This document shows positions 1 to 64,000 of a stretch of 64,000 nucleotides of DNA, piece after piece. The translations under genes were made by a program, and so were the position numbers. The notes under the pieces are model-generated. The model did not search any database. It saw nothing but the letters and a program-made list of their open reading frames with translations, and was not told the DNA's origin. The stretch covers positions 64,928 through 128,927 of the forward strand of contig CAKPIT010000003.1 of NCBI GenBank assembly GCA_934162445.1, in the 5' to 3' direction. Numbering within the stretch: position 1 is the stretch's first letter; each line of letters begins with the position of its first letter. The stretch comes from an uncultured Bacilli bacterium. GTDB lineage: Bacteria > Bacillota_I > Bacilli_A > RF39 > UBA660.

Positions 1-70
1 AATAATAGAACTTTTAAAAACTAAAAAGTTTATTGCATAAAATAAAAAAAGCCGGTAACGCTATAATTAG

Positions 71-730
71 GTGATAAATAAGATGAATTACATAATTGTG
101 TTACTTAAAACTTTTTTCTTTTATTGGATCATTGTTATTAGCTACCGTTTTATGGGTAAACGTGAAGTAGGGGAACTAGGAATTATTGATTTGATAGTTT
201 CTGTTTTAATTGCTGAATTAGCCGCCATCAGTATTGAAAATTATAAAGATAATATCTTTCTAACTTTCTTTCCCATCATCCTTTTGGTTATTCTTCAAAT
301 AGTTCTTGCTAAAGTTTCCTTAAAAAGCGACAAAGTAAGAACCATTCTAGATGGTAACTCTTCAATGATCATTGATAATGGTAAATTAAATTACAAAGAA
401 ATGATTAAACAACGATATAATCTCGAAGATTTACTAACCCAGTTAAGAGCTAGAAATGTCAAATGTCTTGATGAAGTAGAATATGCCATTTTAGAAACCA
501 GTGGCAAATTATCTGTTTTTCTAAAAAATGCTAAAAATAGTGGTAGCTATCCTTTACCCCTTATTTTAGATGGTAAAATTCAAGAGGCAACCATGAAACA
601 CTTAAAGAAAAAAGATACTTGGTTAAAAGATTTATTACAAGCTAAAAAAGTTAATCTCGATGATGTTTTTTATGCTTTCTATAAAGATAATCAACTATTT
701 ATTATTAAAAATAGTGATTGTATCAGTTAA
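71..730 (+). CDS. DUF421 (YetF/YdfS-like) membrane protein
   Basis: N-terminal TM segment followed by GKREVGELGIIDLIVSVLIAELAAI, which matches the conserved GKR..GQLS.FD.V..I.IGE.A core of DUF421; the C-terminal half is a soluble domain. Confidence 0.6.
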   Translation: MINKMNYIIVLLKTFFFYWIIVISYRFMGKREVGELGIIDLIVSVLIAELAAISIENYKDNIFLTFFPIILLVILQIVLAKVSLKSDKVRTILDGNSSMIIDNGKLNYKEMIKQRYNLEDLLTQLRARNVKCLDEVEYAILETSGKLSVFLKNAKNSGSYPLPLILDGKIQEATMKHLKKKDTWLKDLLQAKKVNLDDVFYAFYKDNQLFIIKNSDCIS

Positions 731-759
731 ATAGACAAATTTCTTAAAAAGATAAGTAT

Positions 760-1962
760 ATGATAATTAGTATGAAAAAAGTTTACTGTTTACTAATTAT
801 CATTTTTTTATTAATAATTACTTATCTAATTGTTCCTGAAGATAAACCCAAAACGGTTAAATCGCCTGAAGAAAAAAGAGCCATTTTTATCTCTTATATT
901 GAACTTGGCAAATACTTACGAGGTAACACTAAAGAAGAAATGCAAAAAAGCATTGATAACTTAATAACCGAAAGTAAAAACTTTGGCTTTAACATGATTC
1001 TTTTACAAGTCAGAAGCTTTAGTGATGCAATCTATAAGTCAAAAATTTTTCCAAGTAGTAGAAGTGTTGTTAACAACGAAGGAGATCTTCTTCCATTTGA
1101 TATTTTAAAATATTTTATCAAAGCCTCTCATCAAGAAAATATGGAACTACATGCATGGATTAATCCCTACAGAATCAGTAATACTAATGATGTGTCATTG
1201 ATTAGCACCAAAAACCCTTGCTATCAACTCTTAAATACTAAAGATGTAGAAATAACTGCTAACGGTATCTATTATAATCCTGCTAGCACCAAAGTAGAAA
1301 AATTAATAAATGACGGTATTAACGAAATAATTAATAATTATGCTGTTGACGGTATTCATTTTGATGATTATTTTTATCCTAACAGCCTAACTATTGATCA
1401 AAATAATTATCTTGAAGCAAAAAAGAAAAATCCCACCTTAACTCTTCAAGAATTTCGTTTAAATGTCATTACCAAATTAATTAAAAATACTCACGATACC
1501 ATCAAAAAAAAATCTTCTACACTTCTTTTTGGTATCTCTCCAGATGGTAACTTTGATAATAATTATAATAGTAATTATGTAGATACCAAACTCTTTTGTT
1601 CTAAAAAAGGCTATATTGATTACATAATGCCCCAAGTGTACTATGGTTTTTTAAATAGTACCAAGCCTTTTGAAGAAACTGTTCAAGCATGGAATGATAT
1701 AATAACTATTGATATTCCTTTAATCCCTGCTTTAGCATTCTATAAAACAGGTAACATTGATCTTTATGCTAAAGATGGTCTTAATGAATGGCAAGAACAC
1801 AACAATATCATTGCAAGAGAAATACTTACCAGTCGAAAATTAACAAAATATCAAGGCTTTGCCATCTTTCGCTATGATTCCATCTTTAACAGCAGCCTGT
1901 CAACCACCTCATCGCTTGAAAAAGAAAACTTAAAAAATCTATTACTAACTAAGAAAAAATGA
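760..1962 (+). CDS. Glycoside hydrolase-like family 10 (PF02638, YngK-like) lipoprotein or secreted protein
   Basis: Signal/TM N-terminus; FGFNMILLQVRSF...YNPASTKVEKLINDGINEIINNYAVDGIHFDDYFYP resembles the GH-like_10 / YngK TIM-barrel family. Confidence 0.5.
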   Translation: MIISMKKVYCLLIIIFLLIITYLIVPEDKPKTVKSPEEKRAIFISYIELGKYLRGNTKEEMQKSIDNLITESKNFGFNMILLQVRSFSDAIYKSKIFPSSRSVVNNEGDLLPFDILKYFIKASHQENMELHAWINPYRISNTNDVSLISTKNPCYQLLNTKDVEITANGIYYNPASTKVEKLINDGINEIINNYAVDGIHFDDYFYPNSLTIDQNNYLEAKKKNPTLTLQEFRLNVITKLIKNTHDTIKKKSSTLLFGISPDGNFDNNYNSNYVDTKLFCSKKGYIDYIMPQVYYGFLNSTKPFEETVQAWNDIITIDIPLIPALAFYKTGNIDLYAKDGLNEWQEHNNIIAREILTSRKLTKYQGFAIFRYDSIFNSSLSTTSSLEKENLKNLLLTKKK

Positions 1963-1987
1963 TATACTAATTAAAAGGTGATGACAA

Positions 1988-2533
1988 ATGAATAAAAAAG
2001 GATTTACATTAATCGAATTATTAGCGACCATAATTATTTTATCAATTATTATGATCATAGCTGTTCCCAACGTAATGAGTGTAATTGATAAAAATAAACA
2101 AGCAACATATGTAGCCGATGCAAAAAAAATGATTACTCTAACAGAATACAAACTAAGAAAAAATACTAGTATTAATTACCCAAGTGCTACTGGTAAAAGT
2201 ATTGCCATTAAACTATCAGCTTTAGATTTAACTGATTTTAATGATGCTCCTGAAGGAGGGGAGTATGATTCTACCAATTCTTATGTACTAATAGTAAGAA
2301 AAGATGATGATACTACTAATCAAATAACTTATGATTATTATGTTACTATCATTGAAAAATATGGCCAAAATAGTGATAAGACCAAAGGAATATATCTAGC
2401 ATCTAAAGAAGAATTAGAAAATGAAGAGGCTAAGAAATTAGTGACTACCAATATCACTTTAGATAACATTGCTAAAGGTTCTCTAACCACTGAAAAACTG
2501 TCAACAGATATCGAAAATGTTATTGACAGTTAA
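1988..2533 (+). CDS. Type IV pilin / competence pseudopilin (ComGC-like), prepilin
   Basis: Class III signal peptide KKGFTLIELLATIIILSIIMIIAVP (the G/FTLIE prepilin peptidase and N-methylation motif) followed by a hydrophobic helix. Confidence 0.75.
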   Translation: MNKKGFTLIELLATIIILSIIMIIAVPNVMSVIDKNKQATYVADAKKMITLTEYKLRKNTSINYPSATGKSIAIKLSALDLTDFNDAPEGGEYDSTNSYVLIVRKDDDTTNQITYDYYVTIIEKYGQNSDKTKGIYLASKEELENEEAKKLVTTNITLDNIAKGSLTTEKLSTDIENVIDS

Positions 2534-2577
2534 AATTAATTTTGCTATTATAAGGATAAGATATGGAGGTATAAGAA

Positions 2578-3135
2578 ATGAAAAATAGGAAAGGTTTTAC
2601 ATTAATCGAATTATTAGCAGTAATTATCATTTTAGCCATATTGATGACTTTAGCTATCACATCAATGTCTGGTTACATTAGAAATGCTGAGAAAGATACA
2701 TTTGTAACAACAGCGCAAGAATATGTTCATGCGGTAAGATTACATTTTGTTAATAACGAATATGATCAAATAGCTATTGGCCAATGTCTAGCCGTACCAG
2801 CACGAAACGTTGATCTTGAAAGTGGTGATCAAAAAAGTTCTTTTGGTTCAGCATTTACAGACAATAGTTATATAGTAATAAAAAATGTTGGTAATAATGG
2901 TTCAGATAAATATGAATACTATGTTCAATTAATTGATAGCAATGGTAATGGTTTTGCCTTAACGCAAGATACTAAATTATCAAGGCAATCAGTTTTATTA
3001 AAAACTGCCACTGCTAATGCTATCGCTGCATCAGGAATTACTGGCGATGGAAGTACTACAGTAAACTGTAGTGCTACTCAAGGTAGCAACGCTGTTATTA
3101 TGGTTAGTCCTACTAATCCTTTAACAACAAATTAA
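2578..3135 (+). CDS. Type IV pilin / pseudopilin, second copy
   Basis: NRKGFTLIELLAVIIILAILMTLAI prepilin leader; good RBS GGAGGT upstream. Confidence 0.75.
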   Translation: MKNRKGFTLIELLAVIIILAILMTLAITSMSGYIRNAEKDTFVTTAQEYVHAVRLHFVNNEYDQIAIGQCLAVPARNVDLESGDQKSSFGSAFTDNSYIVIKNVGNNGSDKYEYYVQLIDSNGNGFALTQDTKLSRQSVLLKTATANAIAASGITGDGSTTVNCSATQGSNAVIMVSPTNPLTTN

Positions 3136-3236
3136 AGTAAATCACAAAGAATAATTTTCAAAAAATTGTTCTTTTTTTATTGTAAAACAAAAAAATTAAG
3201 ATATAATAAATATTAATTCTTTTAGGAGGAGTTAAT

Positions 3237-5561
3237 ATGGCTAACAAATTACCAATTTTTATAATAAATAAAGGAATACTATTTAAAAACGTTGAGTTTA
3301 GAAGTGAAACCAATCTAAATCAAGATAAAGAAGTTTTAAACAAAATTGATGATAGTAAAGATAAAAACTTGATTGTAATTCACTCTCTAGATAATATCAG
3401 TACCACCGATGTTACTCAATTTCCCAAAATTGGATTATTAGCCACTTTAACACTAAAATTAAATATTCCTAACTCCATCACTCGCTATATCATTATCGGC
3501 GTAAAAAGAGTAGAAATAACAAATTATGAAGAAAAAAATGGTATCTATTATGCCACTTATCAAGAAATAAAAACACCCTTAATTGCCAAAAACGAAGAAA
3601 AAATGTATTTAGATATGCTATATCGTAATTATGAACGTTACGTTAGAGAAATAGCCTCAGTAAGTAACGCCATGTTAAGCGAATTTTTATCCATTAAAAG
3701 TCTAGACGACCTAACCGACTTTATAGTTTCTTTCCTAAATCTAAGCCCTGATATCAAAAAAGAATACTTATACGAATTAAATCCAATTGAACGGTCTAAA
3801 AAACTAATAAGCCAATTAAAAGAAGAAATCAAACTTGCTAAACTAGAAAAAGAAATAGAACAAAAAGTACATAAAGATATTGATGAAAACCAACGTGAAT
3901 ACTACTTACAAGAACAAATGAAAATTATTTCTAAAGAATTAGGAACGGCAAGTAGTAAGGATAAAATCGTTGAAAAATACAAAAACAAACTAAAAAGATT
4001 AAAAGCCTCTCCTAAAATAAAAGCCAAAATCAAAGAGGAAATAGATCGTTTTATTAATACTAATCAATCATCTCCTGATGCCTCAATGATTAGAGATTAC
4101 ATTGATTTAATGTTAAGCCTGCCATGGGATTATAAAACTAAAGATACTAAAGATTTAAAAGAAATTGAAAAGAGTCTTAATAGTAGTCACTATGGTTTAG
4201 ATGAAATTAAAACCAGAATTATTGAATATCTGGCCGTTAAACAAAATGCCAAAAAAGAAAAAGGTCCAATTCTTTGCTTTATTGGTCCGCCGGGAGTAGG
4301 TAAGACCTCTCTTGCTAAATCAATTGCTAAAAGTTTAAATAAAAACCTAGCCACAATTTCCGTTGGTGGTATCAATGATGAAGCCGAAATAGTAGGTCAT
4401 CGTCGCACCTATATTGGTGCTATGCCCGGTAAAATCATTCAAGGCCTAAAAAAATGTGGTAGTTCCAATCCCGTTTTCGTTATTGATGAAATTGATAAAA
4501 TGACTAAAAACATCAAAGGTGACCCTGCTAGTAGTCTATTAGAAGTATTAGACAAAGAACAAAACTATCGCTTTTCAGATCACTATGTTGATGAAGATTA
4601 CGATTTATCAGAAGTATTCTTTATTGCTACTGCCAATTATGAAGAAAATATTCCCCCCGAATTAAAAGATCGTTTAGAAATTATTCATTTAGATTCTTAC
4701 ACCGAATATGAAAAATTAGAAATAGCCAAAAATTATCTAATTCCTAAACTACTAGAAGAACATGGCCTTACATCCTTACAAGTAGAATTTGAAGACCAAG
4801 CTATTCTTGATATTATAAATTACTATACTAAAGAAGCGGGTGTAAGATCTCTTGAACGTTTAATTTCCAAAATTCTTCGTAAAATTGTTAGAAAACTATT
4901 AAGCGATAATGAAATTTTCTTTTACCATATTGATTTTTCTGATTTAAAAACATACTTAGGAGATAAAATTTATATCGAAAAAGAAAGCAAAGAAAAAGAT
5001 TTAAAAGGAGTAGTTAATGGTTTAGCATACACCTTCTTTGGCGGTGATATCTTATCAATTGAAACCATTCATTATCAAGGGTCTTCAAATCTTCTTTTAA
5101 CCGGTTCATTAGGAAACATTATGAAAGAATCAGCCCAAATTGCTTTAAGTTACATCAAAGCCCATCAACAAGCCTTCAAAATTCCTTTAACTATTTTAAA
5201 AGATGATATTCATATTCATGTTCCCTCAGGATCAATTCCCAAAGAAGGCCCAAGCGCCGGTATTACTTTAACAACTTCCATCATAAGTGCCTTTACTGGT
5301 AAAAAAGTATCATCTAAAATTGCCATGACTGGGGAATTGACGCTAACCGGCGAAGTCTTAGCCGTTGGCGGTATCAAAGAAAAAGTTTTAGGAGCTTATA
5401 GAAATGGTATTAAAACCATTTATCTCCCATCACAAAACAAAAAAGACCTAAAAGATATTCCTGATAATATTAAAGATAAAATAACCTTCATTTTTATAAA
5501 AGATTATCAAGAATTATATACTGATTTATTTGAAAGGGCTGAAGAGAAAGTATGCAATTAG
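3237..5561 (+). CDS. lon: ATP-dependent Lon protease
   Basis: 774 aa; Lon N-domain; Walker A GPPGVGKTS; catalytic Ser motif PKEGPSAGIT; TTGTAA-16-TATAAT promoter and RBS GGAGGAG upstream. Confidence 0.95.
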   Translation: MANKLPIFIINKGILFKNVEFRSETNLNQDKEVLNKIDDSKDKNLIVIHSLDNISTTDVTQFPKIGLLATLTLKLNIPNSITRYIIIGVKRVEITNYEEKNGIYYATYQEIKTPLIAKNEEKMYLDMLYRNYERYVREIASVSNAMLSEFLSIKSLDDLTDFIVSFLNLSPDIKKEYLYELNPIERSKKLISQLKEEIKLAKLEKEIEQKVHKDIDENQREYYLQEQMKIISKELGTASSKDKIVEKYKNKLKRLKASPKIKAKIKEEIDRFINTNQSSPDASMIRDYIDLMLSLPWDYKTKDTKDLKEIEKSLNSSHYGLDEIKTRIIEYLAVKQNAKKEKGPILCFIGPPGVGKTSLAKSIAKSLNKNLATISVGGINDEAEIVGHRRTYIGAMPGKIIQGLKKCGSSNPVFVIDEIDKMTKNIKGDPASSLLEVLDKEQNYRFSDHYVDEDYDLSEVFFIATANYEENIPPELKDRLEIIHLDSYTEYEKLEIAKNYLIPKLLEEHGLTSLQVEFEDQAILDIINYYTKEAGVRSLERLISKILRKIVRKLLSDNEIFFYHIDFSDLKTYLGDKIYIEKESKEKDLKGVVNGLAYTFFGGDILSIETIHYQGSSNLLLTGSLGNIMKESAQIALSYIKAHQQAFKIPLTILKDDIHIHVPSGSIPKEGPSAGITLTTSIISAFTGKKVSSKIAMTGELTLTGEVLAVGGIKEKVLGAYRNGIKTIYLPSQNKKDLKDIPDNIKDKITFIFIKDYQELYTDLFERAEEKVCN

Positions 5562-6178
5562 AAGACCTATCCGTAACTAATAGAAAATATGCTATTAACA
5601 TGAAAGCAGATTTAACTTGTCCCGATATGAATGATGCTATTATGTATAATGACACTAAAACCAACATTAAAGGCATCAGAGCCATTTTGAAAACTGAAGA
5701 AGATTTTTTGTTACTAGATGATAGCATGCTTCGGATGGCTCATTATATTGCCTACGTTAATCGTGATAGAAAGTCACTTGACCAAATAGACCAATTAAAC
5801 TCACTAACCGATACTGAAAAAGAAGCCCGCATAAAAAACTACCTTAACTCTGAATATTTAAGACGTAACATGGTTTTTGACTTTGAAACTTATCAAGAAT
5901 TACTAGATCTTGATGCTTCTTTGTTAAACAAAAGCGACGAATCCTATCTTTTAGAAAGCCCCTATATTTTATATTCAATCAGCTACTTACAAACTATCTT
6001 TTACGAATACTACGAAACTAACAAAAAAGCTCATACCTATATTAATGGCATCCTAACGTCACTTGCCCATGAAAGCATCCACAATATTGATGATTTAATC
6101 GCTATTGAATCAACAAGAGAAGAATTTAATCACAAAAATAAAGCCAAGATTATTACTTTTAAAAAGAACTTAAAGTAA
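5552..6178 (+). CDS. Hypothetical protein (overlaps the lon stop by 10 nt)
   Basis: 208-aa ORF with no recognisable motif; it is translationally coupled to lon. Confidence 0.4.
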   Translation: MQLEDLSVTNRKYAINMKADLTCPDMNDAIMYNDTKTNIKGIRAILKTEEDFLLLDDSMLRMAHYIAYVNRDRKSLDQIDQLNSLTDTEKEARIKNYLNSEYLRRNMVFDFETYQELLDLDASLLNKSDESYLLESPYILYSISYLQTIFYEYYETNKKAHTYINGILTSLAHESIHNIDDLIAIESTREEFNHKNKAKIITFKKNLK

Positions 6179-6227
6179 TAATCTTTTTTTTAAGCCATAT
6201 ATTAAAAGTAAGGAAAGGAGAAAAAAT

Positions 6228-6968
6228 ATGCGACAAATAATATCTTTAGAAAAAGAAATCCTCTTTAAAACTATGATTGGCGATATTACAAGTATCTCTT
6301 TAGAACACACCCTTGATTTCATCAACAATAGTGAAATAGAAGGTGATTTAATCGTAAATGGTACTTATAAACTAACAGAAGCATCCACAATTGAAGAAAC
6401 CTTTGACTACAAAGTACCCGTTGAAATTATGCTAACAACCGCTCTAGAAGAGAAAAAACGAACCATCAACATCAATGACTTTACCTATAAAATTGTTAAT
6501 GAGGATACACTATTAATAAACGTTGATCTTTTAATTGAAGGCCTTGAAATAATTGAAATTAAAGATCAAGAAGAATCAAATAGAAATGATTCTAATGCTG
6601 AAATAGAAATACTTTCAACTAAAGAAGAGCAAGAAACTCTACCAAGTGCCAAGGAAATTAATGATACGATGTCAAAAGAAATTGAACAAGAAAACAAAGA
6701 ACAACCTCAAGAAGTTGAAAAACCAAAATCTAAAGAACAAAAAGAAGGGGAGAATAAAGTGATTGATTCAATTTTTACCGCCTTTAAAGACACCACTGAA
6801 ACTTATTCAACCTATTCAGTTTATACCCTAAGAGAAAATGATACCCTTGACGAAATCATTGCCAAATATAAAACAACTCGTGATGACTTACAATCATATA
6901 ATGATCTAGATAACCTAAAAATAGGTACTAAACTAATTATTCCTACATCCTTTACTGATGAAGAATAA
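6228..6968 (+). CDS. Hypothetical protein with C-terminal LysM domain
   Basis: The C-terminus YSVYTLRENDTLDEIIAKYKTTRDDLQSYNDLDNLKIGTKLIIP is a typical LysM; the middle is an acidic low-complexity linker; RBS AGGAAAGGAG. Confidence 0.5.
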   Translation: MRQIISLEKEILFKTMIGDITSISLEHTLDFINNSEIEGDLIVNGTYKLTEASTIEETFDYKVPVEIMLTTALEEKKRTININDFTYKIVNEDTLLINVDLLIEGLEIIEIKDQEESNRNDSNAEIEILSTKEEQETLPSAKEINDTMSKEIEQENKEQPQEVEKPKSKEQKEGENKVIDSIFTAFKDTTETYSTYSVYTLRENDTLDEIIAKYKTTRDDLQSYNDLDNLKIGTKLIIPTSFTDEE

Positions 6969-7836
6969 TATTACTAAATATACCTATTTAAATAAATTAA
7001 AAATTATAAGATATAGTAATGGTGAAAACCTAGTTATTAAAAAAAACTTAAATCATGATCTCACTAAAGTATATAAATATTTAACTGATCATGATTTTGA
7101 GTATTATCTAAAACCCCTAAAAATTACTAAAGATGAAGTATACTTTCCCTATTTACAAGAAATAGAATTAACCGCCGATGAAAAAGCCAAAAGACTCATT
7201 TACAATTTAAGTTACCTTCAAACCAAAACTACTATCTATCAAAGCATTGATAAAGATAAAATTCTTGAAGAATATAATACCTATCACGATCAAATAACAT
7301 CATTAGAAAAATATTATCATAATCTTCAAGACATGGTAGAAGAAAAAGTGTATATGATGCCTAGTGAATATTTATTCATAAGGAATGTTTCCTTAATCTA
7401 TAAAGCTTTAAATTACAGTAACATGCTACTAGATAAATGGTACAACCTAATAAAAGCCAAAAAAACAGAACGTTTAGTATACTGTCATGGTAAATGTCAA
7501 ATAGATCATTTTTTAGCCAATGACAATGGCTATTTTCTTAGTTTAGAAAATGCTCATATTGGTAAAGTATCAGAAGATTTTATCAATTTCTATAATCATA
7601 ACTATCAAAATACCGATATGCTTAGTAATTTTAAATATTATCAAAAAAAATATCCCTATTTAGAAGAAGAACTATTATATTTATATTTAAATTTAACTAT
7701 TCCTCCTAAAATAGATATTTATAAAAGTTCTCTAAATAAATGTATAGAATTAAATGATTTCTATGACAAACTAAAAATAACTAGCTATTTTGTCTTAAAT
7801 AATCAAAAGAAAAAGCAATACAATGAACAAAATTAA
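6958..7836 (+). CDS. Hypothetical protein, possibly a kinase-like (CotS/choline-kinase-like) fold
   Basis: 292 aa; the weak motif CHGKCQIDHFLANDNGYFLSLENAH is reminiscent of the HGD.H..N catalytic loop of APH/CotS-family kinases; otherwise no motif. Confidence 0.3.
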   Translation: MKNNITKYTYLNKLKIIRYSNGENLVIKKNLNHDLTKVYKYLTDHDFEYYLKPLKITKDEVYFPYLQEIELTADEKAKRLIYNLSYLQTKTTIYQSIDKDKILEEYNTYHDQITSLEKYYHNLQDMVEEKVYMMPSEYLFIRNVSLIYKALNYSNMLLDKWYNLIKAKKTERLVYCHGKCQIDHFLANDNGYFLSLENAHIGKVSEDFINFYNHNYQNTDMLSNFKYYQKKYPYLEEELLYLYLNLTIPPKIDIYKSSLNKCIELNDFYDKLKITSYFVLNNQKKKQYNEQN

Positions 7837-8118
7837 TTCTAAAAACAGTAAAACTGCATGGATTCTTGTTACTAAAAAAAGAAGTAATAAAGCTTGATAA
7901 CAAATAATTATTGCTAAAATAAGAACACTACCTAAATAAAACAGGCTTGTTCTTCTTTTTTGTTTACAATAATTACACCTACAGAAGGCTTTATGTTTAT
8001 TTGATTTAAATTTCACACAAATCAGTCCCTTCTACTATTTTATTTTATGTTAAATCTTAAAAATAGTTAACCAATAATGTCTCAATTTATGATAAACTAT
8101 AGATGAAAGAGGGATACT

Positions 8119-9024
8119 ATGCAAAAAATAAATACACTTATATCTAAAGATAATAAAAATATAAAATTAAAAAGTTACTATGGAAAAGCCTTAAGTAATA
8201 AAAACTTTAAAGATTTCGTGGATACGATCGACTTAAAAGATGAAGTTTTAATGAAATACACATCAGAAATAGAAGATTCTCTTATCGAAATAGAAAATTG
8301 TAAAACTTGTCCCGGCCTTAAAGAATGTCCCAATCTTATCAAAGGCCATGTTCTAACACCCACTAAACAGGATAAAGGTCTAGTATTTTCCTATCTTCCA
8401 TGTTCTAAATATCAAAAAGATCAAGAAAATTTTGCCTATTTAAAAAACGTTACCTGTTTCAATTTACCTAAAGAATTAAGTAAAGCTTCATTTAAAAATG
8501 CTTACCGTGATGATAATAAACGTTTACCTATATTTAAATACTTTAAAGATTTTATTGATAACTACCAACATAAAAAAGATTTAAAAGGTCTATACTTAAG
8601 TGGTTCTTTTGGTAGCGGTAAAACCTATTTAATAGCCGCCTTCTTTAATGAAATGGCTAAAAAAGGCGTTAATTCTTGTATGGTATACTATCCAGAACTA
8701 TTAAGAAGTTTAAAATCATCCTTTGGGAGCAATTATGAAGATAAATATGATTTTATTAAAAGTGTTCCCTTATTACTCCTAGATGATATTGGGGCTGAAA
8801 ATACCACCAGTTGGAGTAGGGATGAAGTCTTAGGACCTATTCTTCAGTACCGCATGGAAGAAGATCTTCCTACCTTTTTCACCTCCAATTTAAACATTGA
8901 TGAATTAGAAACTACTCTAAGCATCACTGGTAGCGGTATAGATAAAATAAAAGCGAAGCGAATAATAGAAAGAATTAAATATTTAACTACCCCTTTAGAA
9001 TTAATTAGTAAAAATAGGCGATAA
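8119..9024 (+). CDS. dnaI: Primosomal/helicase-loader protein DnaI (DnaC/IstB-like AAA+)
   Basis: N-terminal Cys cluster CKTCPGLKECPN...LPC (zinc-binding domain); Walker A GSFGSGKTYL; LLLDDIGAE Walker B; no transposase partner. Confidence 0.7.
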   Translation: MQKINTLISKDNKNIKLKSYYGKALSNKNFKDFVDTIDLKDEVLMKYTSEIEDSLIEIENCKTCPGLKECPNLIKGHVLTPTKQDKGLVFSYLPCSKYQKDQENFAYLKNVTCFNLPKELSKASFKNAYRDDNKRLPIFKYFKDFIDNYQHKKDLKGLYLSGSFGSGKTYLIAAFFNEMAKKGVNSCMVYYPELLRSLKSSFGSNYEDKYDFIKSVPLLLLDDIGAENTTSWSRDEVLGPILQYRMEEDLPTFFTSNLNIDELETTLSITGSGIDKIKAKRIIERIKYLTTPLELISKNRR

Positions 9025-9029
9025 TTGGC

Positions 9030-9995
9030 TTGGGAGAAATTGGATCAACAGCCGATGTAAAAATATTAGAACAATTTCTTCAAGAAGAAACAAGCTCTAA
9101 TATTATTGCACAGTTATCAAAGTCAATATATAAAATAAAAAACAGATATTTTAATACTCAAGGAAATTTTACCAGAAAATATATGGTAAATGAAAATGGT
9201 TTGATTGGTGATGATTCAGACAAATGGTACGCTGATGCATCAATATATAATTTGTTTTCGGAAGCAGAAGATCCAGAAAATATATGTTTTTCATTAATAT
9301 TTAATAGAGTTTTATCTAAAAATATAAAAATAAAAAATCCGATTGACTTAGCAACAGGTACTGGAAGAGCTGCAAAATATATACTAAACAATATATCATA
9401 CGATGGTAAATTATATGCAGTTGATTATAGTCAACAAATGTTAGATTATTTCGACAGAACAATAAGCAGACAAAAATATTACGTAAAAAACATAGAATTA
9501 GTTCATTCAAAAATTAAAGATTTTGAAATTCCACAAGAAGAAAAATCAACATTTATTATAAGTTCCTTTGGCTTCCCAAGCAAAATATCGGACAATGAAA
9601 GGTGCAAACAAGAATTGGAAAATGTGTACAATATGTTAGACGAGAACGGAATATTTGTTACATTGGGTTGGGATGAAACATTTAATGATGAGTTAAATGC
9701 AATGTGGTATAGATATGTCCCGGATAATATAAAAGCAGCCAATTTTGAAGAATGGAGAAAGATAAGAGAAAGTAGTATATCAAGTGCAAGGAATTGTAAT
9801 TTAACATGGTACAAACAAAATATACAAGTCCCACTATTATATGACACTCTAGAAGAAACGATTAATGTAATGGGCCATTTATTTGGTAGAGATGCTGCTT
9901 TAGAAGTCTTAAAGAGTAAAAGAACAATGTGGTGGATGTCAATGGGAATCACATGGGATGATAAAAAAAGTTTATCCAAAACATTAAAGAAATAG
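9030..9995 (+). CDS. Class I SAM-dependent methyltransferase
   Basis: Motif I-like IDLATGTGRAAKYIL followed by an acidic motif II, AVDYS; the TTG start has no RBS, so the true start may be the ATG at 9183. Confidence 0.5.
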   Translation: MGEIGSTADVKILEQFLQEETSSNIIAQLSKSIYKIKNRYFNTQGNFTRKYMVNENGLIGDDSDKWYADASIYNLFSEAEDPENICFSLIFNRVLSKNIKIKNPIDLATGTGRAAKYILNNISYDGKLYAVDYSQQMLDYFDRTISRQKYYVKNIELVHSKIKDFEIPQEEKSTFIISSFGFPSKISDNERCKQELENVYNMLDENGIFVTLGWDETFNDELNAMWYRYVPDNIKAANFEEWRKIRESSISSARNCNLTWYKQNIQVPLLYDTLEETINVMGHLFGRDAALEVLKSKRTMWWMSMGITWDDKKSLSKTLKK

Positions 9996-10004
9996 GAGCA
10001 AAAT

Positions 10005-10571
10005 ATGAAAGAAATAGAAATATTAGTAGAAGTATATGAAGAACTAGAAACCATCAAAAAGAAATTAGAAACATTTAACTATATAGATAGCAAAAATATT
10101 AAAGATGAATATTATTATGATCCTAAAAGAGATCTATTAAAACCAGATAATAAAAACCAACTTAGTCATTGTTTAAGATTAAGAAAAAATGATAATAATT
10201 ATTTTGTAACATATAAAGATGATATCTTTGATCACGGTAAATGGTTATATTCAAACGAATATGAAACAAAAATAGATTCAATTTCGGTTATGCAAGAAAT
10301 ATTTAAGAATCTCGGTTTAATAAAATTTATAGAACTTGACAATAAAAAAGAAGTATATAAATATCATAAATATGAAATTGTAATAGAAGATGTAAAGAAT
10401 TTAGGAATATTCTTAGAAGTTGAATATTGTACAGATAAAGATGTTGATGTAATAAAAGAAAAAGAACAAATTCAAAAATTTATAGATAAACTTAATTTAA
10501 ATGTATCAGAAGAACTTAACATGGGCAAGCCTGAATTATACATGAAAAAGCATAATATACAGATTAAATAA
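10005..10571 (+). CDS. CYTH-domain protein (CyaB-like triphosphate tunnel metalloenzyme)
   Basis: N-terminal EIEIL (the ExExK region), LRLRKNDNNYFVTYK and LEVEY acidic strands typical of CYTH/CyaB; RBS AGGAGC. Confidence 0.55.
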   Translation: MKEIEILVEVYEELETIKKKLETFNYIDSKNIKDEYYYDPKRDLLKPDNKNQLSHCLRLRKNDNNYFVTYKDDIFDHGKWLYSNEYETKIDSISVMQEIFKNLGLIKFIELDNKKEVYKYHKYEIVIEDVKNLGIFLEVEYCTDKDVDVIKEKEQIQKFIDKLNLNVSEELNMGKPELYMKKHNIQIK

Positions 10572-10587
10572 TTATAAAAAGTAGCTA

Positions 10588-10920
10588 CTATTTTGTAACT
10601 ACTTTTAATTTTTCTGAAATTTCCAAGCCATCTGCACAACCAACTGGTAATAAATAAATATAATAAGCCTTTAGTCTTGGCCTTATAAATTTTTCTGTTT
10701 TCATATTTCGATAAATAGCTAAGATTTTATCACTTTTATCAGTAACAATAATATCAAGTCTTTGACAATTAAAATAAGTATTAATCATTTTCTTTCTAGG
10801 ATAACATAACCCTTCTTTAATATTAGCAAGGTAAAATCTAAATCCTTTAATCCGTTTTTTAAACTTATTAACAACTTTAACTGTCACTTTTCCATTATTC
10901 AATATAATAACTTTTTCCAT
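10588..10920 (-). CDS. DUF192-domain protein
   Basis: 110 aa, one of only three minus-strand genes; MEKVIILNNGKVTVKV...LDIIVTDKSDKILAI...LLPVGCADGLEI resembles DUF192 (COG1430); flanked by hairpin terminators. Confidence 0.45.
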   Translation of the reverse strand: MEKVIILNNGKVTVKVVNKFKKRIKGFRFYLANIKEGLCYPRKKMINTYFNCQRLDIIVTDKSDKILAIYRNMKTEKFIRPRLKAYYIYLLPVGCADGLEISEKLKVVTK

Positions 10921-11019
10921 AATATAACCTCTCTTAATATATTATCATTATTTACAATCTTTATCTAGAATAAATGTTTCAAATATGTTATTATAGTAAA
11001 GAAAAGAGGAGGTATAAAT

Positions 11020-11742
11020 ATGAGTGGACATTCAAAATGGGCAACAATTCATCGTAAAAAAGGATTAATTGATGCTGCAAGGGGAAAGGTGTTTCAAAAA
11101 TTAGCTAAGGAAATTTATGTGGCTGCTAAAAGTGGTACTCCTGATGTTGATAGTAATGCCAATTTACGAATGGTTGTTGAAAAGGCCAAGGCTGCCAATA
11201 TGCCAAAAGATAATATTCAAAAGGCTATTGATAAAGCTAAGGGTGCAACTGAAGGTGAGAACTTCGAATCAATTATGTATGAAGGGTATGGTCCTAAAGG
11301 GGTTGCCATCATGGTTGAGTGTTTAACTGATAACCGCAATAGAACTGCATCTCTTGTTAGAAGTACATTCACCAAAAGAGGTGGTAATCTTGGAACTGAT
11401 GGTTCTGTTAGCTATTTATTTGAACGTAAAGGTTTAATTAATATACCTAACGAATATGATGAAGAAGAAGTAATGTTAGCATCTCTTGATGCCGGAGCAA
11501 GTGATATCGTTCCTTGTGATGATACTTATTTAATTACAACTCCAAGTGATAAATTTATTGCTGTTAAAGATGCCTTAAGTGCCATTGGTGTTAAAGAATT
11601 TTTAAGAAGTGAAGTAACATTTGTTGCTAATAACGAAGTGGAAGTTGATGAAGAAACTGGTGAGAAAGTTTACAACTTAATTGAAGCTTTAGAAGACCTT
11701 GATGACGTTAACAATGTATACTCAAATATGAAAGAGGTCTAA
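11020..11742 (+). CDS. yebC: YebC/PmpR family DNA-binding transcriptional regulator
   Basis: MSGHSKWATIHRKKG... is the hallmark YebC N-terminus; 240 aa; RBS GAGGAGG. Confidence 0.9.
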   Translation: MSGHSKWATIHRKKGLIDAARGKVFQKLAKEIYVAAKSGTPDVDSNANLRMVVEKAKAANMPKDNIQKAIDKAKGATEGENFESIMYEGYGPKGVAIMVECLTDNRNRTASLVRSTFTKRGGNLGTDGSVSYLFERKGLINIPNEYDEEEVMLASLDAGASDIVPCDDTYLITTPSDKFIAVKDALSAIGVKEFLRSEVTFVANNEVEVDEETGEKVYNLIEALEDLDDVNNVYSNMKEV

Positions 11743-11743
11743 T

Positions 11744-12301
11744 ATGTATAGTTATATCAAAGGAACTGTTACTGATATTGTTAGTAATGCTATTATTATT
11801 GAAACAAACGGAATAGGATATTTTGTAAATACTCCTAATCCTTTTGTGTTTGAAGTAGGAAAAGAGTATCAAATTTACTTGTATCAACAAATAAAAGAAG
11901 ATGAACATAATCTTTTTGGTTTTAAAGATAAAAGTGAAAAAGAGCTATTTTTAAAACTAATAAGCGTCAAAGGTCTAGGTCCCAAAATGGCTCTTCCAAT
12001 CATCGCCAGTGCCTCAGTTAGTGGTATTAGTGATGCTATTAATCGGGAAAATATACTTTATTTAAAAAAATTTCCTAAAATCGGTGAAAAATTAGCTAAA
12101 CAGATAATATTAGATTTGAAGGGGAAACTTGATAGCGATAATCTAACCGTCGAAGAAGAAAATACTAAAGAAGAATTAAAAGAAGCTCTTCTCGGGCTTG
12201 GTTATAAAGAAAAAGAAATTAAATCAGTTATTTTAAAAGTAGACAGTACTTTACCAATTGAATCACAAATCAAAGAAGCTTTAAAACTGTTTTTAAAATA
12301 A
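11744..12301 (+). CDS. ruvA: Holliday junction DNA helicase RuvA
   Basis: MYSYIKGTVTDI... OB fold followed by HhH motifs; immediately upstream of ruvB. Confidence 0.9.
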   Translation: MYSYIKGTVTDIVSNAIIIETNGIGYFVNTPNPFVFEVGKEYQIYLYQQIKEDEHNLFGFKDKSEKELFLKLISVKGLGPKMALPIIASASVSGISDAINRENILYLKKFPKIGEKLAKQIILDLKGKLDSDNLTVEEENTKEELKEALLGLGYKEKEIKSVILKVDSTLPIESQIKEALKLFLK

Positions 12302-12316
12302 TAAAAGGAGGTCAAT

Positions 12317-13360
12317 ATGGATGAGAGAGTTGTCTCTAAGGAAGAACTAAAAGATGATGGTATCATTGATAATACCATAAGGCCTGAAGTCTTAGATGAA
12401 TATATTGGTCAGTCTGAAGTTAAAGAAAATATTAGAGTTTTTATTGAAGCTGCCAAAATTAGAAAAGAAGTTTTAGATCATGTTTTATTATATGGTCCTC
12501 CCGGTCTTGGAAAAACAACTCTTGCCTTTATTATCGCAAGAGAATTAGGCGTAAATATTAAAACGGCCAGCGGTCCATCCATTGAAAAAAGTGGTGATTT
12601 AGCGGCTATTTTATCAACTCTTGAACCGGGTGATGTTCTTTTTATTGATGAGATTCATAGAATGCCTCGTTACATTGAAGAAATACTATATCCCGCTATG
12701 GAAGATTTTACCCTTGATATTATTATTGGCAATGATTCTGGTTCAAGAAGTATTAAAATAGATCTTCCTCCCTTTACCCTAGTAGGGGCTACCACAAGAG
12801 CCGGTGACTTATCAAGCCCATTACGAGATCGGTTTGGAATTGTAGCTAAATTAAAATTTTATACCAATAGTGAGTTAAGTGATATTATTACAAGAACCAG
12901 TAGAGTCTTGAATATGCCAATTACGAAAGAAGCAGCTATGGAACTTGCTAGTCGTAGTAGGGGAACGCCAAGAATTGCTAACCGTCTTTTTAAACGGGTC
13001 CGTGATTTTGCTCTTGTTGATCAAAAGGAAGAAATTGATAACAGCCTTTTAGAAAAAGCTCTACAAAGATTAAAAGTAGATAAAAGTGGTTTAGATGAGA
13101 CTGATTATCAACTTTTAAAAGCAATTATTGAACGCTTTAATGGCGGCCCTGTTGGCCTTGATGCTCTAGCTTCCAGTATTGGAGAAGAATCATCCACTAT
13201 TGAAGATGTTATTGAACCATATCTATTACAAGAAGGTTATTTAAAAAGAACCAGTAGGGGAAGAGTTGTTACTCCTCTTGCTTACAAACATTTAAATATT
13301 CCTTATCAAAATGGTTTATTTAACTTTAACTTTTCAGATGACAAAGAAGGTGAAGATTAA
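12317..13360 (+). CDS. ruvB: Holliday junction branch migration ATPase RuvB
   Basis: [14 protein letters not shown] Walker A, DEIHR sensor, C-terminal winged helix. Confidence 0.95.
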
Positions 13361-14385
13361 TGAAAGTTGAAGATTTTGATTATGATTTAGATGAAAATTT
13401 GATTGCCCAAACTCCTTTGAAAGAGCGCGATCAATCTAGGTTAATGGTAGTTGACCGTGAAACTAAAGAAATTAGTGATCATCATTTCCATGATATTATT
13501 GATTATTTAGAAAAAGGAGACACCTTAGTTTTAAATGATACGAAAGTATTACCTGCAAGACTTATTGGTACTAAAGAAAGTACGAAAGCAACGATTGAAG
13601 TATTACTATTAAAAGAAAAAGGAAACGATACATGGGAAACTTTAGTAAAACCCGCAAGAAGAGTACATGTTAACGATATTATTACCTTTGGCAATGACCA
13701 TTTAAAATTAAAGTGCCTTGAAGAAAAAGAAGAGGGTATTAGAGTATTTAAAGCAATTTATAGTGGTATTTTTTATGAAATTTTGGATGAGTTAGGTTCT
13801 ATGCCTCTTCCTCCTTATATTCATGAAAAATTAGAAGATAAAGATAGATATCAAACTGTTTATGCTAAAGAAGTTGGTAGTGCTGCCGCTCCTACGGCTG
13901 GGCTTCATTTTACTAAAGAATTATTAGAAGAAATAGCTAATAAAGGAATTAATGTTGTCTATTTAACACTTCATGTTGGTCTTGGTACTTTTAGACCTGT
14001 TAAAGTAGAAAAAGTTGAAGATCATAAAATGCATAGTGAGTTTTATGAATTAACAAGTGATGTTGCTGCCATTTTGAATGAAACAAGAAAAAAGGGACAT
14101 CGTATTATTGCTGTTGGAACTACTAGTACAAGAACTCTTGAAACTGTTTATCAAAAATATAAAACATTTAAAGAAGATCGGGGCTTTACTGATATTTTCA
14201 TTTATCCCGGTAAAGAGGTTTTAGGAATTGATGGTTTGATTACTAATTTTCACTTGCCTAAATCAACTCTTATCATGCTAGTATCTGCTATTGCCGGTAA
14301 AGATTTAATCATGAAAGCCTATCATCATGCTACTTTAGAAAAATATCGTTTCTTTTCATTTGGCGATGCAATGTTCATAAAGTAG
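13360..14385 (+). CDS. queA: S-adenosylmethionine:tRNA ribosyltransferase-isomerase QueA
   Basis: [26 protein letters not shown] and the full-length QueA fold; conserved ruvAB-queA synteny. Confidence 0.95.
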
Positions 14386-14435
14386 TTGAAAAACAAAAAA
14401 AGATAAGATATAATAAGCGTATTGGAGGAAAATAT

Positions 14436-15713
14436 ATGGAAAATAAAGAAACAAAAACTAAAAACAAACATGAAATAGAAATTACGATAGATAAAGAAGT
14501 ATGGGCTAAAGCTCAAGATGAAGCTTTTAAAACTTTACAAAAAGATGCCAAAATAGATGGTTTCCGTAAAGGAAAATGTCCTAAAGATATTTATATTAAG
14601 AAATTTGGTGACAGTAGAATTCTTTTAGAAGCTGCTGATATTACTGTTGAAGATGCTTATAAAAAAGCCCTTAATGACAGCAAATTAATTCCTGCTGTAA
14701 GTCCTAAAGTAGATTTAAAAAGCGTTGATGATCAAAGTGTTACTTATAAATTTACAATCATTACTAAACCCGATGTAAAAGTAAACAAATATAAAGAATT
14801 AGGTATAAAACCTAATATTGTAACAATTGAAAAAGAAGAAATTGATCATGAAATTGAACATTTACTAGAAAAATATAAAGAATTGGTTAACAAAGATGAT
14901 GATACTGTAGTAGCTTCAGGAGACGTTGCTATCATTGATTTTGAAGGATTCAAAGAAGGGGTTCCATTCGATGGTGGTAAAGGTGAAAACTATTCTTTGA
15001 AAATTGGTAGCAATACTTTTATTCCCGGCTTTGAAGATCAATTAATTGGTATGAAAAAAAATGAAGAAAAAGAAATTAAAGTTACTTTCCCAGAAGATTA
15101 TATGGAAGAAAGCTTAAAAGGTAAAGAAGTAACTTTCAAAGTAAAAGTAAATGACATTAAAGAAGAAAAAACACGCGACTTAGATGAAGATTTCTTCTTC
15201 GATTTAGGCCTTGAAGGTGTTGATTCTGAAGAAAGCTTACGTAAAGAAGTAGAAGCTAATATTAAAGCCAATAAAGAAATGGATGAAGAAAATAAATATA
15301 TTGATCGTCTATTAGAAGCTATTGCTAAAAATGTTGAAGTAGATATTCCTGAAGAAATGGTTGAAGAAGAAGTTGATCGTCTATTAAAAAGAACTGAACA
15401 ATCACTTGCCATGCAAGGAATAAGTTTAGATATGTATTATCAATTTACTAAAACTAAAGAAGAAGATTTACGTAATCAATTAGAAAAAGAAGCTTACCAA
15501 AATGTTTTATATCGTTTAATGCTTGAAGAAATTATGAAACTAGAAAAAATTGAAGTAAGTAAAGAAGAAGCTAAAATAGAAGCTGAAAAATTAGCTAAAA
15601 AATATGAAATGGAATTAGATGCATTCCTTAATGAGTTTGGTGGTCTAGATATGGTTCAATATGACCAAGAAATGCGTAAGACTATTGAATTATTAAAAGA
15701 ATTAAATAAGTAA
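14436..15713 (+). CDS. tig: Trigger factor
   Basis: N-terminal ribosome-binding motif GFRKGK, central FKBP-type PPIase and an acidic C-terminal arm. Confidence 0.9.
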   Translation: MENKETKTKNKHEIEITIDKEVWAKAQDEAFKTLQKDAKIDGFRKGKCPKDIYIKKFGDSRILLEAADITVEDAYKKALNDSKLIPAVSPKVDLKSVDDQSVTYKFTIITKPDVKVNKYKELGIKPNIVTIEKEEIDHEIEHLLEKYKELVNKDDDTVVASGDVAIIDFEGFKEGVPFDGGKGENYSLKIGSNTFIPGFEDQLIGMKKNEEKEIKVTFPEDYMEESLKGKEVTFKVKVNDIKEEKTRDLDEDFFFDLGLEGVDSEESLRKEVEANIKANKEMDEENKYIDRLLEAIAKNVEVDIPEEMVEEEVDRLLKRTEQSLAMQGISLDMYYQFTKTKEEDLRNQLEKEAYQNVLYRLMLEEIMKLEKIEVSKEEAKIEAEKLAKKYEMELDAFLNEFGGLDMVQYDQEMRKTIELLKELNK

Positions 15714-15770
15714 AACTTGCAACATTAGTAAGTTTTTGATATAGTGTTAAAGAAACAAGGAGGGATTATA

Positions 15771-15935
15771 ATGGCAAAAGTAGGTAATAGACAACATAAG
15801 ACATTCGTATGTACTGTTTGTGGAGAAGAAAATTATCGTGAAGAAAAAAATGTAAGAAATACTCCAGATCGTCTTGAAATAAAGAAATATTGTCCAAAAT
15901 GTGGTAAACATACTACCCATAAAGAGAAAAAGTAA
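15771..15935 (+). CDS. rpmG: 50S ribosomal protein L33
   Basis: [22 protein letters not shown]...[17 protein letters not shown], a Cys4 zinc ribbon; start placed at the ATG 8 nt after RBS AAGGAGGG, which is internal to the longer ORF-track frame. Confidence 0.85.
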
Positions 15936-15963
15936 TAACTAATAAACAAAAGGAGGTAAAACC

Positions 15964-16521
15964 ATGGTTAACTCAAATGATTTAAAAGTAGGAATGACCG
16001 TTCAATATGAAGGTGGAATCTATAGTGTTCTTGATAGTCAACATGTTAAACCGGGAAAAGGTGCCGCTATTGTAAAGGCTAAACTAAAAAATTTAAGAAC
16101 TGGTTCTATCGTTGAAAAGACTTTAAATGCCGGTGTTAAAATTGAAACTGCCCATATTGAAAAAAGACCAATGCAATTTTTATACAGCATGGGTAATACC
16201 TATTATTTTATGAGCATGACAGATTATGATCAAATAGAACTTGATAAATCAGTTATTGGTGATGATACTAAGTATCTTAAAGAAAACCTTGAAGTAGAAG
16301 TAATTTTCTTTGAAGGGGAAATGTTAGGTATGAATTTACCAGACAAAGTAACTATGAAAATTGTTAAAACAGAAGATGCCGTTAAAGGTAATACTTCAAG
16401 TGGTGCTTTAAAAAATGCTGAACTAGAAACTGGAATGATGATTCAAGTACCATTATTTATTAAGCAAGATGAAGAAATTTTAGTTAGTACTAAAGATGGT
16501 AAATATGTATCACGTGCATAA
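15964..16521 (+). CDS. efp: Elongation factor P
   Basis: Canonical EF-P KOW domain with the modification loop VKPGKGAA; 185 aa. Confidence 0.95.
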   Translation: MVNSNDLKVGMTVQYEGGIYSVLDSQHVKPGKGAAIVKAKLKNLRTGSIVEKTLNAGVKIETAHIEKRPMQFLYSMGNTYYFMSMTDYDQIELDKSVIGDDTKYLKENLEVEVIFFEGEMLGMNLPDKVTMKIVKTEDAVKGNTSSGALKNAELETGMMIQVPLFIKQDEEILVSTKDGKYVSRA

Positions 16522-16553
16522 AAAAATGAACTTTAATTTGAAGCTCATTTTTT

Positions 16554-17147
16554 TTAATCAATAATTCTTCCAATTCGGAAACTATATAACTTTTCTTTTT
16601 TATAGTACTTTAAACTACATTCAATTCCTTGATACTGGAAAAACTCTGAAGTTTTACTATCATCATCTTTGGTATTACCAAGTGTTTCAAATACTTTATC
16701 ATAAATCATTTTGGCTGTTTTCTTATCAACTGCCTCATTATTAGCTTGAATTAAACCAATAATAATATTCTTAGCAGTATTATTTTTCTTTTTAAAATCA
16801 ACTTTACTAATCGTTACATTATTATCATCATCAAGATAAAAAGTAATATCATTATCATTAATGGTAATAGAGTTATCAACTGTATTATTAATCTTTAAAT
16901 CATCATTATTAATAATTTCATTATATTTATCAACATAATCATCAAAACTAATATTTTCAAGGCTAACAAGTTTAGTTAAATCACTAAAATCTTCCTTCTT
17001 CATTTTTTCTTCCATTGCTTTTTTATCAATAACACTCTTTGTTATTTCCGTAGCCAATAAATAACAAATTATTCCTAATACTAAAGTAGTAATAACTAAG
17101 ATAACTATTTGTCGTTTTTTAAGCTTTTCGTTCTTTTTCTTTTTCAT
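16554..17147 (-). CDS. Hypothetical membrane-anchored protein
   Basis: Lys-rich N-terminus plus one TM helix (IVILVITTLVLGIICYLL), then an Asn/Asp-rich ectodomain; shares a bidirectional hairpin terminator with efp. Confidence 0.4.
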   Translation of the reverse strand: MKKKKNEKLKKRQIVILVITTLVLGIICYLLATEITKSVIDKKAMEEKMKKEDFSDLTKLVSLENISFDDYVDKYNEIINNDDLKINNTVDNSITINDNDITFYLDDDNNVTISKVDFKKKNNTAKNIIIGLIQANNEAVDKKTAKMIYDKVFETLGNTKDDDSKTSEFFQYQGIECSLKYYKKEKLYSFRIGRIID

Positions 17148-17268
17148 ATAACATCACCATTATCAGTATAACATAAACTTGACATTAAAAGTGTAAATTT
17201 TCCTATATTTTTTGTAAAATAATTGTTATACTAATAATGATAATAACATTACTAAAAAGGAGGTTAAC

Positions 17269-17523
17269 ATGATCTTATCTAGCTATCCTAAAATTGATCT
17301 TCATGGTATGGATCAGGAATATGCTCTTTTTAAAGTAAATGATTTTATTAATGATTCTTTAAAATTAAAGTATCCTAAAATAGTTATAATTCATGGTATT
17401 GGAGAAGGAATATTAAGAAATGCTACCATAAATTATTTAAAAAAAGACAAAAGAGTCCTTAAGTATGAACTTGATATTACGAATCCCGGTTGTACCTTAG
17501 TAACACTTAAATTTGACAATTAG
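17269..17523 (+). CDS. Smr-domain protein (small MutS-related nuclease domain)
   Basis: 84 aa; IDLHGM...A......FI......KIVIIHGIGEGILR matches the Smr LDLHG...ITGKG core; RBS AAAGGAGG. Confidence 0.5.
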   Translation: MILSSYPKIDLHGMDQEYALFKVNDFINDSLKLKYPKIVIIHGIGEGILRNATINYLKKDKRVLKYELDITNPGCTLVTLKFDN

Positions 17524-17571
17524 AGTATCTTGTGTTATAATATGGCCAGCTTATTGAAAGAAGGGGTAAAT

Positions 17572-18522
17572 ATGTATACAGAAGAGAATACCGTAAAAAG
17601 ATTTCCACTACGAAATATCTTATTAAAAGTAATGGTGGTTATTGTTTTCTTATTATTAGTTATTTTTATTATATCTAAAATATCTACACCAACTGTAAAA
17701 ACAGCATCAACTAAAACTTATGATAAAGTATTTAACAAAAACTTAAACTCGATGGAAAAGGCTGCATTAACATACTATACTAAAGACAATCTCCCACTTA
17801 ATGTTGGAGATGTTAGTGAATTAACATTAAGAGAAATGATTAATAAAGAATTATTAGATTCCTTTACTGATGCTAATAAAAAAGCCTGTGATGTTAATGC
17901 TAGTTCCATAAAACTTACTAAAAATGATAATAATTATACTTTAAAAGTTACCTTAAAATGTGCTAATAAAAAAGACTATAAATTAAGTGAGTTAGGTGAA
18001 TATAAGTATTGTAAAAATACCTTATGTAAGAAAGACTCTTCTAAAGAGGAAAAAGAACAAGATAAAAATACTGATTCTAAAGTAACAGATAAAGTTCCAA
18101 TTACAAAAGAAGAAACTAATACATCAAGTAGTCAAAATAATTCAACTACTAAAAACAATACGCAACCATCTAAACCATCCACATCAACAAAAACTGCATC
18201 TAAATCATATGAATACAAAAAAGTAACACCTAAGGTTTTATCAAAATGGAGTAGTTGGAGTCCTTGGGCTTACAATAATGATGGTTATCAAGAAATTAAA
18301 TGTAATAGTACTGATAGTACTTGTCTAAAAGAAATTCAACTATATAGTAGAACCGAATATATTGGTACTCAAAATGGTGAAAAACTATATGGTAAAGTAA
18401 CATACTATAGTTATCGTACACGAAGTGTTGTTAGTGAAGAGCAAATAGATATTAAATGGAGTAGTTATAATGATACTAGCTTACTAAATAATGGTTATAG
18501 CTACACTGGAAAAGAAAAATAA
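17572..18522 (+). CDS. Hypothetical membrane-anchored, Cys/Thr/Ser-rich surface protein
   Basis: Start placed at the ATG after RBS AAGGGGT and a TATAAT box (17535-17540); N-terminal TM helix then a Lys/Thr/Ser-rich extracellular region with scattered Cys. Confidence 0.4.
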   Translation: MYTEENTVKRFPLRNILLKVMVVIVFLLLVIFIISKISTPTVKTASTKTYDKVFNKNLNSMEKAALTYYTKDNLPLNVGDVSELTLREMINKELLDSFTDANKKACDVNASSIKLTKNDNNYTLKVTLKCANKKDYKLSELGEYKYCKNTLCKKDSSKEEKEQDKNTDSKVTDKVPITKEETNTSSSQNNSTTKNNTQPSKPSTSTKTASKSYEYKKVTPKVLSKWSSWSPWAYNNDGYQEIKCNSTDSTCLKEIQLYSRTEYIGTQNGEKLYGKVTYYSYRTRSVVSEEQIDIKWSSYNDTSLLNNGYSYTGKEK

Positions 18523-18534
18523 GGAGTGATAATT

Positions 18535-19827
18535 ATGAATAATGAAAAAAGAAAATATACAGTAGATGCCATCTACTGGTTAAACAAAGAAGATTTAGAA
18601 GAAGGAATGCCAAGATATATAGCTGTTCGTAAAGATAAAGAAACAGGAGCTTATTCATGGTATTTTACTGATGATGATATTAAAGGAAGAACTTTAATTA
18701 GCAATTATTTAAAAGATAGTGGTTATTCTAAAAAGACTGATACTCTAGAAGATATTGCTGAAAATAATTATAAATTTATAAGAGGAATTAAAAAGCCATA
18801 TTATGCCGCTGTTTATTATGCTAGTGCTACTAATAAATCATTAGCAACTGAATTTGATGAAACTTATCTAAGATATCAAAATGGTGAAGATTTAGATAAA
18901 GAAGCTTCTTCTCAAGAAGAACAAGTTACTGAAGAAAGTACCAAGAAAGTTGGTTTCTTTACAAGATTAAAAAATAAGATTCAAGATAAAGTTCAATCAA
19001 AATTATCTAAAGAAACAAAAGGTAAAGGTAAACATGCTTTTGTAAGAGTAGCTGCTGTTATGACTGCTTTAGTATTAGGTATTGGAGGTCTTTGTAAATT
19101 ATCAAGAAAAAATAATCCAGCGGATAAAGGAGCAAGAATTGTTACTGAAAGTACAACTAACACTAAAGTTCCTACTACTAATAAGTCTGAACCAGTTACT
19201 AACCCTTCTAGTAATGAAGTAGTAAATAAAGAAGAAACAGTAACACCTGCTACAACTTCATGTACTTATAATAGCAATAGAGAAAATCAAATGGGTAAAT
19301 ATAATGTTTACAATCCATCTCCAAGCGATGAAGGCTTTACTGCTCCAGATAAAGAATTTCAAGATCCTAATGCTAAAATAGATGATGTAAATACTCCATC
19401 AACCCCAACAAATCCAAGTGATACGCCATCAATCATTGAAGGTGAAGAACCAATAAATAATGGTAATAACAATAATAACAGTGGAGAAACTATTGATGTT
19501 GACGGTGATAATATTGACTATAAAGATAATTTAACAGGAAATGCTGTTGGAAACATTACTAAAGATCCAACTGATGATAAATCTAATGAACCATTACCAA
19601 ACCCTGATGATACTGCAATAGATAATGGCTTTGATATGAGTAATAGTGAATCAACAGATAATTATGTTCCTGTTTATCAAAAAAACTCTCTAGAAGATGC
19701 TGTTACTGAAACAATGACCGCTCTTGAAAATGGAGAAAACGTTAATATGGTATTTGATCCTAATACAAATACATGGAAAACTGAACAAGTTCCCGTTACA
19801 ACTCAAACTGAAGGTTTAAGCAAATAA
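18535..19827 (+). CDS. Hypothetical bitopic membrane protein with a disordered Asn/Thr/Pro/Asp-rich C-terminal region
   Basis: Start placed at the ATG 8 nt after AAGGAG; a ~185-aa cytoplasmic-looking domain, one central TM (AFVRVAAVMTALVLGIGGLC), then a ~230-aa low-complexity tail. Confidence 0.4.
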   Translation: MNNEKRKYTVDAIYWLNKEDLEEGMPRYIAVRKDKETGAYSWYFTDDDIKGRTLISNYLKDSGYSKKTDTLEDIAENNYKFIRGIKKPYYAAVYYASATNKSLATEFDETYLRYQNGEDLDKEASSQEEQVTEESTKKVGFFTRLKNKIQDKVQSKLSKETKGKGKHAFVRVAAVMTALVLGIGGLCKLSRKNNPADKGARIVTESTTNTKVPTTNKSEPVTNPSSNEVVNKEETVTPATTSCTYNSNRENQMGKYNVYNPSPSDEGFTAPDKEFQDPNAKIDDVNTPSTPTNPSDTPSIIEGEEPINNGNNNNNSGETIDVDGDNIDYKDNLTGNAVGNITKDPTDDKSNEPLPNPDDTAIDNGFDMSNSESTDNYVPVYQKNSLEDAVTETMTALENGENVNMVFDPNTNTWKTEQVPVTTQTEGLSK

Positions 19828-19885
19828 GAATAGAAAACTTTACTATCTATTCTTTTTTTGTTACAATAATAAAGAAGAATAGTGG

Positions 19886-21667
19886 TTGATTTGTATGATA
19901 AATGATTTCAAAACTTTAAAATTAGAACCAGTAAAAGAACTAGATCAAGGTTTAAAAAATTTTCTTAATGATCTTGAGATGACTATTGAAACTGAAAAGA
20001 TAAATGCCATTAAGACTTTAACCAATCAGCTATTTAGTCACTATATTAATCTTATTGTAACTATTCAAGATAGCCTAACTAAAGAAGAACTTGCCACCTT
20101 TACGGCAAAAGAAGAAGAGTATGAACAAGCTATAACCAAGCTTAAAGAAAATGCCACCTCCCTAGAAACTATCAATAATCTTTATCAAGATATAGAAACA
20201 AGTTATAATGACTTAAAAACTTTAAGTACCAAAAAACTAGAAACCAATGCCATCTATAAAGAATTTAATGATTTAATTATGAAAATAAATGTTAATCTTG
20301 ATCTTTTAGCTAATATTTCTATACCCGATAATGAAGAAAAAGAAATAAAAGAGTTAATCACTAATTTTAATGATACCAAAGATAAAGAATTTTTAACACG
20401 TCTTTTAAATAAAACCCAAAATCTATTACAAGAAGAACCATCATCTAAAACTTCTTATCAAGTTTTTTCTCTTTTTACTGACATAACCCCTAAAATTAAA
20501 GATACTTATACTTTAATCCAAAATGATCTAACATATATTAAATACCACTTAATAGATAATAGTTTTTATTATGCTATTATTAAGCAAAAAGAAGATCTAG
20601 ATTCATTAATTAAAGAATTTAAACCTATAACTAATCTTATCCTAGATAAAGAACATATCATTAAAACTTGTGAAGAAATCATTAAAAACATTGAAATATA
20701 TTATAATATTAAAGAATATGTTACCTTTTTGATAGCTACCAAAAAAGAACAAGACTTCTTAAAATACCAATCTATTTTAACCGATTATGAATCAAAACTA
20801 AAAAGTCAATTTTCTTTTCTTCATGAACTTGCATTATTAGTTAATCATAAACCAAGTAAAATGTATCCTACTTTAGTCTATAATGGTGAACCATTTTCTA
20901 AAAGTACAAGTAATACTTTAACCGAAGATTCTCTTATTGCTAATATTTTTATGAACTATCAAGAAGATATTAATTTAGATACCAAAATGATTTTAACCCT
21001 TATTTATGACCATGATGTAGTAGATGATTTATATAATGCTAATTATAATGGCCACAAAAAAGAAATCAATAACTATACTAAAATTAGGAACTATTTAAAT
21101 CTAAGACTAAAAGAAATGGAAGAGTTGAAAACTTCTTCTCTAATAACAACCACTTTAAAAAAAGAGGATATATCCCTATATAAAGATGTCAATACCATAA
21201 TTGATATACAAATTGCTATTATTATTTGTGATAAAACATATAAAGAAGGGCAGGGCTTCTATGCTTTAGAAGACTATCTTAAATCAAACACCTTACAAAA
21301 ATTCACATCAAAGTATGGTTGCCGTAATCTTGTAAAAACTATTAACCGGCCAACTCTAATCAAACTCTTAGGAGAAAATATTTTAAAAAGATATCTTTTG
21401 GATAATCACAATCCGCAAATTACTTCGTTCCTAGATCAAACATTACTATCTAACAATTGTTCTCCTAATGATTTCGTTAACAAGTTAATAACTACTCCTG
21501 ATATTTTAAAACTAGCCATCTTTGACTTTAATTACAACTTTTTAGATAGTACTTCTGAAGATTCATTAACTGTCGTTAAAACAATTAAAAATACTGATCT
21601 TGCTAATGATAATTTAACCACCAGATGTATAAATCTCCTAATAAATATTAAAAAATATGATAAATAA
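19886..21667 (+). CDS. Hypothetical protein (large, helical/coiled-coil-like)
   Basis: 593 aa, no TM and no recognisable catalytic motif; followed by a hairpin (21724-21741) and a weak terminator (21774-21816). Confidence 0.4.
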   Translation: MICMINDFKTLKLEPVKELDQGLKNFLNDLEMTIETEKINAIKTLTNQLFSHYINLIVTIQDSLTKEELATFTAKEEEYEQAITKLKENATSLETINNLYQDIETSYNDLKTLSTKKLETNAIYKEFNDLIMKINVNLDLLANISIPDNEEKEIKELITNFNDTKDKEFLTRLLNKTQNLLQEEPSSKTSYQVFSLFTDITPKIKDTYTLIQNDLTYIKYHLIDNSFYYAIIKQKEDLDSLIKEFKPITNLILDKEHIIKTCEEIIKNIEIYYNIKEYVTFLIATKKEQDFLKYQSILTDYESKLKSQFSFLHELALLVNHKPSKMYPTLVYNGEPFSKSTSNTLTEDSLIANIFMNYQEDINLDTKMILTLIYDHDVVDDLYNANYNGHKKEINNYTKIRNYLNLRLKEMEELKTSSLITTTLKKEDISLYKDVNTIIDIQIAIIICDKTYKEGQGFYALEDYLKSNTLQKFTSKYGCRNLVKTINRPTLIKLLGENILKRYLLDNHNPQITSFLDQTLLSNNCSPNDFVNKLITTPDILKLAIFDFNYNFLDSTSEDSLTVVKTIKNTDLANDNLTTRCINLLINIKKYDK

Positions 21668-21880
21668 TTGTAATTTACGAAAACTCGTACTTGTATCTTT
21701 TATAAATTTATTATATATTGTTATTGGGAAGTATTTCCCAAGTCACCAAACCTTCTTTACCATCTGTTTGTTTAAGTCGCCCATTTAAACATAAAAGAAA
21801 GCTGGTGGCTTTTTTATTATAGTAAAATAAGAGTGATTTACTATGAAAGAATATGAATTAAACAAATAAAAATAAATGTA

Positions 21881-21908
21881 TTGACAATCGCAAATAATAT
21901 GATAAAAT
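21881..21908 (+). promoter_or_regulatory. Sigma-A-type promoter with extended -10 (TTGACA-16-TGaTAAAAT)
   Basis: TTGACA at 21881-21886, TG at 21900-21901, TAAAAT at 21903-21908; the small ORF RBS follows about 20 nt downstream. Confidence 0.5.
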
Positions 21909-21934
21909 ACTTTTTAATTGATTTAAGGAGAGCT

Positions 21935-22081
21935 ATGGAAAATATGTACTATAACCCAAATATTAAATTTAATAAAAAAATAAGTGTTAGAAAAAAATGC
22001 CATACTAACGCTGTTTGTTCATGTGTTCTTCTTGGCTTAATTAAAAATAAAATAATGACGGTGACTGAAATTTCATTATAA
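21935..22081 (+). CDS. Small ORF (48 aa) at the head of the operon; candidate leader or precursor peptide
   Basis: Strong SD AAGGAGAG 5 nt before the ATG; MENMYYNPNIKFNKKISVRKKCHTNAVCSCVLLGLIKNKIMTVTEISL; it lies downstream of the promoter, whereas the ORF-track frame begins inside the -35 box. Confidence 0.3.
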   Translation: MENMYYNPNIKFNKKISVRKKCHTNAVCSCVLLGLIKNKIMTVTEISL

Positions 22082-22124
22082 CATAATGAGTTTCGGCACC
22101 GTTTTTTTGTGGGAGGTGTTTTGA

Positions 22125-23558
22125 TTGATTACATTACAAAATTTACTAAACAAAATAAAAGAATATAATTCAGAAGAAGTAAAAGTAGTAGAAAAAGCCT
22201 ACGAATATGCTAATGTTTTACATCAAGGTCAAATGAGACAAAGTGGCGAACCATATATAAGTCATCCTTTAAATGTAGCCTATATATTAGCAGAAATGCA
22301 CGCTGATAAAGATACAATATGCGCTGGCCTTTTACATGATACGTTAGAAGATACTAGTATTGCAAAAGAGGATATTGCTCATGAATTTAATCAAAATGTT
22401 GCCAATTTAGTAGATGGAGTAACAAAATTATCCAAGATGAATTTTTCATCTAAGCAGGATCAAAATTATGCTAATACAAGAAAGATAATAACTGGAATAA
22501 CAGATGATGTTAGAATAATCATCATCAAACTTGCTGATAGACTTCATAATATGAGAACATTAGGATTTAAATCTGAATTTAAACAAAAAGAAAATGCACT
22601 TGAAACAATGGAAATATTTGTTCCTCTTGCTTATTATATTGGAGCGTACAGAATTAAATCTGAATTGGAAGATTTATCTCTTCAATATTTAAAACCAGAT
22701 ACATATAAAAATATTGAAGAAAGAAAACTAAAATTAGAAGAATCAAGTAATGCGTGTTTAAATGAGATGTTTTATAAAATAAAAGCTTTATTAGATAATC
22801 AAAACATTCCAAATGAAATAAAAATAAGAACAAAAAACATTTATGGTATATACAAAAGATTAAGCGAAGGCCACAAATTATCTGATATACATGATTTATT
22901 ATCACTTAAAATAATGGTAGATGAAATAGCTAATTGCTATCTTACCCTAGGAATGATTCACAAAGAATATCATCCAATCAATGATAAGTTTAAAGATTAT
23001 ATTTGTAATCCCAAAACTAATATGTATCAAAGTTTACATACAACAGTATTTGGTCCAGATGATAGATTAGTTCAAACCCAGATAAGAACTTTTGCAATGG
23101 ATAGAGTAGCCTCATTTGGATTAACCGCATATTGGAATGAACAAAAAGGTAAAGCAAGAGATATAATGCAAGAAAACTTAAGACAAAAATTTCAGTTTTT
23201 TAAATCTTTAATAGAAATTAATTCCATGTTTGGAGATAATCAACAATTTGTAAAACAAGTTAAAAACGAATTATTTGCAGACAGGATATATGTTTATACT
23301 ACCAAAGGTGATGTTATTGAATTACCAAAGGGGTCCACGCCAATAGATTTTGCATATAAAATTCATACTGATATAGGTAATACAATGATTGGTGCATTTG
23401 TTAATGATGAATATGTACCAGTTGATTATATATTACAAAATAAAGACAGAGTAAAAGTTATTACAGATGATTATTCTTTTGGTCCAAGAGAAGAGTGGAT
23501 TGAAAAAACACAAACTAGTTTAGCAAAAAGAAAAATTAAAGAATTTAATAGAAAATAG
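22125..23558 (+). CDS. Truncated long-RSH: HD (p)ppGpp hydrolase + RelA/SpoT synthetase + TGS domain, lacking C-terminal ZFD/ACT domains
   Basis: TTG start 5 nt after GGGAGGTG; HD motif HPLNVAYILAEMH...LLHDTLEDT; synthetase motifs RTKNIYGIYKRL, DIHDLLSLKIMV, YQSLHTTV; TGS IYVYTTKGDVIELPKGSTPIDFAYKIHTDIGN; 477 aa versus 717 aa for the canonical Rel at 48207. Confidence 0.8.
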   Translation: MITLQNLLNKIKEYNSEEVKVVEKAYEYANVLHQGQMRQSGEPYISHPLNVAYILAEMHADKDTICAGLLHDTLEDTSIAKEDIAHEFNQNVANLVDGVTKLSKMNFSSKQDQNYANTRKIITGITDDVRIIIIKLADRLHNMRTLGFKSEFKQKENALETMEIFVPLAYYIGAYRIKSELEDLSLQYLKPDTYKNIEERKLKLEESSNACLNEMFYKIKALLDNQNIPNEIKIRTKNIYGIYKRLSEGHKLSDIHDLLSLKIMVDEIANCYLTLGMIHKEYHPINDKFKDYICNPKTNMYQSLHTTVFGPDDRLVQTQIRTFAMDRVASFGLTAYWNEQKGKARDIMQENLRQKFQFFKSLIEINSMFGDNQQFVKQVKNELFADRIYVYTTKGDVIELPKGSTPIDFAYKIHTDIGNTMIGAFVNDEYVPVDYILQNKDRVKVITDDYSFGPREEWIEKTQTSLAKRKIKEFNRK

Positions 23559-23580
23559 CAACTTTTTATGGAGGAAAAAT

Positions 23581-24834
23581 ATGAATATATACATTTATGA
23601 AAATATTAAAAAAAATATAGATGATTTAAAATTTGAAGTAGTAGAAACAAAAGGAAAAGGTCACCCTGATAATATTTGTGATACCTTAGCAGAAAAAATT
23701 TCCGCAAATTACTCGAAATATTGTTTAGAAAACTATGGTGTTATTTTACGACATATGATAGATAAACTTTCTATTTTAGGTGGCGGGTCAAAAGTTTATT
23801 TTGGTAAAGCACAAATTATATCTCCAATACGAATACTTGTTAACGGGCGATTTACAAATCGATATAAAGAAGAAAATATAGATTATATGAAAATTGTAGA
23901 GTATACAATTAAGAAATATTTTAAAGAGTTATTTCCACTGCTTGACTGTGAAAAATATTTAAAAATAATAGATAATACTCATCATAACGAAGGCCCGGGA
24001 GTTATTTATAACGACGACAACACCACTAACAATGATAGAAAAAAATTTTTTGAAGTTTCAAACGATAATGATATGCTAAATCATAATAATCAATTTAAAT
24101 GCAATGACACTTCAACAACAGTTAGTTATTATCCCATGAGTAAACTGGAACAAACTGTTTTAAAAATAGAACAAACTCTTAATTCTAATGAATATTCAAA
24201 AATGAATCCTTGGGTTGGTAGTGATATCAAGGTAATGGGAATTAGAAAAGACAATAAAATAGAAATCACTAGTTGTGTTCCACTAATATCAACATATGTA
24301 CTAAGTTTAGAAGATTACAAAAGCAAAATAAAAATAATAAAAAAAGATATTAGAGAAGTCGTAAAGTCTTTTTTTCCTGAAAATCCCATATTAATCTATC
24401 TAAATACTAGAGACAACTATGAAAAAAACGATTTATATTTAACAGCTATAGGAAGCGCAGTTGAAAGTGGCGATGAAGGTGCAGTTGGCCGTGGTAATCG
24501 CTCCAGAGGTGTTATTCCATTTTGTAGAAATTTTAGTATGGAAGCTCCATGTGGAAAAAATCCTGTTTATCATACAGGGAAATTATTTACAGCAATAGGT
24601 GATATAATAAGTAAGAAAATATATGATCAATATAATTTGGAGAATGTTGTATATTGTACTTCAAAAATGGGTGATAACATTAAAAATCCATGGAATATTA
24701 GTGTAGAGTTAAATGCTCCAATTACAGCCGACAATATAAAGAAAATTAATGAATTAATAGAAACAGAAATTAGTAATCATAGAGACGTTACTTATAAAAT
24801 AATATCTAACACAATAAAGTTAAATAGTTATTAA
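23581..24834 (+). CDS. Archaeal-type S-adenosylmethionine synthetase (MAT, PF01941-like)
   Basis: It aligns by eye along its length with M. jannaschii MAT: [19 protein letters not shown] vs [59 protein letters not shown] vs [80 protein letters not shown] vs [40 protein letters not shown]. Confidence 0.8.
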   Translation: [417 protein letters not shown]

Positions 24835-24844
24835 GAGGTGAGGT

Positions 24845-25834
24845 ATGGATAAAAAATTATTATATTATTCAGAACTAAATAATTATTTTTTACAAAAAGA
24901 TTATAATTGTATTAAACCATTTCCCGTTGAAAATAATAATGATACTATTTTTTTAACAGCTGGTATACAACCAATTTTGAAACAATTTAGAGAAAATAAT
25001 TTATTAAATTCAAAAAAAGTCTATGTTTCGCAACCAGTTATTAGAACGCAATTTATGAACAGTTTATCTGAAGGATCTTCACTAGCATTTATTAATTCAA
25101 CAACCGCTGGATTTAATATATCTGAAAATGAGCATAAAAACTTAGTTAAAGATTGGTTAGAATTATTTTCTATTGTTGGTTTAAAATCATCTAACATCAC
25201 TACATATAGTAAAAATTATGAACGTATTTGGGGAGATTTATTGGTATCCGGAGAAAAAACATTTTATTATTATAATGGCTTGGAATTAGGTGATACAACA
25301 TTTTTTACCAAAATATCTAAAGATAATTGTAATATTGGTATTGAAACAATAAGTGATGTTGGATTTGGCTTAGAAAGAATAAGATGGTGTGTAAACAAAT
25401 CTTCATATTTTGATTTGTATAGCGATAGTAGTGCTATATCACCCCCAATCAAAGCTTATTTATCTGCACTTGCTCTATTGTGTGTAAATGACATTAAACC
25501 ATCAAATAAAAATGCAGGTTATAGATATAGAATGTTTTCTAAAAAATTAGCATTTCTTTTAAATGGGCACGAATTATCTTTTAATGAAGAAAAATATTTG
25601 ATAGAAAGTATAAGATATTGGTCTGAATGGCAAAAAAATGATAATAATGTTGACATTATACTTTTTAAAAAAGAGTATGTTAGGAACTGTAATAGATATA
25701 TAATTGATACATTAAATCGAGAAGGATATAAAAATTTATCTGGAATTGACATTAATATTTCAAGAGAAGAAATGCAAAAAAGATTAATTTCTTCTGGTGT
25801 AAAGAAAGAAAAAATAAAAAAATTATATAAATAG
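24845..25834 (+). CDS. Stand-alone alanyl-tRNA-synthetase catalytic-core homologue (class IIc aaRS fold), lacking tRNA-recognition, editing and C-Ala domains
   Basis: Collinear matches to the E. coli AlaRS N-terminus: NDTIFLTAGIQPILKQF vs DPTLLFTNAGMNQFKDVF; VYVSQPVIRTQ vs ATTSQRCVRAG; DVGFGLERIRWCVNK vs DTGMGLERIAAVLQH; PSNKNAGYRYRMF vs PSNENRGYVLRRI; only 329 aa. Confidence 0.65.
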   Translation: MDKKLLYYSELNNYFLQKDYNCIKPFPVENNNDTIFLTAGIQPILKQFRENNLLNSKKVYVSQPVIRTQFMNSLSEGSSLAFINSTTAGFNISENEHKNLVKDWLELFSIVGLKSSNITTYSKNYERIWGDLLVSGEKTFYYYNGLELGDTTFFTKISKDNCNIGIETISDVGFGLERIRWCVNKSSYFDLYSDSSAISPPIKAYLSALALLCVNDIKPSNKNAGYRYRMFSKKLAFLLNGHELSFNEEKYLIESIRYWSEWQKNDNNVDIILFKKEYVRNCNRYIIDTLNREGYKNLSGIDINISREEMQKRLISSGVKKEKIKKLYK

Positions 25835-25889
25835 AAAGGGATCAATCTAATAGATTAATATTTTTATAAGATTGATTATATGAGAAAAT

Positions 25890-26564
25890 ATGAAATTGTT
25901 TTTATGTGGTGGGGGATCAGGAAAGCAAATAGAAAAAGCTTTAAATGAATTTTCTTTAATAATAGATAAATCAAAGCCCATATTATATGTTCCATTAGCA
26001 ATGGCTAAAGAAAAATATGATAGTTGTTATTTATGGTTTCAAGAAGAAATAAAAAAGATAAACATAGATAAATTTGAAATGGTTACATCAGCCCTTGAAT
26101 TATCTGAAAAAAATTTTCATGATTATAGCGCTCTTTTTATTGGTGGTGGCAATACTTATAAATTATTAGCAGAAATAAAACAATATGGCAATTATGAAAA
26201 AATAGTAAATTACTTAAATAACGATGGCCTTATTTTTGGTAGTAGTGCAGGGGCTATTATCTTTGGTAAAGATATAAACAGTTGCTTACTTGATGATGAA
26301 AATAATATAAATTTAAAAGATACAGTGGGCTTTAATTTATTAAATGATTATTCTATACTGTGTCATTTAACTAAAAACAACTTAGAAAAAAACTGTTCGT
26401 ATTTAAAAGAGTATTCTCAAACTACCAAAGTAATATATTTACCAGAAGAAGATGTTATTGAACTTGATAATGCTGGAACAAAAATTTTAGGTACTAAAAA
26501 TTATGTAGTATTTATTGCTGGTGAATACAGATGGCAAGATTGTGATAGTTTTAAAATATCTTAA
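25890..26564 (+). CDS. Peptidase S51 family (dipeptidase E / cyanophycinase-like, class I glutamine amidotransferase fold)
   Basis: FLCGGGSGK...ALFIGGGNTYKLL...LIFGSSAGAI contains the S51 GGN and SAG(A) nucleophile-elbow motifs. Confidence 0.65.
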   Translation: MKLFLCGGGSGKQIEKALNEFSLIIDKSKPILYVPLAMAKEKYDSCYLWFQEEIKKINIDKFEMVTSALELSEKNFHDYSALFIGGGNTYKLLAEIKQYGNYEKIVNYLNNDGLIFGSSAGAIIFGKDINSCLLDDENNINLKDTVGFNLLNDYSILCHLTKNNLEKNCSYLKEYSQTTKVIYLPEEDVIELDNAGTKILGTKNYVVFIAGEYRWQDCDSFKIS

Positions 26565-26587
26565 TAAGAAATTAATAATACTAAAAT

Positions 26588-26632
26588 AATACAAATAATA
26601 GACTTCAAAAGGCTTTATATTTGTATTTTTTT
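26588..26632 (+). terminator. Rho-independent terminator closing the 21.9-26.6 kb operon
   Basis: Stem AATACAAATA ... TATTTGTATT (10 bp perfect) followed by TTTTTT. Confidence 0.6.
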
Positions 26633-26688
26633 CTTTTCTTTAATTAAAATATAGTCTATAATAAGTAAAGAGAAAAGGAGTGGTAAAA

Positions 26689-28002
26689 ATGATTAGTAAA
26701 CCTAAAGGAACTACAGATATAATCGGTTCTGATGCTAAGATTTGGAAATATGTTGAGAAAGTAATTGATTCTTTCATGGAAAAATATAATTATAACTATG
26801 CAAGAACCCCAATTTTTGAAAATAGTGAATTATTTCACCGGGGAATTGGTGATACAACCGATATTGTAACGAAAGAAACCTATGATTTTAAGGACCGTGG
26901 CGATCGTAATCTTACTTTAAGACCCGAAGGTACCGCTGGTATTGTCAGAAGCTTTATTGAAAACAAACTTTATGCTACTAGTAGTCTTCCTGTTAAACTT
27001 TATTATAATGGCACTATGTATCGTTATGAGCGTCCTCAAAAAGGAAGATATCGGGAATTAAGTCAATATGGAGTAGAGGTACTAGGTAGTTTTGATCCGA
27101 TGATTGATGCCGAAGTTATCTCTCTTGCCTATAATATTAACAAAGCTTTAGGCCTAGCTGACACTGTTATTCATATCAATAGTCTTGGTGATAATGAGTC
27201 ACGTGCTAATTACCGTGAAGCTTTAAAAGCTCATTTTAAACCGCATTTAGATGACTTATGTGATGATTGTAAAAACCGTTATGAGAAAAACCCTTTACGT
27301 CTTTTAGATTGCAAGGTTGATAGTAACAAAGACTATTTTAAAGATGCTCCAAGTATTCTTGATTATTTAAACGAAGAAAGCAAAAACTACTTTGATACGG
27401 TAATCTCTTACTTAGATATTTTAAAGGTTAACTATGTTATTGATGACAAAGTTGTTCGTGGTCTTGATTATTATAATCATATTGTTTTTGAACTTATGAC
27501 TGAGGATAATAACTTAGCCCTAGGTGGCGGGGGAAGATATGATCATTTAGTAGATCAATTAGACGGTCCTAAAACCCCATGCGTTGGTTATGCCGTGGGC
27601 CTTGATCGCTTAGTAGAAATATTAAAATCAAGAGATCTTATTCATCTAGATGATGCCGTTGAAATTTTTATCATGTATGTTAATGATGAAGAGAAATCAT
27701 ATGCCATCTATCTTAGCAATGAATTAAGAACTGCTGGTTTTAAAGTTGAAACTGAGTACATTAAACCAAGTTTAAAAAGTGAATTTAAACGGGCTGATCA
27801 CTTTAACAGTAAATACCTAATAATTTTAAACAGTACCGACTTAAATGAAGGCGTTGTTACCATCAAAAACAACAAAACTAAAGAAGAAGAAAAGATAATG
27901 CTTGAATATCTTATTTATTACTTTGATGAACATTTAGCTGATGAACTAGAAGAAGATGAATGCTGTAATCATCATGAAGAAGAGGAGAGTCACCATGAAT
28001 AA
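26689..28002 (+). CDS. hisS: Histidine--tRNA ligase
   Basis: Class II motifs; HisRS-specific RYERPQKGRYREL and GGGRYD; start at the ATG 8 nt after AAAGGAG. Confidence 0.95.
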   Translation: MISKPKGTTDIIGSDAKIWKYVEKVIDSFMEKYNYNYARTPIFENSELFHRGIGDTTDIVTKETYDFKDRGDRNLTLRPEGTAGIVRSFIENKLYATSSLPVKLYYNGTMYRYERPQKGRYRELSQYGVEVLGSFDPMIDAEVISLAYNINKALGLADTVIHINSLGDNESRANYREALKAHFKPHLDDLCDDCKNRYEKNPLRLLDCKVDSNKDYFKDAPSILDYLNEESKNYFDTVISYLDILKVNYVIDDKVVRGLDYYNHIVFELMTEDNNLALGGGGRYDHLVDQLDGPKTPCVGYAVGLDRLVEILKSRDLIHLDDAVEIFIMYVNDEEKSYAIYLSNELRTAGFKVETEYIKPSLKSEFKRADHFNSKYLIILNSTDLNEGVVTIKNNKTKEEEKIMLEYLIYYFDEHLADELEEDECCNHHEEEESHHE

Positions 28003-29314
28003 AATTTATTTTAAAGATTTAAGAAATTATATTGATAAAGAAATTGAACTTAAAGGATTCGTTGATAGTATTAGAAATCTTCAATGGGTTCAATTCCTAA
28101 TTTTAAAAGATAGTACCGGAAAAGTTCAAGTAACCATTGAAAAAAGTCCTGATGAAAATAAAGATATGGTTAATCTTGTTGAAAGCCTTACCTTAGAAAG
28201 TACAGTTACTATAAAAGGTATTTTAAAAGAAAACCCTAAAGTAAAATTAAATGGTTTAGAGTTCATTCCTCAAGAAATTGAAGTAACCAGTGAAAGTGCT
28301 AGTGAACTTCCTATTAATATTCATGACCTTAATGCTCAATTAATTGACCAACGTCTTGATTATCGTTTTCTTGATTTACGAAATGATTACAATGCGAATA
28401 TCTTTAAAATTCAAACTGAATTAGTTAACTCTATGCGTAAGCTTTTATTAGAAAAATCATTTACAGAAATTCATACTCCTAAACTAATAGGGGCAGCATC
28501 TGAAAGTGGATCTGAAGTATTTGAAGTAAAATATTTTGATCGTAAAGCCTATCTTGCCCAATCACCTCAATTTTATAAACAAATGGCTATTTGTGCAGGT
28601 TTTGATAAAGTCTTTGAAACTGGTCCTGTTTTTAGAGCTGAAAATTCTAACACCAACCGTCATACCACTGAATTTACTGGCTTTGATGTTGAATTTGCCT
28701 ATCTTGACTCAGTTAATGACGTTATGGATTTAGAAGAAGAATTACTAACTAACGCCTTAAAAGACATTCATGCTAAATACCATGATCTTATTAAAGAAAC
28801 ATACAATACTGAAGTTGTGGTTCCTACTGAAAAATTCCCACGCATTACCTTAAGTGACTTATACAAAGTTTTAGAAGAACGTTATAACTACAAAATTTCT
28901 GATGATATGAAAAATGATACTAATAGTGAAGTTGAAAAGTTAGCTTACCAATACGCTATGGATGAATATAATAGTGAATTTATCTTTATTACTGATTTTC
29001 CAACTCTTAAAAGACCATTCTATCATCACCGTAATGCTAAAGGTTTAACCGAAAGTTATGACTTAATCTGGAAAGGAATTGAAATAACTACAGGAGCTGT
29101 AAGAGAACATCGCTATCAAATCTTAAAAGATCAAGCTACGGAAAATGGTCTAACTAAAGATGTTGAGTTCTATTTAGAATTCTTTAAATACGGTTGTCCA
29201 CCACATGGTGGTTTTGGTCTTGGCGTTGACCGTTTAATCATGCTTCTTTTAGATTTAAAAGGTATTAAAGAATCTATGTTCCTCTTTAGAGGACCAAACC
29301 GACTTGAACCATAA
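27995..29314 (+). CDS. aspS: Aspartate--tRNA ligase, archaeal/eukaryotic-type (type 2, short form without GAD insertion)
   Basis: FRAENSNTNRHTTEFTGFDVEFAY matches the eukaryotic/archaeal AspRS motif 2 (EFTGLD) rather than AsnRS (EFWM); C-terminal FRGPNRLEP; the hisS-aspS synteny is conserved; 439 aa; the ATG overlaps the hisS stop. Confidence 0.7.
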   Translation: MNKIYFKDLRNYIDKEIELKGFVDSIRNLQWVQFLILKDSTGKVQVTIEKSPDENKDMVNLVESLTLESTVTIKGILKENPKVKLNGLEFIPQEIEVTSESASELPINIHDLNAQLIDQRLDYRFLDLRNDYNANIFKIQTELVNSMRKLLLEKSFTEIHTPKLIGAASESGSEVFEVKYFDRKAYLAQSPQFYKQMAICAGFDKVFETGPVFRAENSNTNRHTTEFTGFDVEFAYLDSVNDVMDLEEELLTNALKDIHAKYHDLIKETYNTEVVVPTEKFPRITLSDLYKVLEERYNYKISDDMKNDTNSEVEKLAYQYAMDEYNSEFIFITDFPTLKRPFYHHRNAKGLTESYDLIWKGIEITTGAVREHRYQILKDQATENGLTKDVEFYLEFFKYGCPPHGGFGLGVDRLIMLLLDLKGIKESMFLFRGPNRLEP

Positions 29315-29338
29315 TCTATATAAAAAAGGAGGAATAAT

Positions 29339-31072
29339 ATGCATAATCAAGAAACTATAAACGAAATAAGACGTAAAACCGATATAGTTGATGTCATAAG
29401 TGAATTTATTCCTCTTGAAAAACGGGGCAAAAACTACTTTGGTGTTTGTCCTTTTCACGATGATAGCAATCCTTCAATGTGCATCTCAAGGGAAAAACAA
29501 ATCTATACTTGTTTTTCTTGTCATGCCACTGGTAATGTTTTTACCTTTCTTATGAATTATCAACATAAAGATTTTTTTGATGTATTAAAAGAATTAGGCT
29601 CTAAAGTGGGTATTACTATCAATAGCTATTCCAAAGAAAAAACTAAGACTAAATATGATGCTTGGTATGATATCTATAATCTAGCCGTTAAATTTTATCA
29701 AAATAATTTAATGAGTGAAGATGGACTTCTTGCTCGTGACTACTTGAAAAGCCGTCATATTGATGATGATACTATTAAAGAATTTGCCATCGGCTATTCC
29801 CTAAAAGATCGGGATGTTTTAACTAAATTACTAACTAAAAAAGGTTATTCCACTGATTTATTAAATAAAATAGGACTAAGTAATAACGATTATGATATTT
29901 ATCATTCCCGGTTAATGTTTCCTTTATATGATTTATCTGGTAAAGTAATCGGCTTTAGTGGCAGAATTATTACTGATGGTAAAGAAAATAAATACTTGAA
30001 TACTAAAGAAACCGACTTGTTTAAAAAAAGTAATCTTTTATATCATTATCACATTGCTAAAGATGCATCTCGTATCTCTAAATCCGTTATTATTATGGAA
30101 GGATTTATGGATATCATTAGAGCTTCCACTGTTGGCATTAAAAACACCGTAGCCACTATGGGAACTGCTTTAACTAGTGATCACATCAAAGAGATTAAAC
30201 GCCTGTCTTCTAACATTTTACTATGTTTTGATGGCGATGAAGCGGGCTATAAAGCAACCCTTCGCGCTGGTGAGTTGTTTGCTAAAGAAAATATGGAAGT
30301 TAAAGTCATTACCCTTGAAGGTGGTGATGATCCGGATACTTATATTTTAAAAAATGGTAAAGACGCCTTTCAAAATCTTATTGATCACGCTATTTACTAT
30401 AGTGATTTTAAAATAAATAGTCTAAGTCTTGGTAAAAATTTAATTAGTAGTGAAGATAAAGCTAACTACATTCATGAAGTTTTAAAAGAAACCGCTAAAA
30501 TAAATGATAAAATTAGGGTTGAAATAATTTTAAAAGACCTTGCAAAAAAGTTCGAAATAGGGTATAATACCCTAGAAAAAAGTTTTCAGGAATTAGTAAG
30601 CAGTAACGAAAGTATTAAACCACAAGTTATTCCTGAAAATAAGACAGCAAGAATAAAAAAAGATAAATATCAAAAAGCCAGTTATGATATTTTGTATTAT
30701 ATGTTAAATAAAGAAGAAATAATAGAGATAGTAGAGAAAGAACATCTTGTTTTTCCTACTGAAGAGTTACGAGCACTAGAAGCTGAAATTGTTTATTTTT
30801 ATCATAAATATGGTTTTATTAATACTGCTGACTTTTATACTTATCTAGTACCAAAAGAAAAACTAGCTAATCTTTTTAGTGAAATTATTAAGTTGGATTT
30901 AAAAGATGATATCACAAAATCTGAACTATTTGCCTATTTTAGTGTTATTAATGAATATAACCTGAAAAAATCAATTGAAAGTTTAGAAACTAAGATTAAA
31001 ACTACACTAGACCCAACCCTCCAAATAAAATATGCTGAAGAGATTAGAAAATTAAGGATAGGGGAGAAATAA
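29339..31072 (+). CDS. dnaG: DNA primase
   Basis: Zinc ribbon [14 protein letters not shown]...[19 protein letters not shown] and DGDEAG motifs. Confidence 0.95.
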
Positions 31073-31074
31073 TA

Positions 31075-32166
31075 ATGGTAGAAGAAATCAAAACAATGGA
31101 AGAAAGAAAGGCTAAATTATTAAAATTAGGAGAACAACAAGGTTATATTACTTATGAACAATTAGCCAATGAATTAAAAGGTCTAGAAATAGATAGTGAT
31201 TCTTTAGACGATTTATATAATAGTCTTGTTCAAGATGGTATTGAAATTGTTAGTGATGATGGTAGTGATGATATTTCTGGTGAAGAAATAACTGAAGATA
31301 CTAAAACTGAAGATTTAACATTATCAAAAGATATTAAAATAAATGATCCTGTTAGAATGTATTTAAAAGAAATCGGTCGTATTCCACTTTTAACTAGTGA
31401 TGAAGAATTTGAATATGCTAAAAGAGCTGTTTTAGATGATGAAGAAGCTAAACGTATTTTAGCTGAGTCTAATCTTCGTTTAGTAGTTTCTATTGCTAAA
31501 AGATATGTCGGTCGTGGTATGCTTTTCCTAGATCTAATCCAAGAAGGAAATATTGGTTTAATGAAAGCCGTTGAAAAGTTTGATCCTACCAAAGGTTATA
31601 AATTCTCAACTTATGCTACATGGTGGATAAGACAAGCTATTACAAGAGCTATTGCCGATCAAGCAAGAACTATTAGAGTTCCTGTTCACATGGTTGAAAC
31701 TATCAACAAATTAGCTCGCGTACAACGTCAATTAACCCAAGAGTTAAATAGAGAACCAACTGATGAAGAAATAGCAGCCAAATTAGAAATCCCAGTTGAA
31801 AAAGTTCGTGAAGTTTATAAAATCAGTCAAGATCCCGTTGCGTTAGAAACTCCAATTGGCGAAGAAGATGATTCACACTTAGGAGACTTTATCAAAGATG
31901 ATAGAACTATTGGTCCTGAAGAATATACTACTGAAGAAATGTTAAAAGAGGAATTAGCTGGTGTTTTATTAACCCTAACGGATAGAGAAGAGAAAGTATT
32001 AAGATTACGATTTGGTCTTGATGATGGACAGTGTCGTACTCTTGAAGAAGTAGGACAAATATTTGGCGTAACAAGAGAGCGCATTAGACAAATTGAAGCG
32101 AAAGCTTTAAGAAAATTACGTCATCCTTCAAGATCACGTAAATTAAAGGACTTTTTAACTGACTAA
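31075..32166 (+). CDS. sigA: RNA polymerase primary sigma factor
   Basis: Region 2.4 [22 protein letters not shown]; region 4.2 [27 protein letters not shown]; dnaG-sigA synteny. Confidence 0.95.
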
Positions 32167-32837
32167 TGAAAATTAATTCTCGGCTTAAATTAATTGGTGA
32201 TTTAATAGCTCAAGATAGTTATCCATTAGATATTGGCTGTGATCATGCCTTACTTTCCATTTATCTCGTTAAAGAACGAAAGCTAAAACAAGCTCTTGCT
32301 AGTGATAATAAACCTCTCCCATTAAAAAAAGCTTTAGAAAACGTTAAATATTATCACGTTGAAGATAAAGTTAGACTAATAGAAGCTAATGGTCTTGATA
32401 GTTATAATGACAAAGTAGATACCGTTACTATCTCTGGTATTGGTGGCTTAAATATCAATAGTATTTTAGATCATCATAAAGACTATTTTAAAACTATTAA
32501 CACCTTTATCATCTCTCCTAATAATTATCAATTGAGTGTTAAACAAAAACTAACTAAATATGGTTATTTTATTGCTGATGAATACCTTATTAAAGACAAA
32601 AATATTATTTATCAAATTATTATCTTTAAAAAAGGTAAAAAACATTATTCATACAAAGATTTATTTTTAGGTCCTGTTTTAAAAATCAAAAAAGATCCAT
32701 TAATTAAAGAATACTATCAAAAAGAATTAACAACTAAGGAAAATCTTTTAAAAGTTTTACCTAAAAAATATCTTCATAAACGTCTTATTACTAAAAAAGA
32801 AATAATCTATTTAAAAGAAATGTTAAATAAAAAGTAG
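32166..32837 (+). CDS. trmK: tRNA (adenine22-N1)-methyltransferase TrmK (YqfN-like)
   Basis: LSKRL..IA-like N-terminus with DIGCDHALLSIYL (TrmK SAM motif DIGSDHAYL); conserved position immediately after sigA. Confidence 0.75.
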   Translation: MKINSRLKLIGDLIAQDSYPLDIGCDHALLSIYLVKERKLKQALASDNKPLPLKKALENVKYYHVEDKVRLIEANGLDSYNDKVDTVTISGIGGLNINSILDHHKDYFKTINTFIISPNNYQLSVKQKLTKYGYFIADEYLIKDKNIIYQIIIFKKGKKHYSYKDLFLGPVLKIKKDPLIKEYYQKELTTKENLLKVLPKKYLHKRLITKKEIIYLKEMLNKK

Positions 32838-32931
32838 AAATCATGATATTCATGATTTTTATTATGAAAAAATCTTGAAAAAATCTATATCTTATATTAT
32901 CCTTATAATAAAGTGAAAGAAGAGTGAGAAA

Positions 32932-33990
32932 ATGAAAGTAATATTAACAGGCGACCGTCCAACTGGAAATCTTCATTTAGGACACTATGTTGGTTCCTTA
33001 AAAAATAGAGTAGCCTTACAAAATAAAAATGATTATGATGCCATGTATGTCTTTATTGCTGATGTACAGGCTCTAACTGATAATTTTAAAAACCCTAAGA
33101 AAGTTCATGATAACATTAAAGAAGTAATGCTTGATTATCTATCAATAGGACTAGATCCTAATAAAGTTACTTTCTTTATTCAAAGTGAAGTTAGTGAATT
33201 ATGTGAGTTAACAGTTTACTATATGAATTTAGTAACTCTATCTCGTCTAGAACGTAATCCGACAGTTAAACAAGAAATAAAACAAAAAGACTTTGCATCA
33301 TCAATTCCTGTTGGGTTCTTAAATTATCCTATTAGTCAAACGGCCGATATAACTGCTTTTAAAGCTAATATTATTCCTGTTGGCGAAGATCAATTACCAA
33401 TGATTGAACAAGCCCGGGAAATTGTTAAAAGTTTTAATAACATCTATGGCGAAGTGTTAGTAGCTCCTGATGCTTTAATACCTGATAATAAAATATGTAG
33501 ACGTCTTCCCGGCCTTGATGGTAAAAGTAAAATGAGTAAATCACTTGGTAACTGTATTTATCTAAAAGATGATAGTGAAACTGTTAAGAAGAAAGTAATG
33601 AGTATGTACACAGATCCTAATCATATAAGAATAGAAGATGCTGGTAATACTAAAGATAATGCTGTCTTTACTTATTTAGAGGCCTTTGCAACTGATGAAC
33701 ACTTTGAAAAATATTTACCAGAATATAAAAATCTTGATGAGTTAAAAGCCCATTATGAAAAGGGTGGTCTAGGAGATGTTACCATTAAAAAATTCCTTTA
33801 TAATATTCTTGAAGATACTCTAAAACCAATAAGAGAAAGACGTAAATATTATGAAGAACATCTTGATTTAGTTGATCAAATTTTAAAAGAAGGTACTGCC
33901 AAAGCTCGTAAAGTTGCCCAAGATACTTTACATGAAGTAAAAAATAATATGTATTTAAATTATTTTGAAGGAGAAAACAATGAAAGATAA
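32932..33990 (+). CDS. trpS: Tryptophan--tRNA ligase
   Basis: Class I HIGH-like TGNLHLGHY and KMSKS; 352 aa fits the TrpRS (type II) size; a hairpin terminator and promoter lie upstream. Confidence 0.8.
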   Translation: MKVILTGDRPTGNLHLGHYVGSLKNRVALQNKNDYDAMYVFIADVQALTDNFKNPKKVHDNIKEVMLDYLSIGLDPNKVTFFIQSEVSELCELTVYYMNLVTLSRLERNPTVKQEIKQKDFASSIPVGFLNYPISQTADITAFKANIIPVGEDQLPMIEQAREIVKSFNNIYGEVLVAPDALIPDNKICRRLPGLDGKSKMSKSLGNCIYLKDDSETVKKKVMSMYTDPNHIRIEDAGNTKDNAVFTYLEAFATDEHFEKYLPEYKNLDELKAHYEKGGLGDVTIKKFLYNILEDTLKPIRERRKYYEEHLDLVDQILKEGTAKARKVAQDTLHEVKNNMYLNYFEGENNER

Positions 33991-34813
33991 AATTATTTTA
34001 GCTATTAAAGGCTTTTTTATGGGAATAGCCAATATTATTCCCGGTGTTAGTGGGGGAACTTTGGCCATCACCATGGGAATTTATGAAGATTTAATAGAAG
34101 CCATTAGTCATTTTTTTTCCAAAATTAAAGAAAATTTTAAATTCTTAATTCCTGTTTTATTAGGAGCTGTTATTTCCGTTATCTTAGGAAGTAGAGTTAT
34201 CAGTTACTCATTAGAAAAATATCCACTTCCTACCATTATGTTCTTTATTGGCCTAATTTTAGGCGGAATTCCTATGTTATATAAAAAAATTAAAGGAAAT
34301 AGTAAACCTTCTAACATCTTCATCTTTATTTTAACATTTTCCCTAGTAATCGGTTTAATGTTTTTAAAAAGTGGTAACAATGTTAGTTTTACCAATATGA
34401 ACATTATGGATTACATTCTCTTATTTATAGTAGGCGTAATAGCCTCAGCCACCATGATTATCCCGGGAATTAGTGGTAGTTTTATGTTAATGGTAATGGG
34501 CTATTATAAACCGATTTTACATACAATCAATAGTCTTACTAGTTTTCAAAATATTGTTCCAAATATGTTAATTTTAATTCCCTTTGGCCTTGGGGTTTTA
34601 GTAGGGTTAGTCTTAATTGCTAAAGTCTTAGAATACTTATTTAATAAATTTGAAGTTCCAACTTATTTTGGAATCATTGGCTTTGTCTTAGCTAGTATCA
34701 TCGGTATTTTTACCAGTACCGAAGGTTTAAGTTTCACCTTACCTCAAATTATTGTCAGTCTAATTCTATTTGTCATAGGATTTGTCATTGCCCTAAAATT
34801 AGGTGATGAATAG
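33980..34813 (+). CDS. DUF368-family polytopic membrane protein (PopT-like candidate undecaprenyl-phosphate translocase)
   Basis: IIPGVSGGTLAITMG and a second internal repeat IIPGISGSFMLMVMG are characteristic of DUF368; start at the ATG after GAAGGAG. Confidence 0.65.
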   Translation: MKDKIILAIKGFFMGIANIIPGVSGGTLAITMGIYEDLIEAISHFFSKIKENFKFLIPVLLGAVISVILGSRVISYSLEKYPLPTIMFFIGLILGGIPMLYKKIKGNSKPSNIFIFILTFSLVIGLMFLKSGNNVSFTNMNIMDYILLFIVGVIASATMIIPGISGSFMLMVMGYYKPILHTINSLTSFQNIVPNMLILIPFGLGVLVGLVLIAKVLEYLFNKFEVPTYFGIIGFVLASIIGIFTSTEGLSFTLPQIIVSLILFVIGFVIALKLGDE

Positions 34814-34868
34814 TCTTTACATAATAACACATTTTGTGTTATTATTTTTATAAGGTAGGGTGTTATGT

Positions 34869-36716
34869 ATGAAACAATCTATGAAGGAATCTATAAAGCA
34901 ATTTTTTAAAAAATTAAATGAGACCAACATCTCAAAAAAGTATGTTATTATCGTTTTAGGAATCAGTATGTTAATGGTTTGTAGTTATTTTTCTTATGCC
35001 ATGTTTACCGTTTCTAAAGAAAAACAAAATGCTATTAAAATTGTTACTGGTAATTTAACATATAAACTAACAGTTAATGGTACAGAAACAACAAGTATCA
35101 GTGTACCGGCTAAAACTACTAGCGAATATACGGTTATTTTAACTAATCCTAATAGCAGAAAAGCCCGGTTTAACTTTTATTATATTGAAACTACAGATGT
35201 TAAAAATTATCTTAATGTTGGCTATGTTACTAAATCAGGATCAAGTACGCTTCCAAGTGCCACTGGTACTAATATAAATCAAAATGCTAGTAATACTTAC
35301 ACCCTAAAAGTAACTAATAGTAGTTCATCTAGTAAAACTCTTAAATTAGGAGTAGAAGTAGGTCTTGATTATAATAATTTGGCTCTTCCTACCTCATCTT
35401 CTCTTGGTGGAACGGCTAAAATTTTTAGTGAATATACAAATGGTACTACCACGATTGCTGAATATCTTCTTGCTGATAGTTCCAATAGTCTTGATACGAG
35501 TGACAGCGATCAAACCTTTATTACTGGTTCAAGCCCTAATAACTATATTTGGTACAGTGGTAAGATGTGGAAGGCTGTATCTATAAATACCTTCGACAAC
35601 AGTGTTAAAGCAGTAACCGAAAACAGTATTTCCGTAATATCATATAACGAATCAGATGGTATTTTTGATGGCAGTTATATGGATAGTTGGTTAAATGATG
35701 AAACTGTTGATGGTTTCTTAGGTAACTTACGGGAACCAGAAAAATTTTTAAAATCTGATAGTGAATGGAATGCTACTGCTACCACTTCAACTAGTAAACC
35801 AGATGAGAGTAATGTAGTAACAAGAGTTGTTGGCTCCTTAAATTTATATGAATATACCATGAGTTATAAAAATACAACTAGCAGTAAAGGCTATTTAATG
35901 AACGGCAAGTCTTGGTGGTTAATAACTCCTGCTTACAATAATATTGTTAACTATGTTGATATCGATGGTCGTATCGGTACTGATTCTCCTAGTATTGGTT
36001 ATGGTATAAGACCTGCCGTTAATTTTGATGCAAGTATTCAAATTGCCAGTGGTAGTGGTACATCATCTAATCCATATCGCCTAGAAGGTGATAATGATAG
36101 TGCTGTAAGTGATGAATTAAGTGCAAGGTATAGTGGTGAATATGTTGCATTTGGTAAGGGTGACAACAATTTATACCGTATTGTCAGTCATGAAGTAGAA
36201 GGAACAACCAAAATAGTCAGTGTTAAACCTATCATTGATGAATCATCATCAGCTTATAAAGATCAATATGGTAATTACATGTATCAAACTGATATTGGTA
36301 TTGGTAATTTCTTAAATAATGATTTCCTATCTAACTATTTAGAAGATTATCAACCGAGCTTATTAGTAGAGAATGCCGAGTGGTATTTTGGAACAGTTGC
36401 TAGTGGCGGTAGTTATAAATTAGCCAAATATCAAGGTATAGATGACGATACCCTAACTAATGATACTACTACTGCTAGAGTTGGTCTATTACGTTATGGT
36501 GAATTATTTGCAACCACAGGTAGTGATGATAACAATTTTGTTACTATTACTCCAATAAACACAACAACCATGCACTACATTGGTAATTGCGATTGGGATC
36601 TGGAAATATCAACCACTGATGGTGCTGAAATCAAACCAGCCATGTTTATCATGGAAGGAATATATATTGTAGAAGGTAGTGGTACTAAAACTGATCCATT
36701 CATAATTAATGGTTAA
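34869..36716 (+). CDS. Hypothetical large surface protein with N-terminal membrane anchor, Ser/Thr/Asn-rich
   Basis: N-terminal TM YVIIVLGISMLMVCSYFSY followed by a ~580-aa Thr/Ser/Gly-rich ectodomain; no known motif. Confidence 0.4.
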   Translation: MKQSMKESIKQFFKKLNETNISKKYVIIVLGISMLMVCSYFSYAMFTVSKEKQNAIKIVTGNLTYKLTVNGTETTSISVPAKTTSEYTVILTNPNSRKARFNFYYIETTDVKNYLNVGYVTKSGSSTLPSATGTNINQNASNTYTLKVTNSSSSSKTLKLGVEVGLDYNNLALPTSSSLGGTAKIFSEYTNGTTTIAEYLLADSSNSLDTSDSDQTFITGSSPNNYIWYSGKMWKAVSINTFDNSVKAVTENSISVISYNESDGIFDGSYMDSWLNDETVDGFLGNLREPEKFLKSDSEWNATATTSTSKPDESNVVTRVVGSLNLYEYTMSYKNTTSSKGYLMNGKSWWLITPAYNNIVNYVDIDGRIGTDSPSIGYGIRPAVNFDASIQIASGSGTSSNPYRLEGDNDSAVSDELSARYSGEYVAFGKGDNNLYRIVSHEVEGTTKIVSVKPIIDESSSAYKDQYGNYMYQTDIGIGNFLNNDFLSNYLEDYQPSLLVENAEWYFGTVASGGSYKLAKYQGIDDDTLTNDTTTARVGLLRYGELFATTGSDDNNFVTITPINTTTMHYIGNCDWDLEISTTDGAEIKPAMFIMEGIYIVEGSGTKTDPFIING

Positions 36717-36759
36717 TAAAACATTTGACAAATCATTCATTTAGTGTAAAATATAGATT

Positions 36760-36965
36760 ATAAATACATTTACTTAAGGACTCGGTAAAAGCTGTCTTTT
36801 AGTTAAAGAGACTTAGTGGTTGGTGCAAACTAAGAAAAGCGCTTTTATTACTACCTTAAGGAGTAGAATTATGAAAAGTAATTCCGGTTACGGCCGTTAT
36901 CGAAATTAAGTAAAATAAGGATGGTACCGCATAATTATGTTCCTGTTGGTATCATCTTTTTTTAT
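36760..36965 (+). promoter_or_regulatory. T-box riboswitch-like leader (tRNA-sensing) with terminator/antiterminator
   Basis: Promoter TTGACA(36725)-16-TAAAAT; AGAGA-type stem I region; conserved T-box sequence AATAAGGATGGTACCGCAT (consensus AAnnnGGGTGGTACCGCG) at 36913-36931; terminator arms GATGGTACC (36920-36928) / GGTATCATC (36948-36956) followed by TTTTTTT. Confidence 0.6.
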
Positions 36966-36982
36966 TGAGAGGAGTAAATTAT

Positions 36983-37471
36983 ATGGGAAAGAAAAAAGCT
37001 TACTATAAAAGCTTAAATGAATGTGAAAATATTCATGACTTTATGCGTAATCGCTGTAATGTTAAAAGTCATCATCGTAAAAGGACCAGAATGCATCATA
37101 ATGATATGGAACTATACTTAAGTGAACGAGGTGCCGTTCCTCCTAAAAACATTAATTTAAAAGTGGCTATGAAAGGTTTTGACTACAAATACGTTTTTGT
37201 CAAGGATGATGACAATAATATAAGGTGCTATCAAAATCCGTTAGCAACAACTAAAGAGGAATTATTAGGTGAAGAAGTTGATCAAAAAACTCTTCTAGAA
37301 CGAAGACGAACTATTTTAAATGCTATGGGTTATGATTATGATCAAATAACTGGTGAAGTTAAAACCCTTGAAGAAATTAATCACGACCTAGAAGAAGAGG
37401 CTCTTTATATGTTAGAACCTACTGAAAAGAATAATCGTCATAAGGTACTTAGTAAAAAACATTATTATTAG
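36983..37471 (+). CDS. Hypothetical basic protein encoded between the T-box leader and thrS
   Basis: 162 aa from the ATG after GAGAGGAG; His/Arg/Lys-rich N-terminus (SHHRKRTRMHH), acidic C-terminal half; no known motif. Confidence 0.4.
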   Translation: MGKKKAYYKSLNECENIHDFMRNRCNVKSHHRKRTRMHHNDMELYLSERGAVPPKNINLKVAMKGFDYKYVFVKDDDNNIRCYQNPLATTKEELLGEEVDQKTLLERRRTILNAMGYDYDQITGEVKTLEEINHDLEEEALYMLEPTEKNNRHKVLSKKHYY

Positions 37472-37486
37472 AAAGAAGGAATAACT

Positions 37487-39244
37487 ATGATAAATATAAA
37501 AGAAGATAAAAATTTAATGCCCTTAAATCACAGCTGCGCCCATTTATTAGCAGAAGCTGTTAAGAAATTATATCCAAATGCTAAATTTTGGGTAGGACCG
37601 GTTATTGATGAAGGCTTTTATTACGATATTGATTTAAATGGTAAAACTTTAACTGATGAAGATTTACCTAAAATTGAAAAAGAAATGAAAAAAATTGCTA
37701 AAGGAAATAAAAGAATAATTCGTCATGAATTAACAAAAGAGGAAGCTTTAGAAGAATTTAAAGATGACCCTTATAAAATAGATCTTATTAATGAATTTCC
37801 AACTGATGAAGTAATAACTTGTTATACTCAAGGTGATTTTACTGATTTATGCCGTGGCCCTCATGTTGAATCTACTAAAGAATTACGCCATTTCAAATTA
37901 TTAAAGTGTAGTGGTGCCTATTATAAAGGTGACTCTAAAAATAAAATGCTTCAAAGAATTTATGGTGTATGTTATCAAAATGAAGAAGACTTAGCAGCAC
38001 ATTTGAAAGAGTTAGAAGAAGCTAAAGAGCGAGATCATCGTAAACTAGGTAAAGATTTAGGTATCTTTATGTTATCTGACCTTGTTGGTCGTGGCTTACC
38101 ATTATGGCTTCCTAATGGTTATACTTTATGGCGCACTATTCAAAATTATATAACCGAAAAAGAAGTTGCTCATGGTTATAAACACGTTCATACCCCTGAT
38201 CTTGGTAGTGTTGAATTATATAAAACATCAGGCCACTGGGATCATTATAAAGATGACATGTTTCCAGCTATGGAACTTGATGAAGAAAGTTATGTTCTTC
38301 GCCCAATGAACTGTCCTCATCACATGGTAATATATGGTAATAAACTTCATTCTTATCGTGACCTACCTATAAGAATTGCCGAGATTGCTAATGACTTCCG
38401 CTATGAAGCCGCCGGAGCTGTAAAAGGTATCGAACGGGCTAGATCTTTCACCCAAAATGACTCTCATATCTTCTGTACTAAAGACCAAATAGAAGAGGAA
38501 TTTAAAGGCGTTTTAGACTTGATAATTGAAGTTTATAAAGACTTTAATATTGATATTACTAAACATAAATTTAGATTATCATTACGGGATAAAGATAATA
38601 AAGAAAAATATTTTGATGATGATAATATGTGGGATACAGCCGAAGGTGCTCTTCGTAAAGTTTTAACAGATTTAAAAGTGGATTTTATTGAAGCGAAAGG
38701 GGAAGCTGCTTTCTATGGTCCAAAACTTGATATTTTAATCAAGCCCGCTGTTGGTAATGAAGTAGCTATTCCAACCATTCAATTAGATTTCCTTTTACCA
38801 AAAAGATTTAATTTAACTTACATCAACGAAAAAGGCGAAAAAGAAACACCCGTTGTTATTCACCGTGCTATTTTAGGTTCTCTTGATCGTTTTATTGCCT
38901 TTTTATTAGAAGAGACTAAAGGTAACTTACCACTTTGGTTAGCCCCAGTTGGTGTTGAAATTATTCCTGTTTCAAGTGAGCATCACTTAGAATACGCTGA
39001 AAAAGTTTACAACGCACTACTAAAAGCAAACATTAGAGTAGAACTTGATAGTCGTAATGAAAAATTAGGTTATCGTCTAAGAGAAGCCCAAACTAGAAAA
39101 ATTAACTATAATGTTATTCTTGGTGATAACGAAGTTGAAAATGAGACTATCAGTTATCGTCTATTTGGTCAAAAAGAAACAACAACCGTCTCATGTCAAG
39201 AATTCATTTCTATGTTAAAAGAAATAATAGAAGCAAAAAAATAA
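37487..39244 (+). CDS. thrS: Threonine--tRNA ligase (short form lacking the N-terminal TGS/N1 domain)
   Basis: Editing-domain Cys/His CAHLL; class II motifs FRYEAAGA, HRAILGSLDRFIA; 585 aa; a bidirectional terminator follows. Confidence 0.95.
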   Translation: MINIKEDKNLMPLNHSCAHLLAEAVKKLYPNAKFWVGPVIDEGFYYDIDLNGKTLTDEDLPKIEKEMKKIAKGNKRIIRHELTKEEALEEFKDDPYKIDLINEFPTDEVITCYTQGDFTDLCRGPHVESTKELRHFKLLKCSGAYYKGDSKNKMLQRIYGVCYQNEEDLAAHLKELEEAKERDHRKLGKDLGIFMLSDLVGRGLPLWLPNGYTLWRTIQNYITEKEVAHGYKHVHTPDLGSVELYKTSGHWDHYKDDMFPAMELDEESYVLRPMNCPHHMVIYGNKLHSYRDLPIRIAEIANDFRYEAAGAVKGIERARSFTQNDSHIFCTKDQIEEEFKGVLDLIIEVYKDFNIDITKHKFRLSLRDKDNKEKYFDDDNMWDTAEGALRKVLTDLKVDFIEAKGEAAFYGPKLDILIKPAVGNEVAIPTIQLDFLLPKRFNLTYINEKGEKETPVVIHRAILGSLDRFIAFLLEETKGNLPLWLAPVGVEIIPVSSEHHLEYAEKVYNALLKANIRVELDSRNEKLGYRLREAQTRKINYNVILGDNEVENETISYRLFGQKETTTVSCQEFISMLKEIIEAKK

Positions 39245-39266
39245 TTCATAAAAAAAGATAGTAAGT

Positions 39267-39566
39267 CTATAAGAAAAAAACGGGACTATTACTATCTTTT
39301 TCTATTGATGTCGAATAATTATTAATTACTTGTTCTTCATTGACATTATTTTGACTATTATCATCATTACTATTAACTGCACCGGCAATTTTAAAAAGGG
39401 TTCTAGCATTACTAACAAGAGGCTTTACTTGGTAAACAATTGGAATAATCTGATTAATAATTCCTAAGGTTTTCTGGGTATTATTCAAAAGTCCACTCCA
39501 ATTAAGGCCTCTTCTTGGAATAAAACTATTCCCCCCTAAATTATACTGATTATACATTTTTATCAC
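39267..39566 (-). CDS. Hypothetical small protein
   Basis: 99-aa minus-strand ORF with Asn-rich low complexity; shares a terminator with thrS. Confidence 0.3.
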   Translation of the reverse strand: MIKMYNQYNLGGNSFIPRRGLNWSGLLNNTQKTLGIINQIIPIVYQVKPLVSNARTLFKIAGAVNSNDDNSQNNVNEEQVINNYSTSIEKDSNSPVFFL

Positions 39567-39650
39567 CTTTACTTTAATATATGTTACTTTTTTCTACTTG
39601 TGCATCTATAATTTTATGATATAATAAATATAAGAATAAGGAGGGAAGCT

Positions 39651-41105
39651 ATGGAACTATTTATGAAACCATTTATCATAATTTATCATATAGTTCACCA
39701 TATCCTTTTATCTCCGAAACGAATCTTAAATTATGCTTATACTGGCTTTTTAGCTATTGTTGATCGCATTAGTAGGGGGAAAGTTAGCGAAAAACGAGCT
39801 AAAGAACAAAAAGATCAAGAAGCCATCTTAGAAGTAGCCACAATGATGAGTGAAGAAAAGAAAAATAGTACGGAAAAACTTAATCTTTCCAAAGAACCTA
39901 TTGTCTCATTTAGATATAAAGCTAAAGGAAGCAACGGTAAAGTCTTTAATGGAACTTTTGAAGGTCCAAGTAAAGAAGAAGTTAAATCTTTCCTTGAAAA
40001 TGAAGGCTATGAAGTTCTTAGTGTTAGTCCAAGAAGTGCTCTTGATATTGATATAAATATTGGTGGTAAATTTAAAGCCTCAGCCTTAGCTTTTTCCCTT
40101 ACCCAGCTATCTACCTATATTAAAGCTGGTATTCCTTTGATTGATGCTGTTCGTCTTTTAGAAAAACAAAGTGAAAACAAAGAACAAAAGAAAGTTTATC
40201 AAAAAATTGTTTATGAACTACTAAAAGGTGAAAATCTTTCAACTGCTTTATCTAAACAAAAAGATAAATTTCCCAATTTATTAATCAATATGGTTAAAAC
40301 TGCTGAATTAACCGGTGATTTAACGACCGTTTTAGATGATATGGCTGATTATTATACTTCCAAAGAAGAAACAAGAAAACAAATGATTTCTGCTATGACT
40401 TATCCGATCATTGTCTTAACAATAGCCATCGGTGTTATCATCTTTATTTTGACAACAATTGTTCCTAAATTCGTTGAAATGTATGAAGATAATGACGCTA
40501 AAATCCCCGGTATTACCCGCTTTGTTATGAACGTATCTAACTTCATCGTTCATAATTATCTTCTTTTAATCTTTATTATTTTCCTTGTTGTTGTTTTCTT
40601 TATTTATTTTTATAAACACAATAGAGCATTTCGTAAAATGATACAAATTTTAGTGATGCATACTCCTGTCTTTGGAAAAATCATCATTTATAACGAAGTC
40701 TTTAACTTCACTAAAACTTTTGCGTCTTTATTAAACCATGGTGTTTTTATAACTGATAGTATGGAAGTTTTATCTAAAATAACTAATAACGAAGTTTATA
40801 AAGAATTGATTGCTAAAACAATCATCAATCTTAATAAAGGAAGTAACATTTCTGAATCGTTTAAAGGTAGTTGGGCTTTTCCCCCTGCTGCTTATGAAAT
40901 GATTGTAACTGGTGAGAAAACTGGTCAATTAGGCTTAATGATGGAAAAAGTTGCAAATTACTATCAAGTTTTACATAAAACAATTATTAAACAGCTAGAA
41001 AGTTTTATTGAACCAATTATGATTGCTTTTCTTGCTTTTATTGTTGGTACCATTTTACTTGCTATTGTTGTTCCAATGTTTGATATATATTCAAAAATCA
41101 GATAA
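39651..41105 (+). CDS. Type II secretion / type IV pilus platform protein (GspF / PilC / ComGB family)
   Basis: Two T2SSF repeats with 3+3 TM helices; the PilC-like N-terminus FRYKAKGSNGKVFNGTFEGPSKEEVKSFLENEGYEVLSV begins ~75 aa into the ORF; a strong SD AAGGAGGG precedes the 39651 start (alternative start ATG 39843). Confidence 0.8.
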   Translation: MELFMKPFIIIYHIVHHILLSPKRILNYAYTGFLAIVDRISRGKVSEKRAKEQKDQEAILEVATMMSEEKKNSTEKLNLSKEPIVSFRYKAKGSNGKVFNGTFEGPSKEEVKSFLENEGYEVLSVSPRSALDIDINIGGKFKASALAFSLTQLSTYIKAGIPLIDAVRLLEKQSENKEQKKVYQKIVYELLKGENLSTALSKQKDKFPNLLINMVKTAELTGDLTTVLDDMADYYTSKEETRKQMISAMTYPIIVLTIAIGVIIFILTTIVPKFVEMYEDNDAKIPGITRFVMNVSNFIVHNYLLLIFIIFLVVVFFIYFYKHNRAFRKMIQILVMHTPVFGKIIIYNEVFNFTKTFASLLNHGVFITDSMEVLSKITNNEVYKELIAKTIINLNKGSNISESFKGSWAFPPAAYEMIVTGEKTGQLGLMMEKVANYYQVLHKTIIKQLESFIEPIMIAFLAFIVGTILLAIVVPMFDIYSKIR

Positions 41106-41120
41106 GAAAAGGTGTGTCGT

Positions 41121-41897
41121 ATGGAAGGTGTATATATAATTTGTTTTTTTATAACAGGACTCTTTTTCGGGTCTTTCTTTTGCTGTTTAGGGACAAGATT
41201 AATTACTAAAGATAATTTTATCACTGGTAAAAGCAAATGCGATAACTGTTCTCATCCTTTAAAGTATTACGATATGATTCCTGTTATCAGTTATCTTCTC
41301 TTAAAAGGAAAGTGCCGTTATTGTCATCAAAAAATAAGTATTCTAAGTACTTTTATTGAACTTAGTTGTGGTCTTTGTTTTGCGATTTCCTATTACAGTT
41401 TTGGTTTTAGTCTAAATCTTTTACTATCTCTTGTTCTAGTTAGTCTTTCTATGATTATTTTTACAACTGATCTTAAAGCTTTAATTATTCCTGATGAAGT
41501 TTTAATTGTAAGTAGCCTCTTAATTCTTATTTTAAAATTTTTAATAGGGGGCATTAATCTTGTTATAACCTCCCTTATTGGTGGCATTTTTCTTTTTGCT
41601 TTTATGTTTATGTTAATGAAGTTTGGTGAAAATTTATTTAAAAAAGAAGCTCTTGGAGGCGGGGATGTTAAACTCCTTTTTGTGCTAGGCCTTTTACAAG
41701 AAGCTCTTCCCACTTTAATCAGTATTTTTTTAGCCAGTTTTATTGCTCTTCCTATTTCTCTTTATTTACTTTATAAAAATAAGGAACATGTTATTCCCTT
41801 TGGGCCATTTCTCTTAATTGGCTTTATGCTTACTTTTTTTATGAAACTAACAACTAATGATATTTTAACTTTCTTTTCTATTAATTACATGTTATAA
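41121..41897 (+). CDS. Prepilin peptidase (A24 family, PilD/ComC)
   Basis: N-terminal Zn-binding CDNCSHPLKYYDMIPVISYLLLKGKCRYCHQ; catalytic Asp-containing TM helices (IIPDE, GGGDVKL). Confidence 0.8.
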   Translation: MEGVYIICFFITGLFFGSFFCCLGTRLITKDNFITGKSKCDNCSHPLKYYDMIPVISYLLLKGKCRYCHQKISILSTFIELSCGLCFAISYYSFGFSLNLLLSLVLVSLSMIIFTTDLKALIIPDEVLIVSSLLILILKFLIGGINLVITSLIGGIFLFAFMFMLMKFGENLFKKEALGGGDVKLLFVLGLLQEALPTLISIFLASFIALPISLYLLYKNKEHVIPFGPFLLIGFMLTFFMKLTTNDILTFFSINYML

Positions 41898-41927
41898 TAA
41901 CCCCTGTAGATTAAAAGGAGGCTTAAA

Positions 41928-43202
41928 ATGAAAGCTTGTGTATATACTCTTGGCTGTAAAGTTAATACTTATGAAAGTGAATATATTATGGCTAGACTTA
42001 AAGAGAGTGGTTATCAAGTTACCACTGATATTAATGATATTTGTGATGTTTATATTATAAATACTTGTACTGTTACCAATCAGGCTGATATTAAAAGTAA
42101 AAAGACTTTAAAACGTGTTAGAAGGACTAATCCTAAGGCTGTCATTGTTGCCCTTGGCTGTTTTGTTGAAGATCATCAAGAAAATGATTTAGATATTGAT
42201 ATTTATGTTGGTAACAAAGATAAAAGTAGAATTATTGAATTATTAGATTATTATTTTGCTAAACACGAACCAATTGTTAAAGTAGGGGAAGACAAAGATC
42301 ATTTTGACAATATGTTTATTAATGACTTTAAAAATAGAACAAGGGCCTTTGTTAAAGTTCAAGATGGCTGTGAGAATTTCTGTAGTTATTGTATTATTCC
42401 CTATGTTAGGGGTAAATGTCGGTCTAAAGCTTTAGAAGAAGTCATTAAAGAAGTAACAACCCTTGTAAATAATGGCTTTCAAGAAGTTGTATTAACAGGT
42501 ATTCACACTGGTAATTATGGTGTTGATCTTAATACTAATTTTGCCACCTTATTAAGAAATCTTGTTAAAATAAGTGGCCTAAAAAGACTTCGTATTTCCA
42601 GTATTGAAATAACAGAATTAACCGATGAAGTTTTAGATATCATTAAAGATAATGAAGTTATTGTTAATCATTTACATATTCCTCTTCAAGCAGGAAGCAA
42701 TCATATCTTAAAATTAATGAACCGTAAGTATGATTTAAAATATTTTGAAGAAAAACTAGAAAAAATCAGAAGCATTAGAAATGATATTGCTATATCAACA
42801 GATATCATCGTTGGTTTTCCTGAAGAAACTGACGAAGATTTTGCCGAAACTTTAAAAAACGCCAGAAAGTTTGCCTTTACTAAAATTCATGTTTTTCCAT
42901 ACTCTGAACGTAAAGGTACTAAAGCTTCTACCTTTAATCATAAAGTAGACGGTACTCTCAAAAAAGAACGAGCAAGAAAACTTTTAAGATTATCTCACGA
43001 ACTAGAAAAAGAATATGCTAAAAAACATCTAAATCAACACATGGAAGTTTTATTTGAAGAATATAAAGATGGTCTTAGTATTGGCCACACTTCTAATTAT
43101 TTAAAAGTAAAAGTAAAAGAAGAAATTCCCCATAACACATTTAAAACTGTTTTAATTAAAGATTATTTACTAGATAGTCTAATAGGAGAAATTGATGAGT
43201 AG
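41928..43202 (+). CDS. mtaB: Radical SAM methylthiotransferase, MtaB-like (MiaB/RimO family)
   Basis: UPF0004 N-domain LGCKVNTYESE; radical SAM CENFCSYCIIP; C-terminal TRAM domain; 424 aa. Confidence 0.65.
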   Translation: MKACVYTLGCKVNTYESEYIMARLKESGYQVTTDINDICDVYIINTCTVTNQADIKSKKTLKRVRRTNPKAVIVALGCFVEDHQENDLDIDIYVGNKDKSRIIELLDYYFAKHEPIVKVGEDKDHFDNMFINDFKNRTRAFVKVQDGCENFCSYCIIPYVRGKCRSKALEEVIKEVTTLVNNGFQEVVLTGIHTGNYGVDLNTNFATLLRNLVKISGLKRLRISSIEITELTDEVLDIIKDNEVIVNHLHIPLQAGSNHILKLMNRKYDLKYFEEKLEKIRSIRNDIAISTDIIVGFPEETDEDFAETLKNARKFAFTKIHVFPYSERKGTKASTFNHKVDGTLKKERARKLLRLSHELEKEYAKKHLNQHMEVLFEEYKDGLSIGHTSNYLKVKVKEEIPHNTFKTVLIKDYLLDSLIGEIDE

Positions 43203-45369
43203 TATTGAAGGCGTTTATAAAAAGACAATTTTTAAAAGTAATACCAATGGCTATTTAATAGCCCTTTTTAAAGTTGTAAAAACATCACCCGATTTAACAA
43301 CCTATCAAAATAAAACTATCACTATCACTGGATACTTACCTGATTTAAATGAAATAGATACTTATAATCTCGAAGGTAATTTAACTACTCATCCTAAATA
43401 TGGGGAACAATTTATGGTTCAAAATATCATGCGAATTCTTCCTAAAGAAACGGATGCTATTATTAACGTCTTAACCAGTAATCTATTTAAAGGTATTGGT
43501 AAAAAAACCGCTATTAAAATTGTTGATATGTTTAAAGAAAAGACTTTTTCGACCATCTTAGATCATCCAAGTGATTTACTATTAATTAAAGGCTTAAGTG
43601 AAAAACAAGTGAAGGTTTTACATGATTCCTTAGTTAATTATCAAGGAAGTTATGAAATAATTTTAAATCTTACCAAACTGGGTTTTAATACTAAAGATAG
43701 TCTAAAGATTTATAGTAAATATAAAGAAGAAAGCTTTACAATCATTAACGATGATATTTATAGAGCCTATTATGATATTGATGAAATTAAATATTCGGTT
43801 TGTGATAATATCTTTTTAAAAAATAACCAAGATAATCCTTTAGATATTAAAAGAATAAGAGCCACTTTTCTTTATATTTTAAGAGAATTAACTAATAAAA
43901 TAGGAAGTACCTATTACTATCTTGAAAATATTACTCCCTACTTACATAAACTTTTAAAACAATCTATTACAGACTCATTATTACTAGATAGTATTAATAG
44001 TCTTATTGCTCTTGACTTAATAGTTGTTAAAGAAAATAAAATTTATTTAAAAGAATACTTTGATGCTATTATTTTTGTAGCTAGAAGACTAAGATTGCTA
44101 GCTCATGAGAAAACAGTCTCTAAAGATTATTCTAAATATCTTGACGAAATTGAACTTAAAAATCATATTACTTATAACCCTGAACAAAAAGAGGCTATCC
44201 AAAAAGCTATCACTTCCAAGTGCCTTGTAATAACTGGTGGTCCCGGTACTGGTAAGACGACCATTATCAAAGGAATAATTGATTTATATACCGCTATTAA
44301 TAATTACAAACCAAAAAACTTAGATAAAACCTTAGCCCTTTTAGCCCCAACGGGTAGGGCCGCTAAAAGAATGTCTTTATCTAGTGATATCAAAGCTTCA
44401 ACCATTCATCGCTTTTTAAAATGGAATAAAGATAATAATAAATTTCAAGTTAACGAATATAACAAAAGTGAAGTGGAATTTTTAATTGTTGATGAAGCCA
44501 GTATGATTGATATTTTACTTCTTAGTAATCTGTTAAAAGGTCTATCATCAAACTGCAAAATTATCTTTGTTGGTGATGTTAATCAATTACCAAGTGTTGG
44601 TGCTGGTAATGTTTTAAGCGATATTATAACTAGTAAAGAAATTGATGTTATTGAACTTAAAAATTTATACCGGCAAGGAAAAGATTCTAATATTATTACT
44701 TTTGCCCATGATATCAATAATGGTAAAGTTGATAACACTTTATTTAATCAATCCGATGACTTAATCTTTATCGATGCTCCTGATAATGAAGTGTTAAAAG
44801 TCATCAAAAAAGAAGCCAGTAAAATTCCTCTAGAGGACTTACAAGTCTTAGCTCCCCTTTATAAAGGTCCTAATGGAATTGATAATATTAATGAAATTCT
44901 TGGCTCTTTATACAATAAAACGGCTAGTAAAAGTATTGTTATTAATGATGTTACCTATAAAGAACATGATAAAGTAATTCAATTAACTAATATGCCTGAT
45001 GATAATGTTTTTAACGGGGATATTGGTACTATTAGTAAAATTAAAATAACACCTCATAAAGAAGTATACATTGATTTCGATGATAATACTGTTAAATACA
45101 CGCCAACGACATTTAATAATTTCACCCATGCTTATGCCATCTCTATTCATAAAAGTCAAGGTAGTGAGTTTAAAACGGTCATCATGCCCCTTGTTAAAGG
45201 CTATCACAACATGTTATATCGCAAACTAATATACACAGGCGTCACCCGAAGTAAAGAAAAATTAATTTTAATTGGTGATAAAGATGCCTTACTCTATGCT
45301 ATTAATAATACTAGTGAGAGAAAAAGAGAAACCAGTTTAGCCAAATATTTAAAAGATGGTATAATTTAA
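43192..45369 (+). CDS. recD2: ATP-dependent RecD2-like DNA helicase
   Basis: N-terminal HhH region; Walker A GGPGTGKTT; FVGDVNQLPSVGAG (motif II/III); C-terminal SH3-like; 725 aa. Confidence 0.8.
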   Translation: MMSSIEGVYKKTIFKSNTNGYLIALFKVVKTSPDLTTYQNKTITITGYLPDLNEIDTYNLEGNLTTHPKYGEQFMVQNIMRILPKETDAIINVLTSNLFKGIGKKTAIKIVDMFKEKTFSTILDHPSDLLLIKGLSEKQVKVLHDSLVNYQGSYEIILNLTKLGFNTKDSLKIYSKYKEESFTIINDDIYRAYYDIDEIKYSVCDNIFLKNNQDNPLDIKRIRATFLYILRELTNKIGSTYYYLENITPYLHKLLKQSITDSLLLDSINSLIALDLIVVKENKIYLKEYFDAIIFVARRLRLLAHEKTVSKDYSKYLDEIELKNHITYNPEQKEAIQKAITSKCLVITGGPGTGKTTIIKGIIDLYTAINNYKPKNLDKTLALLAPTGRAAKRMSLSSDIKASTIHRFLKWNKDNNKFQVNEYNKSEVEFLIVDEASMIDILLLSNLLKGLSSNCKIIFVGDVNQLPSVGAGNVLSDIITSKEIDVIELKNLYRQGKDSNIITFAHDINNGKVDNTLFNQSDDLIFIDAPDNEVLKVIKKEASKIPLEDLQVLAPLYKGPNGIDNINEILGSLYNKTASKSIVINDVTYKEHDKVIQLTNMPDDNVFNGDIGTISKIKITPHKEVYIDFDDNTVKYTPTTFNNFTHAYAISIHKSQGSEFKTVIMPLVKGYHNMLYRKLIYTGVTRSKEKLILIGDKDALLYAINNTSERKRETSLAKYLKDGII

Positions 45370-45407
45370 TCTAATTTCCTCCATAATAATATCAGGAGGT
45401 TAAAATT

Positions 45408-45557
45408 ATGAAAAAAATGGTAATTCCTTTACTTGCTGTTATGGGCACATCTTTTGCCGTGTATAAGTATTTTCAAATGAATCCCGACAAATTAAATAAA
45501 ATGAAAAATAAAATGAAGGGTGCTGTTAATACTTTTGAAGAAGAAATGATGATGTAA
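45408..45557 (+). CDS. Small hydrophobic protein (49 aa), not in the ORF track
   Basis: Strong SD AGGAGGT 7 nt upstream of the ATG; MKKMVIPLLAVMGTSFAVYKYFQ..., a single TM helix plus a Lys/Met-rich tail. Confidence 0.35.
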   Translation: MKKMVIPLLAVMGTSFAVYKYFQMNPDKLNKMKNKMKGAVNTFEEEMMM

Positions 45558-45638
45558 TCGTTTCTTTTTTTATTATTTTTTCTTTTTTATGTCTTAATTT
45601 ATGCTATAATATTATTAGTTTTGTGGTAGGTGATAATT

Positions 45639-45914
45639 ATGAATGATTTTACCTTTAATAGTAAAGAGGAACTATATCAAATGGTAGAGCCCGCTCTTAA
45701 TACCAAAAAAAGTGAACTTGATCGGTTAGGATATCGCTACATTAGTAAAAATGATGTTTGGAATTATCTCATTTTAACTAAATGGAGTAAAGCTCATAAT
45801 TTAGAGTTAAATGATATTGTTAGTGATATTTTAAACTGCAATAATCTATTATTGGATAAATACTTAAAAGATACACTTATTAAACAAAATAATAATACAT
45901 TAGAAATAATATGA
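45639..45914 (+). CDS. comN: Post-transcriptional regulator ComN-like (YrzD family)
   Basis: ~90-aa protein immediately upstream of secDF, as in B. subtilis; DVWNYLILTKWSKAH resembles ComN; start at the ATG after GGTAGGTG. Confidence 0.5.
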   Translation: MNDFTFNSKEELYQMVEPALNTKKSELDRLGYRYISKNDVWNYLILTKWSKAHNLELNDIVSDILNCNNLLLDKYLKDTLIKQNNNTLEII

Positions 45915-45927
45915 GAGGTGTTTATTT

Positions 45928-48183
45928 ATGAAGAAATTAACGAGGCGCAAAAAGCCTTTAAGTCCTAGACAAAGAATGACTTTTAAGACATTGAGTTTAA
46001 TTCTTATCGCTGTCATTGTTTGTTCCTTGATTGTTCCAATGTTTAAATCTCTTAACTTTGGACTTGATTTACAAGGTGGTTTTGAAATTCTTTATCAAGT
46101 AAGTCCTATTGATGGTACTAAAATGAATAAAGAAAAACTTAATGCCACCTACAAAAGTATGCTTAAAAGAATTGATACTTTAGGAGTTAGTGAGCCTGAA
46201 ATTACTCTTGAAGGGAATGATAAAATCAGAGTAAAATTAGCCGGTGTTACTAACAAAGATGAAGCTCGTAATGCTTTATCCAAAGTAGCTACTCTAAGTT
46301 TTCGTGATAGTAATGATAAACTATTAATGAGTAGTGATGTTTTAAAAACAGGAGGGGCTAAAGTTGCTACTGATTCAAGTGGCCGTCCTGCGGTTTCCTT
46401 AGCTGTTAAAGATAAAGAAACATTTTATAAGGTAACTAATGCAGTTAAAGATTACAAAGATAATGTTATCGTTATTTGGCTTGATTATAACGAAATGACT
46501 GATTCATACAGTAAAGAAGGTAAAAACTGTGGTAATAGTAACAGTAACTGTCTAAGTGCTGCTAGTGTTACTCAAGGTTTTGCTAGTGATGTTATCATTC
46601 AAGGTAATTTTACTGAACAAGAAGTTTCTGATTTAGTAGATTTAATTAATTCTGGTAGTCTTCCTACTAAATTAACTGAACTATCTAGTAGAACCGTTGG
46701 CGCAAGTTTTGGTGATAATACCTTAACTATGACCTTATATGCTGGTATTGTTGGTATTTTATCAATTATTATCTTTTTAATAGCTGTCTATAATTTTGCG
46801 GGAATTATTTCTGCTATTTCTATTTTACTATACACATTATTTGTCTTCTTTATTTTCTGGCTTGTAGGGGGTGTTTTAACCCTTCCGGGTATTGCCGCTT
46901 TAATCATCGGTATCGGTATGGCCGTTGATGCCAATGTTTTAACCTATTCTCGGATTAAAGAAGAACTATTCAAAGGAAGAAGTCTAGAGACTGCTTTCAC
47001 TAACGGTAGTAAAGAAAGTTTTATAACCATATTAGATGCTAACTTAACAACTCTTTTAGTAGCTATTATCATGTTCTGTTTTGGTGAATCTAGTGTTAAA
47101 GGTTTTGCTACTATGTTAATCATCAATATTGCGGTTACTATGGTAACTATGGTTTGTGTAACCAGATTCTTCTTAAAGATGTTTGTTAAAACTGGTTACT
47201 TTAACGATAAACTTAACTTTTTCATTAACTATGATGAACAAAAAGCTAAGAAACAAAAAACTCATAACTATTTAAAATATAGTAAACATTTTGCCGTTTT
47301 AAGTCTTATTATCGTTATCTTAGGTACTACTATTTTTGCCTTTAAAGGAATGAATCTTGGTATTGATTTCCAAGCAGGAAGTGATATAACTTTAACGACT
47401 AGTGAAAAAATATCTGATAAATCTTTAGAAAGTGATTTAAAAGATCTTAATTTAACTAAAATATCTATAGATCATAGTTCAAGTGAAATAAGTATTAGAG
47501 TAAAAGAAGAATTAAAAGAAACTAAAATTGCTAAAATTGAAAGCCATTTCTTAGAAAAATACAATGCTTCCGTTGATATTGGCGTAGTTAGCAATGTTGT
47601 TAAACAAGATTTAATTAAAAATGCTATTTTTGCTATTTTCCTATCTTTAGTGGGCATCATTTTATATATTACCTTCCGCTTTAAGTTCAGTTTTGGTGTC
47701 TCATCTGTTTTATGCCTTATTCATGATGTCTTAATTATGACAGCAGGGGTTATCATCTTAAGAACTGAAGTTAATTCTATGTTTATCGCTAGTATCTTAG
47801 CTATCATTGGTTATTCCATCAATAATACCATTGTTGTTTTTGATAGAATTAGAGAAAACCTAAAACATAAAGATGAATCTAAATTAGATAAAGAAGCTTT
47901 AAAAGATATTGTCAACGATAGTATTAATAAAACAATTGCTAGAAGTATTTATACAACTGTTACAACACTACTACCAGTTGTAGCCTTATTAATTCTTGGT
48001 AGTCGTGATATTTTAACCTTTAATGTTGCGATGATTATTGGTTTTATTGCTGGTACTTATTCATCATTATTACTAGCACCAAGTTTATATATCTTTATTG
48101 AAGGAAAAGTTAAACCTAAAAAGAAGAAGAAAAACACTTATAAAGAGAAAACTGAACTTACCATTAAGGGAATTAACGCTTAA
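45928..48183 (+). CDS. secDF: Protein translocase subunit SecDF (fused)
   Basis: 751 aa; two 6-TM bundles with large periplasmic domains; conserved SecD/SecF motifs. Confidence 0.95.
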   Translation: MKKLTRRKKPLSPRQRMTFKTLSLILIAVIVCSLIVPMFKSLNFGLDLQGGFEILYQVSPIDGTKMNKEKLNATYKSMLKRIDTLGVSEPEITLEGNDKIRVKLAGVTNKDEARNALSKVATLSFRDSNDKLLMSSDVLKTGGAKVATDSSGRPAVSLAVKDKETFYKVTNAVKDYKDNVIVIWLDYNEMTDSYSKEGKNCGNSNSNCLSAASVTQGFASDVIIQGNFTEQEVSDLVDLINSGSLPTKLTELSSRTVGASFGDNTLTMTLYAGIVGILSIIIFLIAVYNFAGIISAISILLYTLFVFFIFWLVGGVLTLPGIAALIIGIGMAVDANVLTYSRIKEELFKGRSLETAFTNGSKESFITILDANLTTLLVAIIMFCFGESSVKGFATMLIINIAVTMVTMVCVTRFFLKMFVKTGYFNDKLNFFINYDEQKAKKQKTHNYLKYSKHFAVLSLIIVILGTTIFAFKGMNLGIDFQAGSDITLTTSEKISDKSLESDLKDLNLTKISIDHSSSEISIRVKEELKETKIAKIESHFLEKYNASVDIGVVSNVVKQDLIKNAIFAIFLSLVGIILYITFRFKFSFGVSSVLCLIHDVLIMTAGVIILRTEVNSMFIASILAIIGYSINNTIVVFDRIRENLKHKDESKLDKEALKDIVNDSINKTIARSIYTTVTTLLPVVALLILGSRDILTFNVAMIIGFIAGTYSSLLLAPSLYIFIEGKVKPKKKKKNTYKEKTELTIKGINA

Positions 48184-48206
48184 AATAATTTAAAAGGGGT
48201 GGTTTC

Positions 48207-50360
48207 ATGAAAAAAGATTTAATTACCATCGATGATTTGATGGATAAAGTTGATACTTATATAAAAGATCCCAAAGAGCGGGGAGAAATTCTAAAAGCCT
48301 ATTTTTATGCCAAAGAAAAACATCGTGGCCAGTATCGTCAGAGTGGGGAAGACTACATTACCCACCCTTTGAATGTGGCTTTGATTCTTACTAATGTTTA
48401 TGCTGACTATGAATGCCTTGAAGCGGCTCTTTTACATGACGTGTTAGAAGACTGTGATGTCAAAGATGACGAATTTAAAGAAACTTTTGGTTCAGTTATC
48501 TATAATCTAGTTGATGGCGTTACCAAACTATCTCGTCTTCATTTTTCTACTGATAATGAATACTTAATTGAATACTATCGAAAAATTATAGTAGGGATGA
48601 GCGAAGATGTCCGGGTCATTATCGTTAAACTAGCAGACCGTCTTCACAACATGCGTACTCTTTGGGCCATGCCCCCATTAAAACAAAAAAAGAAATCAAA
48701 AGAAGTACTAGAAATTTTTGCTCCACTTGCCCATCATTTAGGTATTCATAAAATCAAAAGTGAGCTTGAAGATTTAGCCTTACGATATTTAAAACCAACT
48801 GTTTTTTATGATATTGCCGATAAACTTAATAAAACTAAAGCGGAACGTGATAGTACCGTTTATGAAATGCAAGATGTTGTTACTAATCTTTTAAATGAAC
48901 ATCACATTCCTCATGAAATAAAAGGCCGGGCTAAAAGTATTTATAGTATTTACAACAAACTTGATAAAGGGAAAAAATTTAGTGATATCTATGACTTACT
49001 AGCTATTAGAATTTTAGTCGACACCGAACAAGATTGCTACTTAGCCCTTGGTCTCATCCATTCGAAATTTAGACCCTTACCCAAACGATTTAAAGACTAT
49101 ATTGCTATGCCTAAACCAAATATGTATCAATCCCTTCATACAACCGTCTTTGGTATTGATGGTTACCTTTTCGAAATTCAAATTAGGACTTATGAAATGG
49201 ATGAAGTCGCTGAAAATGGAATTGCCTCTCACTGGGCTTATAAGGAAAATGGTGGTAGTGCTAAAACTGCTAATTTACAATCCACCACTTCCCAAAAACT
49301 TCAATTTTTCAAAGAAATAATGGAATTATCTAATGACAAAATGAGTAGTGAAGAATTTGTTACCAGTGTTAAAGATGAAGTTTTAAATAACAATATCTAT
49401 GTCTTTACGCCTAAAGGCGATGTTATTGAACTACCTAAAGGATCAACTCCTCTTGACTTCGCTTATAAAGTTCATACGAAAGTAGGGGAGACCACGGTCG
49501 GTGCTTTAATCAACGGTTCCATTGCTCCTCTTGATTATGAACTTAAAAACAATGATATTGTCAAAATTATTACCAAAGTTAATACTCATCCCTCTAAAGA
49601 ATGGCTAAACATCGTTAAAACTACGCAAGCCAAAAACAAAATAAGAAGTTATTTTAGTAAGAGTGAAAAAGAAGTTTTAATCGAGCGGGGTAAAGATTTA
49701 TTAGAAAAAATCTTGAGAAAACGAAAAATTGCCCTTACAGAATTTTACAAAGATGAGCATTTAAAACTTATCTACAAAGAAGTAAAAGTAGATAATCTTG
49801 ATGATTTATACTATGATATTGGTAAGGGTAAACATACTGCTAATAACATCATTAATATTGTTTTCAAAGATGAAGAAGAAAAACCAAAATTATTAAAAAC
49901 AATCACTAAAACTAATATAGATAACACATCATCCATTATGGTTGCTGGTCTTGATAAAGTTAAAGTAACTTTCGCATCCTGCTGTAAACCTGTTTATGGA
50001 GATCAAATAGTTGGTTATATTACTAAAGGTAATGGTATTAGTGTTCATCGTAGTAATTGCCATAACTTAACCACCTTAGAAGACCGCTGTATTGAAGTTA
50101 AATGGACTAAAGCCGATAATTTAAAATACAACAGTATCCTCATCATTAGAACAAACACCTTAGAAAATCGCTTAGCCGATATTATTCAAAGAACCAGTAT
50201 GCTTAATATTAATATTTCCTCAATTAAAACTATTTCAAGAGATGAATATGCTACTTATGAGATGGAAATTTTAGTTAAAGATAAAGATAGTTTGGCGAAA
50301 TTATTACTAGATTTAGAAAATTTACCATATATTACAAGTGTAGAGAGGTTAATGAAATGA
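48207..50360 (+). CDS. rel: Bifunctional (p)ppGpp synthetase/hydrolase Rel (full-length long RSH)
   Basis: 717 aa with HD, synthetase (RAKSIYSIYNKL, YQSLHTTV), TGS, a Cys-containing ZFD (CCKPVYGDQIVGYITKGNGISVHRSNC) and ACT domains; conserved secDF-rel-dtd synteny. Confidence 0.95.
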   Translation: MKKDLITIDDLMDKVDTYIKDPKERGEILKAYFYAKEKHRGQYRQSGEDYITHPLNVALILTNVYADYECLEAALLHDVLEDCDVKDDEFKETFGSVIYNLVDGVTKLSRLHFSTDNEYLIEYYRKIIVGMSEDVRVIIVKLADRLHNMRTLWAMPPLKQKKKSKEVLEIFAPLAHHLGIHKIKSELEDLALRYLKPTVFYDIADKLNKTKAERDSTVYEMQDVVTNLLNEHHIPHEIKGRAKSIYSIYNKLDKGKKFSDIYDLLAIRILVDTEQDCYLALGLIHSKFRPLPKRFKDYIAMPKPNMYQSLHTTVFGIDGYLFEIQIRTYEMDEVAENGIASHWAYKENGGSAKTANLQSTTSQKLQFFKEIMELSNDKMSSEEFVTSVKDEVLNNNIYVFTPKGDVIELPKGSTPLDFAYKVHTKVGETTVGALINGSIAPLDYELKNNDIVKIITKVNTHPSKEWLNIVKTTQAKNKIRSYFSKSEKEVLIERGKDLLEKILRKRKIALTEFYKDEHLKLIYKEVKVDNLDDLYYDIGKGKHTANNIINIVFKDEEEKPKLLKTITKTNIDNTSSIMVAGLDKVKVTFASCCKPVYGDQIVGYITKGNGISVHRSNCHNLTTLEDRCIEVKWTKADNLKYNSILIIRTNTLENRLADIIQRTSMLNINISSIKTISRDEYATYEMEILVKDKDSLAKLLLDLENLPYITSVERLMK

Positions 50361-50791
50361 GAGTTTTAGTTCAAAGATGTAAAAAGGCCAGTTGCCTTGT
50401 TGATAGAAAAACTATTTCTTCTATTAATGAAGGCTTAGTCCTTTTCGTTGGTTTTACGGATACAGATACTTTTGATACCATTACCAAAATGGTTACCAAA
50501 ATTATTAATCTACGGATTTTTCCAGATAGTGATGGGATAATGAATTTATCAATCCATGATTTAAATCTAAGTATTTTATCAATTTCCCAATTCACGTTAT
50601 ATGCTGATACTAAAAAAGGAAATCGTCCTAGTTATCTAAAAGCTTTAAAGAGTGATAAAGCCAAAGAATTATATGATTTTTTCAATCAAGAATTAAAGAA
50701 ACATTTAAAAACCGAAACAGGGGTGTTTGGCGCCGATATGGAAATAGAACTCATTAATATGGGTCCAACTACTATTTTATTGGAGAGGTAA
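50357..50791 (+). CDS. dtd: D-aminoacyl-tRNA deacylase
   Basis: MRVLVQRCKKASCLV...GLVLFVGF and the C-terminal SQFTLYAD motif; overlaps the rel stop. Confidence 0.9.
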   Translation: MRVLVQRCKKASCLVDRKTISSINEGLVLFVGFTDTDTFDTITKMVTKIINLRIFPDSDGIMNLSIHDLNLSILSISQFTLYADTKKGNRPSYLKALKSDKAKELYDFFNQELKKHLKTETGVFGADMEIELINMGPTTILLER

Positions 50792-50793
50792 TT

Positions 50794-51855
50794 ATGTATA
50801 AAACAAAAATCAATTATAAACTATTAAATTTATTAATTTTAATGGGACTTTTATATATTATAGTCACTAATATTGGTACATGGTATAGCATTTTAAGTCA
50901 AGTATTTACGGTTTGTCTACCATTTATCATTGCTTTTGGTATTAGTTATGCTCTATATCCCTTAGTAAAAAAACTAGAAGCCAAAGGTCTTAGTAAATCC
51001 TTTGCCGTCAGTGTCGTTGTCTTAACTATTACTGCCATTATTCTCATTATTTTAATCATCACCTTACCACTTTTATATAATCAGTTAATAACATTCGCCT
51101 CAAGTTTTGGCCAAGTTATTGAAGATATTAGTAACAAATATAATGTTAATTTAGATTTCTTAACCACCAAAAGTGGTAATTATTTAGAAACCATCATCAC
51201 TAGTATTGGTACCGTCGTTAAAAAAGGAAAATTTGATGTCGTTGGTAAAACCACTTCAATTCTTGGTAAGACCGTTATAACTTATGTTGTTGCTATTTAT
51301 TTTTTATCATACATGGACCGGATAAGAACCAATATTGGCCATTTCTTAAATAAAACTAATCAAAAAATTTATAATTATCTAAAAGATTTAGATATTGAGT
51401 TAACTAACTATTTAAAAGGCCTTGCTCTTTTTATGGTTATTCAGTTCTTTGAATATTCCTTTATTTTCTTTATTATTGGTCATCCTAACTGGTTCTTATT
51501 CGGAACCCTTGCTTGTCTTACGACCGTTATTCCATATTTTGGTGGCTTAATTACCAATTTACTAGCCCTAATTACTGCCTCTGTAATTAGTCCAAGCTTA
51601 TTTATTGCCACCTTAGTTGTTTGTATGATCTTCCCACAAGTAGATGGTTATATCATCTCTCCAAAAGTTTATGGTAAAACCAACAATATTAACCCATTAA
51701 TTACGATTATGATGGTTTCAATCGGTGGTACCGTTGGAGGCGTCTTTGGAATTATCATTGCCCTTCCTGTTTATATTTTAATATCTTCAAGCTACCATTT
51801 CTTTAAAGGTGATATTAAAAAAGGCGTTAACAAAGTTAAACGTGAATTAAAGTAA
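50794..51855 (+). CDS. AI-2E family transporter (PerM/YhhT-like)
   Basis: 353 aa, ~8 TM helices with the family-typical long central loop. Confidence 0.55.
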   Translation: MYKTKINYKLLNLLILMGLLYIIVTNIGTWYSILSQVFTVCLPFIIAFGISYALYPLVKKLEAKGLSKSFAVSVVVLTITAIILIILIITLPLLYNQLITFASSFGQVIEDISNKYNVNLDFLTTKSGNYLETIITSIGTVVKKGKFDVVGKTTSILGKTVITYVVAIYFLSYMDRIRTNIGHFLNKTNQKIYNYLKDLDIELTNYLKGLALFMVIQFFEYSFIFFIIGHPNWFLFGTLACLTTVIPYFGGLITNLLALITASVISPSLFIATLVVCMIFPQVDGYIISPKVYGKTNNINPLITIMMVSIGGTVGGVFGIIIALPVYILISSSYHFFKGDIKKGVNKVKRELK

Positions 51856-51957
51856 AAAATGTCAATAAACCGCTTAACTTACCTTATTACTTGCTAAATT
51901 AAAGAATTTGTGGTAAAATTATAAAGTGTTAATTTGAAGAGGAAAGTGGGTTATCTT

Positions 51958-52467
51958 ATGAAAAGTTTTTATAATGATGATGAATTCAACCGTTTAATAG
52001 AATCAATTATAAGTAACAAAGAGTATCAAAAAACGAAAAATTGTCTTCATCACGGGACAAACCGTTATAGTCATATGATTAGAGTATCTTACTATTCATA
52101 CAAGATTACTAAATTTTGTCACTTAGATTATAAAAGTACCGCAAGAGCAGCTGTTCTTCATGACTTTTTTTTAGACGATTATCAGGCTAAAGAAGAAAAA
52201 AGAACAAAAATTCTTTTTGCCCATCCCGTTATTGCTTTAAATAATGCAAAGAAATATTTTGATTTATCTTCTAAAGAAGAAGATATTATTAAAAGTCACA
52301 TGTTTCCAATTGGTAAAAGTGTTCCCAAATATCTAGAGAGTTGGATTGTTAATTTTGTAGATGATTTTTCATGTTTCTACGAAAGAGGATATATATTTAA
52401 AGAGCAAATGTCCATGGCTTGTAGCATGATTGCCTTTTTATTCCTTGTGTTGTTTAAAAGATGGTGA
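51958..52467 (+). CDS. HD-domain phosphohydrolase
   Basis: H...HM..V and AAVLHDFF (the HD motif); start at the ATG internal to the longer ORF-track frame. Confidence 0.55.
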   Translation: MKSFYNDDEFNRLIESIISNKEYQKTKNCLHHGTNRYSHMIRVSYYSYKITKFCHLDYKSTARAAVLHDFFLDDYQAKEEKRTKILFAHPVIALNNAKKYFDLSSKEEDIIKSHMFPIGKSVPKYLESWIVNFVDDFSCFYERGYIFKEQMSMACSMIAFLFLVLFKRW

Positions 52468-52943
52468 AAAATATGGATTTAAAAGAGCTGTTTAATGGCA
52501 AGAAAAACAAATTAGACATTAACTCCTTCTATACAATTGATCCAATGCTATATCAAAATACTGATATTATTGCTTTAGATCAAGTTAAGGTTGAAGGAAA
52601 TATTACATATGTAAACAGTATTGAATTATTACTTGATGTTGAAGTGAATGGTACAATGACTTTGGAAGATTCCGTTAATTTAAATCCAATCAAATACCCA
52701 TTTTCTTTCAAAATATGTGAAAATGTCTATCAAAATTTAAAAAATGAACAATTTACTCTTGATATTATGAGCATTTTGTGGGAAAATATAGTCTTAGAAA
52801 TCCCTATTCGTTACACAGAGGTAACAGATTATAAGAATCTAGAAGGGGATGGATGGAAGGTTATTAGTGAAAGTGATATTAATAATAATTCTAATAATCC
52901 ATTTAAAGATTTGTTAAAAGATTTTGAAAAAGAAGAGGAGTGA
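52461..52943 (+). CDS. yceD: YceD/DUF177 family protein (large ribosomal subunit accumulation)
   Basis: 160-aa acidic protein immediately upstream of rpmF, the conserved yceD-rpmF arrangement. Confidence 0.55.
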
Positions 52944-52947
52944 TATT

Positions 52948-53166
52948 ATGTTAAAATTAGATATTCAATTATTTGCTGTACCTTTTAGAAAAGTATCTAA
53001 AACAAGAAAGAGAATGCGTAGAAGTCATAATGCTTTAGACTTACCAAATATGGTTAAATGTCCTAATTGCGGCGAAGTAATTAAACCTCATCGCGTTTGC
53101 AAAAATTGTGGTAATTACAAAGGTAAAGAAGTAGTAACAAAAACATCAAAAGAAGAGACTAAATAG
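52948..53166 (+). CDS. rpmF: 50S ribosomal protein L32
   Basis: [21 protein letters not shown]...[22 protein letters not shown] (Cys4); the only in-frame start with an RBS (AGAAGAGGAG) is the ATG giving a 9-aa N-terminal extension, MLKLDIQLF. Confidence 0.8.
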
Positions 53167-53193
53167 TCTTTTTTTTAACTCAGGAGGTTTTAA

Positions 53194-53883
53194 ATGAAAG
53201 TAATTAGAAAAGAAGATAAAAACAGTTATACCTATATTAAAAATTATAGTGATAAAGATGGAGAATTAGTCTTTAATATGGCTAATGGTTCACATCCACG
53301 GGTATTAAAAACCCCTTCAAATGAAAAAAGAGCCCTTCAATTAATGTGGAATCAACAAGCTAAAAATGAAGAAGAAGAAACTAAGTTAGAAAACATTATA
53401 ACTAATTGTATTTCTATATCTAAATTCTTTGTTGTAATAGCCGCTACCGCTTTAGCATCCACCAATTTAATAACTAGTGAAGCTGTTAATATTGGCCTAA
53501 GAGTTTTAGCAACTATCAACCTTAGCATGATCCCTTTAGTAGAAGTACCTAAAATAATTAAAGCTAAAAATGATTTAAAAGAGATCAAAAAATATGATTA
53601 TCTAAAAAATCATGAAGCCGTATTAAATGATCAATTAGATATAACCAATGCTAACCACTTAGAAAACATCTCAACTAAATCACGGAAAATCATTCAAGAA
53701 GATACCAAAAAAGAAGAAACTCCATCATTTACATTTAATATTAATACTATTGATGATATTTCTTTAAAAGATTTAAAAACCATCAGAAGAAATTTATCAA
53801 GAGATCAATATTTTGATTTTCCTGATAATTTACAAAAAGAAAACTCAAAAGTAAAAACTAAAAGTAAAAATAAAAAGAAATAA
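53194..53883 (+). CDS. Hypothetical membrane protein
   Basis: 229 aa; central hydrophobic stretch ISKFFVVIAATALASTNLITSEAVNIGLRVLATINLSMIPLV; Lys-rich C-terminus; RBS CAGGAGG. Confidence 0.4.
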   Translation: MKVIRKEDKNSYTYIKNYSDKDGELVFNMANGSHPRVLKTPSNEKRALQLMWNQQAKNEEEETKLENIITNCISISKFFVVIAATALASTNLITSEAVNIGLRVLATINLSMIPLVEVPKIIKAKNDLKEIKKYDYLKNHEAVLNDQLDITNANHLENISTKSRKIIQEDTKKEETPSFTFNINTIDDISLKDLKTIRRNLSRDQYFDFPDNLQKENSKVKTKSKNKKK

Positions 53884-53961
53884 AACTGGATATTATTATC
53901 TGGTTTTTATTTATTTTAACTTCTTTTTGGTTTATAATTTTTATAGAAGGAGAAATAAATA

Positions 53962-56238
53962 ATGGAAAAGATACATGATAAAGCCTTTTATATTGTCCCT
54001 AATGCTCTTAAAATGAAGATATTAGCATCCTTACAATCTACTAATCAAATATATGATATAACATTCTATACTCTTGAAGAGTTTTTATCACACTTTCTCT
54101 TTACTATTAAAGATGAAGCCCTTTTATATTTATTAACTAAAGAAAATGAAAATATTGATGTTCTTAAATCAATGTTAAAGACTTTAAAATATATATCTCA
54201 AGAAGAAGTATATCAAAGTAGTAAATTACAAAAATTACAAGCTATATTAAAAGATTTAAAGGCTAATAACTACTTAGAATACGATGAAACCTTTAAAGAT
54301 TATTTAAAAACTAAAGATATATATTTAATGGGGTATTACTTATTAGATAAAGCTATTTTAACTAAATTAAAACCATTAAATATTCACTACGTTGATATAC
54401 CTTCTACCTATAAACTAGAAACCGTATATGAATATGATACTTTAAAAGATGAAGTTATTAATACTGCTCTTAAAATTAGAGAACTTAACCGTCAAAAGAT
54501 CAGCTATAATAAAATATTTATAGCAGGTATTACTGATGAATATGAATATGTTTTAGCAACTGTTTTTAAAATGTTTGATATTCCGTTAAACTATCAAGTA
54601 AAAAAACCTTTAATAACGATGTTAGGTGTTAAAGATTATTTAAATACTAAAGATTTATCCAAAATTAAAGATCAAAAATTAAAAAAATATCTTTTACATA
54701 TTGAAGAAAATCTAATTTATGCTGTTAATAGCCCATATTATGACCTTTTACTAAAAGATAAGCTAACAACTACTAACTATCAAAACGATGCTTTAATAGA
54801 GGCTGTAACTTGTCTTAATGATGCCTTAGAAATACCATACTTAATAGCTGATGATGAATATTTATTTGTTCTTGGCTTTAACCAAAACACTATTCCCAAA
54901 ATTTATAAAGATGAAGATTATCTGTCTGATAATTTAAAAACCATCCTTGGTGTAAATCAATCATATATTAATAACGATTTTGAAAAGAAAAATCTTCTTA
55001 GTTGTTTAACCAATATTAAAAACTTAACCATATCATATAAACTAACAACCTTATCAAGTGAAATGGTAAAATCAAGTCTTTTAGATGACTTAAATTTAAA
55101 AGTTATTAAAGAACAAGTCAAAAATTATCATTTTAGTAATTTTTATAATGAATACTTATTAACCGAAAGTTTAGATAATTACTATAAATATCATGAAAAA
55201 AGCAGTGATTTTGCATATTTAACTACGAATATTTCTCTAGAAAAATATAATAGCTATCATCATCATTTCACTGGGTTAAAAAGAGAAGTTACTCCTTATA
55301 ATTTATCATATTCATCATTTGATGACTTTTCTAAGTGTTCTTTTAAATACTATTTAAAATATATCTTAAACTTAGATGAATATAAAGAAGAATTTAGTCA
55401 AAAAGTAGGTAATATCTTTCATGATGTATTAAAGAAAAGTTATAACGAAAACTTTAATTTTGACCAAGCCTTTAATAATACCATTAGTAATATTGATCTT
55501 GATAGTAGAGAAAAGTTTTTACTAACAAGACTTAAAGACGAATTAGCATTCATTATTAACTATAATCACGAAACGGAAAAGAAGGGGATGCTTCATAACT
55601 TTTATGGTGAGAAGAAACTAGAAGTAAAATTAAGTGATAAAGTTACCCTAAAAGGTTTTATCGATAAAATTTTATATCAAACCAATAACAACATCACTTA
55701 CTATACTATTTTTGATTATAAAACCGGTAAAGTAAGTTTAAATTTAAAATATTTAAACTATGGGTTATTCATGCAACTTCCTCTTTATGTATTTTTAATT
55801 ACTAAATCAGCCCTTTTTACTAATGGTTACTTAATCGGCTTTTTCTATCAAAAACTTTTAGAAAGTGCCATAAACGATGAAGAAAGACAAAAGAACCTAA
55901 AGCTTGAAGGTTATGTTATTAACGATTTAGATCTTATTACCTTTATTGATGAAGACTTTAAAAATCAAAGTTTTATTAAAGGTCTAGGCACTACTAAAGA
56001 TGATAATTTCAAAAAAACTAGTAAAATCTTATCTAAAGAAGAAATTAATAATTTAATCATCACTGTTTTCCAAACTCTAAAAGAAGGAATTACTAAGATT
56101 GATAATAGTGATTTTCAAATAAATCCTAAACTTCTTAATAACCAAAACATTTCTTGTCCTTTCTGTCCATTCAATGATATTTGTTTCAAAGACTATAATG
56201 ATTATATTTATATAGAAGAAGGTGAAAACAATGCCTAA
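53962..56238 (+). CDS. addB: Helicase-nuclease AddB/RexB-like subunit (short form with C-terminal Fe-S RecB-family nuclease)
   Basis: C-terminal nuclease motif IFDYKTGK and Cys cluster CPFCPFNDIC; immediately upstream of and overlapping addA; 758 aa (shorter than the ~1150-aa Bacillus AddB). Confidence 0.65.
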   Translation: MEKIHDKAFYIVPNALKMKILASLQSTNQIYDITFYTLEEFLSHFLFTIKDEALLYLLTKENENIDVLKSMLKTLKYISQEEVYQSSKLQKLQAILKDLKANNYLEYDETFKDYLKTKDIYLMGYYLLDKAILTKLKPLNIHYVDIPSTYKLETVYEYDTLKDEVINTALKIRELNRQKISYNKIFIAGITDEYEYVLATVFKMFDIPLNYQVKKPLITMLGVKDYLNTKDLSKIKDQKLKKYLLHIEENLIYAVNSPYYDLLLKDKLTTTNYQNDALIEAVTCLNDALEIPYLIADDEYLFVLGFNQNTIPKIYKDEDYLSDNLKTILGVNQSYINNDFEKKNLLSCLTNIKNLTISYKLTTLSSEMVKSSLLDDLNLKVIKEQVKNYHFSNFYNEYLLTESLDNYYKYHEKSSDFAYLTTNISLEKYNSYHHHFTGLKREVTPYNLSYSSFDDFSKCSFKYYLKYILNLDEYKEEFSQKVGNIFHDVLKKSYNENFNFDQAFNNTISNIDLDSREKFLLTRLKDELAFIINYNHETEKKGMLHNFYGEKKLEVKLSDKVTLKGFIDKILYQTNNNITYYTIFDYKTGKVSLNLKYLNYGLFMQLPLYVFLITKSALFTNGYLIGFFYQKLLESAINDEERQKNLKLEGYVINDLDLITFIDEDFKNQSFIKGLGTTKDDNFKKTSKILSKEEINNLIITVFQTLKEGITKIDNSDFQINPKLLNNQNISCPFCPFNDICFKDYNDYIYIEEGENNA

Positions 56239-59200
56239 ATTTACTGAAGAACAACAACTAGCAATTGACACTGAAAACAGTAACATTCTAGTAAGTGCTG
56301 GGGCCGGCAGTGGGAAAACAGCCGTTTTAACCGAGCGAGTTATTAGAAAAATTAAAAATGGCGTTCATATCAATGAACTATTAATACTAACCTTTACTAA
56401 TAAAGCCGCTCAAGAAATGAAAGAAAGAATCCGGAATAAATTAATAAAAGAAAATCTCAAAGAAGAATTACAACTAATAGATACTTCCTATGTTACTACC
56501 TTTGACTCTTATGCTTTATCCTTAGTAAAAAAATATGCTGATGTTATTCATCTATCTAAAAATATAAAAATAACTGATGATACCATCTTAAACCTAAAAA
56601 AAGAAGAACTTTTAGATGATATTTTCCTATCATATTATGAAAATCCCACTAAAAAATTTCAAGAGTTAATTACTAACTTCTGTTTAAAAACAGATAAAAA
56701 TTTAAAAGTTAAAATTCTAGAACTAAACAATAAACTTGATTTAATTCTAGATAAAGAAAAGTATCTAAAAGATTATTTAAATAGTTATTATAGTAAAGAA
56801 AATATTAATAATCTTATAAGAGAGTATTTAAACTTAGTAATGTCTAAAAAAGATCTTATTATTGATACTTATGAAGAACTTTGTAGTGTCTCAGAAGATA
56901 AGTACCTAGAAAATTTAATAGCTACCTTTAAAGACTTTATTAATACTTCAAATTATGATGAAATTAAAAAAATAGGGCCACTAAAACTTCCCAATGCTAG
57001 ATTAAAAGGAACAGATCCATCCTCAAAAGAATTAAGAGAAACTTTAAAAAAATTACTTGATGAATTTAATAGTATCACTTCATATAATTCCCTAAACGAT
57101 ATAACCTTATCTTTTCAAGAGAGTAAAGATTATATTGGAGTTATTGTTGCTATCATTTTAAAATTAGAGGAAAAATTTACTCACTATAAATTAGAAAATA
57201 ACTATTTCACTTTCATGGATATAGAAAAATTAGCCATAAAATTAGTAAGAGACTATCAAGAAGTAAATCTTGAAGTTAAAAATTCCTTTAATGAAATCTT
57301 AATTGATGAATATCAAGATACTAACGATATTCAAGAAGAATTTGTAAATCTTATCGCCCATAATAACGTTTATATGGTAGGAGATATTAAACAATCTATT
57401 TATCGCTTTCGAAATGCTAATCCCGCTCTTTTTAAAACTAAATATGACAACTATAAAGAAAACAAAGGGGGTAAACTAATCGATTTAACCAAAAACTTCC
57501 GAAGTAGAAAAGAAGTTATTGATGATATTAATCTTTTCTTTGATCATATCATGGATGATAAGCTAGGGGGAGCAACTTATACTAAGGGTCATGAAATGAT
57601 TTTTGGTAATATGACATATCAAGAAAGTGCCAAAGTTGATATTGATACCAACATGGAAATCTATACTTATGATAGCAATAATCATGACTTTAAGAAAGAA
57701 GAACAAGAAGCCTTCTTAATCGGTAATGACATCAAAAAGAAAATAAATAGTCATTACTTAGTATATGATAAAGATACTGATAAATTACGACAACTGGAAT
57801 ATAGAGATATTGTTATTCTCTTAGATAGATCCACCAATTTCTTTCTTTTTAAACAAATCTTTGAATACTTGCAAATTCCTATTGTTATTTATGAAGATGA
57901 AAAAACCAGTGGTAGTTTTGATTTAGCCCTTTTAAAAAATATTTTCATTTTTGCTAAACATCTTATCTTAAATCAAAAAGACACTCTTTATAAAAAATCA
58001 TTCACATCCCTTGCTAGATCCTTTCTTTTTGCCTATTCTGATCAAGAAATATATGATGTTCTGACCACTAATAAAATTGAAAAAACCAGTATCTATGAAG
58101 TTTTTAAAGAAGTATTAACTGATTATGAAATCCAAACTCCCAAAGCTTTTTTACAAAAGATATTAGCTATTACAAATTATGAAGAACACCTTTTAACATT
58201 AACTAATATCAATGTTCTATCTCACCGTATGGAGTACTTTTACAATTTAATTGGTAACTTAGAAAGTGCTAATTATACCATCATTGATATCGCTGATTAT
58301 CTATTAGCAATTGAAGATAAAAAACTAGAAATCAAACTTTCCATCAATAAAAGTGATAGCAATAGTGTTAAAATTATGACCATTCATAAATCTAAAGGTC
58401 TAGAATATCCAATCTGTTATTTTGCTAATTTTTATAAAGATTTTAATAAACAAGATCTAAATAATAGTGTTTTATTTGATCAACATTATGGCATCATTAT
58501 TCCCGACTTTAATGCTAATACCAATTTAATTACCAAGACTCTTCTAAAAGATAAAATCATTAAAGAAGATATTAGTGAAAAAATAAGACTATTATATGTT
58601 GCCTTAACAAGAGCAAGAGAAAAGATGATTATCGTTATGCCTCAAAGTGAAGAAGAAGTAGATATAAATGGTCTTGTTAGCGATATGTATCGGTTGAACT
58701 ACACAAACTTTGCCAAGATGGTAATAAGTGTTAAAACCCTTTTTGCAAATCGTATCACCAACTTTACAACTATTCCCGATATTACAAAAGACTATTTAAA
58801 AGTTCAAGAAATAAAAAAACTTAAAAGTCATAATTCTTCTCTTGATATCATAAACTCTAATTATAGAAAAGGAGAAGTGGAAAAAGAAGTATATCATGAA
58901 GAGAAAATGGAGAAAAAAGATAAACAAGAACTCGATCTGTTAAAAGAAGGAGATAAAATCCATAGTTTATTTGAACGTATTGATTATGATAAAGGATTAC
59001 TTCCAAAAACTACTGATAAATTTATCAAAGATAAACTAGAAAAGTTTTACAATAATCCATTCATGCAAAGTCTTCAATCAGCAAAGAAATATAAAGAGTA
59101 TGAATTTATCTATGAAAAGAATAATAAAACTTATCATGGTAAAATCGATTTATTACTTGTTTTTGATACTTTTAATATTATCATTGACTACAAATTAAAA

Positions 59201-59329
59201 AACACAAATAGTCAAGGTTATATTAATCAGTTAACAGGTTATAAAGAAGTAATTGAAACTAAAACCAAGAAACCATGTCAGTGTTATTTGTATTCCATTA
59301 TTGATAATAAATTTGTCAAGATCTGTTGA
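56231..59329 (+). CDS. addA: Helicase-nuclease AddA/RexA (UvrD-like helicase + RecB nuclease)
   Basis: Walker A GAGSGKTAVLTERV; UvrD motifs DEYQDTN, VGDIKQSIYRFRNA; C-terminal nuclease GKIDLLLVF...IDYKLKN. Confidence 0.85.
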   Translation: MPKFTEEQQLAIDTENSNILVSAGAGSGKTAVLTERVIRKIKNGVHINELLILTFTNKAAQEMKERIRNKLIKENLKEELQLIDTSYVTTFDSYALSLVKKYADVIHLSKNIKITDDTILNLKKEELLDDIFLSYYENPTKKFQELITNFCLKTDKNLKVKILELNNKLDLILDKEKYLKDYLNSYYSKENINNLIREYLNLVMSKKDLIIDTYEELCSVSEDKYLENLIATFKDFINTSNYDEIKKIGPLKLPNARLKGTDPSSKELRETLKKLLDEFNSITSYNSLNDITLSFQESKDYIGVIVAIILKLEEKFTHYKLENNYFTFMDIEKLAIKLVRDYQEVNLEVKNSFNEILIDEYQDTNDIQEEFVNLIAHNNVYMVGDIKQSIYRFRNANPALFKTKYDNYKENKGGKLIDLTKNFRSRKEVIDDINLFFDHIMDDKLGGATYTKGHEMIFGNMTYQESAKVDIDTNMEIYTYDSNNHDFKKEEQEAFLIGNDIKKKINSHYLVYDKDTDKLRQLEYRDIVILLDRSTNFFLFKQIFEYLQIPIVIYEDEKTSGSFDLALLKNIFIFAKHLILNQKDTLYKKSFTSLARSFLFAYSDQEIYDVLTTNKIEKTSIYEVFKEVLTDYEIQTPKAFLQKILAITNYEEHLLTLTNINVLSHRMEYFYNLIGNLESANYTIIDIADYLLAIEDKKLEIKLSINKSDSNSVKIMTIHKSKGLEYPICYFANFYKDFNKQDLNNSVLFDQHYGIIIPDFNANTNLITKTLLKDKIIKEDISEKIRLLYVALTRAREKMIIVMPQSEEEVDINGLVSDMYRLNYTNFAKMVISVKTLFANRITNFTTIPDITKDYLKVQEIKKLKSHNSSLDIINSNYRKGEVEKEVYHEEKMEKKDKQELDLLKEGDKIHSLFERIDYDKGLLPKTTDKFIKDKLEKFYNNPFMQSLQSAKKYKEYEFIYEKNNKTYHGKIDLLLVFDTFNIIIDYKLKNTNSQGYINQLTGYKEVIETKTKKPCQCYLYSIIDNKFVKIC

Positions 59330-59344
59330 TATAATTAACTAATA

Positions 59345-59375
59345 TTTGACAAATTTGTCAAAATGTAGTATAATA
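59345..59375 (+). promoter_or_regulatory. Promoter with an 18-bp perfect palindromic operator-like site overlapping the -35
   Basis: TTTGACAAATTTGTCAAA (59345-59362) contains the TTGACA -35; TATAAT at 59370-59375; an extra half-site AAATTTGTCAA lies at 59310-59320. Confidence 0.5.
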
Positions 59376-59422
59376 CAACCAACTTCAAAATATGGGGGTA
59401 AAAATAAAAAGGGGGGAGTCAT

Positions 59423-59842
59423 ATGGAGAAGTCTTATATATTTGAGTATTTGGATGAGAATGATTTTAGAAAAAGAGAACGTTCAGTTAGAAAGTATAAT
59501 ATGTTAGCCTACAAGAAATTAACCTTTGATTATTATCCTGAATTACGTAAAGGTCATTTCTTAGGTGAAATAGTTGGTAACGATAAAGCTTTAAAAACTG
59601 TTAACTATGAACTAAAATTACCAACTGATGAATTATTCGCTAAAGTTCATGGTGAAATTAGAATTCACTATACAGTATACTTAGACAAAAATGTTATTCT
59701 TTTAACTAACATTACACCAGAAGGAATCTTAAACGAAGGTCATCGTGCCGAGTTATCAACCTATAAAGGTGTCATGATTTCTAAATCAAATCCCGAAAAA
59801 GATATGTTTAAAATTAATTTATTAAATATGCTAAATAAATAA
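59423..59842 (+). CDS. Hypothetical protein, possibly a RelE/ParE-fold toxin-like protein
   Basis: 139 aa; the C-terminal RIHYTVYLDKNVILLTNITPEG...GHRAEL weakly resembles the RelE/YoeB-family core (R.VY.V.D..V.I..I.H); RBS GGGGGAG; no antitoxin partner visible. Confidence 0.3.
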   Translation: MEKSYIFEYLDENDFRKRERSVRKYNMLAYKKLTFDYYPELRKGHFLGEIVGNDKALKTVNYELKLPTDELFAKVHGEIRIHYTVYLDKNVILLTNITPEGILNEGHRAELSTYKGVMISKSNPEKDMFKINLLNMLNK

Positions 59843-59921
59843 TCGCCAAAGTGATTATTTTTTAGTTAAAACTATTGCACAACCTAAAATTTTATGTTAA
59901 TATTAAATAGCAATAGTTACT

Positions 59922-59998
59922 GGACCCTTAGCTCAGTTGGTTAGAGCATCCGGCTCATAACCGGACGGTCGATGGTTCGAGTCCATCAGGGTCCACCA
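59922..59998 (+). tRNA. tRNA with CAU anticodon (sequence resembles the lysidine-type tRNA-Ile2; alternatively elongator tRNA-Met)
   Basis: GGACCCTTAGCTCAGTTGGTTAGAGC...TCCGG-CTCATAA-CCGGA...GGTTCGAGTCC...AGGGTCCACCA; G1-C72 pair (so not an initiator); encoded CCA. Confidence 0.8.
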
Positions 59999-60005
59999 TA
60001 CAAAT

Positions 60006-60089
60006 GCGGGTATGGCGGAATTGGCAGACGCGCTAGACTTAGGATCTAGTGTCATAGACGTGCAGGTTCAACTCCTGTTACCCGCACCA
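60006..60089 (+). tRNA. tRNA-Leu (anticodon UAG), type II with a long variable arm
   Basis: GCGGGTA...GGCGGAATTGGCAGACGCG CTAGA-CTTAGGA-TCTAG + 14-nt variable arm + T-arm GGTTCAACTCC + TACCCGCACCA. Confidence 0.85.
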
Positions 60090-60102
60090 CTAAAAATTAT
60101 AT

Positions 60103-60127
60103 ACGAACTTAAATAGTTCGTTTTTTA
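60103..60127 (+). terminator. Rho-independent terminator after the tRNA pair
   Basis: ACGAACT-TAAAT-AGTTCGT followed by TTTTTT. Confidence 0.6.
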
Positions 60128-60148
60128 TTACGTTTAAAGGAGGTACTT

Positions 60149-60610
60149 ATGACAAAAGTATTTAGTGAAGATGCTTACTGTTTAGGTTTATTATATTCAT
60201 ATATTTATGCTGGTAAAAAAACTGTTTCTAAAGAAAGACTTGAAAAGTTTCATCAAACGATTGAAATCAATTTAGAAAACATGAATAGCAATATTAATGA
60301 TATGTATGCCACATTATGGCGTGATAATGAACCCAGTATATATTATGTAACAACAGGAAATGCTGGAAAAATATACTACAATTTATATCCAAATTTCAAT
60401 ATAAATCACGCTAGACAGAAATATATTGTTGGTCTATCAAAAGATACTATTGTTGCTTCTAAAAAAGAAAATGCCTTAAATTCTCTTGATTTAACCAAAG
60501 AAAATGGAAAAATTGTTAAAAAGCGAAAAAACAAGTTAGAAAAACCATCATATATAAGAAAAGACCAGCCAGTTAAAAAACTAGTAAAAACAAGATTTAA
60601 TAAATTTTAA
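60149..60610 (+). CDS. Hypothetical protein
   Basis: 153 aa; RBS AAGGAGG; Lys-rich C-terminus; no motif recognised. Confidence 0.4.
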   Translation: MTKVFSEDAYCLGLLYSYIYAGKKTVSKERLEKFHQTIEINLENMNSNINDMYATLWRDNEPSIYYVTTGNAGKIYYNLYPNFNINHARQKYIVGLSKDTIVASKKENALNSLDLTKENGKIVKKRKNKLEKPSYIRKDQPVKKLVKTRFNKF

Positions 60611-60704
60611 TTATAACAAAATCCTTAGATTTTTAAAAAGAACAATAATATTTTACATATTATGAATAAATATGATATAATTTACAAGGAAAAGAGGTAT
60701 TATT

Positions 60705-62327
60705 ATGAATAAAATATATGTATTTGGTCATCGTAAACCTGACACTGATTCAGTAGCTGCTGCTCTTAGTTATGCTAATTTAAAAAAATCATTAGGTTTT
60801 AATGTTGAACCACGCGTTTTAAGTGCTATTAATAAAGAAACAACTTATGCTCTTGACTATTTTAAAGTTAAAGCTCCTAAATATTTAAATGATGTTAAAT
60901 TACAATTAAGAGACGTAAATTATCACAAAGGTTATTTTTTAAACGAGAAAAAATCAATTTTTGATAGCTACTTATATATGTTAAACGAAGGGTTAACTGG
61001 TGTTCCTATCGTTGATGATAAAAATATTTTTAAAGGAATTGTTACTATTAAAGATTTAGCCAAATCATTCATCAGTACTAATATTGATTACTTAGATACT
61101 AATTTTGATAATTTATTACATGTTTTAAAAGCTAAAATTATTAACAAATCTGATGATGAAATTAAGGGTAACATTTTAGCTGCCTCATATCGCAGTACAA
61201 CTTTTATAAATAATGTTAAGCTTACTAACAACGATATCGTAATTGTTGGTGATCGTCATAGTGTTATTGAATATGCCATTAAATCAAATGTAAAACTATT
61301 AATTATTTCTGGGGAACATAATCTTAAAGAAGAACATGTTAAATTAGCTAAAGAAAACAAAGTAAATGTCATCAGTAGTAGTTTTGATACATTCCATATT
61401 TCCAAATTAGTATGTATGGCTAATTATATTAGAACAATGGAACGTGGTACCAAAGATGCTGTTTATTTTGATGAAAACGATTATGTTGATGATATTTTAG
61501 ATACCAATAAAAAATTAAGACACACCAATTATCCCGTTGTAAACAGTAAAACCTTTAAATGTTTAGGTCTTCTTAGAATTACCGATTTAGATAGTAAAAA
61601 TCCTAAACAAGTAATTTTAGTTGATCATAATGAGAAAAAACAAAGTGCTGAAGGACTTGATGAAGCAGAAATTATTGAAATTGTTGATCATCATAATTTA
61701 AGTAGTATTACAACTGTTAGTCCTATTAATTTTAGAAATATGGCTGTTGGTTCAAGTTGTACGATTATCTATAAATTATATAAAGAAAAAGATATTGAAA
61801 TTCCTAAAGAAATTGCCGGCATGATGTTATCAGGAATTTTATCTGATACTCTTATTTTAAAATCACCAACGACAACTTCTCTTGATAAAGAAGCCGTTGC
61901 CGCTTTAAGTAAAATTGCCGAAGTAGATTATGAAAAATATGGCTTAGATTTATTAAAGGCTGGTACTTCTTTAGATGGTATGAGTAATGAAGATGTTTTA
62001 TATAATGACTTTAAAATTTATACCGTTGATGATAAAACTTTTGGAATTGGTCAATTTTTCACAACTAACTTTGATGTTATTGAGAAAAATATGGATAGTT
62101 ACTTAGATACCCTTGATAGGGAAGCGGAAGCTAATAATTATAATTTAGTAGCTCTTTATATTACCGATATAATTACTCAAGGTTCATACGTTTTATATAA
62201 CCGTCGTGCCAAAGACTTTATGGAACTTGTCTATGATAAAGAAATACCTGAAGGTTATTACTTAGAAGGTTGTGTTTCTAGAAAGAAAAATGTAGTGCCA
62301 ATTATTATGTCTAGTTTTGATAAATAA
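60705..62327 (+). CDS. ppaC: CBS-domain-containing family II (DHH/DHHA2, Mn-dependent) inorganic pyrophosphatase
   Basis: N-terminal DHH motif FGHRKPDTDSVAAA; an inserted CBS pair (LTGVPIVDDKNIFKGIVTIKDL); C-terminal DHHA2 with SGILSDTL; 540 aa. Confidence 0.8.
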   Translation: MNKIYVFGHRKPDTDSVAAALSYANLKKSLGFNVEPRVLSAINKETTYALDYFKVKAPKYLNDVKLQLRDVNYHKGYFLNEKKSIFDSYLYMLNEGLTGVPIVDDKNIFKGIVTIKDLAKSFISTNIDYLDTNFDNLLHVLKAKIINKSDDEIKGNILAASYRSTTFINNVKLTNNDIVIVGDRHSVIEYAIKSNVKLLIISGEHNLKEEHVKLAKENKVNVISSSFDTFHISKLVCMANYIRTMERGTKDAVYFDENDYVDDILDTNKKLRHTNYPVVNSKTFKCLGLLRITDLDSKNPKQVILVDHNEKKQSAEGLDEAEIIEIVDHHNLSSITTVSPINFRNMAVGSSCTIIYKLYKEKDIEIPKEIAGMMLSGILSDTLILKSPTTTSLDKEAVAALSKIAEVDYEKYGLDLLKAGTSLDGMSNEDVLYNDFKIYTVDDKTFGIGQFFTTNFDVIEKNMDSYLDTLDREAEANNYNLVALYITDIITQGSYVLYNRRAKDFMELVYDKEIPEGYYLEGCVSRKKNVVPIIMSSFDK

Positions 62328-62356
62328 GAAAGAATTTAGGATTCTTTCTTTTATTT
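62326..62356 (+). terminator. Rho-independent terminator after ppaC
   Basis: AAGAAAGAAT-TTAGG-ATTCTTTCTT (10-bp perfect stem) followed by a T-rich tail. Confidence 0.55.
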
Positions 62357-62400
62357 ATGCTATTTATTTGCTATAATTTAAGAAGAAAAGAGGTTAAATT

Positions 62401-63216
62401 ATGATGAATATTATAAATACAATTATTTTAGGAATAGTCCAAGGTATTGCTGAATTTTTACCAATTTCATCAAGCGCCCATTTAATTATTTTTAGAGATT
62501 TGTTTAAAATTGGGGCTACGATGAGTAGTAAAGCATCCCTTTGTTTTGATCTTGCTCTTCATTTTGGAACTCTATTAGCTATTGGTATTTTCTTTTTTAA
62601 AGATTTTATTAATATGATTAAAACAGGTCTTACTAAAGGTCCCAAAGATCGGGAAGGAAAGCTTTTTTATCAAATTATTTTAGCTACTATTCCTGCTGCT
62701 ATTATTGGTGTTTTATTTGAAGATGTTATCACTTCATACGTGCGTAACAATTACTTATTAATTGCTTTTGCCTTGATTGCTATGGGGATTATTATTTATT
62801 TAGTAGATAAGACTAGTAAAAGTACTAAAACAATTAAAGATATAACTTATAAAGATGCCTTTTTAATCGGCTGTTCTCAAATTTTTGCTTTAATACCGGG
62901 CTTCAGTCGTAGTGGTACTACCATTGCTAGTTCTAGATATTTAAAAATAGAGCGTGAGAGTGCTGCTAAATTTTCTTTCTATTTATCTGCTCCTGTTGTT
63001 CTTGGTGCTTGCGTTTTACAATTTCTAAAAAAAGGTACCATTGCTCTAATTATGGCTAATGCCCTAACTTTCTTCATAGGCGTTTTTATCTCTTTCATAA
63101 CTGGCTTGCTTTGTATTAAATTTTTACTTAAATATCTTAAAAATCATGACTTTAAGCTATTTATGATTTATCGTATTATTTTAGCCATCATTGTTATTTT
63201 AACACTTATCTTTTAG
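62401..63216 (+). CDS. uppP: Undecaprenyl-diphosphate phosphatase (BacA/UppP)
   Basis: GIVQGIAEFLPISSSAHLII and PGFSRSGTTI signature motifs; 8 TM helices. Confidence 0.9.
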   Translation: MMNIINTIILGIVQGIAEFLPISSSAHLIIFRDLFKIGATMSSKASLCFDLALHFGTLLAIGIFFFKDFINMIKTGLTKGPKDREGKLFYQIILATIPAAIIGVLFEDVITSYVRNNYLLIAFALIAMGIIIYLVDKTSKSTKTIKDITYKDAFLIGCSQIFALIPGFSRSGTTIASSRYLKIERESAAKFSFYLSAPVVLGACVLQFLKKGTIALIMANALTFFIGVFISFITGLLCIKFLLKYLKNHDFKLFMIYRIILAIIVILTLIF

Positions 63217-63225
63217 GAGGAAATT

Positions 63226-63978
63226 ATGAATCAATCTCTTGCTTTATTTATTACATTTTTGCTTGGTTTCTTTATTTTAATTGGCGTAATTATTGCTTTT
63301 TTTGTTACTAAAAAAAATAAATTTTTAGACTATATCTTTGCCTTTGCCACATCACTTCTTGCTACTTTAATTATCTTAGATATCATGCCTCACATCATGA
63401 GTCATTTAGCTATTTCTAGAATGTATATCTTTATAATTTTTAGTATGTTAGGGATTTTGTTATTTAAACTACTAGATAAATTTATTCCTGAACATGAAAA
63501 TACCAAAATGACTAAAACGGAATTAAAACAGAATTATTCACATATTGGTGTTCTAACCACTTTAGCAATTATTCTTCATAATATCATTGAAGGTATGGCT
63601 ATTTATATCACGTCCCTAAATGATATTAAAATGGGTCTTTTAATGAGTATTGGAGTAGGGCTTCATAATATTCCACTTGGTATTATCATTACCACAACCC
63701 TTGATATGGGTAATGAAAAAGCTTCTAAATATTTTTGGTGTTTAGGAAGTTTATTCATCTCAAGCTTTATTGGTGGTTTAATTCCATTTCTTTTAAAAAT
63801 TACCGTTGTAAGTGATACTTTAGTAGGTATCTTACTTTCCCTAACTTTAGGTATGCTTTTATATATCTTAATCTTTGAATTATTGCCTAAAGTCATTAAA
63901 ACTAAACACAAAAAAATTACTATATTAGGGCTTCTTAGTGGAGTAGTTACTCTTCTTTTAGCATCTTTTATTGGATAG
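63226..63978 (+). CDS. ZIP family divalent metal transporter (ZupT-like)
   Basis: ILHNIIEGMAIY and VGLHNIPLGIII ZIP signature helices; 250 aa. Confidence 0.65.
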   Translation: MNQSLALFITFLLGFFILIGVIIAFFVTKKNKFLDYIFAFATSLLATLIILDIMPHIMSHLAISRMYIFIIFSMLGILLFKLLDKFIPEHENTKMTKTELKQNYSHIGVLTTLAIILHNIIEGMAIYITSLNDIKMGLLMSIGVGLHNIPLGIIITTTLDMGNEKASKYFWCLGSLFISSFIGGLIPFLLKITVVSDTLVGILLSLTLGMLLYILIFELLPKVIKTKHKKITILGLLSGVVTLLLASFIG

Positions 63979-64000
63979 GAGAACAAATATGCTTGATAGA

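Follow-up and report, generated by a model that had tools for sequence, protein, structure and literature searches.

The operon at positions 21881–26632 of the window, the 64,000-nucleotide stretch of DNA from an uncultured Bacilli bacterium that was analysed here, consists of two separate units lying side by side. Unit A is a leader followed by a Rel gene, and unit B is a cassette of a methionine adenosyltransferase (MAT), an AlaRS-like protein (AlaL) and an S51-family hydrolase. The MAT-AlaL-S51 cassette is conserved in bacteria with tiny genomes, and no description of it was found in the searched literature. The reading preferred here, at a probability of about 0.4, combines an attenuated hydrolase Rel with a MAT/AlaL/S51 ligase-amidohydrolase pathway on SAM or a SAM-derived metabolite.

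21881–21908, + strand: sigma-70 type promoter with extended -10, TTGACA-16-TAAAAT with upstream TG, 11 of 12 positions matched
21935–22081, + strand: 48-codon leader ORF, start ATG 21935, RBS AAGGAGAG; likely regulatory uORF
22057–22110, + strand: intrinsic terminator/attenuator, hairpin 22057–22103 then U7 (-22.5 kcal/mol, z -5.1)
22125–23558, + strand: rel477, 477 aa, second-copy long RSH with HD, degenerate SYNTH and TGS domains, from profile matches and alignments
23581–24834, + strand: archaeal-type MAT, 417 aa (PF01941, 3.1e-98, 329.7 bits)
24845–25834, + strand: AlaL, 329 aa, AlaRS-derived catalytic core plus basic helical (tRNA-recognition-type) domain, from fold, profile and motifs
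25890–26564, + strand: S51-family Ser-His-Glu hydrolase, 224 aa, related to PepE and Lmo0363 (S51 match 4e-22)
26583–26632, + strand: weak AT-rich terminator hairpin and U-run ahead of hisS (-9.2 kcal/mol, z -3.2)
48207–50791, + strand: full-length Rel (48207–50360, 717 aa, with AH/RIS and ACT; EIQIRT intact), then dtd

Re-examination of the sequence upheld the first-pass annotation of a five-gene operon as to promoter, co-directional ORFs, junctions (gaps of 43, 22, 10 and 55 nt from the small ORF through the four larger ones) and 3′ hairpin. Its domain identities were likewise recovered, by profile matches for HD_4/RelA_SpoT/TGS, PF01941 and S51 and by Foldseek and hhalign for the AlaRS-like protein. 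The terminator proposed at the 3′ end exists as a hairpin and U-run, but is weak; downstream of it, the likely start of hisS is the ATG at 26689 (gene call in L001). An accessory insertion, also proposed, agrees with cassette flanks that differ between genomes, but no compositional signal is present in the window, the GC content of 22–26.6 kb (0.25–0.28) not being distinct from the flanks.

The small ORF had been listed with its start inside the -35 box, at the TTG, and treated as encoding a product peptide. The ORF is present, but its plausible start is ATG 21935, and it behaves like a regulatory leader. The layout of promoter, RBS, short ORF and terminator also occurs in 9 related loci, and TTGACA is found at the equivalent spot 5′ of the leader in L019, L020, L016, L027 and L116. 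The leader ORF and that of a Clostridium sp. CAG:710-like genome both have 48 codons, with zero indels and with differences distributed 11/14/14 by codon position. Between the small ORF and rel477 lies a strong terminator, absent from the first description, whose 5′ arm overlaps the final leader codons. The stretch from this terminator to rel477 showed no promoter, and an Rfam search of the leader/terminator region matched no family. The region is read as an attenuator because the ORF keeps its length and frame, not its sequence, and because a strong terminator precedes rel477 with no later promoter. This attenuator would be translation-coupled. An internal promoter may lie ahead of MAT.

rel477 matched HD_4 (1.4e-41), RelA_SpoT (5e-28) and TGS (2.2e-21), with its hydrolase motifs intact and the Glu of the synthetase motif ExQIRT replaced by Gln. 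Its homologues comprise at least 120 clusters of Rel proteins of 475–482 aa (85–87% identity). QxQIRT was present in 120 of 120 close homologues and the hydrolase motif LLHDTLED was matched in 117 of them; the remaining HD-domain motifs were invariant across five aligned Rel sequences. In B. subtilis Rel, the E324V substitution abolishes synthesis (PMC7098656). Given this effect, the Gln in all 120 homologues and the retained HD motifs, rel477 is a second-copy Rel that most likely has hydrolase activity only and that resembles RshC in its layout; it may have residual or altered synthetase chemistry. The protein lacks C-terminal ribosome-regulatory domains and, most likely, synthetase activity, and would act as a (p)ppGpp-type 3′-pyrophosphohydrolase still carrying a TGS domain. 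The same Gln counts against a special alarmone or toxSAS-like tRNA pyrophosphorylation, both suggested earlier. That rel477 is an extra copy was confirmed by the full-length Rel in the window, predicted to be of the bifunctional type. RshC (Atkinson et al. 2011, PMC3153485) is likewise a second long RSH truncated after TGS, beside a full-length Rel; the cut falls in or directly behind the TGS/helical region, and CC and ACT are missing. The likeness is one of layout: RshC is known from six Bacillus strains and is annotated [HS] (PMC3153485), whereas rel477 has a gut Bacillota host (CAG:710-like, Aphodocola-like), Gln at the synthetase Glu and a leader-ORF attenuator.

The claim that the five genes form one system was not sustained by their distribution. 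Rel accompanies the cassette only in one gut-Bacilli sub-lineage, adjoining it in the window and in L019, L020, L060 and L003; in L012, L014, L016 and L027 a decayed Rel fragment lies beside the cassette, and the other cassette loci have no Rel. Both rel477 homologues that were looked up stand alone in CAG:710-like genomes, with the same leader and no cassette.

The members of unit B remain together. In 14/14 gut-Bacilli loci and in 26/27 non-redundant loci elsewhere, counted over the loci that could be judged, MAT was located at most 2.5 kb from AlaL, in two gene arrangements. S51 adjoins AlaL in 15/15 Bacilli loci and 43/48 others, and the non-Bacilli loci look mostly Patescibacteria-like. 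Linkage is kept where MAT is inverted with respect to AlaL-S51, and also where the cassette has moved into Bacilli. Natural fusions join AlaL to S51 and S51 to GT1/GT4 (the latter in L061). A GT1/GT4 gene follows S51 in about 10 non-Bacilli loci; none of the 15 Bacilli cassettes has an adjoining GT4. The commonest extra neighbour is SerRS (14 of 82 immediate neighbours), beside non-Bacilli cassettes in both divergent and co-operonic arrangements.

MAT aligned with the archaeal enzymes 7p83 and 4hpv (E 2e-62), including GHPDxICD, NDTS, DIKVMG, GDxGxVGRGNR and GKNPV, and like archaeal MATs (PDB 7p83, 4hpv, 4l4q) it matches PF01941 over the full length. It differs from them in an insertion near residues 120–175, its bacterial host and a gene that adjoins AlaL and S51, and its score of 305 against the NCBIfam equivalogs falls under every cut-off (435–577). 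MAT is the best-conserved cassette member, with about 70% identity (68–75% among Bacilli cassettes) versus about 55% for AlaL and S51. The L003 genome keeps the cassette MAT although it also carries a bacterial metK under a SAM riboswitch. Of 96 cassette S51 sequences, 100/100/96% have the triad residues S119/H159/E186.

AlaL has no editing or C-Ala domains, and Pfam and NCBIfam searches with it gave no match. Its AF2 model (pLDDT 90) resembled AlaRS catalytic fragments in Foldseek (E 1e-11 to 1e-8, TMq 0.60–0.68), and the family profile aligned to canonical AlaRS with 98% hhalign probability. Every one of 84 diverse members has the arginines of motifs 2 and 3, and nearly all have the counterpart of Asp235; the adenine-stacking Phe is invariant, and the pocket positions hold small residues, as they do in AlaRS. 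The calculated pI is 5.5 for residues 1–195 and 9.6 for residues 196–329. Because the catalytic-fragment fold, the adenylation residues and the small pocket positions are kept, AlaL is predicted to be an active ligase that adenylates an amino acid. A canonical AlaRS coexists with AlaL in L031; AlaL is therefore not the housekeeping enzyme. The view that the composition is not that of a described system agreed with the absence of a match in the searched literature, of a PADLOC system (the sole match was a weak single-protein match of Rel to PDC-S33, E 4e-7) and of a Pfam or NCBIfam AlaRS-like model.

Under the preferred reading, unit B would be an old, horizontally mobile cassette in which MAT makes SAM and AlaL, as an ATP-using ligase, activates a small amino acid (of Ala, Ser or Cys size) as its adenylate and passes it to SAM, or to a SAM-derived or adenosyl-type metabolite, at an amine or hydroxyl group. 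S51 would hydrolyse an amide in this pathway, either the same bond, as a make-and-break pair, or one in a step preceding ligation, and the GT4 glycosyltransferase would add a further step in some Patescibacteria-like loci. One of the options offered in the first-pass annotation, in which a hydrolase accompanies an aminoacyl-nucleoside type product, is compatible with the three-gene core. This reading of unit B is proposed with low confidence, and its weakest step is the acceptor, SAM or a SAM-derived amine; the MAT link may mean that SAM is needed, not that it is the acceptor.

A tRNA-linked role, in place of a SAM acceptor, is possible although less probable, because the basic helical domain with its PSN motif is kept and SerRS is the commonest neighbour. 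Here AlaL would bind an acceptor stem via the helical domain and load a small amino acid onto a tRNA or tRNA-like RNA, or take an aminoacyl-tRNA (e.g. Ser-tRNA) as donor; S51 would hydrolyse either the product, an ester or amide, or a by-product, and MAT would give SAM for a coupled modification. The PSNKxxGYRxR segment corresponds to the part of AlaRS with Asn303, which contacts U70 (PMC6055181), and the high pI of the C-terminal domain, the hisS and aspS genes 3′ of the cassette in several Bacilli and the use of Ala-tRNA by the AlaRS-like AcmF all point the same way. Nevertheless, the equivalent of Asp400, the positive G3:U70 determinant, is apparently not conserved in a by-eye alignment (hhalign ends earlier), AlaL has no editing domain and coexists with canonical AlaRS in L031, and the near-obligate MAT link and the S51-GT4 fusion receive no obvious role.

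The logic of MshA, MshB and MshC in the mycothiol pathway suggests a mycothiol- or bacillithiol-like route, which we regard as unlikely. GT4 would make an N-acyl-aminosugar glycoside, S51 would deacylate it and AlaL, as MshC does, would attach Cys, Ser or Ala to the amine exposed by this step, with MAT tied in through methylation or sulfur metabolism. The two fusions place S51 in the middle, as for consecutive steps. The GT1/GT4 genes after S51, MIPS upstream of the cassette in three loci and a class-III aminotransferase with a GFO/IDH/MocA oxidoreductase in L033 fit an aminoacyl-glycoside better than a SAM conjugate in those non-Bacilli loci, and a PIG-L gene lies near the L003 cassette. Against this route, the Bacilli cassettes have no adjoining GT4, the most constant partner, MAT, goes unexplained, and known S51 enzymes are Asp-specific peptidases, not deacetylases.

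It is improbable that MAT serves only as the housekeeping SAM synthetase of reduced genomes, with AlaL as a sensor or regulatory subunit like the aaRS paralogue HisZ, which controls a biosynthetic enzyme, or with AlaL and S51 merely syntenic. MAT is indeed the best-conserved member and looks catalytically normal, and the one-direction gene packing of the non-Bacilli loci is usual in Patescibacteria genomes. Yet AlaL retains all adenylation residues, as would not be expected of a paralogue with a regulatory role only, the S51 triad is conserved, linkage outlasts MAT inversion and transfer into Bacilli, and L003 already has its riboswitch-controlled metK.

An integrated five-gene system, with a Rel-made special alarmone or tRNA CCA-end pyrophosphorylation coupled to adenosylation and aminoacylation, or an anti-phage defence module, is very improbable: tight co-directional spacing behind one promoter, the tRNA-end affinities of the TGS and AlaL parent families and a Shedu-like gene near the L003 cassette would suit it, but the distribution of Rel versus the cassette largely refutes it, and the invariant synthetase Gln, the PADLOC result and the absence of relatives on viral contigs count against it.

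Among repurposed AlaRS paralogues, AcmF was the only one found in the searched literature. In ascamycin biosynthesis (Streptomyces sp. 80H647) this truncated AlaRS-like protein aminoacylates a 5′-modified adenosine, working alongside a partner aaRS and a hydrolase that cleaves the amino acid off (PMC12945691). AcmF/AcmD/AcmE resemble the cassette in layout, AcmF having only aminoacylation and tRNA-recognition domains (PMC12945691). However, AcmF has lost the residues for ATP and Ala activation and uses Ala-tRNA (PMC12945691), whereas in AlaL the arginines of motifs 2 and 3 and the Asp235 equivalent are still present; because AlaL retains its ATP-binding residues, the mechanism of AcmF cannot be transferred to it directly. 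The cassette further differs in its S51 rather than alpha/beta hydrolase, its SAM synthetase partner and its hosts, which are reduced-genome Bacilli and Patescibacteria-like (CPR) bacteria rather than actinomycete producers.

The mycothiol system (MshC, a CysRS paralogue; MshA, a GT4; MshB) and BshA/BshB/BshC likewise combine an aaRS-derived ATP-dependent ligase, a GT4 and an amidohydrolase, and an inositol-phosphate synthase lies near some cassette loci. The ligase parent is class II AlaRS for AlaL and class I CysRS for MshC, the hydrolase is S51 instead of PIG-L, the Bacilli cassettes have no GT4, and MAT has no counterpart there. Finally, EpmA/PoxA (LysRS-like, modifying EF-P), AsnA and HisZ are, like AlaL, class II cores of about 325 aa that lack an anticodon-binding domain and are reused for non-translational ligation or regulation; AlaL differs from them in its AlaRS parent, its retained helical acceptor-stem domain and its linkage to MAT and S51.

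The first-pass annotation had read the stretch from 21881 to 26632 as one integrated five-gene system. Its promoter, the five co-directional ORFs that follow and their junctions (gaps of 43, 22, 10 and 55 nt) were confirmed, and the last three genes form a conserved core; the Rel-like gene (rel477) and its leader proved to be a separate unit, so that the integrated reading has only partial support. The features of this region and of the second Rel locus in the window (~28% GC, low) are as follows.

21881-21908, near-consensus promoter with an extended -10
21935, ATG start of the 48-codon leader ORF
22057-22103, strong intrinsic terminator followed by U7 (-22.5 kcal/mol, z -5.1), between the small ORF and rel477
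22125-23558, rel477, Rel-like, 477 aa (Pfam HD_4, RelA_SpoT, TGS)
23581-24834, MAT, 417 aa (PF01941)
24845-25834, AlaL, AlaRS-like, 329 aa (no Pfam or NCBIfam match)
25890-26564, S51 hydrolase, 224 aa (Peptidase_S51)
26583-26632, weak 3′ hairpin
48207-50791, full-length Rel, then dtd

The 3′ hairpin had been described as a terminator with a perfect 10-bp stem; it exists but is weak. Downstream of it lie hisS and then aspS. The spacer upstream of hisS is only ~120 nt (26565-26688) and no T-box was found in it (no Rfam match), which differs from many Firmicutes, where hisS has a T-box. Read-through of the weak hairpin, or a TATAAT near 26658, may be what drives hisS. The suggestion of an accessory insertion gained nothing from base composition: the GC content of the operon did not stand out from that of its flanks, and a compositional island was rejected. 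Upstream, at 17530-21667, are three consecutive low-complexity ORFs (330, 433 and 593 aa) with no Pfam or PADLOC match, which are >99% identical in locus L001 and had no match in the other loci at the threshold used. Two neighbouring tRNA genes were located at 59922-60086 (Rfam tRNA scores 73.9 and 58.6 bits). Among the loci the best-named relative was Candidatus Aphodocola (Bacilli incertae sedis); other MAGs carried the labels uncultured Tenericutes, Bacilli or 'Mycoplasma sp. CAG:776'.

The small first ORF, previously taken to encode a product peptide, had been listed as beginning at the TTG within the -35 hexamer; the ATG at 21935, with the RBS AAGGAGAG upstream, is the credible start. The 5′ arm of the strong terminator overlaps the final leader codons, and no promoter-like site was found between the terminator and the rel477 start, so that transcription of rel477 requires read-through. 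The leader ORF of locus L116, from another genome, has the same length as that of the window with no indels, and 39 of 147 nt differ, split almost evenly across the codon positions (11/14/14). Leader peptides were unrelated from locus to locus. With flat codon-position differences and only length and frame kept, a RiPP precursor or other functional peptide was rejected. Judged from sequence, the conserved feature would be translation of the ORF and not the encoded peptide, which fits a regulatory uORF coupled to an attenuator. No credible Rfam match to a riboswitch, T-box or other leader RNA family was obtained in 21650-22200, at the gathering score or with E up to 10, and leaders across loci were too divergent for covariation analysis. 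Loci L011 and L013 have a similar leader directly ahead of MAT, with rel missing.

The HD hydrolase residues of rel477 (H47, H71-D72, E75-D76 and D138-R139-H141-N142) were invariant in five aligned Rel sequences, and the hydrolase motif LLHDTLED was matched in 117 of the 120 closest homologues. The synthetase domain has diverged. The catalytic Glu of the ExQIRT motif, which we take to be E324 of B. subtilis Rel, is Gln in rel477 (QTQIRT) and in 120/120 closest homologues, all of which also have ASFG in place of AExG; EIQIRT is intact in the full-length Rel of the window. An E324V substitution renders B. subtilis Rel synthetase-dead (PMC7098656). Of the C-terminal regulatory region (TGS, helical/AH-RIS, CC/ZFD and ACT/RRM) only TGS remains, the protein stopping 30 residues beyond it, whereas the full-length copy carries RelA_AH_RIS and ACT_4. 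Rel477 thus retains the HD motifs of a bifunctional long RSH and lacks the synthetase Glu and the full C-terminal region, and is most likely, on its motifs, a hydrolase-only, TGS-bearing second-copy Rel.

In a tblastn survey of 32 loci, Rel adjoined the cassette of MAT, AlaL and S51 in only part of the gut Bacilli. An intact Rel was present beside the cassette in the window, L019 and L020 (68-72% identity), a very divergent one in L003 (28% identity, with the SYNTH region gutted) and fragments alone in L012, L014, L016 and L027; the remaining surveyed loci had none. A later metagenome locus, L060, has an intact 479-aa copy immediately upstream of MAT. Protein searches gave 475-482-aa Rel proteins at 85-87% identity in at least 120 clusters, such as that of Clostridium sp. 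CAG:710, and one truncated-Rel cluster of this length was found on 112 contigs. In the CAG:710-like genomes looked up, Rel stood alone without the cassette, with a GNAT gene next downstream and the same promoter, 48-codon ORF and terminator upstream. The Rel-like gene and its leader are a unit separate from the cassette. The truncated Gln-ExQIRT form (window 22125-23558; L116-L120) was very abundant in human-gut CAG:710-like bacteria.

What is truly conserved is the trio of MAT, AlaL and S51. Close homologues of AlaL (n=137) were all ~329 aa and came from uncultured gut Firmicutes; a full HMM search extended the family to 406 clusters at 50% identity, mostly of 370-420 aa with an N-terminal extension. 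Twenty-two genome loci, three of them Patescibacteria, were compared, and 80 metagenome loci were added by a scan with a 19-sequence subset of the AlaL alignment; the latter were treated as mostly Patescibacteria-like because the query that they match derives from the 370-420-aa AlaL type. Among non-redundant loci with enough flank, S51 adjoined AlaL in 15/15 Bacilli and 43/48 others, and MAT lay within 2.5 kb of AlaL in 14/14 and 26/27, respectively. Two arrangements were seen, one with all three genes on the same strand (MAT>AlaL>S51) and one in which MAT and the AlaL>S51 pair converge, indicating that the linkage reflects more than operon inheritance. Natural fusions join AlaL to S51 (568 aa; L034 and L035) and S51 to GT1 (568 aa; L061). 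The flanks vary among Bacilli loci, which shows the cassette to move as a block. Its constancy in such small genomes is likely to mark a function that these cells cannot drop.

A defence island, a phage origin and the toxSAS-like role raised in the first-pass annotation were rejected: PADLOC models identified no system, giving only a weak match between PDC-S33 and the SYNTH region of Rel, no relatives were found on viral contigs, and the synthetase Glu is lost.

The assignment of AlaL as an AlaRS catalytic core was correct. In searches against the PDB the single sequence had no match and the profile only weak AlaRS matches, so that structure prediction was needed; with tRNA-synt_2c, relatives gave faint or sub-threshold matches and the AlaL of the window had no Pfam match at all. 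The AF2 model (pLDDT 90) matched AlaRS catalytic fragments (Foldseek E 1e-11 to 1e-8, TMq 0.60-0.68), with GlyRS-alpha next, and a profile of 84 family members aligned with canonical AlaRS at an hhalign probability of 98.1%. AlaL has no editing or C-Ala domain and ends within the helical domain. Across the 84 diverse members the motif-2 Arg (R67), the motif-3 Arg (R178) and the Phe after motif 2 were invariant, and the Asp235 equivalent (D171) and G-x-G-L-E-R nearly so; the conserved motif-3 Arg speaks for genuine use of ATP. The pocket positions are small as in AlaRS, with Ile/Val for Met43, Trp for Trp170 and Gly for Gly237, and carries Asp for Asn212 and Gly for Trp211. The C-terminal helical domain is basic (pI 9.6) and keeps PSNKxxGYRxR, the matching AlaRS segment of which contains Asn303 (PMC6055181). 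Of the residues bearing on the G3:U70 pair, the PSN Asn (Asn303) is kept, and the Asp400 position, which lies beyond confident alignment, seems not to be Asp. A canonical AlaRS is encoded 8 kb from AlaL in L031, which makes AlaL a paralogue, and the possibility that it is the housekeeping AlaRS of reduced genomes was rejected. A zinc-ribbon-like CxxC...CxxxxC segment is present at the N-terminus of some long AlaL proteins (P0153 and P0263, of the 370-420-aa type and presumably from Patescibacteria); in P0263 (674 aa) a further domain of ~290 aa with no Pfam match is added at the C-terminus.

MAT is the best-conserved member of the cassette (~70% identity among Bacilli). It matched PF01941 over its full length (329.7 bits, cut-off 27) and aligned full-length with the solved archaeal MATs 7p83 and 7p82 (E ~1e-62), with all shared motifs present; its best NCBIfam equivalog score was below the cut-off (305.4 vs 481). 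The L003 genome has an additional metK of the bacterial type, preceded by a SAM riboswitch (16630-16754), so the cassette MAT is an extra copy there, and the proposal that it is the sole SAM synthetase everywhere was rejected for this locus. That metK lies within a possibly variable or defence-related region beside the cassette (12438-20987), together with a DUF3800 gene, a gene of the PIG-L family, a tRNA and a Shedu-type SduA_C protein. In the related metagenome loci L053-L058, whose AlaL segments match the query identically, MAT appears as two consecutive MAT-matching ORFs, which points to a split gene or to a frameshift that recurs. The S51 protein scored 79.3 bits against Peptidase_S51 (cut-off 23.9), and its triad Ser119-His159-Glu186 was kept in 100/100/96% of 96 sequences. 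It fell far under the PepE and cyanophycinase equivalog cut-offs (51.6 vs 156 and 19.6 vs 126.6) and is thus assigned to neither equivalog, including that of the Asp-specific dipeptidase.

Among 82 immediate neighbours of the cassette, SerRS was the commonest (14, in divergent and co-operonic positions), followed by GT1/GT4 (6; ~10 loci in the HMM map), radical SAM (5) and inositol-1-phosphate synthase (3). Nothing was conserved among second-ring neighbour genes. L033 contains a class-III aminotransferase, a GFO/IDH/MocA oxidoreductase, an AlaL fusion, MAT and GT4. The AlaL-S51 fusion in L034 is followed downstream (11497-16977) by another cluster in which aaRS-like and peptidase genes occur together: two genes of class IIa aaRS type (409 and 389 aa), one for a methyltransferase, one for a 373-aa tRNA-synt_2 core that lacks an anticodon domain, and one for a peptidase of the S66 (MccF/LD-carboxypeptidase) family.

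Beside the directly observed composite architecture, the conservation and fusions of the cassette and its intact catalytic residues, a pathway can be proposed in which MAT would make SAM, AlaL would adenylate a small amino acid and hand it to an acceptor, and S51 would hydrolyse an amide within the same pathway. The acceptor might, tentatively, be SAM or a SAM-derived or adenosyl compound. This is favoured because MAT alone among the partners is close to obligate, including where a metK is already present, because a class II site is built for holding an adenosine nucleotide, and because there is a precedent in ascamycin biosynthesis, where the AcmF, AcmD and AcmE system (an AlaRS-like enzyme, an aaRS and a hydrolase) acts on a 5′-modified adenosine (PMC12945691). 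A tRNA-linked role of the cassette is nearly as well supported, by the retained basic helical domain of AlaL and by the SerRS neighbours. Formation of a mycothiol-like aminoacyl-glycoside is supported in the Patescibacteria-like loci, where GT4, MIPS and aminotransferase genes are neighbours and the fusion pattern sets S51 between AlaL and GT4. A purely regulatory, HisZ-like AlaL is disfavoured by its intact catalytic residues. We give a probability of roughly one in four to the overall reading that the cassette makes and controls a novel aminoacylated SAM derivative, or charges RNA or another acceptor with a SAM-related amino acid, that its product is a new cofactor or metabolite belonging to core physiology in many Patescibacteria (CPR) and passed to reduced-genome gut Bacilli, and that no repurposed paralogue of AlaRS before AlaL would have been ATP-dependent.

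It is the three-gene core that merits follow-up. AlaRS is the aaRS with almost no known repurposed paralogues, and AlaL is a whole family, still without a Pfam or NCBIfam model, that has kept the adenylation machinery and is locked to a SAM synthetase and a serine hydrolase across Patescibacteria-like bacteria and in some Bacilli of human and animal guts. Three small soluble proteins would suffice for a direct test of its chemistry (SAM, amino acid, ATP). No description of the cassette or the AlaL family was found in the literature searched, where AcmF was all that came up on AlaRS paralogues, on aminoacyl-SAM or on S51 together with SAM synthetase.

The Rel part, though interesting, looks like an ordinary representative of a known type. 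In human-gut CAG:710-like bacteria, where it is abundant, the 480-aa Gln-ExQIRT protein has the look of a naturally hydrolase-only, TGS-bearing long RSH whose attenuator would be coupled to translation. In layout rel477 resembles RshC, a second long RSH cut after TGS (Atkinson 2011, PMC3153485): it likewise stands beside a Rel and is truncated after TGS. AlaL and AcmF are similar in architecture; however, AcmF has lost the ATP- and Ala-activation residues, whereas AlaL keeps them and so does not have the hallmark of an AcmF-like, aa-tRNA-dependent transferase.

What the first reader, a model, noticed from the sequence alone, without database searches (positions are those of the whole stretch)
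23581..24834. Archaeal-type S-adenosylmethionine synthetase in a bacterial low-GC genome
The 417-aa product aligns by eye over its entire length with Methanocaldococcus-type MAT: GHPD.ICD near the N-terminus, the GGG...P.IL..GR block, DIKVMG, and GD.G.VGRGNR...MEA..GKNPV.H.GK. It does not match the bacterial MetK signature GHPDK-(x)-DQ-SD. Bacteria normally use MetK, so an archaeal-type MAT here implies horizontal acquisition. Either it replaces MetK (no metK lies in these 64 kb), or it is a dedicated SAM or SAM-analogue supplier for the neighbouring enzymes. An Asn-rich insertion ([28 protein letters not shown]) interrupts the central domain.
Basis: partly seen in the sequence, partly recalled or inferred. 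Interest (0 to 1): 0.65.

Follow-up and report, generated by a model that had tools for sequence, protein, structure and literature searches.

The report
Archaeal-type SAM synthetase in conserved three-gene module
The gene really is an archaeal-type S-adenosylmethionine synthetase in a gut bacterium, but it is one part of a previously undescribed three-gene module (SAM synthetase, a cut-down alanyl-tRNA-synthetase look-alike and a serine hydrolase) that stays together across about a hundred loci and, in a related species, sits beside a normal bacterial MetK.

Summary
ORF 23581-24834 (417 aa) is a full-length PF01941 archaeal-type methionine adenosyltransferase (MAT; E 3e-98). Its model matches solved archaeal MATs at TM 0.83 and bacterial MetK only at about 0.5. 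The core catalytic motifs are intact.

The "Asn-rich insertion" is not noise. It is a conserved lid of about 35-40 residues that replaces the 16-residue archaeal gating loop, and it marks a distinct subfamily.

The main result is the gene context. In 102 loci carrying the downstream gene, a 329-aa alanyl-tRNA-synthetase (AlaRS) catalytic-fragment paralogue, 91-92 have an S51 serine hydrolase immediately downstream. Seventy-four to 84 have this MAT adjacent; most of the remainder end at a contig edge. The loci come from gut Bacilli and from Patescibacteria (candidate phyla radiation, CPR), at only 28-45% identity. A natural AlaRS-like/S51 fusion protein exists. The three proteins co-diverge (r 0.88-0.94).

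One related species carries a canonical MetK 2 kb upstream of the module, in independent assemblies. Simple replacement of MetK is therefore not the general explanation. A MAT dedicated to the module is favoured, and its product is unknown. I found no literature on the module.

The parts
23581..24834 (+). Archaeal-type (PF01941) methionine adenosyltransferase, 417 aa. It belongs to the module-borne subfamily, subgroup A, marked by the motif L-R57-H58-M59-I-D-K.
   Evidence: Pfam E=3e-98. PDB hits are only archaeal MATs. Foldseek TM 0.83 to the archaeal MATs 7p82, 4l4q, 6s81 and 4hpv. Core motifs are conserved across 30 module MATs.
23974..24093 (+). Subfamily-specific active-site lid (residues about 132-171, [12 protein letters not shown]...RKKFFEV...). 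It replaces the roughly 16-residue archaeal gating loop.
   Evidence: The profile of module MATs aligns to all six solved archaeal MATs in two blocks, skipping profile positions about 132-166. N132, P139, G140, R153, F156/F157, E158 and D164 are conserved in Bacilli and CPR members. The region is disordered in the AF2 model. In the M. jannaschii and T. kodakarensis MATs the gating loop carries the Asp that binds the adenine N6 amino group and the Leu that contacts the methionine side chain (PMC9298006, PMC3853416).
24845..25834 (+). AlaRS-like protein, 329 aa. It has an alanyl-tRNA-synthetase catalytic domain plus the first helical part of the tRNA-recognition domain. It lacks the editing and C-terminal domains. 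Databases call it 'hypothetical protein'.
   Evidence: No Pfam or NCBIfam hit for the window protein itself. AF2 model pLDDT 90. Top Foldseek PDB hits are all AlaRS, E 1e-11 to 1e-8, TMq 0.6-0.7, followed by the glycyl-tRNA synthetase alpha subunit GlyQ. The family profile hits archaeal AlaRS at 6e-17 and E. coli AlaRS at 1e-14. Family-wide invariant residues are R67 (motif 2 Arg), F82, D171, R178 (motif 3 Arg) and others.
25890..26564 (+). S51-family serine hydrolase, 224 aa, related to peptidase E and cyanophycinase, with a glutamine-amidotransferase-like fold.
   Evidence: PF03575 E=4e-22. The G-S-S119-A-G nucleophile elbow and H159 align with the catalytic Ser and His of peptidase E (PepE) and Lmo0363. 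The gene lies immediately downstream of the AlaRS-like gene in 91 of 101 loci, and the ORFs overlap in 61 of those 91. It is fused to the AlaRS-like domain in P0365.
22125..23558 (+). Truncated RelA/SpoT paralogue, 477 aa (HD, synthetase and TGS domains; no C-terminal RIS or ACT domain). It ends 22 nt upstream of the MAT. It is a frequent but not universal accessory neighbour of the module, and is probably co-transcribed here.
   Evidence: Pfam and NCBIfam. The same paralogue lies directly upstream of the MAT in L006, L008, L010, L013, L014, L055 and L057. A full-length relA followed by dtd sits elsewhere in the window, at 48207-50791.
21881..21908 (+). Best sigma-70-like promoter match upstream of the relA-paralogue/MAT/AlaRS-like/S51 gene string (TTGACA-16-TAAAAT with an extended TG).
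   Evidence: Consensus scan, 11 of 12 positions matched. No terminator-like site lies between the four genes. The total number of promoter-like sites is no higher than in shuffled sequence, so this is weak evidence.

Best explanation
The ORF encodes a catalytically competent archaeal-type MAT that makes S-adenosylmethionine, or a very close adenosyl-sulfonium analogue, from ATP and a methionine-type substrate. It is not a stray archaeal gene that simply took over from MetK.

It is the first gene of a conserved three-gene module, MAT - AlaRS-like ligase - S51 hydrolase. The module is inherited and transferred as a unit among Patescibacteria (CPR) and one small-genome gut Bacilli lineage.

Inferred mechanism (not shown):
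- The MAT supplies SAM locally to the module.
- The AlaRS-like enzyme keeps the class II ATP-binding arginines and the Asp that holds an alpha-amino group. It therefore probably adenylates an alpha-amino acid and ligates it to a non-tRNA acceptor, in the manner of MshC, the cysteinyl-tRNA-synthetase paralogue of mycothiol synthesis. The amino acid could be small and polar such as Ser or Ala, or possibly Met or SAM itself.
- The tightly coupled S51 hydrolase makes or breaks an amide or ester bond in the same pathway.
- The longer MAT lid may adapt the enzyme to a partner protein or to a bulkier substrate.

Shown: the identities of the three proteins, conservation of their catalytic residues, the linkage, and coexistence with MetK and with a canonical AlaRS. 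Inferred: the flow of SAM to the partners, the ligase chemistry and the product.
For: Identity of the MAT:
- establish it as an archaeal-type MAT.
- GHPD, D215-I-K-V-M-G, N-T-R-D, Y286, E-S-G-D298-E-G-x-V-G-R-G-N-R and [16 protein letters not shown] are conserved in 30 module MATs. These map onto the catalytic and adenosine/triphosphate-binding residues described for the T. kodakarensis and M. jannaschii MATs (PMC3853416, PMC9298006).

Linkage:
- All 22 loci from reference genomes carry the trio.
- Of 101-102 non-redundant AlaRS-like loci, 91-92 have S51 at position +1. Seventy-four to 84 have the MAT adjacent; by the ORF-clustering count 58 lie immediately upstream on the same strand and 23 two genes downstream and convergent. 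Most of the others end at a contig edge.
- Flanking genes differ from locus to locus.
- The AlaRS-like to S51 gap has a median of -4 nt.
- A natural AlaRS-like/S51 fusion, P0365, exists.
- Pairwise identity matrices of the three proteins correlate at r=0.88-0.94 over 57 loci.

Not a MetK replacement:
- L060, L142 and L143 are independent assemblies of one abundant species whose module MAT is 70% identical to the window's. Each carries a three-domain MetK (PF00438, PF02772, PF02773) that passes the TIGR01034 cut-off, 2 kb upstream of the module.

The AlaRS-like protein is not the housekeeping AlaRS:
- A canonical AlaRS lies on the same contig in L025.

Ligase competence:
- R67, F82, D171 and R178 are invariant, and W129, G149, G173 and E177 nearly so, across 44 divergent members. 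They align to the AlaRS motif 2 Arg, W170, D235-x-G237 and the motif 3 Arg.
- The S51 Ser and His are retained.

Pathway flavour:
- CPR operons add myo-inositol-phosphate synthase, inositol monophosphatase, a family 4 glycosyltransferase (GT4), a PIG-L deacetylase, radical SAM enzymes and methyltransferases. Some Bacilli add a HAD phosphatase, a radical SAM enzyme and a GNAT acetyltransferase.

No compositional anomaly at the locus.
Against: - No experiment or direct computation links SAM to the two partner proteins.
- In 23 loci the MAT is convergently transcribed. It is therefore a neighbour there, not an operon member.
- The MAT is the most conserved of the three proteins (71% mean identity within the Bacilli clade, against 53% and 58%). 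That would also fit an essential housekeeping enzyme.
- Coexistence with MetK is shown for one species only. MetK status of the window's own genome and of the CPR genomes is unknown.
- Three loci break the pattern: L085 and L086 lack S51, and in L106 the AlaRS-like gene stands alone.
- Only about 10 of 56 well-flanked loci have an adjacent radical-SAM-like or methyltransferase-like gene. 'SAM for neighbouring SAM-dependent enzymes' cannot be the whole story.
- The mycothiol-like reading rests on enzyme classes only. The glycosyltransferase is not specifically MshA-like.
Confidence: 0.55

Rival explanations
1. Housekeeping replacement. The archaeal-type MAT is the cell's main or only SAM synthetase, having displaced MetK. 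Its adjacency to the AlaRS-like/S51 pair reflects co-transfer or co-regulation, not shared chemistry.
For: - No metK in the 64 kb window.
- The MAT is very strongly conserved and has an intact catalytic core.
- Archaea use PF01941 enzymes as their sole MAT (PMC3853416).
- The hosts have small, streamlined genomes.
- The MAT is convergent to the pair in 23 loci.
- The module tends to sit among translation genes: hisS and aspS here, serS in 19-20 loci, trpS in L001 and L060.
Against: - A canonical MetK coexists with the module in L060, L142 and L143.
- Neutral synteny does not explain adjacency kept at 28-45% protein identity, across two phyla, with all other flanking genes changed.
- The subfamily has a rebuilt substrate lid. 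In subgroup A the methionine-carboxylate ligands are altered: M. jannaschii H58 and N60 correspond to R57 and M59 here.
- The protein falls below the NCBIfam equivalog cut-offs.
Confidence: 0.25
2. Altered-substrate adenosyltransferase. The module MAT does not act on free methionine. It adenosylates a methionine derivative, for example a methionyl amide or conjugate made by the AlaRS-like ligase, to give a tethered sulfonium compound. In the reverse order, SAM itself is the amino acid that the AlaRS-like enzyme activates.
For: - The lid that normally closes over the methionine moiety is replaced and is about 20 residues longer.
- In subgroup A, which includes the window, the two residues that bind the methionine carboxylate in archaeal MATs (T. 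kodakarensis His62 and Asn64) are Arg and Met (PMC3853416).
- The AlaRS-like pocket carries an acidic residue, D150, where AlaRS has Asn (bacterial) or Thr (archaeal). An acidic residue would suit a cationic or polar side chain.
- The MAT is a constant member of the module, while SAM-consuming tailoring enzymes are not.
Against: - The idea is purely inferential.
- CPR subgroup B keeps the archaeal H-H-N carboxylate ligands but has the same lid.
- Arg57 could still bind a carboxylate.
- Archaeal MATs are naturally promiscuous without such changes (PMC9298006).
Confidence: 0.12
3. tRNA-linked function. The AlaRS-like enzyme works on a tRNA, either by aminoacylation or, like AcmF, by transfer from an aminoacyl-tRNA such as Ser-tRNA. 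S51 acts as a trans-editing or release hydrolase. SAM serves an associated tRNA or product modification.
For: - The helical start of the AlaRS tRNA-recognition domain is kept, with conserved basic residues (PSNxxxGYRxRxFSKK).
- serS is adjacent in 19-20 loci from both phyla, in varying positions.
- tRNA-Ser genes lie nearby in L019, L074 and L099.
- In the fusion protein, S51 sits where the AlaRS editing domain would be.
- AcmF is a precedent: a truncated AlaRS-like enzyme that uses Ala-tRNA on an adenosine sulfamate, paired with the hydrolase AcmE (PMC12945691).
Against: - AcmF lacks most of the key ATP-binding and alanine-activation residues, whereas this family keeps them (PMC12945691).
- The beta-barrel subdomain that helps AlaRS read the G3:U70 base pair of tRNA(Ala) is absent. 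The secondary structure after residue 200 is all helical.
- No tRNA gene is consistently linked.
- The adjacent SerRS proteins are ordinary housekeeping types.
Confidence: 0.08

Closest known systems
Archaeal methionine adenosyltransferases (PF01941; M. jannaschii, S. solfataricus, T. kodakarensis and P. furiosus MATs; PDB 7P83, 4HPV, 4L4Q, 6S81)
   Same: Same fold (TM 0.83). Same catalytic His in GHPD, the same Asp residues binding the ribose, the same adenine-stacking Tyr, and the same GRGNR and GKNPVxHxGK triphosphate motifs. The protein is collinear along its whole length.
   Different: Only 30-32% identical. The 16-residue gating loop, with its Asp that binds the adenine amino group and its Leu that contacts the methionine side chain, is replaced by a conserved lid of about 35-40 residues. 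In the window's subgroup the methionine-carboxylate ligands His and Asn are Arg57 and Met59. Scores fall below the NCBIfam equivalog cut-offs. The gene is bacterial and locked to an AlaRS-like/S51 pair.
Bacterial MetK (TIGR01034; PF00438, PF02772, PF02773)
   Same: Same overall reaction class and a distantly related three-domain fold.
   Different: No sequence-level match. TM is about 0.5 at 12-14% identity. A true MetK coexists with the module in a related species.
MshC with MshB/Mca in mycothiol biosynthesis. MshC is an aminoacyl-tRNA-synthetase paralogue that acts as an ATP-dependent amino acid:aminosugar ligase. It works alongside an amidase, a GT4 glycosyltransferase, an inositol-phosphate synthase and phosphatase, and a GNAT acetyltransferase.
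   Same: Working analogy. Here too there is a truncated synthetase paralogue with intact activation residues, next to an amide hydrolase. In CPR operons it sits next to inositol-phosphate synthase, inositol monophosphatase, GT4 and a PIG-L deacetylase. In some Bacilli it sits next to a HAD phosphatase and a GNAT.
   Different: MshC is a class I paralogue, related to cysteinyl-tRNA synthetase; this protein is class II and AlaRS-like. The hydrolase is S51, not PIG-L. The glycosyltransferase is not specifically MshA-like. Mycothiol synthesis has no dedicated MAT. The inositol and glycosyltransferase genes are absent from the window's clade.
AcmF/AcmD/AcmE of ascamycin biosynthesis (PMC12945691)
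   Same: A truncated AlaRS-like protein with aminoacylation and tRNA-recognition domains only. It acts on an adenosine-derived small molecule and is paired with a hydrolase that removes the aminoacyl group.
   Different: AcmF lacks most of the key residues for ATP binding and alanine activation, and it depends on Ala-tRNA. The present family keeps R67, D171 and R178. There is no sulfamate chemistry and no second full AlaRS in the module. The module is found in CPR and gut Bacilli rather than in Streptomyces.
Other stand-alone 'alanine--tRNA ligase-related proteins' (Rhizobium plasmids; about 280-aa proteins on viral contigs)
   Same: A free-standing AlaRS catalytic-domain fold of about 280-310 aa.
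   Different: Only 21-28% identical. They are lone genes without a MAT or S51 neighbour.

Membership tests
Archaeal-type MAT (Pfam PF01941) | Full-length match to the family profile above the gathering score | tested here: met
   329.7 bits against a cut-off of 27; profile positions 2-393 of 395.
Archaeal-type MAT (NCBIfam PRK04439 equivalogs) | Score above the curated equivalog or subfamily cut-off | tested here: not met
   267-305 bits against cut-offs of 435-577 for the window protein. CPR module MATs also fall short, at 272-336 bits.
Archaeal-type MAT | Three-domain MAT fold superposable on solved archaeal enzymes | tested here: met
   Foldseek TM 0.79-0.83 to 7p82, 7p83, 4l4q, 6s81 and 4hpv. 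The model has pLDDT 80.
Archaeal-type MAT | Catalytic His (GHPD), the Asp residues that bind the ribose, the adenine-stacking Tyr, and the triphosphate-binding GRGNR and GKNPVxHxGK motifs | tested here: met
   H28, D215, Y286, D298/E299, G303-R307 and G325-K334 are conserved in all module MATs aligned. Residue roles are taken from PMC3853416 and PMC9298006.
Archaeal-type MAT | Methionine-carboxylate ligands (T. kodakarensis His62, Asn64, Asn161) and a gating loop carrying Asp144 and Leu145 | tested here: not met
   The window has R57-H58-M59 where archaeal MATs have H-H-N. N175, the equivalent of T. kodakarensis Asn161, is kept. The gating loop is replaced by a longer lid that cannot be aligned.
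Archaeal-type MAT | Catalyses ATP + L-Met -> SAM + PPi + Pi | not testable with these tools
   Needs an enzyme assay or complementation.
Bacterial MetK (TIGR01034; PF00438, PF02772, PF02773) | Match to the MetK domain models, including the GHPDK and GAGDQG motifs | tested here: not met
   No hit in Pfam or NCBIfam. Structural TM is about 0.5. As a positive control, the L060 MetK scores 322 bits against a cut-off of 309.
Alanyl-tRNA synthetase (for the neighbour at 24845-25834) | Class II catalytic core with the motif 2 Arg, the D-x-G-x-G-x-E-R motif and the AlaRS fold | tested here: met
   Top Foldseek hits are all AlaRS. The family profile scores 6e-17 against archaeal AlaRS, and R67, D171, G173 and R178 align to the AlaRS residues.
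Alanyl-tRNA synthetase (for the neighbour at 24845-25834) | Full architecture (complete tRNA-recognition domain, editing domain, C-Ala domain) and a PF01411 score above threshold | tested here: not met
   The protein is 329 aa and all helical after residue 200. The window protein has no PF01411 hit. A canonical AlaRS coexists on the L025 contig.
Peptidase family S51 (for the neighbour at 25890-26564) | PF03575 match and the Ser and His of the Ser-His-Glu triad | tested here: met
   PF03575 at 79.3 bits against a cut-off of 23.9. S119 and H159 align with the catalytic residues of peptidase E (PepE) and Lmo0363. The Glu was not checked. The protein scores below the NCBIfam PepE and cyanophycinase cut-offs.
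AcmF-type aminoacyl-tRNA-dependent AlaRS-like transferases | Loss of the ATP-binding and alanine-activation residues (PMC12945691) | tested here: not met
   R67, F82, D171 and R178 are invariant across 44 divergent members.
Mycothiol/bacillithiol-type pathway | CysRS-like MshC or BshC ligase, PIG-L deacetylase and MshA/BshA GT4 together | tested here: not met
   The ligase is AlaRS-like, not CysRS-like. PIG-L was seen in only one locus, L108. The glycosyltransferase has no specific similarity to MshA. None of these genes accompany the window's module.
Known anti-phage defence systems (PADLOC) | Match of any module protein to a defence-system model | tested here: not met
   No hits for the MAT, the AlaRS-like protein or S51.

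The most novel reading that the evidence does not exclude
The MAT / AlaRS-like / S51 trio is an undescribed core pathway of ultra-small CPR bacteria and small-genome gut Bacilli. In it, SAM or a methionine conjugate is a direct substrate of a synthetase-derived ligase/hydrolase pair. The product would be a new SAM-derived or aminoacyl-aminosugar(-inositol) metabolite: a mycothiol-like cofactor or an aminoacyl-adenosyl compound. The rebuilt MAT lid would adapt the enzyme to that substrate or to a partner protein.
Probability: 0.3. Interest if true: 0.85.

Novelty: new variant of a known kind. Interest (0 to 1): 0.66.

Why it matters
If the module reading is right, three things follow.

1. Bacterial "archaeal-type MATs" are not scattered replacements of MetK. 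They are a distinct lid-modified subfamily dedicated to a conserved three-enzyme pathway.
2. A family of roughly 300-400 sequence clusters of AlaRS-derived proteins, now annotated as hypothetical, gains a testable role as an amino-acid ligase that works with an S51 hydrolase.
3. CPR bacteria and uncultured gut Bacilli would share a horizontally exchanged metabolic module of unknown product.

The module is compact (3 kb) and easy to express. Its product could be found by metabolomics, so an open question about the metabolism of these uncultured bacteria becomes directly testable.

The result also warns against using the presence of PF01941 in a bacterial genome as evidence that MetK has been replaced.

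Tried and rejected
- **Riboswitch or T-box control of the module.** Rfam found nothing at gathering thresholds in the window or in seven related loci. At E<=1 across 19.5-27 kb it found only a chance frameshift-element hit.
- **Anti-phage defence system.** No PADLOC hits for the trio.
- **Phage or plasmid carriage.** The MAT is absent from phage records. Hits on viral contigs and Rhizobium plasmids belong to different lone AlaRS-like families at 21-28% identity.
- **A dedicated tRNA gene.** None is consistently linked.
- **SerRS co-transferred with the module.** The SerRS adjacent to the module in the Bacilli clade is an ordinary bacterial type, so co-transfer is not supported.
- **Archaeal (DPANN superphylum) hosts.** One NCBI record labels a MAT at least 90% identical to that of L121 as 'Pacearchaeota'. 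The L121 contig encodes SecA, so it is bacterial and the label is probably a binning error.
- **MAT retained only to feed adjacent radical SAM enzymes or methyltransferases.** Only about 10 of 56 well-flanked loci have such a neighbour.
- **The glycosyltransferase as an MshA orthologue.** No specific similarity.
- **Recent transfer seen in composition.** GC content and skew at the locus are unremarkable.
- **Searches that could not be run or completed.**
  - The afdb50 fold library was not available.
  - The metagenome scan with the widest alignment failed for lack of conserved blocks.
  - Literature searches for archaeal-type MAT in bacteria, or for the module, found nothing relevant.
  - A whole-genome search for metK in the window's organism was not possible with these tools.
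Full report
**1. The observation**

It matches Pfam PF01941, the archaeal-type AdoMet synthetase family, over its whole length (E=3.1e-98). It gives no hit to the bacterial MetK domains. Against the PDB, the only sequence relatives are the six solved archaeal methionine adenosyltransferases (MATs), at E about 1e-60 to 1e-62. An AlphaFold2 model (pLDDT 80) superposes on those structures at TM 0.79-0.83 and 30-32% identity. Bacterial and eukaryal MATs reach only TM about 0.5. tblastn found no metK in the 64 kb window. One nuance: the protein scores 267-305 bits on NCBIfam's archaeal MAT models, well under their cut-offs of 435-577. It is a divergent member of the family.

**2. The host**

- The window has 24-33% GC. 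Almost all genes are on one strand, and there is no compositional break at the locus.
- It encodes Lon, DnaG, ThrRS, RecD2, SecDF, a full-length RelA followed by dtd, and AddAB-like helicases.
- Identical and near-identical copies come from human-gut metagenomes.
- Relatives are labelled Bacilli bacterium, Candidatus Aphodocola, Mycoplasma sp. CAG:776 or uncultured Tenericutes.
- The host is thus a small-genome, uncultured gut Bacilli lineage that uses the standard genetic code.

**3. The 'insertion' is a rebuilt active-site lid**

I aligned 30 module-borne MATs with the M. jannaschii MAT. I also searched a profile of 12 of them against the six solved archaeal MATs. The core is collinear and conserved: GHPD, DIKVMG, NTRD, the stacking Tyr286, ESGDEGxVGRGNR and [16 protein letters not shown]. 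Profile positions about 132-166 (window residues about 132-171) have no counterpart in the archaeal enzymes. There, the same place is occupied by a roughly 16-residue gating loop. That loop carries the Asp that binds the adenine N6 amino group and the Leu that packs on the methionine side chain (PMC3853416, PMC9298006).

The replacement lid is conserved both in gut Bacilli and in Patescibacteria (candidate phyla radiation, CPR). Conserved positions include N132, P139, G140, R153, F156/F157, E158 and D164. Its Asn-richness in the window reflects only the AT-rich genome.

Two subgroups exist:
- **Subgroup A** comprises the gut Bacilli plus CPR loci with a convergent MAT. It reads L-R-H-M-(I/V)-D-K where archaeal MATs have L-H-H-N-x-D. 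The first His and the Asn are ligands of the methionine carboxylate in archaeal enzymes.
- **Subgroup B**, also CPR, keeps H-H-N.

**4. The neighbours and the module**

The gene 10 nt downstream (24845-25834, 329 aa) has no Pfam or NCBIfam hit and is 'hypothetical' in every database source.
- Its model (pLDDT 90) retrieves only alanyl-tRNA synthetases (AlaRS) at the top of a PDB fold search, followed by the glycyl-tRNA synthetase alpha subunit GlyQ.
- A profile of 44 divergent members hits archaeal AlaRS at 6e-17 and E. coli AlaRS at 1e-14.
- It comprises the class II catalytic domain plus the first helices of the tRNA-recognition domain. There is no editing domain and no C-terminal domain.
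- Family-wide invariant residues include the motif 2 Arg (R67), F82, D171 of D-x-G-x-G-x-E-R (the Asp that holds the alpha-amino group in AlaRS) and the motif 3 Arg (R178). Amino-acid adenylation chemistry is therefore probably retained.
- D150 occupies the position of the pocket Asn in bacterial AlaRS and the pocket Thr in archaeal AlaRS.

The next gene (25890-26564) is an S51-family hydrolase (PF03575). Its nucleophile Ser119 and His159 align with those of peptidase E (PepE).

These three genes travel together.
- In a relative with 71% MAT identity the trio is intact while all flanking genes differ.
- A scan of 185,579 reference genomes with the AlaRS-like alignment returned 22 loci. All carry the trio. 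Three are Patescibacteria at 30-42% identity.
- A metagenome scan returned 80 more loci.
- Over 101-102 non-redundant loci, S51 lies immediately downstream of the AlaRS-like gene in 91-92. The median gap is -4 nt, and 61 of 91 pairs overlap.
- The MAT is adjacent in 74-84 loci, depending on the counting method. By the ORF-clustering count, 58 lie immediately upstream on the same strand and 23 two genes downstream and convergent. Most of the remaining loci end at a contig edge. The true exceptions are L085 and L086, which lack S51, and L106.
- No other gene family is present in more than 20 loci.
- P0365 is a natural single-chain AlaRS-like/S51 fusion.
- Pairwise identity matrices of the three proteins over 57 complete loci correlate at r=0.88-0.94.
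- An exhaustive profile search counts 406 clusters at 50% identity at E<=1e-3. Only about eight are the short gut-Bacilli form. Most are 365-420 aa, with an N-terminal extension that aligns to the archaeal AlaRS N-terminus.
- Source labels include Candidatus Shapirobacteria, Paceibacterota and 'Patescibacteria group'.
- One 'Pacearchaeota' label is contradicted by a SecA gene on the matching contig.

**5. Replacement of MetK, or a dedicated enzyme?**

- L060 belongs to the same Bacilli clade: its MAT is 70% identical to the window's. It carries a 340-aa gene 2 kb upstream of the module with the motifs GHPDK, GAGDNG and GGGAFSGKD. This gene hits all three MetK Pfam domains and passes the TIGR01034 equivalog cut-off.
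- The same arrangement recurs in independent assemblies (L142 and L143, plus six similar places not shown).
- This MetK belongs to an abundant 803-member cluster that NCBI names methionine adenosyltransferase.
- So at least one species keeps both enzymes side by side. That argues against simple replacement and for a specialised role.
- Likewise, a canonical AlaRS lies on the same contig as the AlaRS-like gene in the Patescibacteria locus L025.
- I could not test whether the window's own genome has MetK.

**6. What the module might do**

Accessory neighbours vary.
- **serS** lies next to the module in 19-20 loci of both phyla, in different positions and orientations. These SerRS proteins are ordinary housekeeping types.
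- **CPR subgroup B operons** are tightly packed. They add myo-inositol-phosphate synthase, inositol monophosphatase, a family 4 glycosyltransferase (GT4), in one case a PIG-L deacetylase, radical SAM enzymes and methyltransferases.
- **Some Bacilli loci** add a HAD phosphatase, a radical SAM enzyme and a GNAT acetyltransferase.
- **Six to nine loci, including the window,** have a truncated RelA paralogue directly upstream.

These are the enzyme classes of mycothiol-type biosynthesis, in which the synthetase paralogue MshC ligates an amino acid to an aminosugar-inositol. This is an analogy, not membership. The ligase here is class II and AlaRS-like. The hydrolase is S51. The glycosyltransferase is not MshA-like. 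None of these extras accompany the window's module.

The other precedent is AcmF, a truncated AlaRS-like enzyme that aminoacylates an adenosine sulfamate from Ala-tRNA and is paired with the hydrolase AcmE (PMC12945691). AcmF lacks most of the key activation residues that this family retains.

Only about 10 of 56 well-flanked loci have an adjacent radical-SAM-like or methyltransferase-like gene. The constant presence of a MAT is therefore better explained by direct use of its product by the AlaRS-like/S51 pair, or by a role for the MAT that I cannot see.

My best-supported account is this. The MAT makes SAM for the module. The AlaRS-like enzyme adenylates an alpha-amino acid and ligates it to a non-tRNA acceptor. 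S51 forms or cleaves an amide or ester bond in the same pathway. Only the protein identities, residue conservation, linkage and coexistence data are shown. The chemistry is inferred.

**7. Negative results**

- No riboswitch or T-box.
- No defence-system match.
- No phage copy of the MAT.
- No dedicated tRNA gene.
- No literature on the module, or on archaeal-type MAT in bacteria, in the searchable library.
- NCBI already names these MATs 'methionine adenosyltransferase' in metagenome-assembled genomes, so the bare gene call is not new.

**8. Verdict**

- the MAT belongs to a lid-modified subfamily;
- that subfamily is defined by membership of a conserved, apparently undescribed three-gene module;
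- the module is shared by CPR bacteria and a gut Bacilli lineage;
- it coexists with canonical MetK in at least one species.

I rate it a new variant of a known kind, with interest 0.66. The module's product and mechanism remain open and can be tested directly.

Noticed in passing
window 22125-23558 and 48207-50791: The window has two RelA/SpoT homologues. One is a 477-aa paralogue with HD, synthetase and TGS domains but no C-terminal RIS or ACT region; it ends 22 nt before the MAT. The other is a full-length 717-aa RelA followed by dtd, in the canonical secDF-relA-dtd arrangement. The truncated paralogue recurs directly upstream of the module in several related loci (L006, L008, L010, L013, L014, L055, L057). 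An HD-only relative lies near the module in the CPR locus L026.
   Followed up: partly
window 27956-29314: The aspS downstream of hisS is the short, archaeal-type non-discriminating aspartate--tRNA(Asn) ligase (NF003483, 471 bits against a cut-off of 353). It is a second archaeal-type enzyme in this bacterial window. Its longest ORF overlaps the end of hisS by 47 nt, so the true start is probably further downstream.
   Followed up: partly
window 19886-21667 and 34860-36716: Two large ORFs, of 593 aa and 618 aa, have no Pfam family hit. The 593-aa one lies just upstream of the relA-paralogue/MAT gene string, and its homologues were not found next to the module in other loci.
   Followed up: no
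L027-L052 (IMG/VR viral contigs), about 10001-10800 in each: Many viral contigs, some 100-600 kb long, encode a protein of about 270-290 aa that is 21-28% identical to the AlaRS-like protein and to the E. coli AlaRS N-terminus. None has a MAT or S51 neighbour. This appears to be a separate free-standing AlaRS/GlyQ-like family in large phages.
   Followed up: partly
L148 (Rhizobium indigoferae plasmid NZ_CP140638.1) 6896-7831: Seventy-six Rhizobium plasmids carry a lone 'alanine--tRNA ligase-related protein' that is about 22% identical over 91% of the AlaRS-like query. In the record examined it lies between toxin-antitoxin genes and an ABC transporter, which is unrelated to the module.
   Followed up: partly
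P0390 (674 aa) and P0365 (568 aa), from the representative search: P0365 is an AlaRS-like/S51 fusion. P0390 is an AlaRS-like protein with an N-terminal CxxC...CxxxxC zinc-ribbon-like motif, as in the archaeal AlaRS N-terminus, plus an extra C-terminal domain of about 280 aa with no Pfam match.
   Followed up: partly
L121 (Ga0315298_1001835) 4837-7542 and 8580-9821: The MAT of this locus clusters at 90% identity or more with NCBI records labelled 'Candidatus Pacearchaeota archaeon' (NCN99294.1, OIO41609.1). The contig, however, encodes SecA, a bacterial protein. Those records are probably mis-binned CPR contigs.
   Followed up: partly
L060 5649-6671; also L142 and L143: The MetK of this gut Bacilli species is unusually short (340 aa against about 380-400) and only 40% identical to E. 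coli MetK. It still passes the TIGR01034 cut-off and belongs to a very abundant 803-member cluster.
   Followed up: partly
L087-L093, L095, L121 (gene immediately upstream of the MAT): A 322-aa APH-family phosphotransferase (PF01636, the family that also contains methylthioribose kinase and homoserine kinase II) lies directly next to the MAT in seven CPR loci. This could hint at salvage of a SAM by-product.
   Followed up: no

Follow-up and report, generated by a model that had tools for sequence, protein, structure and literature searches.

A compact offshoot of archaeal-type alanyl-tRNA synthetase is linked to an S51 hydrolase and a methionine adenosyltransferase in tiny-genome microbes

What has become of an alanyl-tRNA synthetase (AlaRS) of which only the N-terminal half is left? 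To our knowledge, AlaRS is the synthetase with the most uniform architecture across life. The window, by which we mean the whole 64-kb stretch of DNA analysed, raises this question with a gene for a small protein that we call AlaL (Table 1), whose start codon immediately follows the Shine-Dalgarno sequence GAGGTGAGG. A preliminary description had read the protein as a stand-alone AlaRS-derived paralogue and had quoted the motifs FLTAG..P.LK.F, SQ.VIRTQ, DVGFGLERI and PSNKNAGYRYR, all of which are present and collinear in AlaL; residues 36–48 read FLTAGIQPILKQF and residues 70–82 read FMNSLSEGSSLAF. As a lone query, AlaL had no sequence match in Pfam, NCBIfam or the PDB (E ≤ 0.01 for the AlaRS models). 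The resemblance to AlaRS is therefore remote, and profiles were required to see it.

Table 1. Features of the AlaL locus, in window positions.
Feature	Position	Strand	Description
RelA/SpoT homologue, optional upstream member	22125..23558	+	477 aa; HD, synthetase and TGS domains (Pfam)
Archaeal-type methionine adenosyltransferase (MAT; SAM synthetase)	23581..24834	+	417 aa; 10 nt upstream of AlaL
AlaL	24845..25834	+	329 aa; ATG at 24845, stop ends at 25834; ligase-like, archaeal-type AlaRS origin
AlaL motif 2 region	25028..25117	+	residues 62–91; SQPVIR67TQ (62–69) ... F82
AlaL motif 3	25355..25378	+	residues 171–178, D171-V-G-F-G-L-E-R178; DVGFGLERI = 171–179
AlaL PSNKNAGYRYR	25499..25531	+	residues 219–229; signature helix of AlaRS tRNA-recognition domain
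Peptidase_S51 partner	25890..26564	+	224 aa; Pfam PF03575, E 4e-22, 79.3 bits (cut-off 23.9)

Although remote, the resemblance is real. A profile of the AlaL family recovered canonical AlaRS (E 1.8e-14), hhalign aligned the family with AlaRS at a probability of 99.3% (E 2e-20) over residues 4–365 of the E. coli enzyme, and PF01411 was weakly matched by 7 of 35 close AlaL homologues. About 290 AlaL residues superpose on AlaRS, the helical recognition domain included. The protein consists of a class II aminoacylation core (residues ~1–190) followed by a compact helical domain of the tRNA-recognition type (~200–329). Contrary to the earlier statement that it ends where the tRNA-recognition domain begins, residues ~200–329 are a compact homologue of that domain, and because this shortened domain is kept, AlaL is not a bare catalytic core. 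The paralogue does stand alone without the other AlaRS parts, as had been proposed: the editing (tRNA_SAD, HxxxH/CxxxH) and C-Ala domains are missing, with no match to PF07973 or PF02272 in AlaL, and the protein stops at residue 329, its alignment with AlaRS running out near E. coli residue 441. A reading as GlyQ (bacterial GlyRS alpha) was rejected, with structural and sequence scores clearly below those for AlaRS and no glyS present.

We compared AlaL with archaeal-type AlaRS (PDB 3WQY, 2ZZE/2ZZF/2ZZG and 2ZTG; TIGR03683). Both have a class II core with SQP.IR, W, LE.G/A.. and D.G.GLER..W, in which the SQP.IR form of motif 2 is shared, followed by a helical domain with PSN..GY..R, and one AlaL subfamily has the same N-terminal four-cysteine ribbon. 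Whereas archaeal-type AlaRS is ~900 aa long, AlaL proteins have 329–400 aa without editing and C-Ala domains. Their recognition domain is shortened, and E. coli LYDTYGFP with D400, one of the two readers of G3:U70, is replaced by RLxSSGV. After motif 2, FEM.. has become FIN.., and pocket positions 150 and 152 are altered and variable. These comparisons show that the AlaL family is an offshoot of the N-terminal half of archaeal-type AlaRS, made up of the aminoacylation domain and a shortened tRNA-recognition domain. Absence from AlaL of the GGKHND/K73 loop seen in E. coli was dropped as an argument against tRNA binding, because that insertion is also missing from archaeal-type and some bacterial AlaRS.

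Is the active site of this offshoot still fit for chemistry? The class II arginines of motifs 2 and 3 are both present, as R67 (E. coli AlaRS R69) and R178. Alignments equate F82 with E. coli F90, which stacks on adenine, and hhalign equates D171 with E. coli D235, which binds the α-amino group, R178 with the motif 3 Arg, and PSNKNAGYRYR with E. coli P301–R311, including N303. Over 351 family members, R67, F82 and R178 are each kept in 350, W129 in 342, E147 in 315, G175 and E177 in at least 347, and D171 in 341 (Glu in nine more). In the tRNA-recognition helix, the Asn of PSN is found in 219 and the second Arg of PSNKNAGYRYR in 330 of the 351. The residues with which AlaRS binds ATP, as well as the α-amino and carboxylate groups of its small amino acid, are nearly invariant in AlaL. 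The divergent amino-acid pocket had earlier been taken to hint at another substrate or at a pseudo-enzyme. The divergence holds, with D/E/V/I at position 150 (N212 in E. coli) and T/N/V/S at position 152 (V214), but a pseudo-enzyme seems unlikely because the putative ATP- and α-amino-binding residues are so rarely changed. As positions 150 and 152 differ between subfamilies, AlaL cannot be matched to one particular amino acid.

The protein family to which AlaL belongs is undescribed. With 404 representatives at 50% identity clustering, in CPR bacteria, DPANN archaea and small gut Bacilli, it is uncommon, as previously stated, in cultured organisms only; AlaL homologues were also sought in phages and none was found. 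One explanation for such hosts would be that AlaL, together with its S51 neighbour, is the sole or split alanyl-tRNA synthetase of reduced genomes. A split alaS is known from Nanoarchaeum, the ancestry of AlaL is archaeal-type down to the N-terminal Cys ribbon, and neither the 64-kb window nor the flanking DNA of 110 loci shows a canonical alaS, although at ~1–2% of each genome this absence carries no weight. However, genuine AlaRS is highly conserved and AlaL is extremely diverged: the best score of any family member against a curated AlaRS model was 54.5 bits (cut-off 744.7), and every such cut-off was failed (PF01411, TIGR00344 and TIGR03683). Pocket residues that differ among subfamilies and a patchy distribution within CPR and DPANN also speak against this reading, which we regard as very improbable.

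The genes beside AlaL, S51 and MAT with seryl-tRNA synthetase (SerRS) as a frequent fourth member, had been passed over in the preliminary description; the 48-aa peptide that it had mentioned was not identifiable among the ORFs beside the AlaL gene. Among 54 informative loci, with at least 1.5 kb visible on both sides, S51 is adjacent to AlaL in 52 and MAT in 53, a pairing that sets AlaL apart from archaeal-type AlaRS, and SerRS lies in the locus in 21 (~40%). The gene orders MAT-AlaL-S51, AlaL-S51-MAT, AlaL-S51-x-MAT reversed and SerRS-AlaL-MAT-S51 were all seen. Because order and strand vary by lineage, the linkage is selected and not inherited synteny, and we describe AlaL, S51 and MAT as an undescribed enzyme module of tiny-genome microbes. 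In Bacilli, the cassette lies among housekeeping genes, with the same neighbours in 22 loci, and has the look of vertical inheritance. None of the three proteins matched a PADLOC defence model.

AlaL and S51 are tied by gene fusion as well as by position. Their genes are adjacent, closely spaced and frequently overlap at start and stop, and three proteins (P0236, P0305 and P0343) are AlaL::S51 fusions. In an AF2 model of a natural fusion both domains fold, but as the pTM is only 0.68 we make no claim of active-site juxtaposition. A further protein, P0362, joins an AlaL fragment to BacA and was set aside as an apparently chimeric or disrupted gene call. The window S51 protein has GGGNT, the nucleophile elbow G-S-S119-A-G, H159 and E186, which make up a PepE-type Ser-His-Glu triad that is kept in 25 cassette S51 proteins. 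Judged from these sequences, AlaL is the obligate partner of a predicted S51 hydrolase with an intact triad. Since the S51 fold resembles that of class I glutamine amidotransferases, with weak hits of the protein to the GATase_3, SNO/PdxT and CobB/CobQ models, S51 might instead feed ammonia to an acyl-adenylate on AlaL. Such a two-subunit amidotransferase would follow the logic of GMP synthase or MurT/GatD, with subunits sometimes fused and sometimes adjacent, and the fused, adjacent and overlapping AlaL and S51 genes fit that pattern. Yet the S51 nucleophile is a Ser in a PepE-type triad, and the characterised S51 enzymes are all peptidases or amidases acting at the α-carboxyl, with no glutaminase among them. 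α-Carboxyl amidation of a small amino acid would have no obvious metabolic role and would leave the linkage to MAT and SerRS unexplained, so that we consider an amidotransferase improbable.

The window MAT matches PF01941 (E 3e-98, 329.7 bits, cut-off 27) and archaeal MATs in the PDB (E ~1e-62), with all MAT motifs present and aligned with the solved structures; its score falls under every NCBIfam MAT equivalog cut-off (305 vs 481). One locus, L003, has a canonical MetK 5 kb from the cassette as well, so that the MAT of a cassette can be an additional, dedicated copy. Linkage to MAT as tight as this would also be expected of a regulator, that is, if AlaL were a non-catalytic, HisZ-like sensor in MAT or SAM homeostasis whose former adenylate pocket binds either SAM or an amino acid. 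SAM would be roughly isosteric with an aminoacyl-adenylate, and an Rfam gathering scan of the window found two tRNAs only and no riboswitch (SAM riboswitches included) or T-box. A sensor would, however, account neither for an obligate and sometimes fused S51 with its intact triad nor for the fact that E147 and R178, residues of the Mg/ATP type, are kept, and we rate it the least probable of all the readings considered.

The wider neighbourhoods are rich in translation genes. SerRS, whose identity was verified, lies ≤175 nt from the core in ~27 loci, and the rates at which these linked proteins diverge are those of ordinary housekeeping genes; no SerRS lies beside the window cassette, nor in many other loci. 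tRNA-Ser genes occur near the cassette in L003, L020, L026 and L027. Checked for a G3:U70 pair, they turned out to have ordinary A3-U70 stems, and the 'tRNA-Ser' within the S51 ORF of L033 is an apparent false positive. Across loci, the aaRS- and tRNA-related neighbours are HisS, AspS, SerRS, LeuRS, MetRS, CysRS and MiaA. More variable are a glycosyltransferase-like protein, HAD phosphatases and nucleotidases, Amidohydro_2, a carbamoyltransferase and radical SAM proteins, which in L031 and L032 are not orthologues of each other; no carrier-protein (PP-binding) gene was found among the recurrent neighbours. A pathway like that of mycothiol or bacillithiol (Ino1, GT4-like, PIG-L, HAD and an aaRS-like ligase) remains a lead only, because each such neighbour occurs in just 1–7 loci and none explains MAT.

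Upstream of the window cassette lies a RelA/SpoT homologue that lacks the C-terminal regulatory domains and shares 48% identity with the full-length RelA encoded at 48207-50360. The cassette transcription unit probably starts with this gene: the best promoter-like site lies upstream of it, at 21881-21908, and no terminator-like site was seen between it and the downstream cassette genes. The truncated gene is intact in L014 and L015 and present only as fragments in L007, L009, L011 and L022; being decayed in these four related loci, it is not a stable member of the cassette.

Which known system does this module resemble? AcmF was the only characterised paralogue of the AlaRS catalytic domain that we found in the literature. 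It is a truncated AlaRS-like enzyme with only aminoacylation and tRNA-recognition domains, which moves Ala from Ala-tRNA, made by the cluster AlaRS AcmD, to adenosine 5'-sulfamate, and in the ascamycin system the hydrolase AcmE takes the Ala off again (PMC12945691). By this published description, AlaL resembles AcmF in consisting of the same two domains alone, and it is likewise encoded with a hydrolase and, in ~40% of loci, with a genuine aaRS. In contrast to AlaL, which keeps the ATP- and Ala-activation residues (at least 341 of 351; E147 in 315), AcmF has lost them (N219Q, D232E). The partner aaRS at AlaL loci is SerRS and not AlaRS, the partner hydrolase is S51 and not an α/β-hydrolase like AcmE, and the hosts are CPR, DPANN and small Bacilli and not Streptomyces. 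The S51 enzyme MccG hydrolyses an aminoacyl-nucleotide carboxamide bond and confers immunity to microcin C-like peptidyl-nucleotides (PMC9239234). The cassette partner is also an S51 hydrolase with a serine triad, but its third residue is Glu186, as in PepE, whereas MccG belongs to clade V and has Asp there; no mcc gene (MccA, MccB) was found at the AlaL cassette.

Other compact relatives are less alike. An 'alanine--tRNA ligase-related protein' of Rhizobium plasmids (300–311 aa, e.g. WP_193445849.1) is also a stand-alone compact homologue of the AlaRS N-terminus, and hhalign relates it to the AlaL family at 99.2%. It is, however, only ~22% identical to AlaL and far closer to canonical AlaRS (TIGR00344, E 1e-24), keeps the equivalents of N212 and D-T-x-G (D400), and has no S51 or MAT neighbour, adjoining RES-Xre and VapBC toxin-antitoxin genes instead. 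EpmA/GenX/PoxA, AsnA, HisZ, the SerRS-like amino acid:carrier-protein ligases, GluQRS and MshC derive from parent synthetases other than AlaRS. Unlike AlaL, none of them has an obligate S51 or MAT partner, and unlike the carrier-protein ligases, AlaL has an AlaRS-type core and no linked carrier-protein gene.

As the best explanation, we tentatively propose that AlaL attaches a small amino acid, probably serine-sized, to a SAM-linked acceptor of the adenosine type and that S51 removes it. The class II pocket would hold an adenosine nucleotide or nucleoside and an amino acid of Ser, Ala or Gly size, with serine favoured because of the linkage to SerRS and tRNA-Ser. The aminoacyl linkage would be made on an acceptor that depends on SAM synthesis, either SAM or an adenosyl compound derived from it. 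The donor could be an aminoacyl-adenylate formed by AlaL with ATP, or Ser-tRNA(Ser) from the neighbouring SerRS, as AcmF does with AcmD; this second route is a poor match, since AcmF lost the ATP/alanine activation residues that AlaL keeps. Modelled on MccG and AcmE, S51 would be the matching deacylase of the aminoacyl-nucleoside or -nucleotide bond, acting in proofreading, turnover or self-protection, and the variable neighbours (glycosyltransferase-like, HAD, Amidohydro_2, carbamoyltransferase, radical SAM) may decorate or process the product. More doubtfully, the module could make a new class of metabolite, seryl- or alanyl-SAM or a phosphate-free aminoacyl-adenosine, that AlaL builds and S51 polices; in the phosphate-free variant, SAM would be the adenosyl donor and the linked MAT would recycle methionine. 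Against the proposal, no known SAM-binding fold occurs in either AlaL or S51, and the MAT linkage might reflect co-transfer of archaeal-type housekeeping genes.

A tRNA acceptor accounts equally well for two observations, neighbourhoods crowded with aaRS genes and a recognition helix (PSN, GYRxR) kept from AlaRS. AlaL might load a small amino acid onto tRNA, or onto an acceptor resembling tRNA, with S51 as a non-homologous substitute for the AlaRS editing domain that would deacylate before or after transfer, and MAT and SerRS as co-regulated translation-related neighbours. A small pocket of the AlaRS type requires editing against Ser and Gly. S51 enzymes cut at the α-carboxyl of an N-terminal residue bearing a free amine, and the AlaL::S51 fusions would bring back the domain order of AlaRS, with editing after aminoacylation and recognition. 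The superposition with AlaRS, helical domain included, the retained PSN and GYRxR signatures, the full set of catalytic residues and the many aaRS and tRNA genes around the cassette suit this reading too. What it leaves unexplained is a MAT linkage that is near-universal across rearrangements. Moreover, AlaL has no C-Ala domain and no equivalent of D400 as G3:U70 reader, no dedicated tRNA gene is linked, the nearby tRNA-Ser have ordinary A3-U70, and the S51 substrates characterised so far are small molecules and not tRNA. We judge tRNA charging somewhat unlikely, if a serious contender.

The SAM-linked aminoacylation that we prefer has a special case, differing only in the purpose of the product, in which the module makes a Trojan-horse aaRS inhibitor, a stable seryl- or alanyl-adenylate mimic derived from SAM or ATP. 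S51 would then be an MccG-like immunity hydrolase, for which MccG is the precedent, and the adjacent SerRS a protected or extra copy of the target. Clusters of this kind contain genes for the target aaRS, such as AcmD in the ascamycin cluster, and those of albomycin and agrocin do so as well. A constant core ringed by lineage-specific tailoring genes, and the second MAT copy of L003, would also be in keeping with an inhibitor. Cassette loci have no conserved exporter or precursor peptide, however, the housekeeping surroundings of the Bacilli cassette look vertically inherited, and the linked SerRS evolve at ordinary rates and are absent from many loci, including the window. This purpose is clearly unlikely.

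Taken at the level of sequence, AlaL would represent a second and much larger AlaRS-derived family after AcmF, one that appears to have kept a chemistry-competent site and to have, in place of the editing domain, an S51 hydrolase of unrelated origin, which some genomes fuse to it. Near-absolute linkage to MAT and frequent linkage to SerRS across three very distant reduced-genome groups points to conserved, uncharacterised biochemistry in CPR, DPANN and uncultured gut Bacilli, the organisms with the most poorly understood metabolism. With small, soluble-looking proteins and standard assays, the question can be tested directly. If the acceptor is tRNA, the module would be a new answer to the serine and glycine proofreading problem of AlaRS. 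If it is SAM or an adenosyl compound, a new metabolite class would be defined and, as the module is widespread in CPR, DPANN and gut Bacilli, its product could be an effector directed at aaRSs, serve as a signal or donate aminoacyl groups without tRNA.

The AlaL gene is an ATG-initiated ORF lying exactly where the preliminary description had placed it, and the peptide motifs quoted there were all found, in collinear order. A strong ribosome-binding site (GAGGTGAGG) stands directly 5′ of it, 10 nt past the stop of the preceding gene. As the single sequence gave no match at a meaningful E-value against Pfam, NCBIfam or PDB sequences, the resemblance to alanyl-tRNA synthetase (AlaRS) was tested by profiles and structure. 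A database search returned 137 close homologues, all of ∼329 aa and all unnamed; when 35 of these were scanned one by one, seven touched the AlaRS family PF01411 and four touched GlyQ, all below threshold. An exhaustive profile search widened the family to 404 cluster representatives at 50% identity, mostly of 370–415 aa, whose profile picks up genuine AlaRS of 860–920 aa at E 1.8e-14. Profile–profile alignment of the family with AlaRS spans E. coli residues 4–365 with a probability of 99.3% and E 2e-20 (reference sequence checked against PDB 3HXU). The AlaRS resemblance is real, and the original observation significant.

AlaL had been taken for a bare catalytic core, which was not borne out. 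Motif 3 is followed by a helical, tRNA-recognition-type domain of ∼115 extra residues aligning only with AlaRS, in which PSNKNAGYRYR matches the signature helix of the E. coli tRNA-recognition domain (P301-SNENRGYVLR-R311), and the multiple alignment extends to about E. coli residue 441. AlaL is therefore more than a bare core: on these alignments the entire N-terminal half of AlaRS is there in compacted form, and only the editing and C-Ala domains are missing. Its ancestry is archaeal-type AlaRS: both have the motif 2 form SQP.IR and ER..W after motif 3, both lack the E. coli insertions, and the family's best NCBIfam matches are to TIGR03683. As in archaeal-type AlaRS, a Parcubacteria AlaL subfamily carries a nearly invariant N-terminal four-cysteine, zinc-ribbon-like extension (C-x2-C ... 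C-x4-C; residues 26–47 of P0305, also in P0236, P0343, P0322, P0297 and the archaeal-type AlaRS P0300), which is absent from the Bacilli proteins, the window's included. In one CPR lineage, whose AlaL has no such ribbon, a conserved cysteine-rich ORF of 69–75 aa (C..CPEC...C), without Pfam match, lies immediately 5′ of AlaL and may be a split-off ribbon module. In P0262 (674 aa), AlaL is fused to a ∼300-aa C-terminal domain that has no Pfam match and, judged by eye, looks like a nucleotide-sugar transferase.

Active-site residues were counted across 351 family members (E. coli equivalents in brackets). R67 of motif 2 (R69) and F82 (F90, adenine stack) are each kept in 350, W129 (W170) in 342, E147 (E209) in 315, D171 (D235, α-amino group) in 341 with Glu in nine more, G173 (G237) in 318, and G175, E177 and R178 of motif 3 in at least 347 each. 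Both the motif 2 and motif 3 arginines are present, and with class II residues so nearly invariant, the pseudo-enzyme that had been entertained is unlikely; a non-catalytic SAM sensor is the least probable of the readings weighed here. The two pocket positions unlike AlaRS vary between subfamilies: position 150 (N212) is D in 226 members, E in 32, V in 66 and I in 15, and position 152 (V214) is T, N, V or S. The pocket is still predicted to be small, of the Ala/Ser/Gly size class, and the sequence does not name the amino acid. As for the AlaRS readers of G3:U70, most AlaL members retain the PSN asparagine, and D400 (in LYDTYGFP) is lost.

We pooled loci from 23 species-representative genomes, 80 metagenome contigs and individual look-ups. 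Among the 54 informative loci (non-redundant, at least 1.5 kb either side of AlaL), a Peptidase_S51 protein (S51) is encoded in 52 and a methionine adenosyltransferase (MAT) in 53; in an earlier 31-locus set each was present in 30, one miss being a contig end. Around distant homologues, MAT, AlaL and S51 stay together while all other neighbours change. The order is MAT-AlaL-S51 in Bacilli and one CPR group and SerRS-AlaL-MAT-S51 in a Woesearchaeote; AlaL-S51-MAT, AlaL-S51-Amidohydro_2-MAT (MAT reversed) and radical-SAM-MAT-AlaL::S51 were also seen. As gene order and strand vary between lineages, the linkage is kept by selection and is not inherited synteny. These genes are carried by small, uncultured Bacilli (under the labels ‘Tenericutes’ or ‘Mycoplasma sp. 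CAG:776’), by Candidatus Aphodocola, CPR bacteria (Shapiro-, Pace- and Taylorbacteria, Parcubacteria) and the Woesearchaeote. Overlaps of a few bases between the AlaL and S51 genes are frequent, and three proteins (P0236, P0305, P0343; 568–617 aa) are AlaL::S51 fusions. When one natural fusion was modelled with AF2, both domains folded (pLDDT 85.9), but the pTM of 0.68 makes the inter-domain geometry unreliable.

S51, an obligate partner of AlaL, retains GGGNT, the G-x-S-A-G elbow, and His159 with Glu186, the PepE Ser-His-Glu triad, and by these motifs is catalytically intact; that its chemistry is instead that of a Ser-nucleophile amidotransferase is quite improbable. The cassette MAT retains all motifs of solved archaeal MATs, and in locus L003 stands alongside a canonical MetK 5 kb away. 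The 64-kb window holds no canonical metK, and no canonical alaS or second serS was found in it or in flanks of up to 10 kb either side of the gene; that AlaL itself serves as the sole AlaRS, or part of a split one, we regard as highly improbable. Three Bacilli loci have genes of defence or abortive-infection type (SduA_C/Shedu, Abi_2, Fic) no more than a few kb from the cassette, whose own proteins had no match in PADLOC.

Besides its link to SAM synthesis, AlaL is often linked to SerRS. Of the 54 informative loci, 21 encode a full-length SerRS (with Seryl_tRNA_N and the class II core); it lies within 175 nt of the MAT-AlaL-S51 core in ∼27 loci overall, on either side, across Bacilli, the archaeon and several lineages of CPR; tRNA-Ser genes are nearby in four loci. 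For one housekeeping gene, chance would predict far fewer such loci; SerRS is not obligatory, the window having no serS. An ARAGORN tRNA-Ser(cga) call inside an S51 coding sequence, with an odd anticodon position and no proper acceptor stem, is almost certainly a false positive. The remaining neighbours recur within sub-lineages only: RelA/SpoT homologues (10 loci), Amidohydro_2 (7), Cof-type HAD (6), NT5C-type HAD (4), a glycosyltransferase-like protein after S51 (6), NodU-type carbamoyltransferase (4), inositol-1-phosphate synthase (4; 5′ of MAT in L043), radical SAM (3), MiaA (3) and PIG-L (1). A core that stays constant while hydrolases and transferases change with the lineage is more suggestive of a small-molecule pathway than of a translation factor, although the neighbourhoods are also rich in aminoacyl-tRNA synthetases (aaRS). 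The glycosyltransferase-like protein (∼350 aa) lies 3′ of S51/AlaL in one CPR lineage (L042, L043, L048, L054, L056, L057), directly 3′ of AlaL with no S51 detected in L056 and L057, and forms a fusion with S51 in P0373.

In the window, AlaL is the third gene of a tight co-directional run that continues 3′ of S51 with hisS, aspS, dnaG and sigA; no terminator-like sites were found between its genes, and the best promoter-like candidate is 5′ of the run. hisS and aspS overlap by ∼47 nt with longest-ORF starts and by 8 nt with the starts called in L001, and AspRS is of the short type (439–452 aa; OB-fold anticodon-binding domain plus PF00152 core). Two RelA/SpoT homologues fall within 26 kb of window sequence, the short one (477 aa) ending after the TGS domain and 48% identical to the full-length copy. 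L014 and L015 have an intact short copy, but L007, L009, L011 and L022 keep no more than fragments of it; in CPR, RelA/SpoT genes flank the cassette too (L027, L038 and L045). No regulatory RNA identifying a ligand was found in the window.

Features of the window and of compared loci
Feature	Positions	Strand	Remarks
Three consecutive large ORFs	17530-21667	+	330, 433, 593 aa; 5′ of operon; no Pfam match for 593-aa ORF, no precomputed one for corresponding L001 genes
Promoter-like site	21881-21908
Truncated RelA/SpoT paralogue	22125-23558	+	first gene of run
MAT, archaeal-type	23581-24834	+	PF01941; second gene
AlaL	24845-25834	+	329 aa
S51	25890-26564	+	directly after AlaL
hisS	26680-28002		longest-ORF start
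aspS	27956-29314		longest-ORF start
ORF, 618 aa	34860-36716	+	no Pfam family at E ≤1e-5
Full-length RelA/SpoT homologue	48207-50360	+	717 aa; AH/RIS and ACT domains
Defence-type genes	L003 12023-13060; L004 475-1404; L005 2341-3009
Cysteine-rich ORF	L029 6761-6988; L039 519-728; L040 533-760; L041 354-581; L047 2890-3117
tRNA-Ser(cga) call	L033 2633-2715		rejected
P0373	L060 2602-4308		precomputed PF00534
Rhizobium AlaRS-related gene	L035 8896-9831; L036 8872-9774		NZ_CP140638.1; NZ_CP018233.1

The one characterised truncated AlaRS-like enzyme we found in the literature, AcmF of ascamycin biosynthesis, has only aminoacylation and tRNA-recognition domains and moves Ala from Ala-tRNA, made by the cluster AlaRS AcmD, onto an adenosine-analogue 5′-sulfamate; the cluster hydrolase AcmE strips it off again (PMC12945691). 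S51 peptidases (PepE, cyanophycinase) cut at the α-carboxyl of a free-amine N-terminal residue, and work on the S51 enzyme MccG showed that it hydrolyses the aminoacyl-nucleotide bond in processed microcin C (PMC9239234). The Rhizobium plasmid ‘alanine--tRNA ligase-related protein’ (300–311 aa; 76 plasmids in all) is of a different family, more AlaRS-like than AlaL: it keeps the AlaRS N212 and D400-type residues, and its gene, without S51 or MAT, is divergent from a RES-Xre toxin-antitoxin pair and adjoins VapBC.

The alignments show AlaL to have an AlaRS-derived fold with an intact nucleotide and small-amino-acid site. We tentatively propose that it would join a small amino acid, with serine the likeliest candidate, to an adenosine-type acceptor for which MAT is the source (SAM or a derivative of it). 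The donor would be its own aminoacyl-adenylate or, as with AcmD and AcmF, Ser-tRNA(Ser) from the adjacent SerRS, and S51 would be the cognate deacylase, as are MccG and AcmE. This aminoacyl-adenosine reading alone would give all four genes a job, with experimental precedent for each type of step. Against it, there is no SAM-binding fold, the MAT link might reflect co-transfer, and AlaL retains the activation residues that AcmF has lost. A variant as to purpose, an aaRS inhibitor with immunity, seems improbable. The main rival, rather unlikely in our view, has tRNA as the acceptor and S51 as a non-homologous replacement for the AlaRS editing domain; the AlaL::S51 fusions do mimic AlaRS domain order, but MAT would go unexplained.

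Reviews of aaRS paralogues yielded no AlaRS-core paralogue of this kind, and literature searches no published account of the AlaL/S51/MAT combination; neither the family nor its S51/MAT/SerRS module appears to have been described. In seeing AlaL as a paralogue of AlaRS whose role is not the canonical one, the preliminary description was right in kind, but it misjudged the domain content and missed the partners. AlaL counts among the aaRS-derived ligase paralogues, and its module with S51, MAT and SerRS has a realistic chance of hiding new chemistry.
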